A stretch of 64,000 nucleotides of DNA, taken from contig JABIHA010000122.1 in the NCBI GenBank assembly GCA_018649885.1, forward strand, positions 1-64,000, given 5' to 3'. Source of the stretch: Bacteriovoracaceae bacterium. Its GTDB lineage: Bacteria > Bdellovibrionota > Bacteriovoracia > Bacteriovoracales > Bacteriovoracaceae. The position numbers were made by a program, and so were the translations under genes. Below, piece by piece: positions 1-64,000 of this stretch; positions within the stretch are counted from its first letter, which is position 1; each line of letters starts with the position of its first letter. The notes beneath the pieces are model-generated. The model was not told the DNA's origin, did not search any database, and saw nothing but the letters and a program-made list of their open reading frames with translations.

Positions 1-215
1 AGCGTCTTGAGCAAGCTCTTGGCACTTATTTTTAAGTTTGCCCTTATTCCAGTCTTTTATCCAACCAGCTGCAATGTTTTTTAGATCATCAAATGACATA
101 TTAAAATATTGGCAGAAAAGTTACGCTTGGCCAAATAATATAAATGACATAGAGCCGCACCGGCGAAAAAGCCTGGTGGGTTCAACAATTTATTGGGCAG
201 TTACGATTTTCTATT

Positions 216-260
216 GCTCCGGGACCACTCGATCTCGTTATATCGACTATTTGTGTTTTA
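216..260. repeat. Isolated partial copy of the B-type repeat unit of the 6964-7535 array
   Basis: gctccgggaccactcgatctcgttatatcgactatttgtgtttta matches gctccgggaccactcgaactcgctatatcgactttttgtgtttta (~7445-7489) with 3 mismatches in 45 nt, same orientation. Confidence 0.85.
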
Positions 261-482
261 TCACTTCAGATACGAGTACAAACAACTTCGTAACCATTAA
301 CTCACGACTTTTTTCAGAATTGAATACGTTGTCAGTTGTAAAAAAGAGAAATATTCAAGAGATTGAAGAAAACTAAAAAGAACAAAAGCAGTGCTGCTTC
401 TTCTTCAGCTCGTCTAATAATTCAAAGATAAGAAGAGCATTTGAGCACAGTAAGGTAAGACTATACAAGCGCCAGTGACATG

Positions 483-902
483 TTAGAGAATTTCCATTGT
501 TCCACCAGTGATTCCCGCGCCTCCTTCGTAACCTATACCTGGGAGAATACAAGAATGGGAATTATCATGGTTTGTAACCACTGCCCCACTAACTCCAAGA
601 AAAAATCCCATCTGGGCATTTCCCCCTGAGTAAGTTCCATGAACATTCTTTTCCTTTACAAAAGGACAGTATAAAACTGATACCCTAAAAATGCTTAACC
701 TGAAGGTCGGGCCGAAACTGAGAAATCTCACTTTTTTCTTTGCTTTTGAATTTTTCCCAATACAAGTCATTTCGACAATATCAACAACACCTAAGCCTGC
801 ATTAATGTCCTGACTAGTTAAAAAAGAAGATCCACAAAAAAATACCGCTGCCGAACTTAAATTTGCAGATATTAATAGCATCATTACAAGTGTGAATTTC
901 AT
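483..902 (-). CDS. Small secreted Gly-rich hypothetical protein (possibly DUF992/EipA-like)
   Basis: ATG at 902 preceded by GGGGAC; signal peptide MKFTLVMMLLISANLSSA; Gly-rich beta-strand C-terminus GTYSGGNAQMGFFLGVSG; family call tentative. Confidence 0.6.
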   Translation of the reverse strand: MKFTLVMMLLISANLSSAAVFFCGSSFLTSQDINAGLGVVDIVEMTCIGKNSKAKKKVRFLSFGPTFRLSIFRVSVLYCPFVKEKNVHGTYSGGNAQMGFFLGVSGAVVTNHDNSHSCILPGIGYEGGAGITGGTMEIL

Positions 903-1301
903 AAAAGTCCCCAATTGCTGAAAACATAACAATAGCTAAGTTAAGGAATTTTTCATTAAAAATGTAAAATTTGATGCTCATATTAATGAAATACTAATGT
1001 AAAATGCCACCTCACCTTTTAAGACTGGGTCCCCCTGACTGGGTCCATCTATCTATAATTCAGGGGCGTTTGTGAACGCTTCTTATGACTATGTAAAAGT
1101 CCCAAAAAAAAACTAAACGTTTTTAAACAATTTATTGTCCTAAATTGTTCAAAAAAATCATAAAATAAATTTATTTATCATTAAATGAAATTTGTGGACT
1201 ACCACTTTCACCACTGTAAAATCAAATGACAGTCCACAATTGAGCTGACAGTGCATCCCGCTACTACTCAACCATTTTCACATATTTAAAGGCCACTAAA
1301 T

Positions 1302-1317
1302 TGGCCCAGGTCTTGCT
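1302..1317 (+). promoter_or_regulatory. sigma54 (-24/-12) promoter of the CARDB lipoprotein
   Basis: TGGCCC-AGGTC-TTGCT matches TGGCAC-N5-TTGCW with exact spacing, 60 bp before the ATG; dyad ACTGT-N11-ACAGT at 1213-1233 upstream. Confidence 0.7.
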
Positions 1318-1376
1318 TTATAACAAGTGAAAGGTCTTGGAGACCAAAGTTAATTTATTTATCAGGGAAGATAAAA

Positions 1377-4300
1377 ATGAAAAACTGCAATGTATTGCTC
1401 CTCTTATTAATTTCAATGACATTTTTTGCATGTAACTCAGAAAAAGGCGGTGGTAGTACAACTAGCACTACAACAGTTGTTAAAGAAGTTCCAGTTGAAT
1501 CCACTCCCAAACCTATTGAGCCTGAAACTGTGGAAATGGTTTCCAATTTAAATATGTCTATGGCACCTATTGTAGAGAGTTACCATCGCCTTGAATTTGT
1601 TGAAGGATTTACCTTTTCGGCCATAGGCGATAGTTACGCCAATGGATCTTGGTATCATGAAGAGAATGAAGTCATTGGGACAAAGCATCTCTCAGATTTC
1701 AAACAAGGGCAGATACTTTATTTTGTAGAACAAAGTGTAGAGGGAGAAAAAGTTTCAGAGAATTATTTTATTTTCCCAGGTCTTTCAGATTTAACAGTAG
1801 AAAGTGTTCGCGTTGAGGAAGATGATATTGTCGTTGTTGTGAAAAATATAGGGGGTTCAGAATTTAATTATGATTCATTAATTGATACTTTCAAAGTGAA
1901 AACATTTGTAGATTTTTCTAAGAGACAATCTTATAGGAACGTGGATTATTCACCAGAAGAATATTTTTCTGAAACCTCAAATATCGCTATCCCAAAAGTT
2001 GGAGAGAGCGTAGAGGTGCGAATTTCAAAAATGCCATATATAGCCTTTATGAATTATTTTGGAACTTCAGATAGTGAATTTTTCGAAATCCCACTTTATA
2101 TTAATATAGATCCAGAAGGGGTCATTCGTGAATACAATCGATTTAATAATAAAAATATTTTCCCACTTCGATTTTTTAATGGCCAGGAAAGAGCAGATGT
2201 GGCCATTGAGTCAGTTGAGCTGATGGGAAGTGAAATAAAACTGAAAATGAAAAATGATGGGTTTCGTTCAGTTTCAATAGAAAAAATGATTGTCTATCCA
2301 AAGTACAATAGAGATCTAAATATTGAGTTGAAAAGCTATCCCTATATTCAAATGAATCAATTCTCAGAACTCATTTTTCGTGCCGATTTATTTCCTCTAA
2401 GTGAAGGAGAGGATCAGAGCTGGGTTTTTGAAGCTATTATTAGTGGTGATGAGGATCTTGATTTATCTAATAATTCAATGGAGCTCAATTTTAATGCAAA
2501 TCAAGTTGAGGCCTTTGAAGATGATGTATCAGTTTCTAACTTTCACTACGATTCATCTTCAAGTGAGCTAAAGTTTACACTCGAAAATAAGGGAGTGAAT
2601 GATTTAGACCGTGTTCGTTTTGATATTGCTGATGAAGAGCCTGAATTGGATAGAGATAGATTCTATGAGCAAACAAACTTAGTTGCAGGAGAGCAAAGAG
2701 AAGTGAGTATCTCTTTTGATGAGATATTTTTTTCAGGCACAATTGGTGAGAAAGTATACAGTGTTGTATTGGATAAGAATGATTCTCTATGGGAAAGTAA
2801 CGAAGTTAATAATGTTGCGACCACCACTTTTACTTTAGATCCCTTTGACGTTGAAGTCGTAAGTTCTCTAGAGGAAGAGGGATTTTTTAATATTGCTTAT
2901 AAGTTGGGAGGATCTTTCAAATATTCACAAGTTGACTATACAACTTTTAGAATCCTGTCACGGGTTCAAGGAAATGGCTCATTTAGAAATCAAATAGACT
3001 TAACCCCTGATTCGTGGGAATTAGGGGTTGAATATACATCTTCTGTTTCAATATCAGAAATCATGGAAAAAGTCATGGACTACTATGATGGCCAAACGGT
3101 AGATGTCTTTGCCGAGTTTATTACCAACCTTAATGAAGTTAACACCGAAAATAATAAGGTTAAATTAATTGATACAATTGTAGTTCCAAGAAAGCTTCCC
3201 AATTTGACAATTTCAGAAATCAATACCTCTACTGAGGGCCTATCTTGGAAGGTTGTCAATATTGGGGATAAAGATTTTTATGAATACAGAAACTACTTAA
3301 GAATCAAGATTACTATTAATGGAGTTACGAAAACGGAGAGATTTTCCTACTATCTTGACGTGGGAGAAGACGAAGCTGAGGTGGGTTACTTTGATTTTAA
3401 TCAGTTTGGGTTAGAGCTTGGACAAAGATATGATATTGTTGCTGAACTGGTACTCGATAGTCCTATTGAAGAAAAATCTCTTGATGATAACCGCCTTGAA
3501 ACTTTTGTTCAAATGCCTGAGCCACCAAAACCCAACTTTGCCGTTGAGTCCATAATAAGAAATGAAACTCGGATAATTGTTTACATTGAAAATACTGAAA
3601 CCACAATTTGCCCTGGGTGTACAGAATACCCTGTGAAGATATTAAATGAAGCGGGCGATCTTGTTGCAGAAAAAACAATTGATTTATCAATGCAAAATAA
3701 GAATATGACGAGAAAAAGCGTCACTTTTAACTACGCTGATATCGATTTGGCAATTAAAACACCAAGCACTCTGACAGCAGTTTTGAATTCTGGGAATATC
3801 ATTTCAGAGGTAAGCTATGATGACAATAGTGGAGAATTTCCATTCACCAAATTGGGGTATTATGACCTTAAAGTTGAAAGTATTTCAAAAACACTAAATG
3901 GCTATAATGTATTGATAAAAAATATTGGGATCAGTACAACAAGCAACTATGATGTTGTACTGGAATACAATGGAGAGACGATTAGACCCGACTTTTCTCC
4001 TTCAAATAAAACTGTTTATACTGGTAGCATGAAAACATTTTCTTTTAGCTCTGTTGATATTAGGGAGTCGTGGATTCCTATTTTAGGAGAAAAGATTTCT
4101 GCTATTGTTAACTTCATAAGCGATGATGACAATAGTGATAATAAACTTGTTTCTGAATTTGAAATACCTTACTTTGACCTTGAGGTCACAGAAATAAACT
4201 CCATTGAAGGAGGGATATCAGTTTCTGTAAAAAACCATGGGCCTACCCTTTCTAGTTACCACAGTGGTAAATTAAAGGTTCAATTTAATGATAATGAAGA

Positions 4301-6935
4301 TTTTGACACAGGTGTCAGACAAAGTAGAGAGATTAATGTAGGTGATATTGCACAAGGAGAAACAAAACAATATCAAATTACAGGTTATCAATATAATTCT
4401 CTGATGGGTAATGCCCTCCAAACTTGGGATGCCTCAGGTCACCTTCATGCCAAAGTTGATTTTGAAAACGATTTAAATGAAGTGAACGAAAATAACAACT
4501 ATCTTCATACAAACTATAGTTTACCAAGTCCCAAAATTGATATTGAGGTTACACGGATGTACTGGCTTAGTTCATCTCAGCTGACAGTTGTTGGAAAAAA
4601 CAATGGAGACGCCTGTACAATAAATTGTCCTAAAGTGAAAGGCAAATTCTATGCCGTTGACGAGGATGGAAACGCAAATAATCCCGTTGAAGTTGAGTTT
4701 GCAATACCCAGCTCAACTGATAAGTCCATGGTCTCATTGGGGGCAAGTCAGCTCGGTCTTGAAATGAGAAAAGAGTATCAAATATTTTTTGAAGCAGACC
4801 ATAATGAGATTTTCCCAGAAGAAAATGAAGAAGATAATATTGGCTCAGTCACTTATACTCACCGCTGGGTTTATGATCTTGAAGTAACTGATTTTTCTTA
4901 TGATAGTGAAACAAAGAGATGGACAGTCAATGTTCTCAACCAAGGAAAAGATAGTGTTAAGTTTAGAAATGTTACTGTACGAGGAGCAGGGATTGGATCA
5001 AATGATATCTTTTTTAAAGATTTAAATTATACAAATTCAATTTATTCTGGTCAAAAGAGCTCCTTTACTATTGATAACAGGGATCTTAAATTTCATCCTG
5101 GTGAAGCACCAAACGAGATTTCAGTTGTCGTAAGAGCGGATTATGATAACGATTTAGTTAATAATACGCTGGTAAAAACAATTGATGCTCCCTTTATCGA
5201 TTTTGAGTTGGGGGAAGTGACAATTGATTCAGTAAATCAGAAAATTGATATCCAGTATTTTTCAAAGGGAGCAGGTCTTGCAAATGCGGCTACTGCTACT
5301 GGCAAAGTCTTTTTTCTTGAAAGTAATCCAATAGTAGTGAATTTAGATTTAGAAGAAGGGGAGCATCACCTTATCCTAGAAGATTACAGTTGGATTAGAT
5401 TGACTCCTTTTTTAACTGATAATGCAAATCAGTCCACGGCAACCTTAACAGTACTACTCGATGATCGTGACTATAATTTTGAATCAAATGAAGAAAACAA
5501 TTCAATAGAAAAATCACATCTTTTTTCAGCTGCAAAGGCTGATCTCACTATTTCAAGTTTTTCTCTTGATTATGATCGGATAGTAATTAATGTGAAAAAT
5601 GATGGACCAGCAAGAGTTGCACATGGATCAAATTTCACAATTAATTTACGTGCAGGAGAGATTGAGAAAAATCTCCTAGAGTGGACAACATTTTATAGAA
5701 ATGAAGAAAAGGAATACATCATCCCACTTTCAGAGTTTCCTCTACAAGATGGAGCTGAATATACAATAACGGTAACAGTAGATCATTCTCAAGTTGTTGA
5801 TGAAAGAAACGAAGATAATAATGCCTACTCCACAACACTTGTGATGTCAGATTTGCCAGAATCTGACCTTTCTATTAAATCTGTCGCTGTAAATGATTTT
5901 TACCTTGATATTGAAGTTCAAAACCTAGGGGAAAAAACAAATAGAGATTTGAATGATTTTAATATTTCAGTGCAAAGTGGAGATGACTTTTCTAAGATAT
6001 TTAGATTGGTGAAAGTACCTGCTGCTTTGGGGACTGAGCTCATCTCTATTCCTTTGTCTGAGCTAGAACCACTAAGGGGGCAGATGGCCAGCTTTAATGT
6101 GGCCCTTGATATTGAAAATACAATTGTCGAGGTAGATGAAGAAAATAACTCTGGAAATTTTGATATATTCATTCCCGAGCGTGGGTCCCCTGATTTTAGA
6201 GTAGTTGATATTTATAAAACACATAGTAATATAGATGGTCATCGAAGTGGCGAGATGTTTGTAGTTTTAATTGAAAATATGGGTACAGAATATGCAAGTC
6301 CTTCATCAGTATCAAATCTATCAATTGGTGAACTTACTCTTTCAAGAAATACTAATTCTTGGCAGGAAATTAAAAGAGGAAGAAGATATATATCAAGAAT
6401 TCCTTTAGAAACTATGGGTGTTTATGATGCGCTTAGTGTGCAGTTTCCAAATGAAGAAAACCCCAACCTCATTGTAAGTTTTGACTTTGATGTTGAACAA
6501 AACATAACAGAGTTCGACGAGGAAAATAACTCATTTGAAATAGAGCTACCCTTTTATCAAGATAGCGTGGAAATTAATTTCATAGACGATAGTGCCAATT
6601 TTGAAATGGTCTCAATTGTTCAACATGAAGATTTGGAAACCTATAAATTTTCTTTTAAATATACTGGAGATTTGCCAAGTCGCGCACTCTCTCCTCAACT
6701 TTATATTAAAGTGTTCTTTACTATGCCTTCAGGGGAAGTAATATCAGGTAGCTATAATTTCTTTCCCTCTCTGACTTTTCATCCTGGAGTTACTTACGAT
6801 TCCTTTCTTCGCTTTGATCATGTGAACCACGAAATTCCAGAAGGTTTTCAAAGTTTTAAAGTGGTTATTGATCATGATGGACTGATTGATGAGACAAATG
6901 AAATTGATAATGAAATGAACTACACAGTAGAATAA
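1377..6935 (+). CDS. Giant lipoprotein with ~15 tandem CARDB/Ig-like domains (putative adhesin)
   Basis: Lipobox LLISMTFFA-C; Thr/Pro linker; ~15 modules starting (P)DLxV/I, containing VKNxG and ending ExNExNN-like motifs. Confidence 0.85.
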   Translation: MKNCNVLLLLLISMTFFACNSEKGGGSTTSTTTVVKEVPVESTPKPIEPETVEMVSNLNMSMAPIVESYHRLEFVEGFTFSAIGDSYANGSWYHEENEVIGTKHLSDFKQGQILYFVEQSVEGEKVSENYFIFPGLSDLTVESVRVEEDDIVVVVKNIGGSEFNYDSLIDTFKVKTFVDFSKRQSYRNVDYSPEEYFSETSNIAIPKVGESVEVRISKMPYIAFMNYFGTSDSEFFEIPLYINIDPEGVIREYNRFNNKNIFPLRFFNGQERADVAIESVELMGSEIKLKMKNDGFRSVSIEKMIVYPKYNRDLNIELKSYPYIQMNQFSELIFRADLFPLSEGEDQSWVFEAIISGDEDLDLSNNSMELNFNANQVEAFEDDVSVSNFHYDSSSSELKFTLENKGVNDLDRVRFDIADEEPELDRDRFYEQTNLVAGEQREVSISFDEIFFSGTIGEKVYSVVLDKNDSLWESNEVNNVATTTFTLDPFDVEVVSSLEEEGFFNIAYKLGGSFKYSQVDYTTFRILSRVQGNGSFRNQIDLTPDSWELGVEYTSSVSISEIMEKVMDYYDGQTVDVFAEFITNLNEVNTENNKVKLIDTIVVPRKLPNLTISEINTSTEGLSWKVVNIGDKDFYEYRNYLRIKITINGVTKTERFSYYLDVGEDEAEVGYFDFNQFGLELGQRYDIVAELVLDSPIEEKSLDDNRLETFVQMPEPPKPNFAVESIIRNETRIIVYIENTETTICPGCTEYPVKILNEAGDLVAEKTIDLSMQNKNMTRKSVTFNYADIDLAIKTPSTLTAVLNSGNIISEVSYDDNSGEFPFTKLGYYDLKVESISKTLNGYNVLIKNIGISTTSNYDVVLEYNGETIRPDFSPSNKTVYTGSMKTFSFSSVDIRESWIPILGEKISAIVNFISDDDNSDNKLVSEFEIPYFDLEVTEINSIEGGISVSVKNHGPTLSSYHSGKLKVQFNDNEDFDTGVRQSREINVGDIAQGETKQYQITGYQYNSLMGNALQTWDASGHLHAKVDFENDLNEVNENNNYLHTNYSLPSPKIDIEVTRMYWLSSSQLTVVGKNNGDACTINCPKVKGKFYAVDEDGNANNPVEVEFAIPSSTDKSMVSLGASQLGLEMRKEYQIFFEADHNEIFPEENEEDNIGSVTYTHRWVYDLEVTDFSYDSETKRWTVNVLNQGKDSVKFRNVTVRGAGIGSNDIFFKDLNYTNSIYSGQKSSFTIDNRDLKFHPGEAPNEISVVVRADYDNDLVNNTLVKTIDAPFIDFELGEVTIDSVNQKIDIQYFSKGAGLANAATATGKVFFLESNPIVVNLDLEEGEHHLILEDYSWIRLTPFLTDNANQSTATLTVLLDDRDYNFESNEENNSIEKSHLFSAAKADLTISSFSLDYDRIVINVKNDGPARVAHGSNFTINLRAGEIEKNLLEWTTFYRNEEKEYIIPLSEFPLQDGAEYTITVTVDHSQVVDERNEDNNAYSTTLVMSDLPESDLSIKSVAVNDFYLDIEVQNLGEKTNRDLNDFNISVQSGDDFSKIFRLVKVPAALGTELISIPLSELEPLRGQMASFNVALDIENTIVEVDEENNSGNFDIFIPERGSPDFRVVDIYKTHSNIDGHRSGEMFVVLIENMGTEYASPSSVSNLSIGELTLSRNTNSWQEIKRGRRYISRIPLETMGVYDALSVQFPNEENPNLIVSFDFDVEQNITEFDEENNSFEIELPFYQDSVEINFIDDSANFEMVSIVQHEDLETYKFSFKYTGDLPSRALSPQLYIKVFFTMPSGEVISGSYNFFPSLTFHPGVTYDSFLRFDHVNHEIPEGFQSFKVVIDHDGLIDETNEIDNEMNYTVE

Positions 6936-6963
6936 AAATTGAGAGGATAAGCGGACCTATGTT

Positions 6964-7535
6964 CGCATCCTGCTCTTCCTTCCCTCCGCCATCCAGGCTC
7001 CGGGGCTTCTCGAACTCGCTCTATCGAAATCTTGTGTCTTAGTTGCCAGCTTCAAAGTAAAAATGTGCCAGTGCTTAGTACGAAGTCACAACTTCGGACT
7101 CTACCGCATCCTGCTCAAATGTCTCCCTACGCCATCCTGGCTCCGGGACCAATTGAACTCGCTTAATCGACTGTTTGTGTTTTAGATCTTTGGTTACGAA
7201 ATAAAAAATGTACCTGTGCACAGCTCTTTGGTCACAGCTTCGAACTTCACCGCATCCTGCTCTTCCAGTCCCTCCGCCATCCAGTCCCTCCGCCATCCAG
7301 GCTCCGGGGCTTCTCGAACTCGCTTTATCAAAATTTAGTGTTTTAATTGCCAGCTTCGGAATAAAAATGTGCCAGTGCTTAATTCTAAGTCACAGCTTTG
7401 GACTCTACCGCATCCTGCTCTCGTGCACGCCCTACGCCATCCAGGCTCCGGGACCACTCGAACTCGCTATATCGACTTTTTGTGTTTTAGATCTTTGGTT
7501 ACGAAGTAAAAATGTGCCTTTGGGCACATTTTTTC
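6964..7535. repeat. Tandem array of four ~130-160 bp units in A-B-A-B order, downstream of tRNA-Val
   Basis: Units start with cgcatcctgctc at 6964, 7105, 7251 and 7409; shared blocks cgccatcc(a/t)ggctccggg, gaactcgct, aaaaatgt(g/a)cc; unit 1 resembles unit 3 and unit 2 resembles unit 4. Confidence 0.95.
7508..7534 (-). terminator. Intrinsic terminator of tRNA-Val
   Basis: aaaaatgtgcc-tttg-ggcacattttt hairpin with A/T tracts, immediately 3' of the CCA end. Confidence 0.8.
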
Positions 7536-7538
7536 GAG

Positions 7539-7615
<77 letters not shown>

Positions 7616-7694
7616 ATAATCTCAGAATTGTATGGGCCACTTTATACCTTAGAATTGGAAGAAATTGCAAGAATCAAAAATATTGCAACGCAAA

Positions 7695-10600
7695 TTAGAA
7701 ACGACCACCAAGGCCTAAGAGTGCTGAAACTTTAGTAGTAGTAGTTACTGTTTGGGATTCACTTGTGGATGTAACACCTATGGACTCAAAGCCCATGGCC
7801 ATATAAAGCGCTTTAGAAAACAGATACTGAAACTCATAACCAAGTCCCATTTTAGTAAAGCCTCCAAAACCACCATAGAGGGCCAAGCGGTGAGCAGAGT
7901 GCTGCGTGGAGGCATACCTCATATTGATCTGTCCAATGCCGCCAGTAAATTTCTCGTCAGTAATGACCGGGCCAATAAGACTTTTCGACAAAATGGTCGT
8001 ACTGACAATCCCTATGCCCAGGCCAAAGTCTAAAAGAACCCCTCCGCCAAGATAAAAACCAGTACCAAAAAGTGCAGTCATATCACTATATTTAAAATCT
8101 ACAACTCCAAAAAGTGAGCCAGATGCCATTTCATAACCAAGTTGTCCGAACCAAAGTGAATCGGATTGATACTTTCCTTCAACTCCAGCCCCTGTAAGAG
8201 ATTGAATACTTGAAAATCCTTCAACTCCCTCAGACAGTTCCAGAGAGTAACTAATAAAGCTTGGCTCTGCAGTTAAAATAACATGCCCATCTTTGACCTC
8301 ATCAATAGTTGCCTGGTACTCACCTGGCTTCCCTGTCGACTTGAGCTGATCTCTAAGATTTTTTTTCTTTTCATCATCCCTTGTGACTTTAAACCGCACA
8401 CCTTTTGAATTTTTCTTGGCGCCATCTTGATTAGCAGCAACTCTCCAGTAATAATTTCCACTAATTCCGAGTCCAAATAAATTTACACTGTGCTCATTAT
8501 CTTTAACTTTTTTAGAGTAAATAGTTCCGCCAAATCCCGGATCGGAAGATATCTCGATTGTATAACTTTTTGCCCAATCTAAACTCTCCCACTCGAAATC
8601 GACCTTATCACCTTTTTCAGCTTCAACTTCATCTCCTGGATCTGGTTCATAGAGCTCTGGTGCCCTGAGAAGTCCCACATCATAAGTAAGAATCATCCTC
8701 GATGTATTGCTAAACTCACTTTCTTGGTCCCACATATCTACAACTTTATAACGAAGATAATAGGTTCCAGGCTCCGGATCTTCCCAATAAAAATTTCTAT
8801 TTTCAAGTCGATCACTTTTCACTGAGTCATCAAGATCTCTGTCTTTGTATATTTCTATAATATATTCTTTTACATATTTAATTTCAGGAAATTTCATTGA
8901 GATGTAAGTATCTTCTCCGTCAATGCTGCTAATTTCTCGACCGTTATTTCTATCTCCATCACCTTTTTTCTTTTTAATTTCCATTCTTATAACAGGAGGA
9001 ATGGGAGGAGAATGTGGGGCCATAGGTCTTTTAATCATAAGTTTGGCCCGCTCACTGTATGCGCTCTCTCCAAAGTCGTAAAAGGATTTTATCCTCCAAT
9101 AATACTCACCTAGCTCAGGTGCCTTCCATTCAAAATTAGGCTTTTCAAGTTCTAACTCTTCAATAACATCTGAGAAACTACTATCCCTTGCAATTTCTAA
9201 TTGAAATTTCTGCTTTCCAGTATTTTTCTTTTGTCCAAGTGGGTCTTGCCACTCAAGAATTAATGATTCGTCTGGATCCATTAGGGTGTATTCAGTTCCA
9301 TGGCTTGGAAAAATAATTGTAGGCCGATCAAGGAGAATATCAAGACGAAGGGTTTTTGAACTGGGAACATTGCCTTCATATTGAGGAGCATAGGGTTTTA
9401 GTTTCCAGTAGAATTTTCCAAATTTAGGAGTTACCCATGAATAATGAAGGCCTTTCACGACTTCTTTTTTTACAAGTTTTTTAAAATCAGGGTCTCGACC
9501 AACATAGAGAACATATTTGGCAGAACTTCGACCTTTCCATGAAAATTTTATACCACCAAGTAAATCATTTTGCGCTAATTGTGACATATCCTCTGGTTTT
9601 AAGTTTCTTGGTGCAGGGGGAAGAGAGCTATCAGAAAAATAAAAAATATTCTCCTCACTCCAAGGGGAGTTCTTATTATCCCTTGTTGCCATTTTGACTC
9701 TCCAGCCATACTCACCTGTTTTAAGAGAGCCGACTACATATTTATGAGTGCTAACTTTTTTAGACACCACTGTTTTTCTCTTCTTATCTCCAATACTTGT
9801 TATTTCAATTTGATAAGTATCTACTTCCAGGTTTTCCCATTCAAAAACCAGTACTTTTTTCTCACCGTTACTTTGTTTGAGACCTAGAATTTCGGCGTCT
9901 TTTGAGGGGAAGAATAATTTTGGTGCTCGATCAACCTTAAGAGTGAAAAGACTAGAAGGAGATACGATCATTTCTTTTTTTACTAAATCCGTTCCTAGGA
10001 CTTTCCAATAATAAGGTCCTTCTGGGAGATTCATCATATAGGCATTTGTCTTTGATACATCCTTAGTCTGTAAGATTTCTTTAAATTTGGAGTCCTTTGC
10101 AACAAAGAGCTTGAAAGAATTTGATTTTCTCTTGGTTTTCCACTCAAAGAATATACTGGAGCTCTCTTTAAAAAAAACTTTGCCTTGATTTTTTGGAGAT
10201 ATTAAAAGAATGTCATAGTTTTTTACCCTGCCCTCAAGAAGATTTAAATATTGATTTTTGTTAACAACAATTTGTTTCCCATCAATATTTAAGGCGAGCT
10301 GCCCTTTAGTAACCGTCACATTTCCGTCAGATATCTGAAACTCTGCATTACTTGAAGTGGCACTAATGGTTTTATCACCACTTTTAATATTTAGCCCCTT
10401 GGCACCTTTGCCCAGTTTCGCGAACATAAAACCATCCATCAAATCAACTTTCATCCCCGATGAGTCTTTCTCTAGTTTTAATAGCGAGTTTGGAGCAACT
10501 TTAATTAAAGTTTGATCATTAAGCCTTATATCAGTTGTAGACTTACTATGAGTGAAAACTTGATCATTTAAATATACTTCTTCTTTATTACCCACGTCAT

Positions 10601-10790
10601 CCCATGATAATCCCCCATCATGCTTTCTTTTGACCAAATTATTCTTGTTTTGAATATAACCAATGATTTCTCGGTCAATATCGTCACCAACATCAAAGGC
10701 CCTGATGTCGAAAAGCAGTGTGGCCCCACTGACCGCAAAGAATGTGAAGGCAATAGATAGAATTATTTTATCTTGGTATTTTTTCATCAA
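7695..10790 (-). CDS. FecR-domain protein with multiple FN3/Ig-like repeats and a putative C-terminal outer-membrane beta-barrel
   Basis: N-terminal hydrophobic helix; FecR-like DQVFT..STTDIRLNDQTLIKVAPNSLLKL; repeated FEW..YxLEI..D.xF..GxYYWRV modules; amphipathic strands ending LLGLGGRF. Confidence 0.75.
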   Translation of the reverse strand: MMKKYQDKIILSIAFTFFAVSGATLLFDIRAFDVGDDIDREIIGYIQNKNNLVKRKHDGGLSWDDVGNKEEVYLNDQVFTHSKSTTDIRLNDQTLIKVAPNSLLKLEKDSSGMKVDLMDGFMFAKLGKGAKGLNIKSGDKTISATSSNAEFQISDGNVTVTKGQLALNIDGKQIVVNKNQYLNLLEGRVKNYDILLISPKNQGKVFFKESSSIFFEWKTKRKSNSFKLFVAKDSKFKEILQTKDVSKTNAYMMNLPEGPYYWKVLGTDLVKKEMIVSPSSLFTLKVDRAPKLFFPSKDAEILGLKQSNGEKKVLVFEWENLEVDTYQIEITSIGDKKRKTVVSKKVSTHKYVVGSLKTGEYGWRVKMATRDNKNSPWSEENIFYFSDSSLPPAPRNLKPEDMSQLAQNDLLGGIKFSWKGRSSAKYVLYVGRDPDFKKLVKKEVVKGLHYSWVTPKFGKFYWKLKPYAPQYEGNVPSSKTLRLDILLDRPTIIFPSHGTEYTLMDPDESLILEWQDPLGQKKNTGKQKFQLEIARDSSFSDVIEELELEKPNFEWKAPELGEYYWRIKSFYDFGESAYSERAKLMIKRPMAPHSPPIPPVIRMEIKKKKGDGDRNNGREISSIDGEDTYISMKFPEIKYVKEYIIEIYKDRDLDDSVKSDRLENRNFYWEDPEPGTYYLRYKVVDMWDQESEFSNTSRMILTYDVGLLRAPELYEPDPGDEVEAEKGDKVDFEWESLDWAKSYTIEISSDPGFGGTIYSKKVKDNEHSVNLFGLGISGNYYWRVAANQDGAKKNSKGVRFKVTRDDEKKKNLRDQLKSTGKPGEYQATIDEVKDGHVILTAEPSFISYSLELSEGVEGFSSIQSLTGAGVEGKYQSDSLWFGQLGYEMASGSLFGVVDFKYSDMTALFGTGFYLGGGVLLDFGLGIGIVSTTILSKSLIGPVITDEKFTGGIGQINMRYASTQHSAHRLALYGGFGGFTKMGLGYEFQYLFSKALYMAMGFESIGVTSTSESQTVTTTTKVSALLGLGGRF

Positions 10791-10961
10791 AATCCATATT
10801 CAGAATCTATATATAAAACTTATTTTACAACGTATTTTATTGTGAGAAGCCAGGGCAAATTTTTACCTTGAAACAATAACTTAGGATGTCAAAACTAATT
10901 TAGGTTACAATGGTAAAAAAGGATTTACGGGCGCTATACTTGAGTTTCAAGAGAGGTTATC

Positions 10962-12815
10962 TTGCTTAGAAAGATCAAAGTTTCCATCAATACCAAGCTA
11001 CTTACACTCGTTACGAGTTTTGTTTTGGGATCGCTATCTGCTTATCTTTATTTTGCGCTGGACCTCTTTCAAAAAGATAAAACTGCTTACATTTTTGATT
11101 CTACTCTTTCAACAACTTCAGCTCTATCAAAACAAATCACTGAGTCAATTAGTAATATCATCAATAGTTCACAACTTATTGGTGGCATTTATCAAACAGA
11201 AGACTTAGGAAAAGATCTTTATGAAGGAGTTTTTCAATCTAATAAATCTATCTTTGAATTCTTAGTATTTCGAGAGGACGAAGGTCAGTTTAAAGAACAC
11301 CTTAATTTAAAAAAAGCAGATATTCTAAAACAGTACCGTCTTAAAGATGATTATTTCAAACAGATTATTGATAAAAACCCTGTCAATTTTTCAGAGATAA
11401 AAGCAAGGAAATACCTCCTAAAAAACACTTCTAGCATTGGTGGAGTTCCACATTTAACTCTTGGTGTATATAACCAAAAGGCCAATGAAATTTATGTCAC
11501 CAGAATTATCCTTGATTCGTTCATTAAGACCTTTAATGAGAATAAGGTTTACAATAATTACCTTCTCAACGACAAAGGCCAAACATACGTCCACAGAGAC
11601 TCAAAAAAGGTGATGGCCCATGAAAATATGTCTACAGAAAATTATATTCAAGATGTCCTTTCTGCTGAAGTCTCAAATGGAGTTAGAGAGGTAACCAATA
11701 GTAAAGGCGAAGTTGTTTTACTAGCTTTTACAAAGCTCAAACATCTTGGCCTGGTAGTTCTTTCTGAAATTTCAAAAGACAAGGCCTTTGCATCTATTAA
11801 AGAACTTATTTTCAAGTCAGTTGTACTGGCGGTATTTTTGATGTCGACTGCATTTATTGTGGGATTTTTCATGTCTAGATCTTTCACAAGGCCAATTACA
11901 ATGCTTGTTGAAGGGACCCAAAAAATTGCACAAGGAAACTTTGACACTGTTGTCTCGGTCAATGCAAGTGACGAAATAGGGGTTCTTTCTGACTCTTTCA
12001 ACTTTATGGCAAAAGAAATTTTAAGATATATGGATGAAGTAAAGGAAAAGGCGAGAATGGAAAATGAACTCGCTGTTGCCCAACTCGTGCAAGGCTCATT
12101 TTTTCCTGACAGTGATATCAAATTACCAAACTTAGATATTTCCGGTTACTATACCCCTGCTTCAGAATGTGGTGGTGACTGGTACGGATATCTTACAATT
12201 GGAGATAAAACACTCGTATTTATCGGAGATGCCACAGGCCATGGTGTGCCAGCTGCACTGATTACAGCAACAGCAAACGCGGCCATCACCCTGATTGAAG
12301 AAATGGTCAAAGTAGATCCTTTACTTGCCACTTCTCCTGCCAGAATTCTAACTCTTCTTAACAAAGCAGTTTACGCAGTTGGTGGAAAAATTTTGATGAC
12401 CTTTTTTGTGGCAGTAATTGACAACAACACAAGAGAACTTGTTTATAGTAATGCTTCTCACAACCCTCCCTATGTTTACAGAAAAGCTGATCACGAACCC
12501 ACAAAAAATGATGTGGAAGTCCTACTTGAAAAACCGGGCCCAAGACTTGGTCACAAGGAAAATCCTGAATATATAGAAGGAAAAGTCCCCTTATATCAAG
12601 GAGATGTCCTGATCATGGCCACTGATGGCATCCTTGAAGGTGAGAATCCTGAAGGAAAACAGTGGGGTGAAAGGCGTTTTATTAAGTCATTTTTGACTGC
12701 TGTCACTCAATCTTCTAGCGATATTGTCGAAACGCTACTAAAGGATGGCCGTGAATTTTTCCAAGGGGTTGAAGTCGATGATGACGTTACCCTGGTTATT
12801 ACTAAATTAACTTAG
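10962..12815 (+). CDS. Membrane sensor SpoIIE/RsbU-type PP2C phosphatase (Cache-like, HAMP, PP2C)
   Basis: Two TM helices; HAMP DEIGVLSDSFNFM; PP2C motifs CGGDWY, GDATGHG, NASH, TDG, DDVT. Confidence 0.92.
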   Translation: MLRKIKVSINTKLLTLVTSFVLGSLSAYLYFALDLFQKDKTAYIFDSTLSTTSALSKQITESISNIINSSQLIGGIYQTEDLGKDLYEGVFQSNKSIFEFLVFREDEGQFKEHLNLKKADILKQYRLKDDYFKQIIDKNPVNFSEIKARKYLLKNTSSIGGVPHLTLGVYNQKANEIYVTRIILDSFIKTFNENKVYNNYLLNDKGQTYVHRDSKKVMAHENMSTENYIQDVLSAEVSNGVREVTNSKGEVVLLAFTKLKHLGLVVLSEISKDKAFASIKELIFKSVVLAVFLMSTAFIVGFFMSRSFTRPITMLVEGTQKIAQGNFDTVVSVNASDEIGVLSDSFNFMAKEILRYMDEVKEKARMENELAVAQLVQGSFFPDSDIKLPNLDISGYYTPASECGGDWYGYLTIGDKTLVFIGDATGHGVPAALITATANAAITLIEEMVKVDPLLATSPARILTLLNKAVYAVGGKILMTFFVAVIDNNTRELVYSNASHNPPYVYRKADHEPTKNDVEVLLEKPGPRLGHKENPEYIEGKVPLYQGDVLIMATDGILEGENPEGKQWGERRFIKSFLTAVTQSSSDIVETLLKDGREFFQGVEVDDDVTLVITKLT

Positions 12816-12831
12816 GCCATAACTTAAGATA

Positions 12832-13749
12832 TTGAAGAATTTAAAGTGTAAGGTCATACATTCTGATAGTGAATTCACAGAATCACTAGAAAAGAAAATC
12901 CAGGAAAATTCACTGCCTGTAGAAATCATTGGTCAAAATGAGACTGATGAAAATTACCTCATTTTAGATTTCAAAAAAAATCCAACGGACGAAATAAAGG
13001 CCCTGTTATCAAAAAAAGATAAGGAAACAATTCTTTTTATCAGTGAGGATAAAGATAGTGAGTTGTCAGAGTTACTAAAAAAATATCCTGTACAACATGT
13101 ACTAAGGGATGAAGATGATAATAAGCTCAATCTTATTACAGATATATTAAATACAAATATTAATAATGAGTACTGGAGCCTTCAAAAGATATTGGGTCAA
13201 AGTACTCAGATACAAGAAACCCTGTTTAAAAAATCTTCTGATGTTAATCCACTCATAGAAAAGTTTGTAGAGTCGGTTGATCTTTCAAATGCTTTTAAAG
13301 AAATTCCAACCTATCTTACACAGACTGTTAATGAGCTTGTTACAAATGCTATGTTTAATGCACCTGTAGATGGTGATGGAAAAGCAAAGTATCGCTCAAT
13401 GGATAAAAGAAAAAACCTAGACCTACTGCCTTGTGAATACGTCACACTAAAATATGGTGCGAGTGATTCGGTTTTAGCTTTTTCTGTCCGTGACCAATTT
13501 GGAAGTTTAAATAAAGAAACCATATATCAGTATCTTTCCCGGGGACTCCAAGAAATTATTAGACACGAAGATAAAGATGGAGGAGCAGGTCTAGGTCTTG
13601 CTCTCATTAGACAATTTTGCCATCGGCTAATTTTTAATATCTCACCAGGAAATTTCACTGAAGTCATTTGTTATATAGATAAAATGAAAAGATTTAAATT
13701 ACACCAAACACATGTAAAAAGTATTCATGTCTTTTTTCAAAAGGGATAA
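12832..13749 (+). CDS. HATPase_c (RsbW/anti-sigma kinase-like) protein with degenerate receiver-like N-terminus
   Basis: N-box NELVTNAMFNA, VRDQFG, G-box GGAGLGLALI; no His-kinase H-box recognised. Confidence 0.75.
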   Translation: MKNLKCKVIHSDSEFTESLEKKIQENSLPVEIIGQNETDENYLILDFKKNPTDEIKALLSKKDKETILFISEDKDSELSELLKKYPVQHVLRDEDDNKLNLITDILNTNINNEYWSLQKILGQSTQIQETLFKKSSDVNPLIEKFVESVDLSNAFKEIPTYLTQTVNELVTNAMFNAPVDGDGKAKYRSMDKRKNLDLLPCEYVTLKYGASDSVLAFSVRDQFGSLNKETIYQYLSRGLQEIIRHEDKDGGAGLGLALIRQFCHRLIFNISPGNFTEVICYIDKMKRFKLHQTHVKSIHVFFQKG

Positions 13750-13752
13750 ATT

Positions 13753-14256
13753 ATGTCGGAAGTAGTGTACGAAAACGAAAAGCTAAAAGTCTACATGGCC
13801 TCAGAAGGAGCTGCTATAAAGTTTTCTTTTGAGGGATGTATTGATGAGGATTTTCACTGTGAAAATCTCGTAGGCAAAAATCCAGCAGAACTTCACATTG
13901 ATTTTAAAGATGTTAAAGTCATAAATTCATGTGGAATAAGAGAATGGGTCAATTTTATTGAAAAGCTAGGCTCAGCGGTTCCAATAAAATATAATAATTG
14001 TCCGCAAATTATCGTTCAACAAATAAATATGGTTGATGGTTTTTTATCTGCGAACGCTAACGTTGAAACATTTTTTGCACCTTACTTCTGTGAAGAATGC
14101 GATTCGGAGCATGTCATCTTACTTAAAGGAAGTGATGTTGCCACTGGAGTAGCACCAACTCAAAAATGTCCTGACTGTAATGCAAGTGAAGATATGGAGT
14201 TTGATGCAATCGAAAAGCAATACTTTCATTTTCTTGAAATTAAAAAATCAGCATAA
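13753..14256 (+). CDS. STAS/anti-anti-sigma-like protein with C-terminal zinc ribbon
   Basis: IDFKDVKVINSCGIREW (phospho-Ser position as in the DSxG motif); CEEC and CPDC pairs. Confidence 0.75.
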   Translation: MSEVVYENEKLKVYMASEGAAIKFSFEGCIDEDFHCENLVGKNPAELHIDFKDVKVINSCGIREWVNFIEKLGSAVPIKYNNCPQIIVQQINMVDGFLSANANVETFFAPYFCEECDSEHVILLKGSDVATGVAPTQKCPDCNASEDMEFDAIEKQYFHFLEIKKSA

Positions 14257-14268
14257 TATATTCTTGAC

Positions 14269-14324
14269 ATAAATAGACATAAAAAAGGCTTCCTAGTTAG
14301 GAAGCCTTTTTTATGTCTATTTAT
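14269..14324. terminator. Bidirectional terminator formed by a perfect 27-bp inverted repeat
   Basis: ataaatagacataaaaaaggcttccta-gt-taggaagccttttttatgtctatttat between convergent genes. Confidence 0.9.
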
Positions 14325-14339
14325 ATATATTTTTTAATG

Positions 14340-15641
14340 TCAACCAATTCCAGGTAAGAGCTGAAAGAAGAAAGCCGCAACGAGTGTGGGTATTAGAGCT
14401 GATATTAACAATCCTAACGGTGAAATCCCATCCTCTCCAAAAGCGGACTTCAAGATTCCAAAGCCTGCAGGGTTGGGAGCGTTTGCGATCACAGTCAAGC
14501 CACCACCCGTGACAGCACCTGCCACAAGGTTATATTTAGCCGCATCCGAAAGACCCTCCACAAGAGTTCCTAGATACGTCAAAGCTGCATTATCTGTAAG
14601 AGCTGTTAAACCAGTTGCTCCAACAAAGAGTGCAAAATCGCCTAGTTTTGATATAAGAGGTTGCAGCCACCAAGCTTGTAGGGAGCCAAGAGTAACAAGA
14701 CCACCCAGGAAAAATCCAACAAGTAGAGATTCTGTCACCTTTAATTTATCTTGATATTCTTGAGTAACAACAGCAAAGCCTAGGAAGAATAAGAAAATCC
14801 CCATAAAGACGGCCATATGATGTGAGTAGAAAACTACCAAGCCTAAAAAACCTAGATGAAATGCTGTTACCCAAAGTGGGGCCTTCATCTCCGCCCCCCC
14901 TTCCTGAGGAGCATCAATTTTTCCCTGTAGTTCACCTTTAAATCTCATGGTAATTATAGCGGTTGAAACAATACATGCGAAGATGGCCTTATAACCAAAA
15001 TTTAAAAACATATAACTCATTGTATAGCCCCACTTACTGGCCACCATTAACACTGGAGGAGCAGCAAAATGAGTAAGGGTCCCACCGATTGAAACATTGA
15101 CAAATAAAAGGCCGATGGTGGCGTATTTAAATTTATCTGACATTTCTTTCTTATAAAATGTCTCGAGTAAAATAAGTGCGGTTACAGTCATTGAAGCTGG
15201 CTCTGTTATAAAAGATCCAAGTAGCGGCCCCATTACCATGGTGGTGGCATAGAATGACATTTTTTCGTTAAATGGCAAAAGTTTAGCAAAAAATACAATA
15301 ATATTTTCAGCCAACTTTATGACTGGCCTGGTACCTGCCATACACATAATAACAAAAACAAAGGCAGGCTCAGTATAGTTTACGACTCCCAAACTACTGT
15401 GACCTTCAAGATAGGCTACGGCATCATGGTTACCTTTAATCGCTATGAACGCCACAAAAAGGAAGAGGGCCCAAAGACCAAAAACGGCCTCAACTTCTCC
15501 CAGAAAGTGAAAAAAGTTTTCACCCACTGACCCTTCTGGGTATTTATGAGCAATATGCTCGAATTTTTTCACCATGAAAGTGTGTATTACCGCGATAGCG
15601 AACAGTACCGTCGCAATAATTTCAATTGTGCTTGGATTCAT
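14340..15641 (-). CDS. Putative Na+/H+ antiporter (DUF1504-type)
   Basis: Polytopic membrane protein with GSFITEPASMT, NVSIGGTLTHFAAPPVLM and GGGLTVIANAPNPAG motifs. Confidence 0.85.
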   Translation of the reverse strand: MNPSTIEIIATVLFAIAVIHTFMVKKFEHIAHKYPEGSVGENFFHFLGEVEAVFGLWALFLFVAFIAIKGNHDAVAYLEGHSSLGVVNYTEPAFVFVIMCMAGTRPVIKLAENIIVFFAKLLPFNEKMSFYATTMVMGPLLGSFITEPASMTVTALILLETFYKKEMSDKFKYATIGLLFVNVSIGGTLTHFAAPPVLMVASKWGYTMSYMFLNFGYKAIFACIVSTAIITMRFKGELQGKIDAPQEGGAEMKAPLWVTAFHLGFLGLVVFYSHHMAVFMGIFLFFLGFAVVTQEYQDKLKVTESLLVGFFLGGLVTLGSLQAWWLQPLISKLGDFALFVGATGLTALTDNAALTYLGTLVEGLSDAAKYNLVAGAVTGGGLTVIANAPNPAGFGILKSAFGEDGISPLGLLISALIPTLVAAFFFQLLPGIG

Positions 15642-15849
15642 TTAATCTTCCTTGATCAAGTTTTAATTTACCATTTTTTAATAGTTTACCATTAAATACT
15701 GCCTGCTTGGGCGATACCGGGCAGTTTTTTTACGACACATCGCTCCAGTAAACCCAACAAAGATCAATGTAACAATTAACAATAGTCCATTGCTCTTTGT
15801 TGCTTGGGGAACTAAAATTGTGGCCCTACTTATTGAAAGGGGGCCTCAC

Positions 15850-17610
15850 GTGGCAACAGATACAATGGAGCTTGCAAAGCTTTGGGCAAAAAACACCTAC
15901 TTTGATAGTGCCGACCGAGCCGAAATACAAAAGCTAATAGATGACAATGATACTAAAGAAATAGAAGAGAGATTCTACAAAGATCTTGAATTTGGAACTG
16001 GAGGCATGAGAGCAATTTTGGGTATGGGATCAAACCGCATCCACAAATATGCTGTCAGAAAGGCCACCCAGGCCATGTGTGATGTAGTTGCAGAGTCCTA
16101 CCCGGGTCAAAATAATAGCTTTGCCATTTGCTATGACTCTCGGACTTTTTCCTTTGAGTTTGCTAAAGAGGTCGCAAGCGTTGTTGCTGGAAATGGAATG
16201 ACAGCATATATTTATGATCGACTTAATCCGGTAGCTCTACTTTCATGGTCCATTCGTCACCACAAGTGCAAGGCTGGAGTTATGATTACAGCGAGCCATA
16301 ACCCAACTGACTACAATGGATTCAAGGCCTATTGGGATGACGGTGCACAATTGACTCCTCCCTATGATAAAAAAGTCATTGAAGCCTACAATGGTATTAA
16401 AGATTTTAATGTCATAAAAACAGCAAATTTTGACTCTGAAGAAAGTGCGGGAAAAATTGTATGGGTGGGCAAAGATGTAGAAGACACTTATTACTCCATG
16501 CTCAAAAAATATGTTATCAATCCTGAGCTTTGCGCTGAAAAGGGAGGAGATGTTAAACTCGTCTACACTCCTATTCACGGTACTGGCCTTCACGCTGCCC
16601 AGAGAGTTTTTGAAGAAATGGGTCTAAAGAACAACTATATTGTTGAAGAACAGGCCCAGCCCGATTCAAAGTTTCCCACTGTTGATTCACCAAATCCTGA
16701 AAACCCAGAGGCCCTTGCCATGGCCGTTGAGCTTATGAAAAAAGTTGGCGCAGATGTGGCAATGGGAACCGATCCCGATACAGATCGCCTTGGAGTGGCC
16801 TTTTTGGAAAAGGGAGAAGTTAGATATCTCAATGGCAATCAGCTAGCAGTACTCATGTTAAATTATGTTCTCACAGGTTATTCTGAGCAAGGCCGACTCC
16901 CCAGTAACCCTTATGTCATTAAAACGATTGTCACAAGCGAGCTTCAAACAGCAATTTGTAAAAACTTTAATGTAGAGATTTTAAATACACTCACAGGATT
17001 CAAATGGATTTGTGGAAAAATAAAAGAACTTGAAAAGTCTAATCCTGAAAAAAACTATGTCTTTTCAAGTGAAGAGTCTTTTGGCTACCTTCCCCATAAA
17101 GAAGTTAGAGATAAAGACGGCGTGGCCTCACTTGCCCTTTTTTCTGAAATGATGCTTTGGTATAAAAACCAAGATATGAACCTAGTTCAGGCCCTCGATA
17201 AAATTTATGACCAGTATGGATTTTTCCATGAAGAATTACTTTGCATGAATTATTACGGAAAAGAAGGTGGCGAGAAAATCCAAAGAATCATGGATAACTT
17301 TAGGGCCACTAGCGACGGTGAGATTCTCGGCGAAAAGATTGCCTCACTGACAGATGTTCAAACTGGCAAATTGCAAAATTTCGAGACAAATGAAAGCACC
17401 CAACTTGATCTCCCAACTAGTAATGTCTTAGGCTTCAGCTTTAAATCAGGTAATAAATTATGGATTAGACCCTCGGGAACTGAGCCCAAAGTAAAATTTT
17501 ACATTATGCTCAAAGAAAGCCAGGGAACTCTTGCCGAGAAGAAAGCAAGGGCGTATAAGAAGGCCTGCGAAGTTATAGAGTATCTAAAAAAAGAGTCCAA
17601 CAGGGCTTAA
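15850..17610 (+). CDS. pgm: Phosphoglucomutase/phosphomannomutase
   Basis: FGTGGMR, TASHNP, DPDTDR, EES, RPSGTEPK; GTG start after AAAGGGG. Confidence 0.93.
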   Translation: MATDTMELAKLWAKNTYFDSADRAEIQKLIDDNDTKEIEERFYKDLEFGTGGMRAILGMGSNRIHKYAVRKATQAMCDVVAESYPGQNNSFAICYDSRTFSFEFAKEVASVVAGNGMTAYIYDRLNPVALLSWSIRHHKCKAGVMITASHNPTDYNGFKAYWDDGAQLTPPYDKKVIEAYNGIKDFNVIKTANFDSEESAGKIVWVGKDVEDTYYSMLKKYVINPELCAEKGGDVKLVYTPIHGTGLHAAQRVFEEMGLKNNYIVEEQAQPDSKFPTVDSPNPENPEALAMAVELMKKVGADVAMGTDPDTDRLGVAFLEKGEVRYLNGNQLAVLMLNYVLTGYSEQGRLPSNPYVIKTIVTSELQTAICKNFNVEILNTLTGFKWICGKIKELEKSNPEKNYVFSSEESFGYLPHKEVRDKDGVASLALFSEMMLWYKNQDMNLVQALDKIYDQYGFFHEELLCMNYYGKEGGEKIQRIMDNFRATSDGEILGEKIASLTDVQTGKLQNFETNESTQLDLPTSNVLGFSFKSGNKLWIRPSGTEPKVKFYIMLKESQGTLAEKKARAYKKACEVIEYLKKESNRA

Positions 17611-17647
17611 GTACTTATAATTACAGCTTAAAAGTTGGAGTTGGCCC

Positions 17648-18349
17648 TTGCCTGAAACAAAATGTCCTTCAAGTATTATACTCGTTAGCGGGGGGATGGA
17701 TTCTCTTGTGTGTGCAGCGATTGCTGCCAAATCTGATCCCAATATGGCCTTTTTGCACCTTAATTATGGCCAAAAAACCGAAAAGAAAGAAAGAGCAGCA
17801 TTTCATGCCATTGCCGACTTCTATAAAGTTCCCGAGGCACTTAGAAAAGAAATTGACATAAGCTTTCTCTCCCAAATTGGTGGATCGTCTTTAACTGATA
17901 GTAAAATTTCAGTAAAAAAGTACAAGGGTGAAACTGGAGAAATACCAGACTCGTATGTCCCCTTTAGAAATACACACATCATCTCAATCGCTGTTAGCTG
18001 GGCGGAAATACTTGGGGCCAGAGAAATTTATATCGGAGCCGTTTATGAAGATTCTTCTGGCTATCCTGATTGTAGACCTGAATATTATGATGCCATCAAT
18101 AACCTTATTAGAGTGGGAACAAAAAAGGGAAATATTTCTGTTACGACTCCAGTAATCACGATGTCAAAAGATCAAATCGTTAAAAAGGCCATTGAGCTTT
18201 TTGCACCACTAGAACTTACTTGGTCTTGTTACGCCAGGGAAGACCAGGCCTGCGGTGTTTGTGATTCATGTGCCCTGAGGTTAAAGGCCTTCCAAACTGC
18301 TGGAATAGATGATCCTCTCGACTATAAAGTAAGACCTCGCTACCAATGA
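17648..18349 (+). CDS. queC: 7-cyano-7-deazaguanine synthase
   Basis: SGGMDS, YGQK, YVPFRN, YPDCR, TWSCY..CGVCDSC. Confidence 0.95.
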   Translation: MPETKCPSSIILVSGGMDSLVCAAIAAKSDPNMAFLHLNYGQKTEKKERAAFHAIADFYKVPEALRKEIDISFLSQIGGSSLTDSKISVKKYKGETGEIPDSYVPFRNTHIISIAVSWAEILGAREIYIGAVYEDSSGYPDCRPEYYDAINNLIRVGTKKGNISVTTPVITMSKDQIVKKAIELFAPLELTWSCYAREDQACGVCDSCALRLKAFQTAGIDDPLDYKVRPRYQ

Positions 18350-18891
18350 AAATTGTCCCTATTGAAGATCAGTACATCGAAAGGTGCCTAGAGATCTACT
18401 CTCCCTATATTTCAAATAGTCATATTAGCTTTGAAAATAAGGTCCCCTCTCTCAGTGAATACCGCATGCGAGTAAAAAAATACTCAGCACAATATCCTTG
18501 GATTGTGGCCATAGAAAGTGGACAGGTTTTGGGATTTGCCTATGGGGCTGAATTCAAACAAAGACAGGCTTACCAGTGGTCAGTGGAGACCTCTATTTAT
18601 TTAAGCGAAAATGCTAAGGGTAGAGGCGTGGCAGGAAAACTCTATGATTCACTTTTTGATTACTTAGATAAGGCGGGCTATTACAATGCTTTTGCAGGCA
18701 TTGCTCTGCCGGGTGATATCTCAGTGGCCTTTCATGAAAAATTTGGATTTAACAAAGTAGCACACTTTAAAAATGTTGGTTATAAAAATGAAAAATGGGT
18801 AGATGTTGGTCTTTGGCAGAAAGAAATTAAAAAGATCAGTGATCAGTCATCACCTTTAGCGCCATATTCTTTTTCTGATTTATTGCCTTGA
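18346..18891 (+). CDS. GNAT N-acetyltransferase (Pat/YncA family)
   Basis: ISFE, RQAYQWSVETSIYL, GRGVAGKLY, FHEKFGF, VGYK..W.DV. Confidence 0.9.
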   Translation: MKIVPIEDQYIERCLEIYSPYISNSHISFENKVPSLSEYRMRVKKYSAQYPWIVAIESGQVLGFAYGAEFKQRQAYQWSVETSIYLSENAKGRGVAGKLYDSLFDYLDKAGYYNAFAGIALPGDISVAFHEKFGFNKVAHFKNVGYKNEKWVDVGLWQKEIKKISDQSSPLAPYSFSDLLP

Positions 18892-19619
18892 AAATCAAAG
18901 TAGTCCCATACTCCTATCCTTTCATCATTTTTAAATTTTCCGCGAAATAAAATATTTCCATTTGTAAAATTAAAGACCCAAGCTCCTGACTTGAAACCTT
19001 TGGCATACTCACCCTCAGCAAGCAGTGCTCCACACTCGTAGTAAAACTTCCACTCTCCTTGCCTCATACCAGATTTTATAGGGCCTCTAGCGCAAACTCT
19101 TCCGCTTTCTAAAAATAGTTCATATGGATCTATATCACCTGGGGGGTCTTTTCTGAGTATGACCTCTTGAGCTGGCAATCTCCATGGATTTTCTCTCACC
19201 GCATCTTCATCTTGAAGTTTTCTAAACTCTGTAAAAAGACAATATTGGGCCCCAATTTTTTCTTGAGGAGGAACTTCTCCCATATATTCAAACTCTTCTT
19301 TAACAAGTCTTGAAATATTTTTCCCAAGGCATGTTTCCATCATTACCTTTTCATATTTTGTATCTCTAATGGCGCGAGCAATTACATTTGGAAAGTTTTC
19401 TCTTTTTTTGCACATCATGCGATAAAAATCTTCACCTACTTGAAGGAATTTTTCCATATTGAGTAAATTGACGGTTACCCAGTGTACATAGACCGGATCT
19501 TCTAGCATTGCTAAAATCATTATTTCTTTTCTACGAAAAGGAGAAGTCGTTTCAAGAGATCTTACAAACTCTTTAAACCCATCATATTCATTTCTTTTTA
19601 AACGATCTAAAATTCCCAT
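18843..19619 (-). CDS. FliG-C-like N-terminal domain fused to MORN/YwqK-type repeats
   Basis: C-terminal repeats GEWKFYYECG/GAWVFNFTNG/GVWDYFDFQG; helical N-terminus reminiscent of Bdellovibrionota FliG-C-like proteins (tentative). Confidence 0.6.
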   Translation of the reverse strand: MGILDRLKRNEYDGFKEFVRSLETTSPFRRKEIMILAMLEDPVYVHWVTVNLLNMEKFLQVGEDFYRMMCKKRENFPNVIARAIRDTKYEKVMMETCLGKNISRLVKEEFEYMGEVPPQEKIGAQYCLFTEFRKLQDEDAVRENPWRLPAQEVILRKDPPGDIDPYELFLESGRVCARGPIKSGMRQGEWKFYYECGALLAEGEYAKGFKSGAWVFNFTNGNILFRGKFKNDERIGVWDYFDFQGNKSEKEYGAKGDD

Positions 19620-19681
19620 AAAAGCCTATTTCCTATACCCCTATTTCGAAAGAAAGTGGACAAAACTAAAATCTAAACTAC

Positions 19682-20041
19682 TCAAGTATTCAATAATTTT
19701 CCTGTACTTACTCCCCCAATAACTCCTATTAAACCAAGTACTGGGGAGCCCAAAAAATAAAGGCAAAACAAAAGGTGCTCACCTTTTATCCACAATTGAT
19801 AGGATTCAAAGGAGAAGGAAGAAAATGTAGTTAAGCCTCCTAAAAAACCAATGGCGATGGCCTTATGAAGGTCTGTGGGTGTATCGCAGGTGGAAAACAA
19901 AATTCCCATCAAAAATGCTCCAATGATATTCACTGCCAATGTGCTAAATGGAAAAAAGGAATACTTGGAAAGGACAATGCCAAAAAAATATCTAGATAAA
20001 ATTCCTAAGGCACCAAAACCTGCAAGTTGTAGATAAAACAT
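19682..20041 (-). CDS. crcB: Fluoride channel Fluc/CrcB
   Basis: GALGILSRY, FPFSTLAVNIIG, GFLGGLTTFSSF. Confidence 0.93.
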   Translation of the reverse strand: MFYLQLAGFGALGILSRYFFGIVLSKYSFFPFSTLAVNIIGAFLMGILFSTCDTPTDLHKAIAIGFLGGLTTFSSFSFESYQLWIKGEHLLFCLYFLGSPVLGLIGVIGGVSTGKLLNT

Positions 20042-20065
20042 GTTTAAATGATACTGGAAAGTTTA

Positions 20066-21928
20066 TTAACGTCCTAATAAATCATCAATTTCTTTAATTT
20101 TTATATCAAAAACATGCTCTTTTTCATAAAGATCATCACCGAGCTGCTCCAGCTGTTCAAACAAACCACCAATTTCGATTTGAATCCTACCAATTTTCTG
20201 AGATAGCTCACTAATTTTAGCTCCATCGCTCTCAGTCGAGGCCACTTCTAATTTTTGATTAAACTGCTCCATCTCTTCTTCTAAATTACATATTTTATCT
20301 TCAATTTTTCCAATTTTTTGTTTCAATTCTTTGCAACTGAGGTTTTTTTCTTTTACAGCGTCAGCCCGACTCTTTTTTAGCTCTTTAGAGTTAACTGTAG
20401 GTTTTGGAATATCTTTTACATCAAGGTGTAGATCTTCTTCCTCTTCCCAACCCCATTTACTCAAAAACTCTTGATAAGTTCCTTCAAAAAGTTCAGCTCG
20501 TCCGCGGTGAAAAACAATTAAGCTACTGCAAAGTGTACTCAGCATCTTTTCATTGTGAGTAACAATGATAGCGCTTCCTTCAAATTTTTTTATCCCACCC
20601 GTAAGCGCCTCAACTGATTCTTGATCCAAGTGATTTGATGGCTCATCTAAAAGGAGTAGGTTTGTAGAGCTCACAAGGATCTTCCCTAAGAGCACTCTTG
20701 CTCTTTCTCCTCCCGATAAAACCTCAATCTTTTTTGCAGCATCATCACCCGAGAACATCATGGTTCCACATATATCCCTAACTGCTTTAGGGCCCATTGC
20801 TGGTCCCCCTGCTGTAGAAATTTCTTCAGTTACAGTATGCGGTCCAAATAAACGGTCAATATTGGTCTGTCCAAAATAGCCAATTTTTGTAGAGGGGTGA
20901 TACCACATTTCCCCACTTTGAGCTTTCAACTCACCTGCGATTACTTTTAAAAGAGTTGATTTCCCTTTTCCATTCTTACCTATGATTCCAATTTTCTCAC
21001 CTCGTTTAAGTGAGAATTTTAAATCCTTAAATAGGGGTTGGTTTTCATCATAGCCAAAACGAAGCTCGCTTGCTTTGCAAATCACTTTTCCTGGACAATC
21101 TCTATAGGAAAATGAAAAGTTGAGAACCTTTTCATTTTCGAGGCCATCCATCACTTCCATTTTTGCCAGCATTTTTTTTCTTGAATCGGCAAGAGAAGCC
21201 TGTCTGGCCTTGGCCCTAAACTTATCAATAAATTTTTGGGTTTCTTTTATTTTCTTTTCTTGGTTGAGTCTTGTTTTTTCATAAATTTCGTCTTCTTCAA
21301 GCAAATTATTGTAATAGTTTTCAGTATTACCTTTGTATACTCTCAGCTTTCTCCTACAAATCCCCATAACAGAGTCGCAAACATCGTCCATAAAAAAGCG
21401 ATCATGCGTGACCAGCATAACCTCCCCTTTAAAATCCTTGAGAAATCTTTTAAGCCACCTCATAGAAATAATATCTAGATAGTTTGTAGGTTCATCGAGA
21501 AGCAAAAGATCTGGGTTTTGGGCCAAAACCTTACAAAGGTTTATCCGTATTTGATAACCTCCAGAAAAATCTTCTGGTGCTCTACTAAAGTCTTCTTTAG
21601 TAAAACCTAATCCCATTAATATTTTTTCAACTTTATAGTGATCGTATTTTTGATCCTCAGGAAGTGCTTGTACACACTCTTCTAAAACTGTGGGTTTGGT
21701 CATGTGGATATGCTGAGTAAGATGGCCCAGGCGATATCCTTTTGGAGTTGTCATTTTTCCGCCGTCAGAGCGCTCAATCCCTTTAAGAATCTTAAAAAGG
21801 GTTGATTTCCCAGATCCATTTCTCCCCACCAGACCAATTTTCTGTCCAGCAGACAAAGCAAAAGTCACATCATCAAAAATGACCCTATCACCATAACTTT
21901 TTCTCAAATCAAAAACACTTAGCATCAT
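20066..21928 (-). CDS. ABC-F family ATPase with C-terminal coiled coil
   Basis: Two NBDs (GRNGSGKST, GKNGKGKST; LLLDEPTN, LLLDEPSN); no TM segments; start trimmed to MMLSV. Confidence 0.92.
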   Translation of the reverse strand: MMLSVFDLRKSYGDRVIFDDVTFALSAGQKIGLVGRNGSGKSTLFKILKGIERSDGGKMTTPKGYRLGHLTQHIHMTKPTVLEECVQALPEDQKYDHYKVEKILMGLGFTKEDFSRAPEDFSGGYQIRINLCKVLAQNPDLLLLDEPTNYLDIISMRWLKRFLKDFKGEVMLVTHDRFFMDDVCDSVMGICRRKLRVYKGNTENYYNNLLEEDEIYEKTRLNQEKKIKETQKFIDKFRAKARQASLADSRKKMLAKMEVMDGLENEKVLNFSFSYRDCPGKVICKASELRFGYDENQPLFKDLKFSLKRGEKIGIIGKNGKGKSTLLKVIAGELKAQSGEMWYHPSTKIGYFGQTNIDRLFGPHTVTEEISTAGGPAMGPKAVRDICGTMMFSGDDAAKKIEVLSGGERARVLLGKILVSSTNLLLLDEPSNHLDQESVEALTGGIKKFEGSAIIVTHNEKMLSTLCSSLIVFHRGRAELFEGTYQEFLSKWGWEEEEDLHLDVKDIPKPTVNSKELKKSRADAVKEKNLSCKELKQKIGKIEDKICNLEEEMEQFNQKLEVASTESDGAKISELSQKIGRIQIEIGGLFEQLEQLGDDLYEKEHVFDIKIKEIDDLLGR

Positions 21929-22108
21929 AGTAGAGTATATAATATGCTTTTGCGTGTCAAAGTCGCTTTTATGCGTCATGAAAGTCACAATTTTGTGAAC
22001 CACCTTTTTAGTAAACTGCACAAAAAACGTTCCATTCATTTGAAGCATCACATTTTTGTGATTAGACTACCGCCAATTAAATATTCATTAACCACAATGG
22101 AGTCTCGC

Positions 22109-23839
22109 ATGAAATTTGCTGTTCTGTTTCTTGGCCTTCTTTCTACTCATTTATTTGCCGGTAAAATTCATCAAATTGAGCTTGCTGCTAGCAAGTCTTG
22201 TGTTTTAGTCGAGGACTCAGGAGTAAAAACCTTAGAGTGTGTGGGAAAAAAAATAGCCCTTCCAAGTGGCTTTGAGCCAAACCTTTTCTCAGTCGGAAAA
22301 GATCACGTTTGTATGGCCGATAGTAAAAAAATAAAGTGTGTGGGAAATATTGCCATAGAAAAAGATATTGCTGGAATAAAAATACTTAAATCAGGTAGAG
22401 ACACTGTTTGTTATTCATCTGGAGCTGGACTCGTTTGCCAAGGGGTAGGAGTCGCCACTTTACTGACCCCTCCGGCCACGAAAAATCCACAAGATGTCAT
22501 CGTAGGTAAATCACACGCCTGTGTTGTTGATGAAGTAGCCCCTTCGAGAAATGAACTGCTTTGCTGGGGATCAAATAAGTTTGGAAAAACGGATGTCCCC
22601 AATACTTTGATTAATCCATTACACGTCTCTGTTGGTGACGAGTTTACTTGTGTGCTAGACAAGGTCTCAAAAAATCAGAACAAGGTCATCTGCTTCGGGA
22701 AAAGTAGAGGAAATAGAACTAATGTCCCGGCGTTAGTCCATCCCCAAACGATCCTCAGTGGAAAAGGCTTTAGCTGCTCCATTGATCTCTTAAATTATTG
22801 GGGTGAAACGGAGCTTAAGTGCTGGGGACAGCTAGGTGATCTCGACGGTAATATCCTTATTACCAATCCACTACTTGCAAGATCCAGCTTCTTTCATCTA
22901 TGCGCCTACTCTAAAGTAGATGGGCTTATGTGCTTTGGTACAAACATCAGTGGGGAAACCAATTTAAGCTATGAAATGCAAACAGCAGAAATTGCAAAAA
23001 GTTTGTTAGTCGTCAGTAATGAGCTAAAAGTTCCCTCAAGTGACGCCCTTGCAACCGGCTACTCACATGCATGTGCCATTACCTTCGATAAAAAAATTAC
23101 CTGCTGGGGTAAAGACTACTCTAGTCAAACAGTAGTCCCTAAAGGAATTGTAGATCCTGTGCAAGTGGTGGCCGGAGCCGAGCACACATGTGCACTCCAT
23201 CAAAACAAAGTGACCTGCTGGGGAGATAATTACTTCGGTCAAAGAAGTGTTCCCGCGCTCGCAAACCCTGTGAAGCTTTCATCTACATACGACTCACATA
23301 CTTGCGCCATACTAAAAGACGGTAGTGTTAAGTGTTGGGGAAAAGACGGTGATGGACAAGTAAGTAAAATTCCCGCACTAAAGCTTCCCGTCAAAGAAGT
23401 TACTGCAGGAGTAAACTACACTTGTGCTCTCGACCAAGAGGGCGTTAAGTGCTGGGGTGGCAGTGGAATGGCAAAAACAAAAGTTCCACCAATGGATAAA
23501 GTCATAAAAATCAAGGCTGGCTGGTCACACACATGTGCCCTTCACAGAAAAGGCATCACCTGCTGGGGTGACAATTACTACGGACAAAGTACTGTCCCAC
23601 CACTTACAAACCCCATTTCACTGGGCGTTGGTGGCACCTATAACTGTGCCCAAACAAAGACTGAAACAAAGTGTTGGGGCCATAAAGGATACAACACATT
23701 AAGCACTCCCAAATTTAGTGATCTAAAATATTTCTCACTTGGTGGAAATTTTGCCTGCGCTCAAGATGGCATCAAAGTTAAATGCTGGGGAAGAAATGAA
23801 TTCAAACAATCGGAAGTACCAGTAGGTCTTAAGCTATAA
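22109..23839 (+). CDS. Secreted RCC1/BLIP-II repeat beta-propeller protein (paralog 1)
   Basis: Signal peptide MKFAVLFLGLLSTHLFA after GGAG; repeats G..HTCA...VxCWG.N..GQ..VP. Confidence 0.88.
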   Translation: MKFAVLFLGLLSTHLFAGKIHQIELAASKSCVLVEDSGVKTLECVGKKIALPSGFEPNLFSVGKDHVCMADSKKIKCVGNIAIEKDIAGIKILKSGRDTVCYSSGAGLVCQGVGVATLLTPPATKNPQDVIVGKSHACVVDEVAPSRNELLCWGSNKFGKTDVPNTLINPLHVSVGDEFTCVLDKVSKNQNKVICFGKSRGNRTNVPALVHPQTILSGKGFSCSIDLLNYWGETELKCWGQLGDLDGNILITNPLLARSSFFHLCAYSKVDGLMCFGTNISGETNLSYEMQTAEIAKSLLVVSNELKVPSSDALATGYSHACAITFDKKITCWGKDYSSQTVVPKGIVDPVQVVAGAEHTCALHQNKVTCWGDNYFGQRSVPALANPVKLSSTYDSHTCAILKDGSVKCWGKDGDGQVSKIPALKLPVKEVTAGVNYTCALDQEGVKCWGGSGMAKTKVPPMDKVIKIKAGWSHTCALHRKGITCWGDNYYGQSTVPPLTNPISLGVGGTYNCAQTKTETKCWGHKGYNTLSTPKFSDLKYFSLGGNFACAQDGIKVKCWGRNEFKQSEVPVGLKL

Positions 23840-23841
23840 TT

Positions 23842-25188
23842 TTATTTTAGCTCCACCACTTCGATCGCTGTAAAAGGATTGGTCTGTCTGTGGTGGAGTA
23901 TCCATTTTTCGCTTAAGCATGAATGGCCTCCAACTCCCCAACCTTCTCCCCAACTATTGGCGACAATAAAACAAAGCTTTCCCTCTTTTTGGTGAAGCTC
24001 TGGTGGCAGAGTCATATAACCTACAAAGAGATAAGAGTGCCCCCCGGAGTGGGAATTTAGTTTGATATCTCCTTGATCTTTTTCACTTAGTAAAACGAGG
24101 CCTTCATTTCTATAAAACCTTTTAGAAAGTCTGGATCCTGCAATCACTGGCCTATTTTGATCTAGACTCTTTATAACTTCATCAAGTGTTTTTAAGTAGT
24201 GAAACTTTTTTGCACGTGCCAATCCATTGGAACAATTTGACTTCAAAGGAATTTGAGTCTCATTACCAGAAACCTTACTTTTCACATAGGGACACTGGGA
24301 CTCTGTGGGAATCCACTTTGAACTATTGTCTCTTGTATACTCTAATCCGTACCCCACCCATGAACCAGATGTGGTACACTTTGAATCCCGACAATCAGGC
24401 TTACTCGCCCAATAAAAATATTGCTCCGACAAATCAAGACTTCTACCATAAGAGTGAAGCAAAATTTCCATCGCCCTAACTCCAGCAAAAGAGCTACAAG
24501 TTGCCCGCTGAGCTTGGTCTCTTATGGGAACACTCATGGCAGAGGGAATCAGGTGATATTGTTTTTTTATGGGAGTTTCGACTACCTTGGTAATATATCT
24601 AGGGGCAACGGCCAGCTCACTTGGTACTTCTACTCGTTCAAGTGTTTCACTATAACCAGATGCTCTTTTGTTAAATTCCTCGCTTTCTTTTTTCCACTTC
24701 TCAATGGTTGAAAAGTACTCTTTTTTAACTTCTGTGATCCACTTTTGTTTTAGCTGGTAGGTTTCTTCCCATCCCCTATCCGCCTCTTCTTTCATTTCGG
24801 CCATGGCGCTCTCATAGGGATTTAGACCATCCATCTTCTTTTGTTTCGCTCTTAATTTTTTTAATTTTGCTCTATTTTGCGCCAGCTGCAATTGTACCTT
24901 CTCAGCACCACTTAGTTTTTCTTTGGAGCCGTATTTTTTTGCAATTTGGGCCCGCACTTTTTCCTTTTGGGCCTCTACAATCTTCTCGCCCCGCGATTTC
25001 CCACCAACTCTTTGGGTGGTGGAAACTCTCATCGTTTTACTGTCAACACGCGATAGAATCTGTTCCCAAATCATATTCACTACTAGCTGGGATTTTGCAG
25101 ATGTTTCAGAACTTCCGGCCATCTGTGGCTTAACAACTTGGCCTGAATGCAAAGTTAAAGGGAGAAGTAAAAATAAAATAGTTTTCAT
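23842..25188 (-). CDS. Secreted papain-family (C1A) cysteine peptidase with coiled-coil N-terminal region
   Basis: RDQAQRATCSSFA (Gln/Cys), LSEQY, GGHSY (His), ANSWGEGWG (Asn); signal peptide MKTILFLLLPLTLHS. Confidence 0.88.
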   Translation of the reverse strand: MKTILFLLLPLTLHSGQVVKPQMAGSSETSAKSQLVVNMIWEQILSRVDSKTMRVSTTQRVGGKSRGEKIVEAQKEKVRAQIAKKYGSKEKLSGAEKVQLQLAQNRAKLKKLRAKQKKMDGLNPYESAMAEMKEEADRGWEETYQLKQKWITEVKKEYFSTIEKWKKESEEFNKRASGYSETLERVEVPSELAVAPRYITKVVETPIKKQYHLIPSAMSVPIRDQAQRATCSSFAGVRAMEILLHSYGRSLDLSEQYFYWASKPDCRDSKCTTSGSWVGYGLEYTRDNSSKWIPTESQCPYVKSKVSGNETQIPLKSNCSNGLARAKKFHYLKTLDEVIKSLDQNRPVIAGSRLSKRFYRNEGLVLLSEKDQGDIKLNSHSGGHSYLFVGYMTLPPELHQKEGKLCFIVANSWGEGWGVGGHSCLSEKWILHHRQTNPFTAIEVVELK

Positions 25189-25328
25189 GTATCTCATAAG
25201 TCCACTTATCATACATGAGCTCCTTCGCAATCTACAACTAACCGACTCCACAACTCGGGTACTCTCCATTTTTAAGATAAATCGTAAATAACCGAATATT
25301 TCTTGCGGTAAATAAAGAGAGAGATATA

Positions 25329-26276
25329 TTGAAATTGCTTATTATATTCACGATTCTCTATTCGCTTCAGCTAGAGGCTTCGGATCCTTACGATCAAACT
25401 CTTGGAGTATACGACAATTGCTCGCAGGCATTTGGCTACGCTGGTCTTTTTGCCAAACCTCCATATGGTAAGAGCCCAGAAAAGGCCATTGTTGAATATA
25501 ACGATCCTCCTATAAAAGAAAAAACTGTTTTTGATCTCCCAAATGGAAATAACCTATATTTGGCCAGCTTCCTTGATGCAGATCTCAGTGGTCATGGGGA
25601 CGCGAAAAAACTTATCTATTATGCGGACTTACAAGGTAGAAGAGCAGTAAAAAAAGGTGCATCAGCAATTTTTTTATTAAACTCATCAGGAAAGGTTATT
25701 GAGACAATTGGAGAACTTTCTGAATCTCAAATAAAGACAACAACTTCTCCAAGAACTAATGAATTATTCGATGCTATCAAAAGAACTCACTCAAAATTTA
25801 ATTTTGATGAAAATGGAATATGCAGTGTTCAAAGCGTAACTCATCACCGAGTGACTGGCCCATTTGCCACTAACACACCAAACCTGGCTTATAGTCCCAA
25901 ATTCTGTAGTGATCTAAAGGTGAAGCTTCTAGATCTCCTAGCAGGAATCCCTCAAAAATGGGAGAGCTGTAAAAAACTATTTGAAACTGATATTTCTAAA
26001 AAAATAAAAGAATTTTCACAAGCCTATCCTAATACAGATATCGCCAGAGTCTATGCTCCAATGGAAAAAATTAAAAAGTTTTCTGATCTTTACAATGATA
26101 TCATTTTTGAAAGAGAAGAAGGAGTTACAACATCTAGCACTACTGGAAGAGACACCACTCCAAGGTCTCCAGTTTCATACCATCAAAATTTTTGTCAACA
26201 TTTCTCACCTGGGACTCTTCATTTACCAAAAGTTACTCCTTTATCAGATATTCAAGGACCAGTAGTAGAAGAATAG
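25329..26276 (+). CDS. Secreted hypothetical protein
   Basis: Long ORF with signal peptide; TTG start after a purine-rich tract. Confidence 0.7.
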   Translation: MKLLIIFTILYSLQLEASDPYDQTLGVYDNCSQAFGYAGLFAKPPYGKSPEKAIVEYNDPPIKEKTVFDLPNGNNLYLASFLDADLSGHGDAKKLIYYADLQGRRAVKKGASAIFLLNSSGKVIETIGELSESQIKTTTSPRTNELFDAIKRTHSKFNFDENGICSVQSVTHHRVTGPFATNTPNLAYSPKFCSDLKVKLLDLLAGIPQKWESCKKLFETDISKKIKEFSQAYPNTDIARVYAPMEKIKKFSDLYNDIIFEREEGVTTSSTTGRDTTPRSPVSYHQNFCQHFSPGTLHLPKVTPLSDIQGPVVEE

Positions 26277-26308
26277 GGAAGAGGTTTCCCCCTTCCCCAG
26301 TCAAAAGA

Positions 26309-26821
26309 TTACTTCATTTCAGGTGAGTCAAAGTATGGCCAAAGAAGTGTTTGAGACTTCTGAGGGAGGGCCATTACGTCGGGGATCGCATATGTGTCCT
26401 TGCACTCATCAATGAGAATTAGCCCATTGTCGTTATATGAAGATGGATAGTCTTCAATGCCTGTAACAAATCGTCTTTTTCCAACTTGAGTTTCAACATT
26501 GTAAACTCGAAGTTCAAAACTTTCTTCAATTGAATAAACCTCTTTCACCTCAAAGACGAAGTCGTAAATAGAAAGCCCTGCAAGTAATGCTTTCGCCGAT
26601 GCAGGATCAAGGTCAGCAAGTTTTTCAACTAGATGAATTTCTTTTCCTTCTTCATCTCTAAGAGAGATAAAACTCTGAGTACTTAAGTGAGGAAATAGCC
26701 TCATTGGTCTCACTCGTTTTTTCACATTAGTTTTGTAAAAGAAGAGATCACCATTTATGTCCCAAAGAATTTTCACACTCTTTAAAAGAGGATCTTTTTC
26801 TACAAGTCTTAACTTTTCCAT
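26309..26821 (-). CDS. DUF1854-family protein
   Basis: RPMRLFP..FISLRDEEGKEI, VETQVGKRRF, LILID..YAIPD; directly downstream of the ABC transporter. Confidence 0.8.
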   Translation of the reverse strand: MEKLRLVEKDPLLKSVKILWDINGDLFFYKTNVKKRVRPMRLFPHLSTQSFISLRDEEGKEIHLVEKLADLDPASAKALLAGLSIYDFVFEVKEVYSIEESFELRVYNVETQVGKRRFVTGIEDYPSSYNDNGLILIDECKDTYAIPDVMALPQKSQTLLWPYFDSPEMK

Positions 26822-26835
26822 TAATTCCTCCTTTC

Positions 26836-29118
26836 CTATTGGATAATGGTTTCACTTACCCTGTGAGATTGCATCTCGATAAGTTTTGTGTAAAGGCCCT
26901 TCTTGTTCTCAAGAAGCTCCAAGTGGGTGCCATTTTCAACTAGCTTGCCATCGTCCATCACAAGAATTCGGTCAGCATTTTTTAGCGTTGAAAGTCTGTG
27001 AGCAATGGCAAAAACAGTTCGTCCTCTGCTCAATCGATCCAAGGCTTCCTGGATCTTTTTTTCAGTCTTGGTATCAACACTACTTGTCGCCTCATCTAGG
27101 ATCAAAACTTTAGGGTCCATTAAAACTGCTCTTGCAATAGAAACCCTCTGTCTCTCTCCACCAGAAAGCGTTTGTCCACGCTCACCGATCATTGTCTCGT
27201 AACCCTGCGGGAGCTTACTGATAAATTCATGACAGTTAGCTGCTTTAGAAGCGGCCACAATTTCTTCAAAAGTGGCACCTTCTTTACCGTAACTGATATT
27301 GCTCATCATAGTGCCGTGAAAAAGGTAAGGGTCTTGCAAAACCATTCCCACTTGTCTTCTGTATGATTTAATATCAAGCTCTTTCAAAGGGTAACCATCA
27401 ATTAAGATCTCACCACTAGTAACTTCCCAAAACCGGCAAAGAAGCTGCATCAAAGTTGATTTACCTGCACCAGAGTAACCTACAATTCCAATCATCTCTC
27501 CAGGTCTGACGCTAAAAGAGATATTTTTTAGAACCTGGCTAACACCATTGTAGCTAAACCCCACATCTTCAAAGTCGACTCTCCCTACTAGAGGGTTAAG
27601 AGCGACGCCACCTTTTTGTTCTTTTAACTTAGCTGTAGCATCTAAAACTTCAAAAATTCTGTGGGCCGAGCTAGTAGCACGGTTGACCATTCTGGCTATT
27701 TGCCCAATAACTTCAATTGGTGCTTGAAACATTGTCATATACAAAACAAAGCTTACAAAAACACCTGCAGTAAGAGCTGCGTCTCCACTACTTAATAGTC
27801 TTGGCATGGCAAAGGCCCACACTAAAAAGACTAGGAAGTGAAATGAGAACATTAAAAGTGGCCAAAACTTAGTCCAAGTTTCGTGAACCTGGTTGAAGTA
27901 CGTCGCCATATTCTCATTTATTTTTAAAAACCGCTCTTTTTCTTCATCTTCTTTAGAGAAGGCCTTTACTACTCTAATTCCAGGAATGGTGTCGGACAAA
28001 ACAGCTGTCATGCTAGACCACTTCCTAAAACATTTTGTAAAAATCACCTTCAACTTTTCCCCGTGCGAATAAATCGCATAGAGAAATAGTGGTACTGGCA
28101 GTGATATGAGTAGTCCCAGTTTAAAATCCAAATGAATCAAAACTGCAGATATCCCCAATAGCTGAATTAGTGAAACACCAACTTCAACAACACCAAATGC
28201 CACGAAGTCCCAAAGACGGTCACTATCACTACTGACCCTACTTATCAGACTTCCTGTTGGGTTACTGCCAAAGTAATCTAGATCCATTTCTTGCAGATGA
28301 TCATAGGTCTGAGTACGCAAATCTCTTGCAACCCATTCACCTATGATTGACATAAATCTAAGTCTCATCCATACAAAAAATTCTCGAATGGCAAATGTCA
28401 AAATAAGCCCTACCAAAAGTATCACTCCTAGAGAGCGAGCTTTTTCAAATGTAAGCACTCCACCTTGAAAAGGTTTAATGACATCATCGATCAAATACCC
28501 AGTTAAATAGGGCGGCACCAGTTGAAAGACAGTCATAAAGACTGCTCCTACAGCACCCCAGGCCATCTCTTTTTTATAGGGTTTTAAATAACCTAAAAGC
28601 CTAAACACAACTGATGACTGAGTATCTGTCTTGGATCCATATTGCTCGTATAATTTTTCGCAAAGTGAGTCAGCGTAAACTGAATCAGCGTCCTTGGCCC
28701 AACTAAGGCCTTCAATATTTGGTCTTTCAGCAAGACTCTTTAAGTTAGAAAACCCTTCTCTTTGCCTATTTGAAAAATAAGCATTGAAAACAACGTCTCC
28801 TAGCTCATCTCTAACGCTAAATCTCCCAAGAGATCTGCCGTTATCTAGAACTATCTTAAACTTGGGATCGACTTTTACACTTTGTACAAGGCGAGCTCTG
28901 CCTGTGAAATCCACTTCCACATTAAAAAGCTCTCCCTCTCCAAGTACAACCCAACTTAAACCGCTAGTGGGACCATCTGGACTCCACTTCAAGTCACTGT
29001 AGGCATAAGCCAAAACCTTTGAGACACCGTGCTCTCTAAAAAGAAAGCTTGCCACCTCAGCGCCAAGCTTTCCTTCTTGACCAAAATATTTTTTAATAAA
29101 TGCACTTTGCGTATTCAT
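26836..29118 (-). CDS. ABC exporter (TMD+NBD fused) with ~170-aa N-terminal extension
   Basis: GYSGAGKST, LSGGERQR, ILDEATS, IAHRLST; 6-TM domain. Confidence 0.92.
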   Translation of the reverse strand: MNTQSAFIKKYFGQEGKLGAEVASFLFREHGVSKVLAYAYSDLKWSPDGPTSGLSWVVLGEGELFNVEVDFTGRARLVQSVKVDPKFKIVLDNGRSLGRFSVRDELGDVVFNAYFSNRQREGFSNLKSLAERPNIEGLSWAKDADSVYADSLCEKLYEQYGSKTDTQSSVVFRLLGYLKPYKKEMAWGAVGAVFMTVFQLVPPYLTGYLIDDVIKPFQGGVLTFEKARSLGVILLVGLILTFAIREFFVWMRLRFMSIIGEWVARDLRTQTYDHLQEMDLDYFGSNPTGSLISRVSSDSDRLWDFVAFGVVEVGVSLIQLLGISAVLIHLDFKLGLLISLPVPLFLYAIYSHGEKLKVIFTKCFRKWSSMTAVLSDTIPGIRVVKAFSKEDEEKERFLKINENMATYFNQVHETWTKFWPLLMFSFHFLVFLVWAFAMPRLLSSGDAALTAGVFVSFVLYMTMFQAPIEVIGQIARMVNRATSSAHRIFEVLDATAKLKEQKGGVALNPLVGRVDFEDVGFSYNGVSQVLKNISFSVRPGEMIGIVGYSGAGKSTLMQLLCRFWEVTSGEILIDGYPLKELDIKSYRRQVGMVLQDPYLFHGTMMSNISYGKEGATFEEIVAASKAANCHEFISKLPQGYETMIGERGQTLSGGERQRVSIARAVLMDPKVLILDEATSSVDTKTEKKIQEALDRLSRGRTVFAIAHRLSTLKNADRILVMDDGKLVENGTHLELLENKKGLYTKLIEMQSHRVSETIIQ

Positions 29119-29133
29119 AATCTACTCCTTTAA

Positions 29134-29352
29134 TTAATATGTGGTTTGTTTTAGCAAACTGGAGTAGAGAACTTGTCTTTGCTCATACTCTCGCTCGCTC
29201 CAATAATCTTTTTCTAAACTTCCGCCATACTCGATTTTTAATCTCATAATTTTGGCGGCGTACTTTTTAAGCCTTTTGAAAAATTTCATTTCACTCTCCT
29301 TCTTGTTCTGTGTTCTAAACTGCGTCACTGTTCTTACTGCTTGGTTGTACAT
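29134..29352 (-). CDS. Small basic hypothetical protein (alternative start 29289)
   Basis: AGGAGAG SD before both ATG 29352 and ATG 29289; ends 16 bp before the ABC gene. Confidence 0.6.
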   Translation of the reverse strand: MYNQAVRTVTQFRTQNKKESEMKFFKRLKKYAAKIMRLKIEYGGSLEKDYWSEREYEQRQVLYSSLLKQTTY

Positions 29353-29645
29353 ATGCTCTCCTATGGTTAATTTGGGTAAAGGAATCTCCCTGTACCCAGA
29401 TGTACATTTTCAAAAATCATTTCAATGTGTTTTACTTTTCTAAGTCAAAATCTGAGAACTAAGCTCATCTCTATCCCCTATATCTTTTGATTTCTTTTTC
29501 AAAATCTGTAAATTTGTAAAGTTCTGGGCGCTAGTAAGCTTTCAAAAACGTGACTAATTAAAAACTTAGTACTTGTTTGCCAAAACAACGCACGAGTGCA
29601 CCTTTTGGCGGTTTGGATTAGTAATGGTAACGATTGATTTGCTAG

Positions 29646-29726
29646 TTAATAGCAGGTTCTTGGATCAAAGGCCGCTAGAACACCAATCATGCCATCTACT
29701 TTTCTATTTAGATTATGAATGTCCAA
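29646..29726 (-). CDS. Putative 26-aa small peptide MDIHNLNRKVDGMIGVLAAFDPRTCY
   Basis: AGGAGG (29732-29737) 5 nt before a TTG start; TTGACA at 29792-29797 upstream. Confidence 0.5.
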   Translation of the reverse strand: MDIHNLNRKVDGMIGVLAAFDPRTCY

Positions 29727-29842
29727 CGCAACCTCCTAGTTTGAGGAATATTAAATTCTCATATAGTCGAATTTATCTCATTTTTAAATATTGTCAACCC
29801 TAAGGGCAAAAAAAACTTATTAAAAAAATATATTCTCTTTAA

Positions 29843-30892
29843 TTAGTGTGACTGATGAAGTCTTTCGGTAAGAGACTTTAAATCTTGAACGCCTTGTTGT
29901 TCCATTTCATCATCTATTTGATTTTTAATTTCTTGAAGTAAATTTGGGCCTTTGTAGATGAAAGAAGTGTAGATTTGCATAACCTTTCCTCCCAACTTCC
30001 AAAACTCTCTTAGGTCTTCATAAGAGTCAACTCCTCCAACTCCAATGACCTCAAAGTCGCTAAGACCCTTTGTTTCTTTAAGAACCCAGCTTCGAACTTC
30101 TCTTGAACGCTGCCTTAGTAGCTGTCCAGAAACTCCACCATCGCCTAAGCTTTCAATTTTAGTGGTATTTGTAGCAACGATTCCGCTAAGCTGATTATCC
30201 ACACAAACTTTTACGATTGAAGCAATGTCAGAGCTGGCAAGATCGGGGGCGATTTTTAAAAATAGTGGTTTCGGGCACTTCGCTCTTTCTTCTCCCACGG
30301 CCTGAAGAATTTCACTGAGCATCTCTTCATTTTGAAGATCTCGAAGGCCCGGTGTATTTGGTGAAGAAACATTAATCACCAAATAATCAACAACAGGAGC
30401 TAAGTCCTTGTAAAGCATTTGATAATCACTTGGAGCATCAGCCGCTGCGGTAATTTTATTTTTGCCAAGGTTGGCGCCCAATATTTTTGATATGGGGTGA
30501 GCTATAATATTTTTTTTGAGAAATTCACTACCATGATTGTTGAAGCCCATGCGATTTCTTAGACTTGACTCTTCGGGGTAGCGAAAAAGTCTGGGTTTAT
30601 CATTTCCTGGCTGGGCCTTAGGAGTCACCGTTCCTACTTCAATTGCTCCAAAACCAAGGCCTTCGAAAAATCGCAGCCCCACAGCATCTTTATCAAGGCC
30701 TGCTGCAAGCCCGATTGGAAAGCTCCACTTAAGTCCCGCCACATCTAGCTCATAGGTTTTTTGATCCCAGTTTTCTTGTCCAAATATCTTTGATGTAAAA
30801 GGAAGCATCTTTGCTAAACGCAGGGTATTTTCATGGGCCTTTTCAGGGTCTTGCTTAAAGGCCATGGATCTAAATAAAGGGTACAAATCCAT
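29843..30892 (-). CDS. pyrD: Quinone-dependent dihydroorotate dehydrogenase
   Basis: GLAAGLDK, NRMGFNN, NVSSPNTPGLR, KIAPD, TNTT, GGVSG. Confidence 0.95.
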   Translation of the reverse strand: MDLYPLFRSMAFKQDPEKAHENTLRLAKMLPFTSKIFGQENWDQKTYELDVAGLKWSFPIGLAAGLDKDAVGLRFFEGLGFGAIEVGTVTPKAQPGNDKPRLFRYPEESSLRNRMGFNNHGSEFLKKNIIAHPISKILGANLGKNKITAAADAPSDYQMLYKDLAPVVDYLVINVSSPNTPGLRDLQNEEMLSEILQAVGEERAKCPKPLFLKIAPDLASSDIASIVKVCVDNQLSGIVATNTTKIESLGDGGVSGQLLRQRSREVRSWVLKETKGLSDFEVIGVGGVDSYEDLREFWKLGGKVMQIYTSFIYKGPNLLQEIKNQIDDEMEQQGVQDLKSLTERLHQSH

Positions 30893-30961
30893 GACCTGAC
30901 TATAGAAGATTCTTTAAGTTTTGGCCAAAATAACCTGGCCCAATTGATATAAAGACGCAGA

Positions 30962-31846
30962 TCAGCTATTCACAAAACTATCAAACTCATCAAGTGAAGT
31001 GAAATGCTTGCCAGAGAAATTAACATGACTTAATTTTCTGTCTTCAATTGTAAAGCCTGAAAATGAACAGTGATTAAAATTACAGTTGGAAAATTTGGTA
31101 TCAGTAATTTTCATTTCACTTAAACAAGCCTCTTTTAGTGTGCCTGCCATAAACTCACAATCACTTAATTTGCTATTTCTAATATGGGAGTTTACAAATG
31201 AAAATCCATTGAAGGTGCAGTCACTTATAAGAGAATTCTCTTCAATATCAACATGCTTGATAGACACGCCGTTAAAATGACAATCACTTAGCTGAGCTTT
31301 ACTGAGAAGCTTGAGCTTGCTTACTTTGGAGCCATTGAACTCAGTATCAACAATTTTGGCGTGATCTAATTTTAAACTATCAATGGTGCTTCCATTAATT
31401 TGTGTATCACAAATTTTTGATTCAAATAAACTCACATTAACCATATTGGATGCCTGAATGGAATTATCACTAAATGTACTGCCATTTAAATTTAACTCCG
31501 ATACGTGAGAAACCTGGATGCTATTGTCACAAAATTTATAATTCTCTCCAACTGGGTTACTAAATTTACTCATATTAATTGAGTTATCAAACTCATCGCT
31601 GCCACCAATATGAAGGGAGCGTGTAATACCTGAAGCCAGCTCTGCTAATTTGCCAAGCTTTGAGATTTTTTCATACTTTGAACTCTCCTCACTTTCACCA
31701 TGCTCTTTGTGATCGCTTTCATTCTCACAGGCCTTCTTTGATTCTTCTTTTGATTCATTGATGGCCTCAATCAGTTCAACCATTTGTTCATCAGAAATGG
31801 TTCCCGCTCTATTCATTTCTACAATTTTCATTATTTCTTCTTTCAT
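30962..31846 (-). CDS. SHOCT-like N-terminus plus pentapeptide-repeat beta-helix
   Basis: MKEEIMKIVEM..GTISDEQMVELIEAI; ~20-aa periodic DNSIQ/DTEFNG/DCHFNG repeats. Confidence 0.75.
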   Translation of the reverse strand: MKEEIMKIVEMNRAGTISDEQMVELIEAINESKEESKKACENESDHKEHGESEESSKYEKISKLGKLAELASGITRSLHIGGSDEFDNSINMSKFSNPVGENYKFCDNSIQVSHVSELNLNGSTFSDNSIQASNMVNVSLFESKICDTQINGSTIDSLKLDHAKIVDTEFNGSKVSKLKLLSKAQLSDCHFNGVSIKHVDIEENSLISDCTFNGFSFVNSHIRNSKLSDCEFMAGTLKEACLSEMKITDTKFSNCNFNHCSFSGFTIEDRKLSHVNFSGKHFTSLDEFDSFVNS

Positions 31847-31849
31847 TTC

Positions 31850-32230
31850 CTACACCTTGTTTTTTATGAGTTCTACCGCCTTCTCAACGCTCATCTCTCC
31901 GGATTCAATGGCCTTAAGAATATCTTTGGTATCGTTGGTTTTTTTCTGAGAACTTTCACTGACACTTTGAAGCTTTGATTTCAACTTCTTGAGTTTTGAT
32001 TTAACCGTTGGGTAGCTCACTCCCAGGGCGCGCTCCATATCTCCAATCTTCCCTTCGCAAAACACAAATACTCGCAAAAAGTGGACTTCATCTTGACCCA
32101 GAGAGGCGAATTCATTTTCAATGAAATTGCCCTCCATGGTTAAATCACAATCATGGCAGTGAAGAGATTTAACAGATAGTGAGTTTTGACACTCTGGGCA
32201 TTGGAAATTATGTCTTTCGATTTCTTTCAT
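31850..32230 (-). CDS. DUF2089-family Zn-ribbon/HTH regulator
   Basis: CPEC..CHDC, MERALGVSYPTVKSKL, C-terminal ILKAIESGEMSVEKAVELI. Confidence 0.88.
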   Translation of the reverse strand: MKEIERHNFQCPECQNSLSVKSLHCHDCDLTMEGNFIENEFASLGQDEVHFLRVFVFCEGKIGDMERALGVSYPTVKSKLKKLKSKLQSVSESSQKKTNDTKDILKAIESGEMSVEKAVELIKNKV

Positions 32231-32284
32231 GAGGGGAATGTAGATTGAAATTTTTAATAAATCAAGTTCGGAAAATTAAAATTT

Positions 32285-33232
32285 TTAATAAAGCATGACA
32301 AAGTCGCCTTCACTCACCGTCCCGCCTGAATGGACCACCGCGGTAGCCCCATCTGGGCCAAAGTAATCAATAACCTCAAGGGTTCCTTTGACTTCACCCT
32401 TGGAAAGGCCAATGAGAGCGCCGGTTTCTGGATCGTAAATCTCTTCACCTTCGGTTAGGACCTTTAGAATGTCGCCAACATGTATGCCTGAGGCCCTGCC
32501 AGCGTTGATATAGATTTTAGTCCCAATAATTTTAGCAACTCTTCCCATCCAATCCATTTTTGTGGCCAAGGCCAAAATTGGTGGAAGAATTCTTCTTGTT
32601 GCCACCTTTACAGCATATCGAAGCATCTCTTGACGATACTCCATCTGAGATTCAGAGTCGGACTTGAAGAAGCGGAATGTTTTGTCATTGGCGTAACCTA
32701 GAAACGTTCTGCTAAAAACTTCTTTTTGATTTTGGATGTCATATATTTTTAGCTCAACTTTGGCCTCAGCATAGGCCCTCGTTTCACGAATAAGGCCGAT
32801 ATCGTCTGTCTTTTCCCTTACTCTTGCATCAACAATGCGACCATAGAGAACAAAGTTTATGCCAGTAAGTTTAGCTCTTCTCGCCATTTGAGTGAGCTTA
32901 GCACCCCCTCCAGCATAGATCTCTTTACTAGAGCCAAAAATTCTTTGCCCTTCTGAATCAATAATAAACTCACCAGTTCTTCCGATTTCAACTCTCAACT
33001 CTTCAGTAACGTTGACACCTAAATCTGGTCCACCATAGGGGCTTTCATTGAATACCCGTAAAAGTGCTACCTTCTTTTTGATGAGAGCAAACTTGTCATT
33101 AGCTCTGCCACCTTTATAGCCTGAGCCAACTCCTGAGCCTCTTTGAACTGGCTCACTGCCACATCCAAAAACAAAAGTAGTTATAGTGAAAAAAATGAGA
33201 AGCTTCGCAAGTCTTGGCACCCAAACTCCCAA
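32285..33232 (-). CDS. Lipoprotein, CsgG/FlgT-like
   Basis: Lipobox FVFG-C; C-terminal IYINAGRASGIHVGD..EEIYDPETGALIG. Confidence 0.7.
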   Translation of the reverse strand: MGVWVPRLAKLLIFFTITTFVFGCGSEPVQRGSGVGSGYKGGRANDKFALIKKKVALLRVFNESPYGGPDLGVNVTEELRVEIGRTGEFIIDSEGQRIFGSSKEIYAGGGAKLTQMARRAKLTGINFVLYGRIVDARVREKTDDIGLIRETRAYAEAKVELKIYDIQNQKEVFSRTFLGYANDKTFRFFKSDSESQMEYRQEMLRYAVKVATRRILPPILALATKMDWMGRVAKIIGTKIYINAGRASGIHVGDILKVLTEGEEIYDPETGALIGLSKGEVKGTLEVIDYFGPDGATAVVHSGGTVSEGDFVMLY

Positions 33233-33242
33233 AAATAATAGT

Positions 33243-34610
33243 TTACTGCTCTGTTGTTTCTTCAGAGCGTGTTGCTATTATTTTATAGGGTTCTGACTCA
33301 TTTGGAACAAAGTAGCTAAATTTGCCCTTATAAGTCTTACCTTTTAGCCTACTTAGCAGAGACTTGAGATTAGAATCATCGCCTATAAAGTTGACTTCAA
33401 TGATCACCTTATCAACGGCGATTGATTTAACAGATGTTTTTAATCGGTATCTACCACCCATATTACTTAGCAAATTCATCAGCCCATAGGCCTCGGCCAT
33501 GCTTTTATATTCATAAAGAGACAGTCTTCTTTTTTTCATGCCCGATGGAATGGCCATAAGAGATTTCTTTATTCGCTTTAGTGGAGCTAGAGGCATTCTA
33601 TAAACAAAGCTTGCAATTTGAGAGCTCAAGTCACTTCTTTCAAAGAACTTGTAGGTAATGACTCTTGGAGGGATCATAGTGGACAAGACAACCTCTGAAG
33701 TGGCAACGTCCAGTACAATCACTGATCCTGAAAATTCAAATGTCTTAGATTTTAAAACAATATTTTCTTCAATTTTTTTAATATCAAGGGCGAACTTTAA
33801 CCAAAGCCCATTTGTGACGGACATTTCAGCCAGCATTTCTCCTGAAGCAGAAGGTAGTATTTGTCCCGATCTCAAATCATGTTGCAGGCTCTTTATTATC
33901 TCAGTATCTGCTTTTACAACTTGGTCCACTACTCCAGTTAGTTTTGTAATGAGCCAATTATTCCAAGAATCTTCAAGTGTGGATATAAAATCACCTTGAT
34001 TTTTGACACCTAGATCATTCCACCCATCAACTCCCACATTAAAGTGAGTTGAAAAATAAATATTAGAATATTTACCTCCATGCTCTCCTCCCACATACTT
34101 AAAATAAATGCGGTTCAAGGCCTTTCTACTAACTTTGCCATTGAGTTTAATATAGCGAGTATTGGGGTATTCAGAAGACCTAGATATCTTAACGACTGAA
34201 TAGCTTGTAATCACCTTTGAGAGATTTCCGAACTTCTTAGACATCAGAATTCTCTTTTGTCTCATTTTGTTATTAAAGCTAAGTTTTTGCTTGGTTGTTT
34301 GTTTTGGGTCATCCACATGGTATTTTTCTTCCAGTCTTTCTTTTACTAAATTAAATGACTCTTCAAATTTTTCATTAAATTTATTCCAAAATAATTCTGA
34401 ATCCATACCCGCTAAAGTTAATTTTTTGGTAATAATATCTTTAAAAGCATTGTTAATAAGTCCCGATTTGATAAAACTAAGGGAATCATCACTTTGTGCA
34501 TAAAACTTTCCCTCACCTAAAATAAAGTCCCCTCTCTTCTTTTGAGCTTTTTGGGCCCAAACAGACGTGCAAAGACAAACTAAAATCAAATATTTTAAAG
34601 AAATTTTCAT
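33243..34610 (-). CDS. Secreted hypothetical protein
   Basis: Signal peptide; start overlaps the dnaE stop codon. Confidence 0.75.
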   Translation of the reverse strand: MKISLKYLILVCLCTSVWAQKAQKKRGDFILGEGKFYAQSDDSLSFIKSGLINNAFKDIITKKLTLAGMDSELFWNKFNEKFEESFNLVKERLEEKYHVDDPKQTTKQKLSFNNKMRQKRILMSKKFGNLSKVITSYSVVKISRSSEYPNTRYIKLNGKVSRKALNRIYFKYVGGEHGGKYSNIYFSTHFNVGVDGWNDLGVKNQGDFISTLEDSWNNWLITKLTGVVDQVVKADTEIIKSLQHDLRSGQILPSASGEMLAEMSVTNGLWLKFALDIKKIEENIVLKSKTFEFSGSVIVLDVATSEVVLSTMIPPRVITYKFFERSDLSSQIASFVYRMPLAPLKRIKKSLMAIPSGMKKRRLSLYEYKSMAEAYGLMNLLSNMGGRYRLKTSVKSIAVDKVIIEVNFIGDDSNLKSLLSRLKGKTYKGKFSYFVPNESEPYKIIATRSEETTEQ

Positions 34611-37600
34611 TGTGTTACACCTGCCATATCTTCAATTCTTCCATCGATTACAAATTTTACACTATTATCTTGCAATAATTCATTAATTTTTGCGGCCATT
34701 TGTGGTGTGGGATTTACTAAAAATTCTTCACCAAGTGGGAGTCTCGCCCTGGCATCACAATTTTCCAATATAATATGAGCGGGAACACTCCCTCTATAAC
34801 TAAGTAGAAGTTGTTTCAGCTTGGGTAGTGAGTATTCATGGAGCCTTTCAACATCTAATTGAATTCTTACCGCACTGACTCTTTCTTCGGCCTCATCCTT
34901 AAGAAATTGAATCTTATTTGGAAAAAATTTCTTAGGATCCTCAGCGAGATTAACATTGCCGGAAATAATCACAGGTTCATCAGTCTCAAGCATGGCCTCA
35001 AATTCTAAGAAAGTCCTAGGGAAGATAATACATTCAATTTTACTCTCAAGATCCTCTAACATTGCAAAGGCCATCTTATCGCCTTTTTTAGTCAGAATTT
35101 TTTTAACTTCAGTGATTAGGCCCGTCAGTACCAGATCCCTCTTGTCGTGACCGTCAAGTTGGTGGACACCTGTGATTGGCATTGAAGACATTTGCTTCAT
35201 TATATCGCCATACTTATTGAGAGGATGACCTGAAACATAAATACCCATTAATTGTTTTTCATGGGTAAGCATCTCTTTTTCATCGAAATCAGCTGACTCA
35301 ATGATATTAAGATCATCAGCTGCACTAGAAGACTGCACGCCAACAGACGCAAAGAGATTAAATTGTCCTAAGGCTTTCTCTTCTTGTCTTTTGGCAGCAT
35401 AGGCAATAATTAGCTCTAAGTGTTCTAGAAGTGTCCTTCTATTGAGTTTTTCGCAACTATCAAATACCCCAACCTTAATTAACGATTCCAAAACTCTTTT
35501 ATTAACCATTTTTAAATTAATTCTCTCGCAAAGATCAATGAGTCCCTTGTATGGGCCATGTTCGGCGCGATTGTTAATAATTTCTTGAACCGCTGCTTCC
35601 CCAACATTTTTAACGGCCCCCATTCCAAAACGGATATTGATTTTTTCAATAACATTAAATAACCAAAGGGATTCATTTATATCGGGAGGTAAAATCAAAA
35701 GACCATTGTCTTTGGCATCGTTTATGTAGATGGTCACTTTATCAGTATTGGACATCTCTGTGGAAAGAAGGGACGCAAAAAATGGACCTGGGTAATATCT
35801 TTTCAAAAAAGCTGTTTGATAGGCAATATAGGCATAGGCAACAGCGTGCGATTTATTAAACCCATACTCAGCAAATTTGGCCATGAGATCAAATAGGTCA
35901 CGGGCCTTATCTACATCAAATCCTCTTTCAAGGGCACCATTTGAGAAAATCTCACGGTGCTCATCCATTACATCTTTTTTCTTCTTCCCCATCGCTCTTC
36001 TGAGAATATCAGCTTGTCCAAGCGAGTACCCTCCAACAATTCTTGCGATGTTCATCACTTGCTCTTGGTATACAACAATCCCGTAAGTATCTTTAAGGAC
36101 AGGTTCTAAGTCGGGAAATGGAAAGGCCATTTTTTTCCGACCGTGCTTAATCTCAATAAAATCATCCACCATTCCTGAACCAAGGGGACCTGGACGATAT
36201 AAGGCGTTGATAGCAGTTATGTCTTCTATATTATCAGGGCCGATTCTCTTACAAAGATCTTTCATCCCAGAAGATTCCAGTTGAAATACACCTGTGGTAT
36301 TTCCATCTGTAATCATGTCGTAAACATTTCGATCTTCCAAGTCGATGGCCTCTATATCAAAATCAGGGACCTCATCTCTTCGAATAAATTTCGCAGCATT
36401 ATCTACAACTGTCAGTGTTTTTAGTCCGAGAAAATCAAACTTAACAAGCCCAATTTCTTCAGAGAAATCTTTATCAAATTGAACAACTTGCTCGCCCTCT
36501 CTACCTTTAAACAGAGGACAATAATTAACCAGTGGCTCATCTGTAATAATAACACCAGCAGCATGAATAGAGGCGTGCCTTAAAAGTCCCTCAAGGCGAA
36601 GTGAAATTTTTAAAATCTGTCTTATCTTAGGATCTTTCTCTTCTAACTCTCTAAGCTTTGGTTCTTTTTCAATGGCCTCGCCTAGAGAGATTCCAAGTTC
36701 ATCAGGAACAAGTTTTGCCAGCATATCTGCTTCACTATAAGGGAGTGAATAGACCCTACTAACATCTCTTAAAACTGCTTTAGCTTGCAGTTTTCCAAAA
36801 GTAATAATTTGGGCGACCTTATCCTCACCATATTTCTCGATTACATATTGAATAACTTCAGGTCTTCGGTCCTGACAAAAGTCCACATCAAAATCCGGCA
36901 TTGAAATACGCTCAGGATTTATAAATCTCTCAAATAGAAGGTTATAGGGGATGGGATTAATATTTGTAATATTTAGTGAATAGGCAACAAGAGAGCCTGC
37001 TCCCGAGCCTCGACCAGGACCAACTGGGATCTTATTTTCCATTGCCCACTTTATAAAATCCGATACGATTAAAAAGTAACCTTCAAAGCCCATTTTAACG
37101 ATCATATCAACTTCAAGTTTCAAACGATCAAAATATACAGGTTTCAGCTCACTTTCCCAATTTTCGCTAGCAACAAGCTTTGTAAAATGTGGTCCTTTAA
37201 ATCTTTCTAGCAAGCCTTCACTAGATTGGCGCTCAAAGAACTGAGCAGTTGTTTCTCCTGTATCTATTTTAAAATCGGGCAATAAGTAATTCATATTACC
37301 AGCGTCATCAGTCCACTTAAACTCAACATCGCACTTATCTGCAATTCTAAGCGTATTATCACAGGCTTCAGGTACATGTTTAAAAGACTCTCTCATCTCC
37401 TCAGGAGTTTTGTAATAAAACTCACTGGTAGATAATTTCATTCTATTTTCATCTGAAAGAGTTTTTCCTGTTTGAATGCACAGGAGTACCTCTTGGGCAG
37501 CAGCGTCTTCCTTAGTTAAGTAGTGGCAGTCATTTGTGGCAACAAGATTGAGTGAATTTTCTTTTGCAAAACTAATCACTTTTTTATTAACAATGGCCTG

Positions 37601-38212
37601 CTCAGGAATTCCATTTTCTTGAATTTCTAAATAAAAATCATCACCGTAAATATCGCTAAGTTTTTTAATTGCTGATACAGCGCGATCATCTTGATCGTTA
37701 AAGAAATTATATCCCACCTCGCCTTTCAAACAGGCAGTAGTACAAATTATTCCCTCTGAGTACTCTTTTAACAATTCAACATCTGCTCGGGGCTTATAAT
37801 AAAATCCTTCAAGGTAGGCCTTTGAGATCAACTTACATAGATTTTGATAACCAGTTATATTTTTACAAAGCAAAATAAGGTGGTGAATCTGATGCCTACT
37901 TTCTTGTTCATCTTGGCCTGAGATTACCTTTCTTTTATTGGGGGCAATGCGATCAAATCTTGAGCCCGGTGTAAAATAAATTTCCGAGCCAAGGATTGGT
38001 TTGATTCCATTTTTTTTGCAATTTTTGTAAAAATCGATGGCACCAAACATATTTCCATGATCAGTTTGAGCAATTGCTGGAACTCCCAACTCTTTAGCTC
38101 TTTCCATCAAATCTTTTATACGAATCGCTCCATCAAGGAGTGAATACTGAGTATGTAAATGTAGGTGAACAAAAGAATCCTTGTGGGTATCTAATAGTGT
38201 TGTGTCTGTCAT
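34607..38212 (-). CDS. dnaE: DNA polymerase III alpha subunit
   Basis: PHP HLHLHTQYSLLDG, GPGRGSGAGS, MPDFDVDF, KFDFLGL, YGFNKSH; ATG 38212 follows GAGGA. Confidence 0.97.
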   Translation of the reverse strand: MTDTTLLDTHKDSFVHLHLHTQYSLLDGAIRIKDLMERAKELGVPAIAQTDHGNMFGAIDFYKNCKKNGIKPILGSEIYFTPGSRFDRIAPNKRKVISGQDEQESRHQIHHLILLCKNITGYQNLCKLISKAYLEGFYYKPRADVELLKEYSEGIICTTACLKGEVGYNFFNDQDDRAVSAIKKLSDIYGDDFYLEIQENGIPEQAIVNKKVISFAKENSLNLVATNDCHYLTKEDAAAQEVLLCIQTGKTLSDENRMKLSTSEFYYKTPEEMRESFKHVPEACDNTLRIADKCDVEFKWTDDAGNMNYLLPDFKIDTGETTAQFFERQSSEGLLERFKGPHFTKLVASENWESELKPVYFDRLKLEVDMIVKMGFEGYFLIVSDFIKWAMENKIPVGPGRGSGAGSLVAYSLNITNINPIPYNLLFERFINPERISMPDFDVDFCQDRRPEVIQYVIEKYGEDKVAQIITFGKLQAKAVLRDVSRVYSLPYSEADMLAKLVPDELGISLGEAIEKEPKLRELEEKDPKIRQILKISLRLEGLLRHASIHAAGVIITDEPLVNYCPLFKGREGEQVVQFDKDFSEEIGLVKFDFLGLKTLTVVDNAAKFIRRDEVPDFDIEAIDLEDRNVYDMITDGNTTGVFQLESSGMKDLCKRIGPDNIEDITAINALYRPGPLGSGMVDDFIEIKHGRKKMAFPFPDLEPVLKDTYGIVVYQEQVMNIARIVGGYSLGQADILRRAMGKKKKDVMDEHREIFSNGALERGFDVDKARDLFDLMAKFAEYGFNKSHAVAYAYIAYQTAFLKRYYPGPFFASLLSTEMSNTDKVTIYINDAKDNGLLILPPDINESLWLFNVIEKINIRFGMGAVKNVGEAAVQEIINNRAEHGPYKGLIDLCERINLKMVNKRVLESLIKVGVFDSCEKLNRRTLLEHLELIIAYAAKRQEEKALGQFNLFASVGVQSSSAADDLNIIESADFDEKEMLTHEKQLMGIYVSGHPLNKYGDIMKQMSSMPITGVHQLDGHDKRDLVLTGLITEVKKILTKKGDKMAFAMLEDLESKIECIIFPRTFLEFEAMLETDEPVIISGNVNLAEDPKKFFPNKIQFLKDEAEERVSAVRIQLDVERLHEYSLPKLKQLLLSYRGSVPAHIILENCDARARLPLGEEFLVNPTPQMAAKINELLQDNSVKFVIDGRIEDMAGVTQ

Positions 38213-38430
38213 TTTCTGGTCCTCGCGATCCGCCATTCTAACCTAATCGCTTTCCCAAGTTAAGGCTAAGTGCTCACAACTTATGCCTTTAGCCGTAATT
38301 AAGTAGCTAGCTCATGCCGCATCACCTCTTCGCAAATCTCAATATATTGAAACAAATTGCGAGCACTTGAAGAGCGCTCAGAAGTAAAAATTACAATATG
38401 CAAAAAAAATATTTCATGAATTGCATTTTG

Positions 38431-38472
38431 CTGATGTAGGTCAAACTTTTTTGCAGCTTGATGCATTACAAT
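38431..38472 (+). promoter_or_regulatory. Class II FNR/CRP-family-like promoter
   Basis: CTGAT-gtag-GTCAA (8/10 match to TTGAT-N4-ATCAA) centred at 38437.5, TACAAT at 38467-38472; box at about -41.5 if the TSS is ~38479. Confidence 0.5.
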
Positions 38473-38481
38473 ATCGCACAT

Positions 38482-40698
38482 ATGAAAGATGAATACGGCC
38501 CATGCAGTGAGAAAAAATTTAAGTTAGATCGCAGGAAATTTGTTCAACTTTCGGCCCTTGGCACGGGGTCCCTATTTTTTAACTCAAATGCTGATGGACT
38601 TGAATCAGCATTTCAAACTCTCCCCTCAGATACGGAAACGATCTCAACTTGCAATCAATGCTATTTGGGTTGTGGAATTATCGCCACTTTAAGAGCAGGA
38701 AAAGTTGTTCAGCTCAGAGGGAATCCTAGCTCGCCGACTAATCGTGGAAAAATTTGTCCCAAGGCGCACGCAGGAGTTTTCAAACTTTATCATCCCGAGA
38801 GAGTCCTTACTCCCATGAAAAGAGTTGGAAAAAGGGGTGAAGGAAAGTTTGTCGCCGTTAGCTGGGAGCACGCGCTAGATTTGATCTCAACTAATTTGAA
38901 AAAAAGTATTGAAGCCTATGGTGGAAAAAGTTTGGCCCTCATGCACAACATAGATAATGCCAGGCCTGATATATACAAAAGGTTTCTCTACTCCCTGGGC
39001 TCTCCTAATTTTTTTGATCACCCGGGATCTGCCGGATTCCATATCGGTGGAGGAATTGCTGCCGGAAAAATAACTTTTACACCTCACTATCAAAAAGCTG
39101 AAAATATTCTAATTGTTGGGGCCAACCCACTCGCCTGTAAAGAATTGTGCTGGTCGGCCAGGGAACTGATGAAGGCAAAGCATAGAGGGGCGACCATTAT
39201 TACCGTTGATCCAAGAATGACGGAAACGGCAATGCACTCGAGCAGGGGAATGTGGGTTCCCATAAAACCGGGTACTGATGGAATATTTCTAGCGGGACTT
39301 TGTAGACACCTTATTGAAACAAATAAGTACGATCATAAATTTGTTGAGCTTCATACTTTTGGTTTTAAAAAATTTAGAGAGCATGTCGCTATTTATACGC
39401 TGGACCAAGTTTGCCAAAAAACGGATATACCCAAAGAGCAATTTTTGAGTGTGGCAAAGGCGATAGCAAAGGGAAAAACGGCCATTGATGGTTTTTCCGG
39501 AATTTCTTTTCAAGCAGATGCAAGCTACACCGGACATATGAAAACGGCCCTTTCAGCACTACTTGGATGTATTGATAGTGAAGGAGGAGTTCTCCCACTT
39601 CCTATTCCAAGAATTGAATTTAAAGATGTGGCGCCTAGTGTTTCTATGCCAATGACTGAGAGAATTGATCGTGGAAATTTTGGAAAATTACCACTTCCAT
39701 TTTTACCACCAGAGAAAAATTTGAGCTTTATTGGAATTGGCCAAAACCTTCCAAAGCATATTTTAAGTGAAAAACCTTACCCCCTAAAATCGCTTATCAT
39801 TAGTTATACAAATCCCGTTTATTCATACCCCGATACCGTTGGTTTTAAAAAGGCCTTAGAAAAATTGGACCTAGTGGTTACAATTGATGCCTTTGTTTCA
39901 GATACAAGTATGTACGCTGATATTATTCTTCCAGGGGCCACCTATCTTGAAGAATATGATTTCAATGACCATTTTCCGCCTTTTCGTGGTGTTGTCATGA
40001 GAAAGCCAGTTGTAAGGCCAAGAGGTCAATCACTTGGAGGCCAAGATATTATAATTAAGCTGGCAAAAAAAATGGGACTTGGAAAACAATTCCCGTTTAA
40101 AGATTATCGCGATTTCTTAGAAAAACAGACCAAAGATTCACCCATTGATTTTAAAAAATTAGAGAAATTTGGCTTTGTGGATACCCAGTACCGTGTAGGC
40201 GAGACACTGGAAAAGGGATTTACAACACCCTCTGGAAGAATTGAGCTCTATAGTAGTGTTTTAGCTTTTTCAAAAACACCACCACTAAAAGTTTTTGATG
40301 CATGGGAAGAGACAAAAGATCCAGCTTATCCATTTTATCTAATATCCTATCGCTTGCCCTATCACGCCAATAATAAGACTGCTAGTAATGCTTATCTTGA
40401 TGCAATTAGTGGTGAAAATCAATTATGGATCAATACCCAAACAGCTAAGAAAATGAATTTACAAACAGGTATGATAGTCAAAATCACCTCAGAAACGGGA
40501 TCCCTAGAAGTCCCCATTTTTGTAACACAAGGAATTCACCCTCAGACCATGGCCTTAAGTCATCATTTTGGTCACAAGGCCTATTCAAAAATTTGCAGAG
40601 GAAAAGGAGCCAGGTTTAATGATGTGGGCTCAGATAAATTCGACCCCATTGGTTTCGGAATGAGTTTTAACACCCGAATCAAAGTGGAAAAAATATGA
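38482..40698 (+). CDS. Tat-exported Mo/W-bisPGD oxidoreductase catalytic subunit (PsrA/PhsA/ArrA-like architecture)
   Basis: DRRKFVQ Tat motif; CNQCYLGC..CPK FS0 cluster; VDPRMTETA, PGTD, ADIILPGATYLE, TPSGRIEL. Confidence 0.92.
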   Translation: MKDEYGPCSEKKFKLDRRKFVQLSALGTGSLFFNSNADGLESAFQTLPSDTETISTCNQCYLGCGIIATLRAGKVVQLRGNPSSPTNRGKICPKAHAGVFKLYHPERVLTPMKRVGKRGEGKFVAVSWEHALDLISTNLKKSIEAYGGKSLALMHNIDNARPDIYKRFLYSLGSPNFFDHPGSAGFHIGGGIAAGKITFTPHYQKAENILIVGANPLACKELCWSARELMKAKHRGATIITVDPRMTETAMHSSRGMWVPIKPGTDGIFLAGLCRHLIETNKYDHKFVELHTFGFKKFREHVAIYTLDQVCQKTDIPKEQFLSVAKAIAKGKTAIDGFSGISFQADASYTGHMKTALSALLGCIDSEGGVLPLPIPRIEFKDVAPSVSMPMTERIDRGNFGKLPLPFLPPEKNLSFIGIGQNLPKHILSEKPYPLKSLIISYTNPVYSYPDTVGFKKALEKLDLVVTIDAFVSDTSMYADIILPGATYLEEYDFNDHFPPFRGVVMRKPVVRPRGQSLGGQDIIIKLAKKMGLGKQFPFKDYRDFLEKQTKDSPIDFKKLEKFGFVDTQYRVGETLEKGFTTPSGRIELYSSVLAFSKTPPLKVFDAWEETKDPAYPFYLISYRLPYHANNKTASNAYLDAISGENQLWINTQTAKKMNLQTGMIVKITSETGSLEVPIFVTQGIHPQTMALSHHFGHKAYSKICRGKGARFNDVGSDKFDPIGFGMSFNTRIKVEKI

Positions 40699-41684
40699 CC
40701 TCTCAGCTCTCTTTTTACAAGCATGATCAGATCAGCTTCTTCAAGTGCTCGCTTATTTGTATTGCCTTAGAGTTGGCAGCACAATACCTCAGACTTCCAA
40801 TATACCCAGGTTGGGTCCCCCTCATTTTTTGGGCAAAAGGAAAAATTGAATTTAAGAGTTTTGAGTCATCAATACTTATTTATACTTTTGGGGTAGCAGC
40901 ACTTACATTTTACTTTCAGGGAATAAATTCATTAGACTACACGCTTAGTTTTACCAGTTTTTCATTAATTTTATTTTTCTCCAAAATTAGAAGACTCGGA
41001 ACAGTATATTCTCTTTTAATACTGACTACCATTTGGTGTTTATTCTCAATTCTTCTTTCTAGTTTCCCTACCGGCTCCATCGGTCTTGAAGTCTTTTTCA
41101 CTGCCGTTTTCACTAGGGTTTTAAAAAGTGAATATATAGGTGCAGTGCTATCGAGACTCTTTTTGATAGCATTAACTTACGCACTAATAAAAATAGCCAG
41201 CGTGATAAAGAGAAAGCTAAGTGGTGGCAAGAAAACGCAGGCCCTTGTACTGGGAGCCGTATTATTAATGTGTAGCTGCCAAAAACAATCAAGCTCCATT
41301 GTAAATAGATTTTCGCCAGCTAGGGACACCAATTCGGAGCAAGTCATTTCTTTTTTTAATGATGAACAAGAAGAAAAAGAAGAACATATCGTTATTGATG
41401 AAGATATTAGAAATAGAGAAACTTGTGTGGGATGCCACGCTGAAAAAGTCAAAAAATCTAAACTACCTAAGAATAAGAAAAACTTTCATGAAATACACTT
41501 TGCCTATGAAAAGATCGATAAAGATTGCACCTTTTGCCATGAAAGTGCAGGTCTTATTGGATTTCCTGCTCTTCTAGGAAAAGGGGATAGGCGTACTCAG
41601 TACAATCAAAAGTGTATTAGTTGTCATAGTAAAAAAATTAGTGGTGGTAAAAAAAGACTTAGCTGGCAAAAGAGGTATTGGTGA
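40695..41684 (+). CDS. Polytopic membrane domain fused to a triheme c-type cytochrome
   Basis: Several hydrophobic helices, then CVGCH, CTFCH, CISCH; overlaps both neighbours. Confidence 0.8.
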   Translation: MTSQLSFYKHDQISFFKCSLICIALELAAQYLRLPIYPGWVPLIFWAKGKIEFKSFESSILIYTFGVAALTFYFQGINSLDYTLSFTSFSLILFFSKIRRLGTVYSLLILTTIWCLFSILLSSFPTGSIGLEVFFTAVFTRVLKSEYIGAVLSRLFLIALTYALIKIASVIKRKLSGGKKTQALVLGAVLLMCSCQKQSSSIVNRFSPARDTNSEQVISFFNDEQEEKEEHIVIDEDIRNRETCVGCHAEKVKKSKLPKNKKNFHEIHFAYEKIDKDCTFCHESAGLIGFPALLGKGDRRTQYNQKCISCHSKKISGGKKRLSWQKRYW

Positions 41685-42235
41685 AAGAGCAAGTTGGCTT
41701 TCTTATTGATGTAAATAAATGTGTGGGATGCCATTCGTGTCGTGTGGCCTGTCAATTTTATAATGACACTGGGCCTGCGGTAAATTTCAGACAAGTGACA
41801 ACCCACCAAAAGGGCCAATTTCCAGACGTAATCCAACATACATTATCGCTTGCCTGCAATCACTGCCATGAACCAGCTTGCATTAAGGTATGTCCCGTAG
41901 AGGCCATTACCAAAAGAAAAAAAGATGGCATTGTTTTTATCGATCCAAAATCTTGTATTGGATGCTTTAGATGTGTTCCCGCTTGTCCATTTGGCGCCCC
42001 AAGAAAAGACTTAGAAAAAAAGATAGCGACAAAGTGTCATTTTTGTATGGACCGACAAGATAGAGGTCTTGAACCGGCCTGTGTTTCAACTTGCTTGGGA
42101 GGGGCCCTCCAGTTCGGTACTTATAAAGAAAGAAAGAATATGGCAGCCGGTAGAGAGCTTGTTCGCCAAATTGAGGGCTTTTCTGATCCCCAGCTAACGA
42201 ACCCTTCTACACGCTTTATCAAACCTTCAAACTAA
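41678..42235 (+). CDS. 4x[4Fe-4S] electron-transfer subunit (DmsB/PsrB-like)
   Basis: CVGCHSCRVAC, CNHCHEPAC..CP, CIGCFRCVPACP, KCHFC..PACVSTC. Confidence 0.93.
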   Translation: MVKEQVGFLIDVNKCVGCHSCRVACQFYNDTGPAVNFRQVTTHQKGQFPDVIQHTLSLACNHCHEPACIKVCPVEAITKRKKDGIVFIDPKSCIGCFRCVPACPFGAPRKDLEKKIATKCHFCMDRQDRGLEPACVSTCLGGALQFGTYKERKNMAAGRELVRQIEGFSDPQLTNPSTRFIKPSN

Positions 42236-43947
42236 AGCTCAAGCTTCGGAACCGAGAGAACTCCAGAACGAGAACTTCCCCAACACTTGATACTCTTGCC
42301 ATCAATACCGCAGGCAAAGTAGCCACCAAGTGAGAATCCTCTAAAATCGGTAAATGCAGGAAAGCTGTGAGTTTTATACCCAGTGTAGCCCCAGCATTTA
42401 AACTTCTTACCATCCTGAGCACAACTATAAATGCTTCCTGTCCCTATATTGACAGGATTAGATAAGCTTGGAGGTGTGGTCTTTTTGTAAGAAGTGTCTC
42501 CCCAACAAGTAACTCCCGCTGAATGAAGTGCACAGGCATGAGAGTAGCCTGCCTGGATTTTTTTCACTCCTTTCATAATGGGAACATTGAGCTGCTTGTA
42601 ATAGTTATTTCCCCAACACTTCACATTCTCCTGGTCAAGAGCACAAGTAAAATTTCCGCCAGCAGTAACTTCTTTCACGGGAAGTTTTAGTTTGGGCTGA
42701 GAGCTTACTTGTTTATTGTAGTCGTAGCCCCAACATTTTAATTGTCCATTTTTTTGAATGGCACATGTGTGATAGGAATTAGAAGTTCCAAGCTTAATTG
42801 GCTCGACTAGAGTTGGAACATTGAGCTGCCTATAAGAATTATTTCCCCAGCACTTGACACCTTTTTTATCAAGAGCACATGTATGAGATTGCCCTGCTGC
42901 AAGTTGAACGGGGGCCTCTAGCACGGGCATCGAGCTTTGCATTGCCCGTCCCCAACACTTCACGCCTTTTTTTGTAATGGCACAAGCGTGCTCTATTCCA
43001 GTGGCAAGAATATTTTCAGGCGGAACCTTGATCCTGTCGACTTTGACTTTCATAGAAGGAGATATAGTGGCAAATCTAATTTGTGAGCTCAAATCGAGTT
43101 CTTTATGAGCATTTAACCCATGGCAATTGAGACCATCCGAGTCTGAGAAAGCACACATGTGAAAATCAGAGGCCCTAAGCATTGTTGGATCTTTGTAGTC
43201 AAACAGACCAGGCAAAACCTTTGTCTCTCCCCAACACTTCATACTGGTCTCTCCCCAAAATGAGAGCAGATCAATAGCACAAGTAAAATCCTTTCCACTT
43301 TGGATAGTTAGAGGATGTTTGAGCACGGGAGCAATAGTTCTACTCCCGGCCCTTGTTCCAAAGCAAAAGGCGACTCTTTCATCTTTTGCGGTCTCATCGA
43401 TTACACAAGTAAAATCCTTTCCCGTTGAAACCATCACTGGATTAATAAGGGATTTTGGCACATCACTCTTGTCGTAAGTATTATCACCCCAGCATTTCAG
43501 CTGTCTTTTGCCAGCACTTACTTGATCAATGACACAAGCGTGATTTTGACCAATATCAATTTGTATAGGCTTAATAGTTCCCGGAGGAGTTAAAAGTGAT
43601 AGTGGGCCTTTGCCTTTACAAAAAAGGTCTGGTCCTTCACTCCAACAAACCACATCTCTTCCAGACTTAAGAACACCTAGACGGTAAATACTCTTGTTCA
43701 AATTGACAGAGCCCATACATTGAAGCTTTCTGGAATTAGCAGCGCATAGATGCTTTCTTCCCAGAGATAACTTTGTTGGATTAGAGATGCTAGGAATCGA
43801 AATTGCCCTTCCCATACAAGATATTTTATTTGTTCCTGAGACCTCTACAATGGCGCAGGTTCTGTTAACCGCCAGCTCCATTTGCATCAGAGTTTCTGAA
43901 AAAAGTTGAGTAGAAAATAATAGGGACAACAAAGCAAAAACTTGCAC
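42232..43947 (-). CDS. Secreted RCC1/BLIP-II repeat protein (paralog 2)
   Basis: Same repeat pattern as 22109-23839; GTG start after GGAGG; signal peptide. Confidence 0.88.
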   Translation of the reverse strand: MQVFALLSLLFSTQLFSETLMQMELAVNRTCAIVEVSGTNKISCMGRAISIPSISNPTKLSLGRKHLCAANSRKLQCMGSVNLNKSIYRLGVLKSGRDVVCWSEGPDLFCKGKGPLSLLTPPGTIKPIQIDIGQNHACVIDQVSAGKRQLKCWGDNTYDKSDVPKSLINPVMVSTGKDFTCVIDETAKDERVAFCFGTRAGSRTIAPVLKHPLTIQSGKDFTCAIDLLSFWGETSMKCWGETKVLPGLFDYKDPTMLRASDFHMCAFSDSDGLNCHGLNAHKELDLSSQIRFATISPSMKVKVDRIKVPPENILATGIEHACAITKKGVKCWGRAMQSSMPVLEAPVQLAAGQSHTCALDKKGVKCWGNNSYRQLNVPTLVEPIKLGTSNSYHTCAIQKNGQLKCWGYDYNKQVSSQPKLKLPVKEVTAGGNFTCALDQENVKCWGNNYYKQLNVPIMKGVKKIQAGYSHACALHSAGVTCWGDTSYKKTTPPSLSNPVNIGTGSIYSCAQDGKKFKCWGYTGYKTHSFPAFTDFRGFSLGGYFACGIDGKSIKCWGSSRSGVLSVPKLEL

Positions 43948-44047
43948 GAGATTCCTCCAATCCATAAGGAAATATTTGATTTCAGAAAATTGTAATTCAA
44001 AAATAGGCTGCACTCAAATGACATCCTATGACATCTTGGCTGCGAAG

Positions 44048-44063
44048 TGGCATTGCCATTGCA
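44048..44063 (+). promoter_or_regulatory. sigma54 promoter of the 44127 lipoprotein
   Basis: TGGCAT-TGCCA-TTGCA, exact -24/-12 spacing, 64 bp before the ATG. Confidence 0.7.
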
Positions 44064-44126
44064 ATAGTAATCTAGAAGTTGAGGACTCCTCATCTGTACT
44101 AGGGGCCAACCGGAAGGAATTCTGTC

Positions 44127-46142
44127 ATGGCCAAACAATTTTTATGGATTTTCCCAGTGTCACTTTTACTCCTATGTGCCTCATGTGGTGGCGATAGTGA
44201 TAAAAATGAATATGAGGAATCGGGTCAATACTCCCAAGGAAGTGCAACCTTAAGCACTTTATTTGATGTTGCTGGAGCTCGCGCCGTCTTAAGTGTGGGA
44301 GGCAGCAGTGCTGGCAGCGACGATATAATAAAAATCTATTCAAGCGGAGGCCACCGCTCAATTTTTCGAAATATTCATCATAGATGGGACCTGCGAATTG
44401 CTGCCCTTGAGGTTGGTCCCGACGGCTCTCTATATATAGGACTCAATTGGGGCGTTTGGATTGTCGATGATTTATCGCCCAACCGTTCAGGAGAAATTCC
44501 TGACTTTTCCGCTTCGCCTGCAGGTCAAAGCGTTGCCCTTTTTAGAATAAGGCCAAATGGGCAAACGGAAGTAGTTGACCCTGACATTTCTGGTATTCGA
44601 AAAGACAATGGCAGCGAGATGACAAATTATTCACCCATCCAGTTTGATCGGCTAGGTAATGTTTATTATCTTGGACAGTCTGGCGGAACAAATGTTCTAA
44701 AAATGAAAACTCCATCAGGAGGAATTCAGCAAATCGGCAATGCCAGAATGAATATTCGAGATTACCGCGTTTCAAAAGAAGGTAGAGTTGTCTTCCATGG
44801 CAATAATGAAGATGATTGGAATTCTGAATGGCTCAGGATTTATAACCCGGACTCAAGTGTAACAAATGTATATTATAGAAATGGTTCTGGATGGTTAAGA
44901 TCCTATTACATAGATCACAGTGGCAATATCATCTTAGTAGGAGAAGCTCTCACTATGGGAAGTGAGCTCACTGGAGCTAGAAAGTACAACGGTATAATAA
45001 AGGCCAGTGTTGATGGAGTAGGAAAAGTTTATGCAATAGATGTGCTCTATAGTGATTACTCCGCAAATATTAATCCAGATAATTTAATTGAAAATTTGCT
45101 GTGGGGTTTTTGGAATAATAACCATCAACTCAATTTTTTCAAAAAAAATACTTATGGAGGTATTTTAGATCCTCTTCAGCTTGATGATGACATGACAAAT
45201 CGTGGCATCTCAGAATTTATTAAATCAATTTACTATAATAGTGACTCCCTACTTCCTGGATTAGATGAAGTTGATTTCTCGCTCCTAGCATCAAGTCGTT
45301 TGCCTAGGGCCATAAAAAAAGAATGGTTTAGTGAACTACTAAATTCACTTGATGATAAATCTGACATACATTTTCTTCTGGAGAACTACTCGCTTGAGCT
45401 AGACTACTATAGGTATTCCCACGATTACGGGTCGAGTACTGATATTGGGCGTAGGGTAGCATCAATTTTTAGAAAGCTTGAATTCCTTGGTTTGATTTCA
45501 CTTGATCCTGATAGTCCTAGTGAGGATATCCACAATATTGAAACAATAAGTTCTATTAGTGAAGTACTCAGAGAGTTGGTATTTTCATTGGTACCTGAAG
45601 ATGCTGTTTCGCTCTATGAATGGAGAAAAGACAATGGCCTGAACGGAGTCCGTTTTTCATGGGCCAAACAATTAATCTCATCAGAGAATGGATCAATGTA
45701 TGCAGTGATGGGTATGGACCAGTGGGGCGCTGGAGAAGGACAAGGCGATCGACTATATCAAATTCTTGGTGCTAGTGGTGTACTTGAACTTAAGGCCTTT
45801 ACCAGTGGGCCTGATTATTCCACTATAAAAGCAGCTAAGTTTGCAGATAAAAGGATGATTTATATTTCCACAATCTTGGGAACCAGTAAAATTCTTTCAC
45901 AAGACTTAGATGATCACGAAAGCCTACCTTTAAACTTAACAAATGGAAGAGGTGATATTGAAATTTTTGATTTTGCCTTTAGAAAAGATCAGGTTTCTCA
46001 AAAATTGATCTATGATGTATATGATTTAAGTAATAACACCTCTTACTTTGTAGAACAAAACTATGTCACTCGTGAAATTTACCAGCAAAATGCATTACAA
46101 AATATTAGCGTGTCAGGAGTATTAAGCTTTGAAGCAAATTAG
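44127..46142 (+). CDS. Lipoprotein, probable beta-propeller with helical insertion
   Basis: Lipobox LLCAS-C; blade-like VGPDGSLYIG, FDRLGNVYY, IDHSGNII. Confidence 0.75.
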   Translation: MAKQFLWIFPVSLLLLCASCGGDSDKNEYEESGQYSQGSATLSTLFDVAGARAVLSVGGSSAGSDDIIKIYSSGGHRSIFRNIHHRWDLRIAALEVGPDGSLYIGLNWGVWIVDDLSPNRSGEIPDFSASPAGQSVALFRIRPNGQTEVVDPDISGIRKDNGSEMTNYSPIQFDRLGNVYYLGQSGGTNVLKMKTPSGGIQQIGNARMNIRDYRVSKEGRVVFHGNNEDDWNSEWLRIYNPDSSVTNVYYRNGSGWLRSYYIDHSGNIILVGEALTMGSELTGARKYNGIIKASVDGVGKVYAIDVLYSDYSANINPDNLIENLLWGFWNNNHQLNFFKKNTYGGILDPLQLDDDMTNRGISEFIKSIYYNSDSLLPGLDEVDFSLLASSRLPRAIKKEWFSELLNSLDDKSDIHFLLENYSLELDYYRYSHDYGSSTDIGRRVASIFRKLEFLGLISLDPDSPSEDIHNIETISSISEVLRELVFSLVPEDAVSLYEWRKDNGLNGVRFSWAKQLISSENGSMYAVMGMDQWGAGEGQGDRLYQILGASGVLELKAFTSGPDYSTIKAAKFADKRMIYISTILGTSKILSQDLDDHESLPLNLTNGRGDIEIFDFAFRKDQVSQKLIYDVYDLSNNTSYFVEQNYVTREIYQQNALQNISVSGVLSFEAN

Positions 46143-46151
46143 GCTGGAATT

Positions 46152-48083
46152 CTATTTATAACTTCGCGTGCTCAGTTTTACGAAATTAAATTGAAGCTCT
46201 TCAATATGTCTTAAAGGCAGTCCATTTTTGACATATTCCCAGGCAGCAACATGACAAAAAGAGTCGTCATCTCTTAGAGCCTCACCTTCATCGTCAACAA
46301 AATCTTGGCGGTAGTGGGCTCCGCATGATTCTTTTCTTTCTAGAGCATCGCGGGCCATTAAAAGCCCAAGCTCAATTGTATCTTCAACTCTTAAGGCCTT
46401 TTCAAGCTCAGAGTTCATGGTATTTTCACTGCCTACTAGTAGAAGGTCAAGGTAGAATTCTTTTTTAATCTTTTCAATTTTAGAAACTGCCAAAACAAGG
46501 GACTCTTCACTTCTTTCAATCCCCACATCTTGAAACATGATTTTACCGAGTTCCCGGTGGAATTGATCAGCAGTCTTATTGCCTTTAATCCCCTTTAGTT
46601 TTGATATTCTCTCTTTAATAGAATTCAAACTGCACTCAAACTCAGGGTGGGTTCCATCAACTTTTTCAAGCTTGGTAGAAACCTCTCCCAGGTAGGCACT
46701 TACAGTTGTTGGTAGTACAAAAGTACCATCCGTCATGGCAGACATAAGCGAGTTAGCGCCCAATCTATTGGCCCCGTGATATTCGTAACTACACTCTCCT
46801 CCAGCAAATAACCCTTCAATACTTGTCATCAGATTATAATCGACCCACAACCCTCCCATAGTAAAATGAGCTGTAGGAAAAATTCTCATGGGTTCGACGT
46901 AGGGATTTTCATTGGTAATATGGTGATACATTTCAAAGAGGTTCCCATACTTACCTTCAATTACTTCTTTTCCATCTCTTTCAATGGCATCTTTAAAATC
47001 AAGATAAACGGCAACTTTTGTAGGTCCTACTCCGTGCCCACTATCCACGGCCTGCTTTATGGCCCTTGAGGTAATATCTCTGGGAGTCAAATTGCCAAAG
47101 GATGGATATCTCCTTTCAAGAAAATAGTCCCTTTCAGTTTCTGGGATATCACATGCCTTTCTTGTTTCATCTTTTTTAATGGGAACCCAGATCCTTCCGT
47201 CATTTCTTAAGGCCTCAGACATTAGCGTTTGTTTTGACATATGGTCTGAAGAAATGGGAAGTGCTGTGGGATGAATTTGGGTGAAACAGGGATTTGCCAT
47301 ATAGGCACCCTTTTTATAGCACTGAATTTGAGAAGCCCCATTTGAGGCCATAGCATTTGTAGATAAAAAATAGGTTTTACAAAATCCACCCGTGGCCAAG
47401 ATGACAGCATCTGCGTGGTGAGTTTCTAATTCGCCAGTGACTAGGTTTCTTGTAACAATTCCGCGGGCCCTACCACCAATCACCACTAAATCGAGCATTT
47501 CTGATCTAGTGTGTAGGGTGACTTTCTTTGAATGGACCTCTTTTAATAGTGAGCCGTAAACTCCTAATAATAGTTGTTGTCCTGTTTGACCTCTAGAATA
47601 AAAAGTTCTGGAAACTTGCACTCCTCCAAAGGATCTATTGGCAAGTCCTCCACCATATTCTCTGGTGAAAGGCACACCACAAGCAACAGCATGATCAATG
47701 ATTTTATTCGCACATTGTGAAAGTCTATATACACTGTATTCATTAGATCTAAAATCTCCGCCCTTTACTGTGTCATAGAATAGCCTCCACACACTATCCC
47801 CATCATTTGGATAATTCTTGGCACCATTGACACCTCCCTGAGCTGCAATGGAGTGAGATCTTCTTGGACTATCTAGTAGAGTAAAAGCATGGATATTAAA
47901 ACCCATTTCCGCCAGTGCAGCTGAAGCTCCTCCGCCAGCAAGACCAGTCCCCACAACAATGATTTTAAATTTACTTCTATTTGCTGGGTTCACCAGCTTT
48001 AAGTTAAAGCAGTGCCTATCCCAAGCAGTTTTGATATCCCCAGTAGGGGCCTTTTTATCAAGTTTTTTAATCTCTATTCCCAT
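46152..48083 (-). CDS. sdhA: Succinate dehydrogenase/fumarate reductase flavoprotein subunit
   Basis: GTGLAG, RRSHSIAAQGG, QIHPT, SEALR, HFTMGG, HGANRLGANSL, ESCGAH. Confidence 0.93.
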   Translation of the reverse strand: MGIEIKKLDKKAPTGDIKTAWDRHCFNLKLVNPANRSKFKIIVVGTGLAGGGASAALAEMGFNIHAFTLLDSPRRSHSIAAQGGVNGAKNYPNDGDSVWRLFYDTVKGGDFRSNEYSVYRLSQCANKIIDHAVACGVPFTREYGGGLANRSFGGVQVSRTFYSRGQTGQQLLLGVYGSLLKEVHSKKVTLHTRSEMLDLVVIGGRARGIVTRNLVTGELETHHADAVILATGGFCKTYFLSTNAMASNGASQIQCYKKGAYMANPCFTQIHPTALPISSDHMSKQTLMSEALRNDGRIWVPIKKDETRKACDIPETERDYFLERRYPSFGNLTPRDITSRAIKQAVDSGHGVGPTKVAVYLDFKDAIERDGKEVIEGKYGNLFEMYHHITNENPYVEPMRIFPTAHFTMGGLWVDYNLMTSIEGLFAGGECSYEYHGANRLGANSLMSAMTDGTFVLPTTVSAYLGEVSTKLEKVDGTHPEFECSLNSIKERISKLKGIKGNKTADQFHRELGKIMFQDVGIERSEESLVLAVSKIEKIKKEFYLDLLLVGSENTMNSELEKALRVEDTIELGLLMARDALERKESCGAHYRQDFVDDEGEALRDDDSFCHVAAWEYVKNGLPLRHIEELQFNFVKLSTRSYK

Positions 48084-49624
48084 TCAATTGTTCCAGGTGG
48101 CTTTGAAGTTATATCGTAAACAACTCTCGTGACACCCTTAACCTCATTGGTAATTCTTCTAGAAATTTTTGCAAGAAAATGAAATGGAAACTCAGTCCAT
48201 TCTGCCGTCATGCCATCGGTGCTATTTACGGCCCTCAGACAAATAACCTCTTCAAAGGCCCTCGCGTCCCCTTTGACTCCAACAGTTTTAACAGGAAGAA
48301 GCACAGTGAACGCCTGCCAACAATGCTCGTACTGACCTTCACTTAGAAGCTCTTCGTAAAATATTTGATCGGACTCTTGAACTTTTCTTATGCTCTCAGC
48401 ACTTAGTGCTCCCAGCACCCTTACTCCAATACCAGGTCCAGGAAATGGATGCCTATGAACCCATGAATGAGTTAAATTCATCGCCTCACCCAAAACTCGC
48501 ACTTCGTCTTTAAATAAAAACCTTAGAGGTTCTAAAAGACTAAGGTGCATTCTATCGGGCAGCCCACCCACATTGTGATGGGATTTAATAGTAGCTGATT
48601 TTCCACCCTTGATATGTGGGCTTATGCTTTCAATCACATCTGGGTAGAGAGTTCCTTGCAATAGATGTTTGAACTTTATGCCGTGAGAGCTTTCAAATTC
48701 GTGAACCTTCTTTTCAAAGATATCGATGAAAGTTTTACCAATCATTTTTCTCTTTTTTTCTGGATCAGATATACCCAGAAGATTTCCTAGGAATTCTTCT
48801 TTTGCGTCGACAATTTCGATATTTAAAGTTGTCATTTTTTTAAGGAGCTTAATATGAGAGAGATCTTGAGGCCTTAAAAGACCATTATCAATAAAAAAGC
48901 AATACAACTTATCACCCAAAACTTTCTCGGCCAAAGTCGCTGCAACTAGTGAGTCAACTCCACCTGAAAAAGCACACAAGACATAGTCATCACTGACGGT
49001 CCTTACAACTTCGATCGCCTCATCTAACATATGAGAGGCATCCCAGTCGCTCTCTAGTTTGGCAATACGATTTAAAAAATAGCTTAAATACTCAGCACCT
49101 CTTTTGGTATGATTCACTTCAGGGTGAAACTGTAATCCTAAAATAGGCAAACTTTCATGTTGTATGCCCGCAATTAATTCTGAATCTGATTTTAGTATGG
49201 TTTTAAAACCATTTGGCACGGCACTTACATGATCAGAGTGGCTCATCCATGCTCTAGTTGTCTTTGGAAGGTAGTCAAATAACAGTGTATCAATACACCT
49301 CACATCTGAATGCCCGTACTCACCGACTTTTCCTTTTTCTACTTGGCCACCAAAGTGCTGGGCCATAAGTTGCATTCCATAGCAAAGACCAAGAACGGGA
49401 AGATTTTCGTATTGAAAAAGAAAGTTGTAATCATTTTGATCATCGAAAATTGACTCGGGCCCACCAGAAAGTATTAAAGCTTCAGGTCTTTTACCCTCAT
49501 TTTTTAATTTCCTAGTTTCATCGAGGGTGAGAATATGTGCAGAATGGCCCAGCTCACGACATTTGCGTGTAATAAGTTGTGTATATTGAGAGCCAAAATC
49601 AACTATCCAGACTTGTACTTGCAT
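48074..49624 (-). CDS. guaA: GMP synthase (glutamine-hydrolysing)
   Basis: DFGSQYT, GLCYGMQ, FHPEV, SGGVDS, IKSHHNVGG, KPPGTIEWE. Confidence 0.97.
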   Translation of the reverse strand: MQVQVWIVDFGSQYTQLITRKCRELGHSAHILTLDETRKLKNEGKRPEALILSGGPESIFDDQNDYNFLFQYENLPVLGLCYGMQLMAQHFGGQVEKGKVGEYGHSDVRCIDTLLFDYLPKTTRAWMSHSDHVSAVPNGFKTILKSDSELIAGIQHESLPILGLQFHPEVNHTKRGAEYLSYFLNRIAKLESDWDASHMLDEAIEVVRTVSDDYVLCAFSGGVDSLVAATLAEKVLGDKLYCFFIDNGLLRPQDLSHIKLLKKMTTLNIEIVDAKEEFLGNLLGISDPEKKRKMIGKTFIDIFEKKVHEFESSHGIKFKHLLQGTLYPDVIESISPHIKGGKSATIKSHHNVGGLPDRMHLSLLEPLRFLFKDEVRVLGEAMNLTHSWVHRHPFPGPGIGVRVLGALSAESIRKVQESDQIFYEELLSEGQYEHCWQAFTVLLPVKTVGVKGDARAFEEVICLRAVNSTDGMTAEWTEFPFHFLAKISRRITNEVKGVTRVVYDITSKPPGTIEWE

Positions 49625-49637
49625 ATATCCTATAACC

Positions 49638-51101
49638 TTAGTGCACTTGGTAGTTTGGTGCTTCTTTTGTAATCATAATGTCATGAGGGTGCCCCTCTTT
49701 AAGTGAGGCAGCCGTAATTGTAATAAAATCTGCTTTTTGTTTGAGATCTTCTAAGTCACGGGCCCCAATATAACCCATTCCAGATCTGACTCCACCCACA
49801 AGTTGGAAGACATTACTTGAAAGAGATCCTCTATAAGGCACCTGACCTTCAATTCCTTCAGGTACAAGTTTTTTATTATCTTCAACGGAAGCCTGACCAT
49901 ATCTATCTTTGGATCCAAGACTCATGGCCCCAAGAGATCCCATTCCTCTATATACTTTATAAGATCTTCCTTGGTAGAGAACCATCTCACCCGGTGTTTC
50001 ATCTGCACCAGCAAATAAAGAGCCTATCATCACAGACGAGGCACCTGCTGCTAAGGCCTTAACGACATCACCCGAAAATTTGATACCGCCATCAGCGATA
50101 AACGGAACATCTGCTTCTTTACAGGCACTATAACAATCGACAACTGCACTAAACTGAGGAACTCCAATGCCTGCAACAACTCTGGTGGTACAAATTGATC
50201 CAGGACCAATGCCTACCTTGATGGAGTCAACACCTGCTTCAATAAGACCAAGACACGCTGATCCAGTAGCAATATTACCCGCTACAATATCTATAGTGGG
50301 AAAATCTTTTTTTAGTGTTCTCACCATTTCAAATACACCACGAGAGTGGCCATGGGCCGTATCAACAACGAGTGCATCAACCTGAGCTGCCGCTAAAATT
50401 CTCGCTCTTTCATACTCTTTATCTCCCACTCCGATGGCAGCCGCGACTCTTAGTCTTCCGAGACTATCTTTATTAGAGTTTGGATAGGCAATTGCTTTAT
50501 TAATATCTTTAATTGTAATCAGACCAATTAGATTATACTGGCCATCTACTACTGGAAGCTTTTCTACCTTATGTTTTTGCAGAATACTTTTTGCGGTTTC
50601 AAGTGTCGTTCCTTGAGGAGCCGTAATCAAGTTTTCCTTAGTCATTACATCGGCGACTTTTTGATTAAAATTAGTTTCAAACCGAAGGTCTCTATTGGTC
50701 AAAATTCCAATCAACTTTCTATTGTCATCAATTACTGGAAGGCCACCAATTTTATATCTTTTGGTCAGCTCAAGAACTCTTGTGAGCGGGTCGTCTGCCT
50801 TAATAGTGACAGGATCAACGATCATTCCCGATTCATATTTTTTGACCTTTTCCACTTCACCGGCCTGTTGATAGGCGGTCAAATTTTTGTGGATCACACC
50901 CAGCCCACCTTCTTGGGCCATAACGATGGCAGTTTTAGATTCTGTCACTGTGTCCATGGCCGCAGAGACAATCGGTATGCTCAAAGAGATATTTCTTGAA
51001 AATCTAGATGTTATTGAAACCTCGTGTGGCAACACTTCTGAGTAGCCAGGCTTTAAAAGAACATCGTCATATGTGAGATAAGGGGTGTGTAAGTCGCTCA
51101 T
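49638..51101 (-). CDS. guaB: IMP dehydrogenase
   Basis: [11 protein letters not shown] pair, [23 protein letters not shown]. Confidence 0.97.
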
Positions 51102-51203
51102 AGAGGCATCTCCGGAATTTTTGCAGGATATTACACAATTATGAGGTGAATGAATAGTTTGGGCGCGAAAATAGCGCGACGCTTCAATTGGTTCGAGTAA
51201 AAA

Positions 51204-52181
51204 TTATTCGATATCAGCTGGGACAGGCTCAAATAGGTTGAAAACCAGGGCCCTAGTCTTGCAACTTTTGTCTTTATCTCGCTGTGCAGTTAGAGCGCAA
51301 AGGCTTTTCAAGAACTCGCTACTTAGCTCTTTCGCCTTTTCATAGGTTTCTTCATCCAAATCGAGAGTCATCCAAAAGCGGTAGCTATCTTCCCAATTGC
51401 TTTCACAGTCCTGGGTAATGCGCTCAAGAGATCTCTCGCTCAGATATTTAAAGGTATTTTTAATTCCCTCAATGTCATCTTTTAAGTAAAGCTGTTCATC
51501 TATCAGCTCAAAGTGTGAGCCATTAAACTCTATTGTTCCTTTTTCCTCAAAGAGCTTTAATGACATATTCACTTCTTCAATAGGAATTCCCAAGTCGGCA
51601 GAAATCTTTTCATTTGAGTGGGGGCCACCATGTTTGTAACTTCCAAGCCCAAGGTAAGCAAAAATTAGTGAGCTCGCGGGAATCGCCTTCATAACAGATG
51701 AAGCAGCACTAAGTTTTAACAGCTCCTGTTCTATCAGAGGATCAGAGCCTCGTAAATTGAGGCCTTGCAAAAAATTCCACATTCTGCTGGGGTAATAAAG
51801 ATTCATCATTAAAAAAATTTCTGAAAGTAAGACTTCTTCTCCATTTTTTCTCCTAATGATTTTAGTCCTGGAAAGTCCTGTCTCTCTGGCCAAAACCGAG
51901 GGAGATTTGCCTCCAGAAAAATGATTAAAAATATCAGCTGGTTTTTTTGAATCCGCGGAAAATTGAAAGCAGTACAAAAGAGTCCTGCCAAGCTCAATAT
52001 TTAAAACCGTACAAAGTTCTACAAAATCTAGCCAATGAATTCGATTTTTTCCGGCTTCCCACTTGTGAACAATATTAAATTCTTTTCCAAGCTTCTCATT
52101 AATTTGTCCCTGAGAGAGATCCCCTCGCATAATTTTAATAAGCTTTCTTGAAAACTCTTTATAATCTATGGATATACTCAT
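51204..52181 (-). CDS. XRE-type HTH regulator with DUF4423-like C-terminal domain
   Basis: N-terminal HTH (LSQGQINEKLG..VHKWEAGK), winged helix ISADLGIPIEEV..L, C-terminal YEKAKELSSEF..LVFNLF. Confidence 0.7.
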   Translation of the reverse strand: MSISIDYKEFSRKLIKIMRGDLSQGQINEKLGKEFNIVHKWEAGKNRIHWLDFVELCTVLNIELGRTLLYCFQFSADSKKPADIFNHFSGGKSPSVLARETGLSRTKIIRRKNGEEVLLSEIFLMMNLYYPSRMWNFLQGLNLRGSDPLIEQELLKLSAASSVMKAIPASSLIFAYLGLGSYKHGGPHSNEKISADLGIPIEEVNMSLKLFEEKGTIEFNGSHFELIDEQLYLKDDIEGIKNTFKYLSERSLERITQDCESNWEDSYRFWMTLDLDEETYEKAKELSSEFLKSLCALTAQRDKDKSCKTRALVFNLFEPVPADIE

Positions 52182-52337
52182 AAGTCTCCCTATTATTCAC
52201 AATTAGTTGAGTCGGTCTGTTGCCCATATCTAATGCATAACTTGTTCCAAGTTTACCCCTAATTTCAGCCTGCTACTCAATTGTTTTGGCATTTTTTGAA
52301 CAAACCTGCTCAAAGTAGGAGATAAAGTCGCAAACCG

Positions 52338-52358
52338 AGTGTCTAAACTTTTGACACT
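52338..52358. promoter_or_regulatory. Dyad operator candidate AGTGTC-N9-GACACT
   Basis: Perfect 6-bp arms in the divergent intergenic region between the regulator and the lipoprotein. Confidence 0.45.
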
Positions 52359-52496
52359 TTTTTATAAAATATTGGCGTTTTCCCACCTCTGAAACAGCTA
52401 TTTTCTAAAATAATTTCAAATTTTCTCTTCGATTTTTTACAGATGATAATAAATATCTAATTTCAAGATCACTCAAACGACCTGCGGAGGTTCAAA

Positions 52497-53189
52497 ATGA
52501 AGATTCATCATCTTTCTATGCTTTTATCAGTCATTTTTCTTATGGTTTCATGCGAAACTACAACACTTCTCCCTTGGGAAGAAACGATTGACACTCTTCC
52601 TGCAGATGAATGTCGAATCACCACAAGTGATTTGGGCTCATCTAATGAAGCCAGCCAAGCTGTCGAAGATATGATCTCTGGGATTACATCTGCTTACAGT
52701 GAGATGATTTACACAGTCACCAACTCAAATACATTCCAGTATAATAATGATTACAACCAATACGCCGATGATGATCGCTGGGGTGCCCATGTGGATTACG
52801 ACTGTGATGGAGCTGAGATATTTGTCTACATTTCAAAGCCCTATCCCATTGCTCAGGCAACCCAAGCAGAGCAAGATGTCACAAATCAGTTAGAAGAAAG
52901 TGGCTACCAAGTGTTAGCACTTGATTCTGATCTTATAACCACATCAGAAGGTGATTACATGGTATTTTCTCTTTACTATACCTATTCAGGAACAGACTAC
53001 GATGATGAGATTGCTTATATGACTGGAGCTGGAACAGGAACGAAATCAAAGCAAATGATTAGTAACCTACGTGCTATTCCAAGTGCTCTGGTACCTGCTG
53101 AATATACAAGGTTTGTAAAAGCTGCAAGTGGAATTCAATCATCAGTAAGATCAATTGTTGGTAAAAGTCTTCAATCAGTTGCAAAATAA
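52497..53189 (+). CDS. Acidic hypothetical lipoprotein
   Basis: GGAGG SD; lipobox FLMVS-C. Confidence 0.8.
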   Translation: MKIHHLSMLLSVIFLMVSCETTTLLPWEETIDTLPADECRITTSDLGSSNEASQAVEDMISGITSAYSEMIYTVTNSNTFQYNNDYNQYADDDRWGAHVDYDCDGAEIFVYISKPYPIAQATQAEQDVTNQLEESGYQVLALDSDLITTSEGDYMVFSLYYTYSGTDYDDEIAYMTGAGTGTKSKQMISNLRAIPSALVPAEYTRFVKAASGIQSSVRSIVGKSLQSVAK

Positions 53190-53196
53190 CTTCTTA

Positions 53197-53224
53197 CAGG
53201 TGCCCTAGGTGGGCACCTGATTTT
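53197..53224. terminator. Intrinsic terminator between convergent genes
   Basis: caggtgccc-taggt-gggcacctg followed by a T tract. Confidence 0.75.
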
Positions 53225-56014
53225 CTACTCAGGAACAGCTGGTAAGAATATTTCTAAATTTTCCATAGGTATTCTTTGGGCACTCTTATCTCCACTACCA
53301 AGGTCCCCTGGCTTAAACCAAGAGTCAGGACAGTCACGACAGCGAACAAATAAAAAGTTTCTTGCATGGCCCACTCGAGCTCTAGTACCTGCTGAGGTAA
53401 AATCTCTTCCAGCTTCTAAAAACTCATGTGTCATTATAGAGTCAATTTCTCCAGGGCCTAGGGCCCTAATTCTTCCTTCAGGTATTTGATCACCAATGTC
53501 TAGGTAGTACTTCTCAAGTGCAACTAGGTCGAATTCTCTATCGCTTGCTCCCTTTTGCAAATCTTTTAACCTAGTTCTTACTCTATCAAGAAAGGCTTTC
53601 TTTCGAACGGGATCTGAACCAAACATACTCGAGACTTGCTCCATAGAGTAAACATTTGCTCTCCCCACGGAAGTTGGCGGGCCTCCTGCTAATCCAGACC
53701 TCACCAAAACCTCAGCATCATCTCTCGTAAAATTGCCTTCCTTTCTGAGAATTCGAACCTTTTCTTTTATTTCGGCCTCAGTATATTCATAGACCCCTCT
53801 CTCTCCTTCACCAACTGCGTGAGCTCGAAGAAGGGCTTCACTTTGAACATCTGTCAGACTATCTTTTCCTAGGACACTCGCTGCTGTAGAGACACGTGCA
53901 GAGTCATCTAACTGTGAGTGAGTAAGAACAATTTCTGTTGAAAATTCACTGCGGGCTGCCGTACTTCCACTACCCCCACCCTCACTAAGGGCTCCCCTCG
54001 CACTTTGCCGAAGAGCTGAACTTTCTGCAGCGGCAAGTGCCTCTCCATCATCTGAAAGTAGACGAACTAGAGTTTCAAAACTTCCCATCATCTCTTTCAT
54101 TTCAGCTGGTGATAGGCCTAGCTTTTCTGCCAATTTTGGAATCATATCACTTTTCACATGGGCCAATTTTTCGGGATCAATCATTTTCTTCAAAGCCTCG
54201 ATGGCCTTGGGGCCAAAGATATTATCCTTAATAAACCTAGCTGCTGCGGCTTCACCATCGACTAACATTATTTTGTAGGCCTGCTTAACGACATCGTCAC
54301 TAATCAAGCGACTGGCATAAGCACCGCCTCCAGCAAGAGCGACATTGAGAACAATTGATATGGCAGAGCCAAAGATCGCAGCTCCTTTTTCTACAACCAT
54401 TTCATCACCTAATTTAGAAACATAGTCACTTCCTACAAGAAACTCCATATCCTTTGCTGTTTTAAATTGTTCATTCTTTTCAAAGTAGTGAGACCAGATA
54501 ATAGCAAGGTCTGCACTGGCACCGGCTCCAGCACTGATGGCCCATCCTGAACCAAAAGATAGGGCAGCAAAGGAAACTGCAAGTCCAGAGACAACACTAC
54601 CAAGAACTAGCTCTTTTCCTGTTTTTCCCATTTGATCAATGTTGTTCACCTTATCGAGGATAATGCACATCTTTGCCATTTCAGCGACACTACTAAGTCC
54701 AAGGGCATTCATATTTTCCATATGAGACTTGATAACTGGAGATGATAAGTAGGGCACAAAGGTCGAAAATTGAGAGGGATTCAAATCGCAAATTTCTTTA
54801 AAGTGACCAAGATAATTTTTCTCAGGATTTCTCTCACCTTCAAACTCTTCGTTTTTTTGGTAAATCAAGCGGTCAAAGAAACCAATGTCTCGACATGACA
54901 TATTTTGGTCAAAAACAGTTTGCCTCTCATCAGGTGTTAAGTGGTACCACATCTGCCTTAAAAGACTTTTCTTGAGTGCTAAAAAAGTATCGCGCCTTTC
55001 TCTGGAGGCGAGACAATCTAGACTACCATCAACTTGAGGGGCCCTCTCTCCTAGCACTTTTCTCAGTGGCCAATTTACACTTTCCAGAACATTTGAGGCG
55101 ACTGACCTAAGTAAGACTCCCCCCTTGGCCTGTCCTGAAAGAGTGCAACCTAGTTCAGAAATTTGAGAAGCAATGGTATCTTTTGCACAAATAGTTCTAA
55201 AATCAATCGCCGATTGAGTCGCCTCACGGGGAGGTAGTGTTTAAGATATCCCTGTTGAAAGTTGATCAACCTCTACTAAATCAACAATTGGATCAACACA
55301 AGGATCAACTGCAGGAGGTTCAACATCTGAATCAAAGCTCACAGTGGTTGTAGAAGGAAACAATAACTCAGTAGCATCATTTCGATAAACCCTCTCACCC
55401 TCTTCCATCAACTTTGAGAAAATACCGTGAATAATTCTGTCATTATTTCCAAGAGCGCAGTACTGGTTTCCACTATCACAAGGCGAGTATTCATAATAAC
55501 TATGACCATTGTATTTTTTGGTTGAAAGGTTTGAAGATGTTCTATCTCGAAAGCCCCTTCCCTGCTCATCCACATACTTGGACTTTAATCTTGATGAAAG
55601 CTTTGTAATATCCACAAGTAATTTATAGGCATCATCGTGGACAGCTTTTAACCTAGAATCATCAGGCCCTAAAAATGCACACCTCGGAGAGCCAGACTCA
55701 CACTTTTGTTGTTGGTCACGATAGTAGTCATCCATCTCTTTTCGCGCCATATGTGCAACAATGACTCGACAAGTTTCTGGGACAACGTGATAGATTGTTT
55801 TCTTTTTTACTAATTCATCCACATCACCTAAATTCCAACGCAGATTTCCTTTTGGATCGACTCCCATGAATGAACTTCGAAATTTTCCAGGGTTTTGACA
55901 AGGCTTCATCACTTCTTTTTCAGGCTCATCGAAGAGACCAAATAAACTAAAACAATGAGCGCTACTGCTCATTGTGCAAAATATATAAATAAGGACCTTA
56001 AGGTAAGCTCTCAC
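53225..56014 (-). pseudogene. Large secreted protein (930 codons) interrupted by a single in-frame TAA at 55241-55243
   Basis: Track ORFs 55241-56014 and 53225-55057 share a frame; the 61 codons between them (TLPPREATQS..NWPLRK) are open. Confidence 0.75.
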
Positions 56015-56191
56015 CTTCGATTTATCGGGGGTTTAGCATATTGCAATTACAGGTATTATATTTGGAGAATATTTTTCCCAAAAAGATAGTAACACTTCTT
56101 ACTCGGCCATTATGCCGGCCAAAAATGAGATTGAATTTTAACGACTTAGCTTTCTAAATTGCACAAGACAGAAGAGATATGTGAGACCTCG

Positions 56192-58180
56192 CTACTGGTA
56201 AAGTCCCCTAGAATAGAGCTCCCAGGCAGCAAATGGAAAGTTAATAGAGCTCTCGACTCTCTTATTACTCGAATCCTCATTTTTCGTCAGCCTGAATTTC
56301 TGTACTTTAAAAGTAAACTTCTCGCCTTCAGGACGAAGTACCATTAGATCCTCTCCTTCGAGATACCCAAAATGTCCATGGTATTGAGTGATCGCCCTTC
56401 CAGGGTAATCAGCCGGAAGAGAGAAAATATTAAAGCCAGGCATTGGAGTCTTGAGATCTTTCCCTAGAAAAGAAAGTAATGTTACTGGCAAATCTATTAA
56501 GCTAACGATCTTTTTCTCATCCGCTACAGGTACATCTGGGCCTAGCAAAAATCCAGGAATATGAAATTTATGAAGAGGGATAAATTGATCCCCATAAACT
56601 CTGGTATTATGGTCCGCAACTGCCAGAACATAAGAGTGGGAAAAGAAGTCTTTCTCTTCAAGCTCACCAAGGAAGTAACCAAGAGAGTAATCCGAATATT
56701 TCACAGCATTATGATGGCCTTCCTTAGGAAACTTTTTATTAAGTTCAAAATCACTATCAATAGGGTAATCAAATGGGCTGTGATTAGAAGATGTTAAAAA
56801 TACTGCAAGATAAGGCCCTTTTACATCTTTAAGATGATCTAATCCAAATTTAAAAAGATCCTTATCATGCACTCCCCACGACCCTTCTTCATATTTTTTT
56901 CCAATTGTATGACTATCTAAGACTTCATCAAAACCATTACCCAGAAAAAAGGATTTCATTTCATCAAAGTTTGAATCCCCTCCACAAAAGAAAATACTTT
57001 TGTAGCCATGGGGAGCAAGTGCTTTGGCGATGGTAAAGAAGTTTTTACGTGCCTTTCCAAGTTTAACAACTGAACGTCCAGGAGTAGGTGGAAAACCAGC
57101 AACAACGGCCTCTATCCCTCTTACTGTCCTAGTTCCTGTTGCATATAATTTACTAAAGCTAAGTCCCTTTTTTGCATAATGATCAATATTGGGAGTTAAA
57201 TCAGTACCTCCCAAATATCCTGTAAACTCAGCCCCTAAACTCTCTTCGAGAACAATTACAAAATTTGGCTTGGCTGAGCGTTCCTTTACCTTAAAGTTAT
57301 GGCGAAAAGAATTTCCATCAATTGTTTTACCGTCGACTAGTGATAGATTTTTCATCTCAGACAGTGGATCACTTGAAGCAGTACCATTTCCATAGACCTT
57401 GTATGGATTTCCCTCATGTTTCATTCTATAGCCTGCATAGATTAGAGAGTATGTTGAGTTAAGAACAACTTCATTAATAATAGGATTGGTACTAAAAGAA
57501 ACAGAACTGATATTAGCAGGCCGATGCCCCAAGCTTGACCTTCCTCCGAGAAAACAAGTCGCCAAAATAAGAGGAATCATCAATATTTTTAACCACCAAG
57601 TAGTTTTCTTCGATTCTCTAATTAAGTACACAAAACTATTTTTAAAAAGAATCGTCAGGATAGTTGAAGCTACAATGATGAAGATAAATTCAAATAGAAA
57701 ACCTTTGACCATCATATTCCATACTTCTTTGGGGTACAATAAATATTCTAAGGCCTTTTGGTCAGGACGGTTTCCATACTCCCTCATAAAACCAAAAGTT
57801 AAAAGTTCTAGAAAGAAAATTAAAAAGGTTAATGGAAGGGCGGATAGACCTATTAATTTAGATCCAATTTTTTTCTTTAAGAAATGAGGGATAGCAAACA
57901 AAATGAGAGGCAGTGGAAGAACGAAATAAGACAGTGTCATAACGTCTAATCTAATGCCATTTGCAAACACAAGAAAAAAAGCTTTGGCCCCATCCAACTC
58001 ACCAAACTGAACTAGTAAATGAAAGAATCTGAAAATCGCCCAAGTTAGTGCCAAAAATATTCCTGTAAAGGCAAGTGGAGCAAGCTCTTTCAAACACAGA
58101 AATTTGTTTAAATATTTTGGCCGGATGCTAAGAGCTCCAAGAGCATCCATAGAGGTTAAAAATTTTTCTTTATATTTCAT
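56192..58180 (-). CDS. LTA synthase-family membrane sulfatase/phosphoglycerol transferase
   Basis: N-terminal TM helices; VLEES, TGTRTVRG (catalytic Thr), TSSNHSPF, VADH. Confidence 0.9.
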   Translation of the reverse strand: MKYKEKFLTSMDALGALSIRPKYLNKFLCLKELAPLAFTGIFLALTWAIFRFFHLLVQFGELDGAKAFFLVFANGIRLDVMTLSYFVLPLPLILFAIPHFLKKKIGSKLIGLSALPLTFLIFFLELLTFGFMREYGNRPDQKALEYLLYPKEVWNMMVKGFLFEFIFIIVASTILTILFKNSFVYLIRESKKTTWWLKILMIPLILATCFLGGRSSLGHRPANISSVSFSTNPIINEVVLNSTYSLIYAGYRMKHEGNPYKVYGNGTASSDPLSEMKNLSLVDGKTIDGNSFRHNFKVKERSAKPNFVIVLEESLGAEFTGYLGGTDLTPNIDHYAKKGLSFSKLYATGTRTVRGIEAVVAGFPPTPGRSVVKLGKARKNFFTIAKALAPHGYKSIFFCGGDSNFDEMKSFFLGNGFDEVLDSHTIGKKYEEGSWGVHDKDLFKFGLDHLKDVKGPYLAVFLTSSNHSPFDYPIDSDFELNKKFPKEGHHNAVKYSDYSLGYFLGELEEKDFFSHSYVLAVADHNTRVYGDQFIPLHKFHIPGFLLGPDVPVADEKKIVSLIDLPVTLLSFLGKDLKTPMPGFNIFSLPADYPGRAITQYHGHFGYLEGEDLMVLRPEGEKFTFKVQKFRLTKNEDSSNKRVESSINFPFAAWELYSRGLYQ

Positions 58181-58398
58181 CTTCTACCTAAAGATTATTT
58201 CAAATCCCTTAATTCTATTTATCTCGTGATATTTATTGCTCTTAATGTAAGAGGTGAAGCCTCTTAGTTGCGGCGAATGGTAGCAAATATACTAACCAAG
58301 GTGTGTGAGTCATGACAAATATCATTGATATGATACAGGGGTCTTTTGGAATAGTCTAAATATGTATTAAGGGGAATAAGGGTCATGCACACGGGTAC

Positions 58399-58429
58399 AA
58401 AAAAGGGGTTTCATTACGAAACCCCTTAT
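58399..58429 (-). terminator. Terminator of tRNA-Arg
   Basis: aaggggtttc-attac-gaaacccctt with a T tract on the minus strand. Confidence 0.8.
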
Positions 58430-58437
58430 CTATTATC

Positions 58438-58514
58438 TGGCACGGGTGGAGAGATTCGAACTCCCGACCAATTGGTTCGAAGCCAACTACTCTATCCAGC
58501 TGAGCTACACCCGC
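58438..58514 (-). tRNA. tRNA-Arg(UCG)
   Basis: gcgggtgtagctcagctggatagagtagttggctTCGaaccaattggtcgggagttcgaatctctccacccgtgcca. Confidence 0.95.
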
Positions 58515-58558
58515 ATTTTCTAAGCTATCTTTTGTTTCATATTGCGCATCATTTGCCT

Positions 58559-58607
58559 GACCAATTGGCTCGAGGCCAACGACTCTATCCAGCTGAGCTA
58601 ATTCTGC
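58559..58607 (-). pseudogene. Degenerate 5' copy of tRNA-Arg(UCG): D-arm and anticodon arm, no T-arm
   Basis: gcagaattagctcagctggatagagtcgttggcctcgagccaattggtc; 39/42 identical to the intact gene from T8 to the variable loop. Confidence 0.85.
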
Positions 58608-58722
58608 GCTATGGTGAAGCAAATATTAACAATTAACAAGGGATGTGGCCATGGCCAAAAATCTGACAAATGGAAATCCTTTCTCTAAAATAATGTTCTA
58701 AAAACAAATAACTGGAAAACAA

Positions 58723-59703
58723 ATGAGCGATACTGCAATGAAGAATAATAGGCTAAAAGACTCCATCCTCGAAGGTCCTGGACCCTCCACCTCCAAAGAG
58801 GCCATCAACCTTTTCGCCAAAGGTGTGGCCATGGGAACTGCTGATATTATTCCAGGTGTTTCAGGTGGAACGATCGCTTTCATAACAGGCATTTATTCAC
58901 AACTTTTAAACGCCATTAAAAGTGTTGGCGCGGAAAGCCTTAAATCGTTGTTCAAATTTCAAATTGCCGACGCATTAAAACCCATTCATTTTAGGTTTCT
59001 GATCCCGCTAGGGCTTGGCATTATGGTTGCGTTGCTCAGCACAGCAAGGCTTATGAGTTTTCTATTGAAAAATCATCCAGTCCCCACTTGGTCATTATTT
59101 TTTGGTCTAATACTGGCGTCGACTGTTGTGCTTGGAAAATCCATTGAAAATATTGCCTCTCTAAAAAATATAGTAATGATTATTCTGGGAGCGATTGCAG
59201 CATTTCTTATAGTAGGCCTAATCCCTGTCACAACTCCCACCAGCTGGTGGTTCATCCTCTTCTGCGGAATGATTGCTATAACGGCCATGATACTTCCTGG
59301 TATCAGTGGATCATTTATTTTACTGATTTTAGGAAAATATGAATTTATAACTGGTGCCTTAAAAAATCCCTTTAGTACTGAAAGTATCCAAACCATTATA
59401 GTGTTTGTCATAGGAGCCTCAATTGGAATCACTGGCTTTTCTAGAGTACTAAGCTACCTTTTGATGCGCTTTAGAACACAGACGCTTTGTATCCTAACTG
59501 GTTTAATGATTGGCTCACTTAGAAAAGTATGGCCTTGGAAGGAAGTTCTCTCTCAAAAGACCATCAGAGGAAAAATCCATATCCTGTCTGAAATGAATAT
59601 ACTTCCAGCTCAATTTGAAAAAGCTGAGGCCATGGCACTTCTCATGCTCGTGGTAGGAATTATTTTAGTATTTTTGTTAGAAAAAATGGCCGAAACAAAG
59701 TAA
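58723..59703 (+). CDS. DUF368-family membrane protein
   Basis: GVAMGTADIIPGVSGGTIA and AMILPGISGSFILLILG duplicated motifs. Confidence 0.92.
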   Translation: MSDTAMKNNRLKDSILEGPGPSTSKEAINLFAKGVAMGTADIIPGVSGGTIAFITGIYSQLLNAIKSVGAESLKSLFKFQIADALKPIHFRFLIPLGLGIMVALLSTARLMSFLLKNHPVPTWSLFFGLILASTVVLGKSIENIASLKNIVMIILGAIAAFLIVGLIPVTTPTSWWFILFCGMIAITAMILPGISGSFILLILGKYEFITGALKNPFSTESIQTIIVFVIGASIGITGFSRVLSYLLMRFRTQTLCILTGLMIGSLRKVWPWKEVLSQKTIRGKIHILSEMNILPAQFEKAEAMALLMLVVGIILVFLLEKMAETK

Positions 59704-59710
59704 ACATCTT

Positions 59711-60847
59711 TCAAAAGGATTGAATCTTTGTTTTAAAATGATTGAGGGCCATAGTTACGACTTGATCCATGTCGAGATAAACATAACCTCCAAGCCTTCC
59801 TCCAAAGATCACATTCTTCTCATTTTTTGAAGCCGCAAGATATTTTTGATAAGTGAGTTTGTCACTATCTGAGCCAATGGGATAATAGGGATCTTCACCC
59901 TTTTTAGCAAACTGAGAGAATTCTCTAAAAATTGTGGTCTTTGGATTGAACTCTCTTTCAGGATGATAGTGTTTAAATTCATGGATACGTGTAAAGGGAG
60001 TACTCTCATCAGCATAGTTCATCACTGTTGTTCCCTGAAAATCATCAATATCTAATGCTTCACTTTCAAAACGAAGTGTCCTCCACCCGAGCTGACCGTA
60101 TTGATATTCAAAATATCTATCAATTGGCCCTGAATAAATGACCACACAATCTTTTGGAATTTTGTCTTTAATATCAAAGTAATCTACCCCTAGCTCAGTC
60201 TCTATATTCTTGTGGCCAAGAAGATTCTCAAATAGTGTTCCATACCCATCGATAGGAATTCCTTCATAGGGATCACTAAAATATCGATCATTATAGGAAT
60301 ATCTAACTGGAAGTCTGTTAATAATGCTCTCAGGTAGCTCAGTTAAATTTTTCTGCCATTGCTTAGTACTGTATCCCTTTATAAAAGCTTCATAGAGAGG
60401 CTTACCAATTAAAGAGATTCCTTTTTCCTCAAAATTTGCGGGGTGATCAATGTGAAACTTTTTAATTTCACTCTCTACAAACTCCTTGGCCTCGCCAGGA
60501 GTAAATCTTTTTTCATAAAATTTATTAATTGTCATAAGGTTCATAGGCATCGAGTAAACTTCATCTAAGTGCTTTGTCAGCACTCGATGTCTATAATTAT
60601 TAAATTTGCAAAATAGATTTAAATATTCCCAGACCCTAACATCTTTGGAGTGAAATATATGACTTCCATAATTATGTACTTCAACACCAGTTCGCGAGTC
60701 TATTTCTGAATATGAGTTCCCGCCAATATGTTTTCTCTTATCAATGACTAAGACTCTTTTTCCTAGGACTTCCGCAATTCTTTCAGCAACGACTGCACCA
60801 TAAAATCCTGCACCAACAACTAAGTATTTTAGTCCGTCTAATTCCAA
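59711..60847 (-). CDS. glf: UDP-galactopyranose mutase
   Basis: VGAGFYG, HIGGN, YGSHIFH, FTRIHEFKHY, PYYP, GRLG.Y.YLDMDQ. Confidence 0.95.
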   Translation of the reverse strand: MELDGLKYLVVGAGFYGAVVAERIAEVLGKRVLVIDKRKHIGGNSYSEIDSRTGVEVHNYGSHIFHSKDVRVWEYLNLFCKFNNYRHRVLTKHLDEVYSMPMNLMTINKFYEKRFTPGEAKEFVESEIKKFHIDHPANFEEKGISLIGKPLYEAFIKGYSTKQWQKNLTELPESIINRLPVRYSYNDRYFSDPYEGIPIDGYGTLFENLLGHKNIETELGVDYFDIKDKIPKDCVVIYSGPIDRYFEYQYGQLGWRTLRFESEALDIDDFQGTTVMNYADESTPFTRIHEFKHYHPEREFNPKTTIFREFSQFAKKGEDPYYPIGSDSDKLTYQKYLAASKNEKNVIFGGRLGGYVYLDMDQVVTMALNHFKTKIQSF

Positions 60848-60898
60848 AGGCCCATCCCCATAGTGATTATTTTAATATACTCACATTTTAATATAGGT

Positions 60899-62290
60899 TT
60901 AGTTTAAAAGACAGACTTCCTTGCATCTTGGGCAAGCTAGATGTGGGCCTAATTTTTTTGAGGTTTTTTTCCCCATAAGTGGAAATTTGCACTCCATACA
61001 GCACACGCTATGAGGGTATTCCCACATGGCAAAGTCACATTCTGGAAAGCGATTACAAGAATAGAATTGCTTTTTAAATCGAGAGGTTTTCTCAACTAAT
61101 TCACCACTAGAGCATAGTGGGCAGTCGAGTTCAGTTGAGTACCCCTCAGTTGTATGACAGTGAGGATAATCAATGCAGGCAACATATCTTCCCTTCTGTC
61201 CGTGACGTACAAACATCTCACTTTCACAATTTGGGCAACTCTTATGATATAGCTCTTTTGGAATAATCTGATATTTACCATCAACATCTAGTTCAATATC
61301 TTCAGTATTATGACAGGCAGGAAATCGGTTGCAGGCATAAAAAGCTCCAAACTGCCCCCACTTCAAAACATATTCACCACTAGAGCATTTACTGCATTCA
61401 ATTGATGTTTTCAAAAGACCTTGTTTAAATTTATCCAAATTACCTTGGGAGCGATCAATTACTCTTTCGAAAAAATCCCAAAAATCGTGGAATGCTTGGG
61501 TTGTAGTCATGTGTGAATCTAAAACCATATCAGCAAGCTCACTTACTCGAACTAGGAACCTCTTCTCAAATATTATAGGGAAATTCTGTATCAACTCTCC
61601 TCGAATTCGCTTTCCGCTATCTGATAATGAATAGACCTCCTCTTTTTCACTGAAGAGTCCCTCGTATACTCCTTTTTTAAGAAGAGTAGCAACGTCCATA
61701 AAAGAAAATTCACCGTAGCGTTTTTCAAGGGATTTCCCAGATGCCTTTCTCATTAATTGACAGACTAATACCCCTAACTCCCAGCTAAGGTGATATTTTT
61801 GATGAAGTTTCTCATAAAGATATTTTTTTACAAAATATCCAACTATCTGATCAATAACTAAAAAGACTTGATTCCTCTGGGCAATCAAGGAAGAATTTGA
61901 AATTTTTTTTAATTCACCATTTTGTAGAAAATGTATCTTTTGGTTTTCAAGTCCCAGTTCTGTTATGGTATCAAAGGCAGCTGCAATCGACTCTTGTTTA
62001 CCATCTACAAGAAATACCAATTTTTCTGAATTCTTTATGTTCTCGGAATATCTTTTGAAGAACCTTTCGGCCTTAGTAGTCAAAACCCAATCTACCTCAA
62101 AACTATTTCTGACATCAATGCCCAAGCTGCCATCTGGGAGCATCTTAATTTTATCCGGTAATTGAATGCATTGAAGGTTTGCGGTAATAGCGGATTCAAT
62201 GGAAGCCCGTTTCACCCCAGCTGAATAAAGTACCAAACTTATGGTCTCGCTATCTTGCATAGCATCTAATGGCTGAGTATTGTTTTCCAT
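60899..62290 (-). CDS. Degenerate, internally deleted type IA topoisomerase-like protein with four C4 zinc ribbons
   Basis: TOPRIM-like N-terminus without acidic motifs; IDQIVGY segment; domain IV-like helices; CSKC..FYACNRFPAC-type ribbons. Confidence 0.75.
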   Translation of the reverse strand: MENNTQPLDAMQDSETISLVLYSAGVKRASIESAITANLQCIQLPDKIKMLPDGSLGIDVRNSFEVDWVLTTKAERFFKRYSENIKNSEKLVFLVDGKQESIAAAFDTITELGLENQKIHFLQNGELKKISNSSLIAQRNQVFLVIDQIVGYFVKKYLYEKLHQKYHLSWELGVLVCQLMRKASGKSLEKRYGEFSFMDVATLLKKGVYEGLFSEKEEVYSLSDSGKRIRGELIQNFPIIFEKRFLVRVSELADMVLDSHMTTTQAFHDFWDFFERVIDRSQGNLDKFKQGLLKTSIECSKCSSGEYVLKWGQFGAFYACNRFPACHNTEDIELDVDGKYQIIPKELYHKSCPNCESEMFVRHGQKGRYVACIDYPHCHTTEGYSTELDCPLCSSGELVEKTSRFKKQFYSCNRFPECDFAMWEYPHSVCCMECKFPLMGKKTSKKLGPHLACPRCKEVCLLN

Positions 62291-62355
62291 TGTAGGCTTA
62301 TATCAAAGATAAAACGATAGGGAAAAGTCACTGAAAAGGCCTCGGGGAGAAGGCC

Positions 62356-64000
62356 CTAAATATCCTTTTTCTTTAGCTTTTTGATTTGCTCCCGCATTTT
62401 TTCATACTCATCTGGATCTAAATTTAGCAGCTCGTCAATTTCCTCAAGGTCATTTTCTGAGAGCCCATAGGGATTGTTGTGATCGCTTAGATCTTCATCA
62501 AGATATTTAGTACCAAGCTCGGCTTCGAGCTCATTAAGATCAGCAAATGAATCTGGGTGCTGCCTGTGAGCATTGGCCTCAAGGGAATTGAGGTCTTCTT
62601 GCTCAAGAAGTTTATCCTCATCAAGCTTTCCTTCATTGAGTTGGGCCTCAGCAGTCTCAAGCTCTTTTTCTAGTTTTTCGAGCTCATGGAGATCTTTTTC
62701 CTGCCCTTTAAGTATTGATCTCTCTCTTTCTTGTCTTTCAAGTTCGTCTAACTCATCTTCAGTCAGCTGAATTTTATCTGCTTTTTCTAATAGATCATCA
62801 TTAATATCTTTTAAGGTTAGCTCAGTATCTAGCTCTTCAAGACCACGTTTTTCAATTTCATTGATACTTTTCTGAATAGATTTATTTTTGATTCTGCTCT
62901 CTCTTGCAGCGGCCTCAATAGTTTTAGAAAGCATAATAGTTCCATTTTCAAACTCGTTGGAACTTTGAGATACTAAAATTGTTGCAAAATTATCTGTTAA
63001 ATTTATAACAGTCCCCTCTCCAACTTTATAAGATGGATCTGCTGTTATTTGCTTATCAGTCCCTCTATCCGTAAATAGATAGGCTTCAAATATATTACCT
63101 AGCTCAACCCCATCGGCCCTTCCTCTATCAATATAGACAACATCTCCAAAGCTAAAAAGGTTTTGACTACTTTCATGGCCAGCAATGACAGCGGCTTCAA
63201 TATTTCGTGGATTAAAGGATTTGGTAATTTTATCAATTTGAGGTGTATAAACGGTTACTCTGTCTCCCCTATTAATATTCCCAGTTACATTAGAAACTTC
63301 ACACTCCCACAAGTGTCCTTTTTTCTCAAAAACAGTAATTTGACCAACGATTGAATATTTATAACCACTACGATCTGAAATATCATGGCCAATTTCGCCG
63401 TGAGGGGCGTAAAGAGAAAACAAATCCCCAGGAACAATTCGAAGGCCTGGATCAAAATTAATATAAATCCTGTCATAATTGTGAAGATTGATACCTTCAT
63501 TTTGAGCATGATCAACGTAGCCAAAATCTTGAACAATATTTGTAGTCACAAATGTATTAAGATAGAAGCCTTCTTTATAACCAAAGGACTCCCTAGCACT
63601 TTTATCAAAGCCAGTGTCTTCAAACTCTAATATCGGTTCATCAAGATTAATAATCTTTTTGGGTGGGCTATATCTTTCATACTCTCTATTGAGAAGTGGA
63701 GCACTAATTTTCTCAAGATCTTTATAGGTATATTCACTTGAAAATTGAACGTATACCCCTTGCTTAATAAGATCTTCTTTTTCCTTTATCCACTTAGGAA
63801 TCGTATTATCCCCCCACTTACTTAAATCCATAGTCAGCTCAACATTTTCAGACCTGCCTTCGATATTTGAATAAGTTTTAGTTGTGCCTTTTTCAAAAGA
63901 TCCAACAGTTACTTGAGGAGGATTAATTGAATCGCCTGTATCAAATATAAGAACCATTCCTGGCTCAATTTGGTGAGGGTTTGTAATATAACTATTGAGA
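62356..64000 (-). CDS. LysM-domain protein with acidic coiled-coil tail (5' end outside the window)
   Basis: Frame open to the window edge: LNSYITNPHQIEPGMVL (end of a LysM); VVYIDRGRADGVELG FlgT-C-like segment. Confidence 0.8.
   Translation of the reverse strand, partial: LNSYITNPHQIEPGMVLIFDTGDSINPPQVTVGSFEKGTTKTYSNIEGRSENVELTMDLSKWGDNTIPKWIKEKEDLIKQGVYVQFSSEYTYKDLEKISAPLLNREYERYSPPKKIINLDEPILEFEDTGFDKSARESFGYKEGFYLNTFVTTNIVQDFGYVDHAQNEGINLHNYDRIYINFDPGLRIVPGDLFSLYAPHGEIGHDISDRSGYKYSIVGQITVFEKKGHLWECEVSNVTGNINRGDRVTVYTPQIDKITKSFNPRNIEAAVIAGHESSQNLFSFGDVVYIDRGRADGVELGNIFEAYLFTDRGTDKQITADPSYKVGEGTVINLTDNFATILVSQSSNEFENGTIMLSKTIEAAARESRIKNKSIQKSINEIEKRGLEELDTELTLKDINDDLLEKADKIQLTEDELDELERQERERSILKGQEKDLHELEKLEKELETAEAQLNEGKLDEDKLLEQEDLNSLEANAHRQHPDSFADLNELEAELGTKYLDEDLSDHNNPYGLSENDLEEIDELLNLDPDEYEKMREQIKKLKKKDI

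Follow-up and report, generated by a model that had tools for sequence, protein, structure and literature searches.

Behind a tRNA-Val gene in the window (the whole 64,000-nucleotide stretch of DNA analyzed here) lies an array of four diverged units that we read, at a probability of about one in two, as a tRNA-linked tandem repeat of a ~145-bp structured module, possibly transcribed by terminator read-through. The anatomy of the repeat, its rarity, its linkage to tRNA genes, and the changes that preserve pairing in its core are directly observed and carry the argument. The module itself would have three parts, all apparently non-coding: a hairpin of the terminator type, ~45 nt of AT-rich spacer, and ~60 nt of GC-rich core. 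As an RNA, the core would fold into a 3-bp outer helix, a 3-by-3 GNA/GNA internal loop, a GC helix of 3 to 4 bp, and a five-base loop, with a conserved, single-stranded AGGAUGCGG after it. By analogy with the RrA, RrB, and RrF repeats of Escherichia coli, such an RNA might arise when transcription reads through the tRNA terminator, in which case its abundance would track transcription of the tRNA. Transcription, its strand, read-through, and a role in the cell are what we infer from these sequences.

Organization of the array

The array (window positions 6964 through 7538) comprises four head-to-tail units of 143 to 161 bp in ABAB order behind tRNA-Val. The units span the gap between the hairpin of the tRNA-Val gene (T1) and the stop codon of a convergent gene, and the features of this region are as follows.

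1377 to 6935, plus strand: convergent 1852-aa gene with a CARDB domain (open reading frame and domain match)
6904 to 6933, plus strand: promoter-like site (TTGATA, 18 nt, TAGAAT) in the last codons of the 1852-aa open reading frame, directed into the array
6936 to 7057, minus strand: unit R1, A type, the last unit, with a differing tail (core match 6959-7041, 89.8 bits)
7058 to 7200, minus strand: unit R2, B type (core match 7099-7184, 96.3 bits)
7201 to 7360, minus strand: unit R3, A type, in which a 16-bp duplication adds a second GGAUGGCGGAGGGACU block (core match 7245-7345, 93 bits)
7361 to 7507, minus strand: unit R4, B type, with spacer, core, and a tail holding a degraded terminator copy (core match 7403-7489, 100.5 bits)
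7508 to 7534, no strand assigned: hairpin T1, made of an A-run, a GC-rich stem, and a T-run (11-bp stem in folds)
7539 to 7615, minus strand: tRNA-Val (anticodon GAC), the gene preceding the array (ARAGORN; Rfam tRNA, 70.6 bits)

Successive unit starts are spaced by 143, 161, and 144 bp. Identity is 88.7% between units 1 and 3 (over 124 bp) and 86.1% between units 2 and 4 (over 115 bp), whereas pairs of an A-type with a B-type unit reach 72 to 79%. Because identities within each type exceed those between types, the true period is the two-unit block of 304 bp (6981 through 7116 against 7285 through 7420, 90% match). Spacing and pairwise identities thus confirm the four alternating units of the original prediction; the two-unit block that it described is real, but its period is slightly longer than the proposed ~290 to 300 bp. 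The internal 16-bp duplication that had been reported in unit 3 is exact (7264 through 7300, 2.3 copies, 100% matches), and the decayed copies of the tRNA terminator said to end units 1 through 3 are seen in alignments as degraded tRNA-Val terminator hairpins.

Read in the tRNA sense, each unit runs from the AT-rich spacer (~45 nt) through the GC-rich core (~60 nt) into a tail whose end preserves the terminator hairpin in degraded form. The tail of R1 ends in a hairpin at 6946 through 6971, which is followed by a U-run in the tRNA sense and is, as folded, a possible second terminator. T1 is terminator-like in both directions and its sequence is conserved together with the module in other genera, aligning with hairpins of the genomes G015, G153, G048, and G019; a simple consensus scan of the array region called no terminators. 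The promoter-like site at 6904 through 6933 is a 10/12 match to a sigma-70-like promoter; with one such site found and 1.8 expected in shuffles, it does not rise above chance. On the minus strand, a consensus scan found no promoter-like sites inside the units.

The array is real, not an assembly accident. Three pieces of the region (6500 through 7010, 6981 through 7314, and 7330 through 8000) are reproduced without differences in contigs of four other marine metagenome runs, among which no single contig spans the whole array. The depths of these pieces in run X2 are about equal (8.1, 7.2, and 6.9), which fits the ABAB path. An identical array is present in two metagenome contigs of the same organism from JGI. 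Among the sequencing runs that contain 6700 through 7800, which include marine metagenomes, none is of RNA.

The ABAB pattern is most simply explained as the duplication of an already diverged AB pair. The module and its terminator, possibly with the last third of tRNA-Val, would have been duplicated to give two units that diverged into A and B; the AB pair would then have been duplicated again, most simply via unequal recombination. Unit tails align to tRNA-Val from just after the anticodon loop, with an exact GGTAGAG, a likeness to the T arm, and a terminator copy. For R3, 13 of 15 positions of the tail agree with the T arm, a score equaled in 9 of 500 shuffles; the tail of R2 is marginal (37 of 500), and the tails of R4 and R1 are no closer to the tRNA than shuffles are (230 and 247 of 500 score as well). 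These alignments give a faint indication that the duplicated segment may have begun within the tRNA and extended over both terminator and module. The proposal that the array was built by duplicating the tRNA trailer, including its terminator, is supported.

Several other candidates in the array were tried and rejected. A degenerate tRNA gene was found neither with the tRNA model at E up to 10 nor by ARAGORN. Two open reading frames that cross the repeats (126 and 73 aa) have no Pfam match (E up to 0.1), and their frames, judged by eye, are not maintained from unit to unit. A candidate sigma-28-type promoter within the spacer has the wrong spacing, and its motif is not kept in the genus of G015 (by eye). 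In a mini-ORF after AGGAUG, the Shine-Dalgarno-like bases directly abut the AUG with no spacing (by eye).

Distribution of the module at tRNA genes

The genome of the window (G000) is a 5.45-Mb assembly of 151 contigs that is 92% complete. Searching all four units against this whole assembly with blastn (word size 7) returned the array and one partial copy, matched over 216 through 282, and nothing else. The partial copy is situated between two minus-strand genes, 6.7 kb from the array, and is without the GGA-rich part:

196 to 282, minus strand: solo partial module copy with the spacer and the core's first half (blastn, 84% over 68 bp; model match 196-260, 44.8 bits)

A REP-like or miniature dispersed mobile element, which the original prediction had offered as an alternative, could claim this one extra copy, but an array and a single partial copy are all that blastn finds in 5.45 Mb, so the alternative falls and is refuted for this 92%-complete genome. 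The array has no terminal inverted repeats, its sole inverted pair being terminator-related, and the module is absent from 147 of 151 genomes of the family; we regard such an element as vanishingly improbable.

A covariance model built on the core (model R1) was used for searches of the family and the phylum, which sampled these groups with Infernal's stricter filters. It matched 5 of 151 family genomes, four of which were kept (G000, G015, G153, and G048); the match in G155 (E 0.0099) was discarded, as it runs through sequence that looks coding by eye. In the phylum sample, 2 of 151 genomes were matched, and none of the 127 outside the family. G015 and G153 belong to one genus and G048 to another. 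Within the genus of G015, a search by DNA showed the module in 3 of 13 genomes; four others of the genus match the tRNA-Phe flank only until just past the tRNA terminator. Pattern scans were extended to larger collections. Among genome contigs they gave 119 stretches; scoring 80 of these with the model placed every one at chance level (14 to 22 bits). One stretch, coding-looking by eye, belongs to a MAG labelled Halobacteriovoraceae, and a 3-kb piece of this MAG shows 53 to 61% translated identity to two loci of G000, a hint at the affiliation of the latter. Metagenome contigs gave 37 stretches, 35 at chance level and the two scoring ones in contigs of the same organism, and viral contigs gave one match at chance level. 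The module is uncommon, with a patchy distribution limited to a few genera.

A partial match in G019, covering hairpin and spacer only (16.5 bits, E 0.1), was too weak to count. At this locus (G019:C1:2010500-2014500, 2013-2140), the terminator hairpin of a gene is followed by a module-like spacer (TAAAACAC ... TCGA ... GAGTTC) without the core. The gene upstream encodes a lysine/alanine-rich repeat protein, whose C-terminal part may be SWIB-like.

In the other genera the module is likewise linked to a tRNA gene. G015, G153, and G167 each carry a single module behind tRNA-Phe, in the orientation of the tRNA. Between tRNA and module stand the terminator of the tRNA itself and a further hairpin, which corresponds to T1. 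In G015 the module is followed by a nearly exact duplicate of the final ~22 nt of tRNA-Phe, and in G048 the module stands between two decayed tRNA-Phe 3' ends. The tRNA-Phe locus of G171, a genome of the same genus as G015, holds four degenerate copies of the tRNA 3' part with its terminator (at 2235-2305, 5062-5132, 5966-6036, and 6861-6931 of G171:C2:420400-429400), spaced 0.9 to 2.8 kb apart. Cargo genes between or beside these copies encode MerR/MerT, an ankyrin protein, an ORF6N protein, and DUF1275, with no integrase among the seven open reading frames scanned, and the locus gives the appearance of islets stacked at a single tRNA gene. The tRNA 3' flanks that carry the module are insertion hot spots.

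Two further observations concern these flanks. At the tRNA-Val ortholog of G015 (G015:C10:824000-842000, 3890-4040), a segment of ~40 bp is directly repeated ~115 bp further on; it begins with the last tRNA bases, flanks a short hairpin, and differs from the duplication in the window. In G015 (G015:C10:824000-842000, 15470-15520), G153, G167, and G048, a small hairpin plus 7 to 8 nt stands just before the conserved terminator-type hairpin. It occupies the place that the T arm and acceptor end of tRNA-Val have in the window, and is possibly what remains of a tRNA 3' part that travels with the module.

Pairing in the core hairpin

Eight core copies from three genera were available for comparison of the hairpin. 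MAFFT and model-derived alignments put the hairpin of G015's genus out of register, and we therefore parsed the copies by pattern with a script. G000 has CCC:GGG as its outer helix where the other genomes have GCC:GGU, a change from C:G to G:U in which both sides of the helix are altered. This helix encloses a 3 x 3 internal loop, each strand of which invariably begins with G and ends with A and differs only in the base between (GGA, GUA, GAA). Three forms of the inner helix occur, GCC:GGC, GCCC:GGGC, and GCGC:GCGC; it gains one pair outside G000 and shows a swap from C:G to G:C in G048. The apical loop, five bases long, is NGGAU in G000 and ACGAY in the other genomes. The GAGCAGGAUGCGG stretch after the hairpin is identical in G000 and the genus of G015 and has one G fewer in G048. 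Further G:U pairs are found in the outer helices of G015 and G048 (read by eye from sequences and folds).

The helices thus keep pairing through changes on both sides, although with only about four independent lineages these changes are few and lie beyond statistical testing. Watson-Crick swaps would equally be kept by a DNA inverted repeat. The G:U pairs, however, are A-C mismatches on the opposite strand, which favors RNA in the tRNA sense. The core is most likely an RNA on the tRNA-sense (minus) strand, and the G:U pairs support the original prediction's choice of that strand as the better candidate for a structured RNA.

Conservation within the array is concentrated in the cores: those of the A type are identical over ~40 nt, whereas their spacers differ at ~8 of 48 positions (counted in alignments). 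Folding energy does not set the array apart, which counts against a structured RNA: the whole array has z scores of -0.46 (minus strand) and -1.63 (plus strand). Single cores in the tRNA sense have z scores from -0.05 to -1.4, with R2 alone clearly beating its shuffles (z = -3.5).

GGA motifs, rival readings, and relation to known repeats

The original prediction had counted nine GGAUG motifs on the minus strand, and this count is confirmed. With nine GGATG between 6940 and 7509, the array ranks top among 429,064 genome-wide windows of 570 nt (mean 0.36), the next loci having seven. One of the two loci with seven (on contig C83) is coding-looking, and the four top GGA or AGGA loci inspected in G000 look like coding repeats. 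The GGA-richest windows of this genome (C17:1-570, C125:21401-21970, and C130:22351-22920) hold long frames with tandem Gly/Arg/Ser-rich coding repeats. In total, GGA occurs 22 times in the ~570 nt of the minus strand, and 11 of the 22 have a predicted unpaired probability of at least 0.7. Every UGGAU or AGGAU apical loop and every CGGAG internal loop is predicted to be unpaired. Among the stem-closed loops that had been proposed, GCC-UGGAU-GGC and GCC-AGGAU-GGC are present, with loops predicted unpaired at 0.80 to 1.0, but the four exact CAGGAUG sites are predicted to be mostly paired in the full-length fold (unpaired at 0.13 to 0.36).

These motifs change between genera. Outside G000, the internal loops are GUA/GGA or GAA/GAA, and CAGGAUG becomes CAGAUG in G048; at four aligned motif positions, GGA is found at none in G048 and at two in the genus of G015. 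The invariant is G-N-A, and the absence or reduction of GGA in the relatives weakens the idea of a CsrA sponge. An Rfam scan of 5500 through 9000 at E up to 10 returned the tRNA and chance-level matches only, and no CsrB, CsrC, or Rsm model; Rfam presumably also includes a model (RtT) for the tRNA-linked repeats of E. coli. The genome holds a single csrA (76 aa, 90 bits), which answers the question of whether the regulator is present. The order at its locus is flgK (partial), a flgL-like gene (Flagellin_N), csrA, and fliW (G000:C57:27983-31138, 1-2653), with a gap of 330 bp between csrA and fliW. We know of no RNA sponge described for a FliW-type CsrA, and we found no literature on small RNAs in Halobacteriovorax. 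The CsrA of Bacillus subtilis, which is of the FliW type, is described as being antagonized by the protein FliW, unlike its Gram-negative counterparts, and csrA beside fliW as the ancestral arrangement with a protein antagonist of CsrA (PMC13443453).

A minus-strand transcript that acts as a CsrB-like sponge, titrating CsrA via many GGA motifs in loops, therefore seems improbable to us, although parts of the proposal stand. The array packs 22 GGA and nine GGAUG into ~570 nt and is the densest GGATG window of the genome; half of the GGA motifs are predicted to be unpaired, there are four exact CAGGAUG, and csrA is present. The apical loop of G000 gained GGA relative to its homologs, and the 16-bp duplication adds more, so that GGA motifs have been multiplied in this genome. 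The repeat RNAs of E. coli rRNA operons are described as binding CsrA in vitro via GGA (PMC8144298), and the CsrA of Bdellovibrio as recognizing GGA hairpins in the hag leader (PMC13443453). But the homologous modules do not keep GGA, the constant part being G-N-A; no Rfam family except tRNA is matched at E up to 10; the CAGGAUG sites are mostly paired in prediction; and the only csrA adjoins fliW in a flagellar cluster. Moreover, the array is downstream of a terminator, on a strand without a promoter-like site. The array resembles CsrB, CsrC, and RsmX, RsmY, and RsmZ in its 22 GGA, several of them in predicted loops, in CAGGAUG, in its modular repeats, and in the presence of csrA. It differs from them in a unit of ~145 nt in place of their short hairpin repeat and in having no model match, no promoter of its own, and no conservation of GGA, and the CsrA of this genome is FliW-partnered. 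A narrower version, limited to G000, in which the gain of GGA is recent and an RNA of ~570 nt made by read-through of the tRNA-Val terminator titrates CsrA, is one we consider quite improbable. Were a sponge to exist, CsrA activity would be coupled to tRNA (growth-rate) transcription, and an RNA sponge independent of CsrB/Rsm would be present in a lineage thought to depend on a protein antagonist.

The main rival to a structured RNA module holds that the array is insertion debris at a tRNA gene, the module being the attachment-site arm of a small integrative element, with no RNA function; it is a possible account, though one that we think unlikely. The element would carry a replacement tRNA 3' part and terminator, repeated integration or recombination would have stacked the arms, and the conserved inverted repeat would be a putative protein-binding DNA site. 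Copies of the tRNA-Phe 3' end do flank the module in G015 and G048, and the G171 locus, with its four copies of the tRNA 3' part and terminator and its cargo genes, has an element-type copy that resembles one beside the module in G048. The presence of the module in just 3 of 13 genomes of one genus also fits, as do the unit borders in the window, which lie directly after the anticodon loop (GGTAGAG), presumably a common site of integrase crossover. But no integrase is near: none of the 12 Phage_integrase matches in G000 is on C4, the contig of the array, and none was found in nine open reading frames scanned around the G171 and G015 loci, nor does any collection searched hold an intact element carrying the module. 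G:U pairs in the helices are more readily explained in RNA than in DNA, sequence is kept more closely in the cores than in the tRNA fragments supposed to have been displaced, and block duplication accounts for the ABAB order better than serial integration does. Genomic islands are described as restoring the tRNA gene that they split and leaving a displaced fragment (Islander, PMC4383910). The module resembles attachment-site remnants of this kind in the tRNA 3'-end copies that flank it in G015 and G048, in the islet stack at tRNA-Phe of the related genus, and in its presence and absence within a genus. The array differs from such islands in that its units are far smaller, non-coding, and without an integrase nearby, and from their remnants in its weak likeness to tRNA in the window and in cores that surpass the tRNA fragments in conservation. 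If the array were debris, it would be a record of how tRNA 3' flanks gather and amplify short non-coding remnants.

Another account takes the opposite (plus) strand to be the functional one, either as a small RNA that ends at T1 or as the long 3' UTR of the 1852-aa gene; we find this very doubtful. Its C-rich CCUCC and CAUCCUGCUC stretches would pair with ribosome-binding sites, and its order of a conserved 13-nt C-rich stretch, a hairpin, an A/U-rich stretch, and a terminator hairpin with a U-run is the usual build of a base-pairing small RNA. T1 would serve in this direction too, and the promoter-like site at 6904 through 6933 is directed into the array. By eye, the 1852-aa open reading frame has no other terminator before T1, and the plus strand of the array may therefore be part of its 3' UTR. 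However, the G:U pairs become A-C mismatches on this strand, on which only the short inner hairpin forms, and single cores have z scores of +0.4 to -0.4, apart from R2 (-2.5). An intact terminator is found in unit 4 only, the promoter-like site is at chance expectation, and a gene for Hfq was not found in the 92%-complete genome.

Read as a tRNA-linked structured module, the array invites comparison with the tRNA-linked repeats (TLRs) of E. coli. These are described as having been known since 1978 and as numbering 22, with one to five per locus; those behind rRNA operons (RrA, RrB, and RrF) lie between two terminators and are made by read-through, and most TLRs are without known function (PMC8144298). 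The array shares with TLRs non-coding units of ~150 bp directly behind a tRNA or rRNA gene, in the same orientation and at one to five per locus. Both are placed past one terminator and have another terminator-like hairpin on the distal side, and both carry several GGA motifs; in G015, the unit also ends in a copy of the 3' end of the upstream tRNA. The 18 to 19 bases identical to the tRNA 3' end that define TLRs in this account are missing in the window, where the tails have only a degraded likeness to an internal part of tRNA-Val, and are nearly complete in G015. The two also have no relation in sequence (Rfam at E up to 10 gives only tRNA), and the host of the array is another organism, probably of another phylum, with no Hfq gene found. 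With the 18 to 19 bases missing and no sequence relation, we file the array as a variant of the TLRs and not as a member.

An unrelated, structurally conserved counterpart of these repeats in a distant marine lineage suggests that the space behind the terminators of tRNA genes is a recurrent birthplace of small-RNA modules. A compact hairpin motif, with its GNA/GNA internal loop and five-base loop, is now available to test. If the GGA-rich amplified version of the window binds CsrA, it would be a case of an RNA sponge arising in a FliW-type system.

Follow-up and report, generated by a model that had tools for sequence, protein, structure and literature searches.

The window, a stretch of 64,000 nucleotides, carries on its forward strand a three-gene operon whose first gene (38458..40698, +) encodes a MopB subunit of the Mo/W-bisPGD type. 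From its TTG start the protein is 746 amino acids long, while the database gene call (P0004) begins at Met9 (position 38482) and gives 738 amino acids. The protein matches, in order, PF04879 (46 bits), PF00384 (121 bits) and PF01568 (63 bits), each above its cut-off. These Fe4S4, molybdopterin oxidoreductase and dinucleotide-binding domains, together with a four-domain fold, place it in the MopB/DMSO reductase superfamily. The AF2 model (ma3ba7e1efd06, pLDDT 92.3) aligned with 2vpw, 6cz7 and 2e7z at TM-scores of 0.81-0.84, the closest solved relative being the PsrA of 2vpw. In the translation, residues 24-29 form a Tat motif, D-R-R-K-F-V (38527..38544, +), which aligns with the PsrA signal and recurs in homologs as RRKF (P0005) and RRRM (P0007). 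Further along lies an FS0 [4Fe-4S] motif, C65-x2-C68-x3-C72-x27-C100 (38650..38757, +), with K102 and A103 next to it. The source organism is a marine bacterium.

Downstream of the MopB gene come the genes for a triheme cytochrome c with a membrane anchor and for a four-cluster ferredoxin; all three frames are open. The cytochrome is a single ORF of 329 amino acids (40695..41684, +) that fuses a membrane part to a triheme domain with CXXCH at residues 244, 278 and 307; this fusion was confirmed in contigs of four runs. Its hydrophobic N-terminal part includes the motif FPTGSIGLE (FPxGSxGxE, with a conserved Glu), the ORF also has a lipobox-like LLMC, and an in-frame GTG at 41202 is a possible start of a lipoprotein form. 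The membrane part had zero Pfam matches at E <= 1, and its top atlas match (0.79) was under the lead level. The ferredoxin (41678..42235, +), of the DmsB/PsrB type, has 185 amino acids and 16 Cys and is 68% identical to the partner in L009; it has no signal peptide of its own and is presumably exported together with the MopB subunit. A Pfam search of the operon revealed no NrfD-like gene, a promoter and terminator scan gave counts not above those in shuffles, and base composition across the operon showed no anomaly. Elsewhere in the genome are genes for MoaC, MoeA and a MobA-like protein.

The sequence-only reading had claimed that this molybdoenzyme lacks the canonical Cys ligand to Mo, and the alignments bear this out. 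The translation of 38458..40698 (+) contains LGSPNFFDHPGSAGFHIGGGIAAG, and the former ligand loop, GSPNFFDHPGSAGFHIGGG, occupies 38998..39054 (+); the motif had been recognized correctly, but its start had been placed at 39001, whereas the Gly codon begins three bases earlier, at 38998. The codon at 39031..39033 (+) is GCC, as had been read, and specifies Ala192, at or beside the position of the Mo-ligating Cys. In PsrA we take this ligand to be Cys173, with Arg332 also named, and the chain numbering of 2vpw indeed has Cys at 173 and Arg at 332. The HMMER alignment with T. thermophilus PsrA (2vpw, E 2.7e-75) opens a gap of three residues precisely at "LCT", the stretch with Cys173, while in that with acetylene hydratase Ala192 pairs with the Cys of "YMCIGN"; with MAFFT, the Cys column receives either a gap of two residues or Ala192, varying with the sequence set. 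The Cys ligand that PsrA has in its H-x-S-x-C loop is absent: a gap or Ala192 takes its column, and the Ser of the loop is matched by Gly190. None of the alignments brings another Cys or Asp to the ligand site; the translation contains no Cys between C100 and C227, and the frame has no in-frame TGA. In the AF2 model, a strand (184-187) is followed by a helix (192-202) that begins at Ala192.

An error in assembly or sequencing, or a private mutation, is hardly conceivable as the source of the missing Cys. The whole motif lies within contigs of runs X2 and X4 and a contig of X3 covers it from 39025, with 0 differences in each, and the operon sequences are identical in contigs from four runs of four studies. 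A metagenome scan with P0001 yielded two loci, both 100% identical over the matched stretch, and no further relatives. Nor is the Cys present in the three closest homologs (51-56% identity), whose column reads A, S and I, so the earlier caveat that close homologs might all have Cys does not hold. Because the contigs of three other runs agree and the three closest homologs share the loss, we do not regard it as an assembly error.

The MopB gene falls in a rare Psr/Phs-like clade that has an operon type to itself; a non-exhaustive literature search found no papers on the clade. Here the Mo-ligating Cys was lost on one branch of four members, the MopB gene among them, via a 2-residue shortening of the loop. 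The four Cys-less sequences group together (SH-aLRT 100), and in all of them the loop is two residues shorter than in 28 sister sequences, matching the earlier estimate; the sister sequences have the H/Q-x-S-x-C loop in 28/28 cases, with the Cys kept in all, and the sister clade has the same operon. A second homolog search, with P0007 as query, added 16 sister sequences and zero further Cys-less members, and in the representative library P0007 alone exceeded ~36% identity, the MopB protein itself aside. Among 60 relatives, of which 36 belong to the same family, no ortholog at E <= 1e-100 was present. The distribution of the gene is patchy. Loss of the ligand Cys is not rare among Psr/Phs-like homologs at large, 55-61 of 261 being without it.

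The change extends beyond the loop, with 28 of 211 sister-conserved columns altered in the Cys-less branch. About ten of these carry the same new residue in each of the four sequences (A103, G190, C231, S347, M514, K516, S630, R632, A637 and F/Y733), which suggests that constraint persists around the site. The canonical motif Ser, at position 190, is Gly in 4/4 Cys-less sequences, and the adjacent Ser191, present in three of the four, is Ala in the Parabeggiatoa homolog (P0005/L009), making the previously proposed Ser ligation unlikely. All three sister-conserved Arg (206, 347 and 374) are replaced: R206 by T/A/A/Y and R374 by S/Q/Q/T, the Cys column of the four sequences reading gap/A/S/I. 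At position 347, the Ser (39496..39498, +) replaces an Arg found in 28/28 sisters and pairs with PsrA residue 332 (Arg). Position 103 is Gly in 28/28 sisters and Ala in the branch, and a near-universal Gly at 733 gives way to F/Y. Two cysteines are new: C231 (4/4, vs Val in 28/28 sisters) and C227 (3/4, with Thr in P0007, vs Ala in the sister clade), located in the loop and helix start that follow strand 216-220. Arg360, 91% conserved family-wide, was considered as a lost catalytic Arg and discarded, the sister clade itself varying there (F, R, Y). For FdhH Arg333, no conserved counterpart was found in the Psr/Phs-like clade.

Comparison with known systems agreed with the earlier suggestion of an uncharacterised DMSOR/MopB clade. 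The MopB subunit scored below the NCBIfam cut-offs for PhsA (NF012032; 344.2 bits, cut-off 694), QrcB (NF041783; 199.8 bits, cut-off 440, with nine true QrcB at 510-570), AioA (TIGR02693; 24.8 bits, cut-off 359), ArrA and TtrA. PsrA (2vpw) is the best sequence and fold match (Foldseek E 1.4e-50, TM 0.81), and the subunit has the Tat signal, FS0 motif, GSPN motif and PsrB-like four-cluster partner in common with PsrA/PhsA. Unlike PsrA, it has no Cys ligand and carries Ser at PsrA residue 332 (Arg); moreover, PsrA/PhsA are encoded in ABC operons with an NrfD/PsrC- or PhsC-type membrane subunit, whereas here the order is A, membrane/cytochrome c fusion, B. ArrA, the second-best fold match, carries a Cys ligand, and CymA, which feeds ArrAB, is a separate tetraheme protein of the NapC/NirT type rather than a triheme domain fused to a multi-helix membrane part. 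QrcB, likewise a large subunit related to Psr/Phs, also lacks the ligand Cys and keeps the FS0 cysteines, and its complex, too, has a multiheme cytochrome c and a four-cluster ferredoxin. In the tree, however, it forms a separate clade, and its complex includes the NrfD-like QrcD, which has no equivalent in the MopB operon. ActB, described in passages of two papers as a cofactor-less MopB-like module complexed with multiheme cytochromes c (PMC6303296, PMC10100899), is fused to its ferredoxin and accompanied by the NrfD-like ActC/F, while here, by gene layout and Pfam matches, the two are separate genes (38458..40698 and 41678..42235) accompanied by an unrelated membrane part.

AioA and IdrA exchange electrons with c-type cytochromes, as the MopB subunit would do. 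They belong to a different, ancient clade with a [3Fe-4S] FS0 (three Cys), in contrast to the 4 Cys of FS0 here, and their partner is a Rieske protein where the MopB operon has a four-cluster ferredoxin. In the Cys-less branch, no conserved candidate ligand was seen at or beside the Cys column. Passages of PMC10100899 and PMC5432002 present AioA and IdrA as the only characterised MopB enzymes without an amino-acid ligand on Mo-bisPGD. An AioA-like ligand-free metal, one of the options offered by the sequence-only reading, may be present, but the MopB subunit is not itself a relative of AioA, given its 4-Cys FS0, PsrB-like partner and TIGR02693 score (24.8 vs 359).

Nine polar positions, shared family-wide, served as markers of the cofactor site. 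K102, N223, D251, D274, D292, N452, D477, D488 and E498 are intact in 4/4 Cys-less sequences and in 12/12 sisters checked, and all four FS0 Cys are present in each of the Cys-less sequences. In nine bona fide QrcB the same positions read L-G-E-E-x-N-S/T-D-E; the cofactor-less QrcB is thus altered at 5-6 of nine and the Cys-less branch at none, with K102L, N223G, D251E, D274E and D477S all absent from it. The marker is nonetheless weak, because the cofactor-less NuoG of E. coli keeps most positions (RDDD-NDHE in the alignment); the active FdhH and NapA show two differences each. Divergence rates were also compared. The MopB/ferredoxin ratio was 1.32 in the only Cys-less pair with DNA and 0.77-1.02 in 10 sister pairs, and the higher value fits relaxed constraint. 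End branches in the tree measured 0.48-0.50 in the Cys-less branch vs 0.18-0.57 in the sister clade, and no overall rate acceleration of the Cys-less branch was seen.

By a narrow margin over an inert scaffold, we favor, with a probability of roughly 40%, the reading that the MopB subunit is a cofactor-bearing enzyme whose metal has no protein ligand and whose chemistry would be new. Exported by Tat, it would form the large subunit of a periplasmic complex of three proteins within the Psr/Phs branch of the MopB/DMSOR superfamily, the other members being the membrane-anchored triheme cytochrome c and the four-cluster ferredoxin. The ancestral active site, probably oxyanion- or sulfur-reducing, appears to have been dismantled in the Cys-less branch, since the motif Ser, the three Arg and other conserved residues that presumably lined the pocket are lost. 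Judging from the residues that remain, bis-PGD is most likely still bound, because the FS0 Cys, Lys102, the nine polar positions and the ferredoxin are kept. The metal would then be free of a protein ligand, as in Aio/Idr, the substrate would be a different and probably uncharged one, and the cytochrome and ferredoxin may relay electrons between the quinone pool and the metal. AioA and IdrA provide the precedent for ligand-free Mo-bisPGD enzymes (passages of PMC10100899 and PMC5432002). Supporting this reading are the Cys loss in 4/4 members of the branch, the retained polar positions, end branches that are not longer, a ferredoxin with 16 Cys and 68% identity, and the genomic MoaC, MoeA and MobA-like protein. 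Against it, the positions nearest the metal chemistry (the Cys column, R206 and R374) are unconstrained, the divergence ratio is 1.32, the nine-position marker is weak and no candidate substrate can be named. Moreover, most characterised ligand-less MopB lineages are cofactor-less, cofactor loss being the commonest fate known for them (QrcB, ActB, Nqo3). Tentatively, the branch may constitute a second, independent and evolutionarily young ligand-free Mo/W-bisPGD lineage within the Psr/Phs branch, acting on a new, probably uncharged substrate; it would have originated when the Cys loop was deleted and the Arg-rich pocket disappeared.

The sequence-only reading, sound on the missing Cys and the clade and less convincing on Ser ligation, had omitted cofactor loss of the QrcB/ActB/Nqo3 kind. 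We consider this a serious contender, if short of probable: the large subunit, without Mo/W-bisPGD, would like QrcB or ActB be redox-inert and act as scaffold and carrier for Tat, in a complex that only shuttles electrons between the quinone pool and periplasmic partners via the triheme cytochrome and ferredoxin. The large subunit would be kept because the signal-less ferredoxin depends on it for export by Tat and for assembly. Such a role fits the disappearance of the ligand Cys, motif Ser and three Arg, several of these positions now being variable, as well as the ratio of 1.32 vs 0.77-1.02, the G733 to F/Y and G103 to A replacements and the ferredoxin without its own signal peptide. Precedents appear in passages of PMC6303296, PMC13059093 and PMC10100899, which describe QrcB as lacking Mo/W-pterin and ActB, Nqo3 and FhcB as lacking the cofactor. 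Since QrcB sequences also keep the four FS0 Cys, retention of FS0 is no argument against a scaffold. However, QrcB-type changes are absent, with the nine polar positions intact in 4/4; the QrcB model gives 200 bits against a cut-off of 440; an NrfD-type subunit is missing; the tree shows no overall rate acceleration; and the small membrane part lacks a known quinone site.

An intermediate state, in which the cofactor is bound but non-catalytic, seems unlikely to us. The cofactor would then be a dead end, or a structural element required in folding and in the quality control of Tat, or else the gene would be slowly decaying. Such a state would reconcile the retained site markers with the relaxed former ligand and Arg positions and the higher MopB/ferredoxin ratio, and the gene is patchy, without an ortholog at E <= 1e-100 in 60 relatives; yet the three frames are open, identical sequences recur in four runs of four studies, and 51-56% identity among the four members, with FS0 and the operon retained, is a long persistence for a useless protein. 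We are equally doubtful of a replacement metal ligand. Cys231 is invariant in the four sequences and Val in 28/28 sisters, Cys227 occurs in three of the four against Ala in the sisters, and Ser191 also occurs in three; but P0005/L009 has Ala in place of Ser191, P0007 has Thr in place of C227, and A-to-C and V-to-C are conservative swaps at hydrophobic positions. To our knowledge, no MopB enzyme takes its ligand from the C227/C231 segment. Least plausible among these functional alternatives, and very improbable, is the idea that the FS0 [4Fe-4S] cluster has taken over catalysis. Conservation of FS0 and Lys102 is complete, and a 2026 report describes Moco-independent, FS0-dependent MopB activity in Xsr, paralogues of DmsA in Salmonella (passages of PMC13524816). 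Xsr, however, retain their Ser ligand and are members of the DmsA clade, which leaves one distant family as precedent, and the sequence does not indicate a new FS0 environment here.

The amino-acid ligand is the main handle for classifying enzymes of the DMSOR family and predicting their chemistry. One large phylogeny, as described in a passage of PMC10100899, dropped sequences without the "correct" ligand, and lineages such as the Cys-less branch can therefore go unseen there. The automatic label "thiosulfate/polysulfide reductase chain A", carried by relatives, is probably wrong for the MopB subunit, whether its chemistry is an unknown one or its role that of an inactive scaffold. Because the sister clade is close, retains the Cys and shares this unusual operon, the loss or rebuilding of the active site can be read position by position. 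If the Cys-less branch is indeed a young ligand-free lineage, the pair of clades would offer a natural before-and-after comparison for the rebuilding of a MopB active site. Should the cofactor still be bound, the branch would be the first case beyond Aio/Idr of a Mo/W-bisPGD site without a protein ligand; should it be lost, this would be one more instance, independent of the others, of a molybdoenzyme turned into a scaffold for electron transfer, here with a membrane subunit of a new type.

The sequence-only reading held that the MopB protein P0001 (746 aa, 38458..40698, + strand; an ORF translation matching PF04879, PF00384 and PF01568) lacks the canonical Mo-ligating Cys. The observation stands: its loop reads LGSPNFFDHPGSAGFHIGGG, with Ala192 encoded by GCC at 39031-39033, and, as also claimed, neither a Cys nor a TGA is near: the frame is open without an in-frame TGA, and the translation contains no Cys between C100 and C227. 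With P0001 as HMMER query, the best match among solved structures was T. thermophilus PsrA (2vpw, E 2.7e-75), whose 'LCT', with the Cys at residue 173 (chain numbering), faces a three-residue gap, while the Cys of the acetylene hydratase motif YMCIGN pairs with Ala192. In an AF2 model of P0001 (pLDDT 92.3, pTM 0.90), a strand (184-187) precedes a helix (192-202) starting at Ala192. Assembly error does not explain the finding: contigs from three runs of three separate studies differed in no letter, those of X2 (38774-39700) and X4 (38400-39329) covering the whole motif and that of X3 beginning at 39025, and a metagenome contig matched the 746 residues at 100% identity. A near-identical 38400-42300 is present in at least eight public runs that carry the label marine metagenome and stem from several studies (share of words 0.61-0.99), so the organism recurs in marine samples; no RNA run was among those listed.

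TTG 38458 opens the longest ORF, and ATG 38482 (Met9), the start of the 738-aa database gene call P0004, leaves 15 residues ahead of the twin arginines of the motif DRRKFV (residues 24-29); the [4Fe-4S] motif FS0 is complete (C65, C68, C72, C100). Downstream on this strand lie two genes, each overlapping the end of the one before. The first (40695..41684, +) joins a hydrophobic N-terminal membrane part, a lipobox-like LLMC and a triheme cytochrome c (three CXXCH) in a single ORF; an in-frame GTG at 41202 would yield a lipoprotein-type signal, so a separate lipoprotein form could start there. The membrane part, in which an FPxGSxGxE motif is conserved, matched no Pfam family. The second (41678..42235, +) encodes a 185-aa four-cluster ferredoxin of DmsB/PsrB type that has no signal peptide of its own. 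Base composition over the operon shows no anomaly. It is flanked by two minus-strand genes, dnaE and one for an RCC1-repeat protein (593 aa, 42232..44013), the latter convergent with the operon. Elsewhere the window encodes an 1852-aa CARDB-domain protein (1377..6935), and neighboring ORFs such as 32285..34610 and 44127..46142 lack a Pfam match.

Gene content and gene order are matched at L009, a Cys-less locus of a Candidatus Parabeggiatoa MAG (56% identity), where membrane part and cytochrome are two genes (2749-3315 and 3843-4340). Ferredoxin and membrane part are also present in the Cys-bearing sister loci L010-L014, and the heme domain in L011 (5004-5735), L012 (3619-4365) and L013 (10067-11008), fused in one ORF each as in the window. 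The junction is marked by VVAGC in L011, likewise lipobox-like.

We searched 5.8 billion clusters and scored the 8,000 candidates sharing the most words. Among these, only P0005, P0006 and P0007 reached 51-56% identity to P0001, followed by P0008-P0019 (38-46%), P0020 (33%) and, near 30%, ordinary Psr/Phs-like proteins. Searching again with P0007 as query brought in 16 more proteins of 38-50% identity but not another close relative. In a tree of 43 of the 269 collected proteins (rows under 640 aa left out; IQ-TREE quick search, LG+G4, midpoint drawing), the 16 clade members then collected formed one group (SH-aLRT 100, stem 0.7), with P0001 and P0005-P0007 on one side of a branch (SH-aLRT 100, stem 0.21) and the remaining 12 on the other (94). 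The ligand column is a gap in P0001 and A, S or I in its three closest homologs, and C in all 28 sister sequences, relative to which the loop is two residues shorter in all four, as the sequence-only reading had estimated. The change of the Cys site is old and common to a small branch. Since the outgroups mostly have Cys, loss is the simplest direction, even though this tree is unrooted. The collections searched contained only these four Cys-less members, two with flanking DNA, and none of 60 relatives of the genome, 36 in the same family, has an ortholog at E <= 1e-100; the distribution is therefore patchy.

Among the 28 sister sequences, 211 columns are at least 90% conserved; 28 of these columns changed in at least three of the four Cys-less proteins. 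Newly fixed are G103A, adjoining K102 after the fourth FS0 Cys, S190G, which replaces the motif Ser, V231C, R347S, L514M, Q516K, T630S, K632R, T637A and G733F/Y; now variable are the Cys column, R206 (T/A/A/Y), R374 (S/Q/Q/T), W505, G562, G727 and others. HMMER pairs the R347 column with an Arg, residue 332 of PsrA, that we take to belong to the active site. Because three conserved Arg are gone, an anion-binding pocket was probably lost. The ancestral Cys-ligated site has clearly been dismantled in this branch, and the electron wire (cytochrome, ferredoxin, FS0 and Lys102) has been retained.

The protein may still bind its cofactor. The FS0 cysteines and K102 are kept in all four Cys-less sequences, and N223, D251, D274, D292, N452, D477, D488 and E498 in all four and in the 12 sister sequences checked. 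At these nine polar positions, K102 first, nine homologs read L-G-E-E-x-N-S/T-D-E, and their scores of 510-570 bits against the NCBIfam model (cut-off 440) identify them as true QrcB. Over the 75 columns in which 80% or more of 200 Cys-bearing homologs agree, the Cys-less four keep 83-84%, sister sequences 84-92% and QrcB 72-81%. As a cofactor marker, the nine-position pattern is only suggestive, because in the alignment the active E. coli FdhH, NapA and DmsA depart from it at 2, 2 and 1 positions, while cofactor-less NuoG still reads RDDD-NDHE. The organism, whose genome (5.45 Mb, 92% complete) carries a MoeA, MoaC and MobA-like cluster on contig C146 (about 16670-20341; the MobA-like gene scoring 94 bits, below the 152-bit cut-off), can presumably make bis-MGD. 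Three other MopB genes lie on C56 (22375-23643), C66 (2459-4597) and C84 (2918-4192), in open frames of 899, 1205 and 758 aa; that on C84 has a canonical H-T-S-I-C loop and a 182-aa ORF after it.

Since the cofactor-site markers are untouched and many residues are newly fixed, we tentatively favor, at a probability of roughly 40%, a protein that still carries the cofactor, with no ligand to the metal and an altered chemistry, over a QrcB/ActB-like scaffold surviving as a Tat carrier for the ferredoxin. The scaffold is a serious possibility, only a little less likely and likewise short of even odds; in its favor, the ligand and Arg positions now vary freely and G733 has given way to a bulky residue. 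The rates favor it too: between the window and L009, MopB is 57.8% and ferredoxin 68.0% identical, a ratio of differences of 1.32 from the sole Cys-less pair with DNA, against 0.77-1.02 in ten sister pairs (for example, MopB 72-76% where ferredoxin is 67-71%). From this single pair, the large subunit would be under weaker constraint; in the tree, end branches of the Cys-less four (0.08-0.50) do not exceed the sister clade's (0.18-0.57) in length. It is unlikely that the cofactor is bound but useless, and similarly improbable that ligation moved to Cys231, newly fixed in the branch, Cys227 or Ser191. Catalysis at FS0, by which the Moco-independent Salmonella Xsr paralogues are described to act (PMC13524816), is very improbable here.

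Precedents for either main reading have been described. QrcB is reported without the Mo/W-pterin cofactor and ActB as a cofactor-less fusion (PMC6303296, PMC13059093); a survey tabulates ActB and FhcB without cofactor, also mentions DMSOR relatives that lack the cofactor in aerobic respiratory chains, and describes AioA and IdrA as lacking an amino-acid ligand (PMC10100899). Aio was given as the sole known ligand-lacking DMSOR-family enzyme as of 2017 (PMC5432002), and the survey states that sequences without the expected ligand were discarded (PMC10100899). Our wider alignment took in 261 homologs with a length of 600 aa or more (the 269 collected minus P0002-P0004 and shorter ones); 61 of these lack C in the ligand column, and in 55 the six residues on either side hold no Cys. 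Nine Cys-less homologs are QrcB; the 48 others (P0032, P0036, P0039, P0066 and P0073 among them), 25 of which keep the K/R-NDDDNDDE pattern, are a sizeable and apparently unstudied set of Psr/Phs-type MopB proteins. Many of them share the loop end ...N(K/R)..A..LTWG. With 55-61 of 261 homologs lacking the Cys, ligand loss is frequent among Psr/Phs-like members of the superfamily, largely in unstudied lineages.
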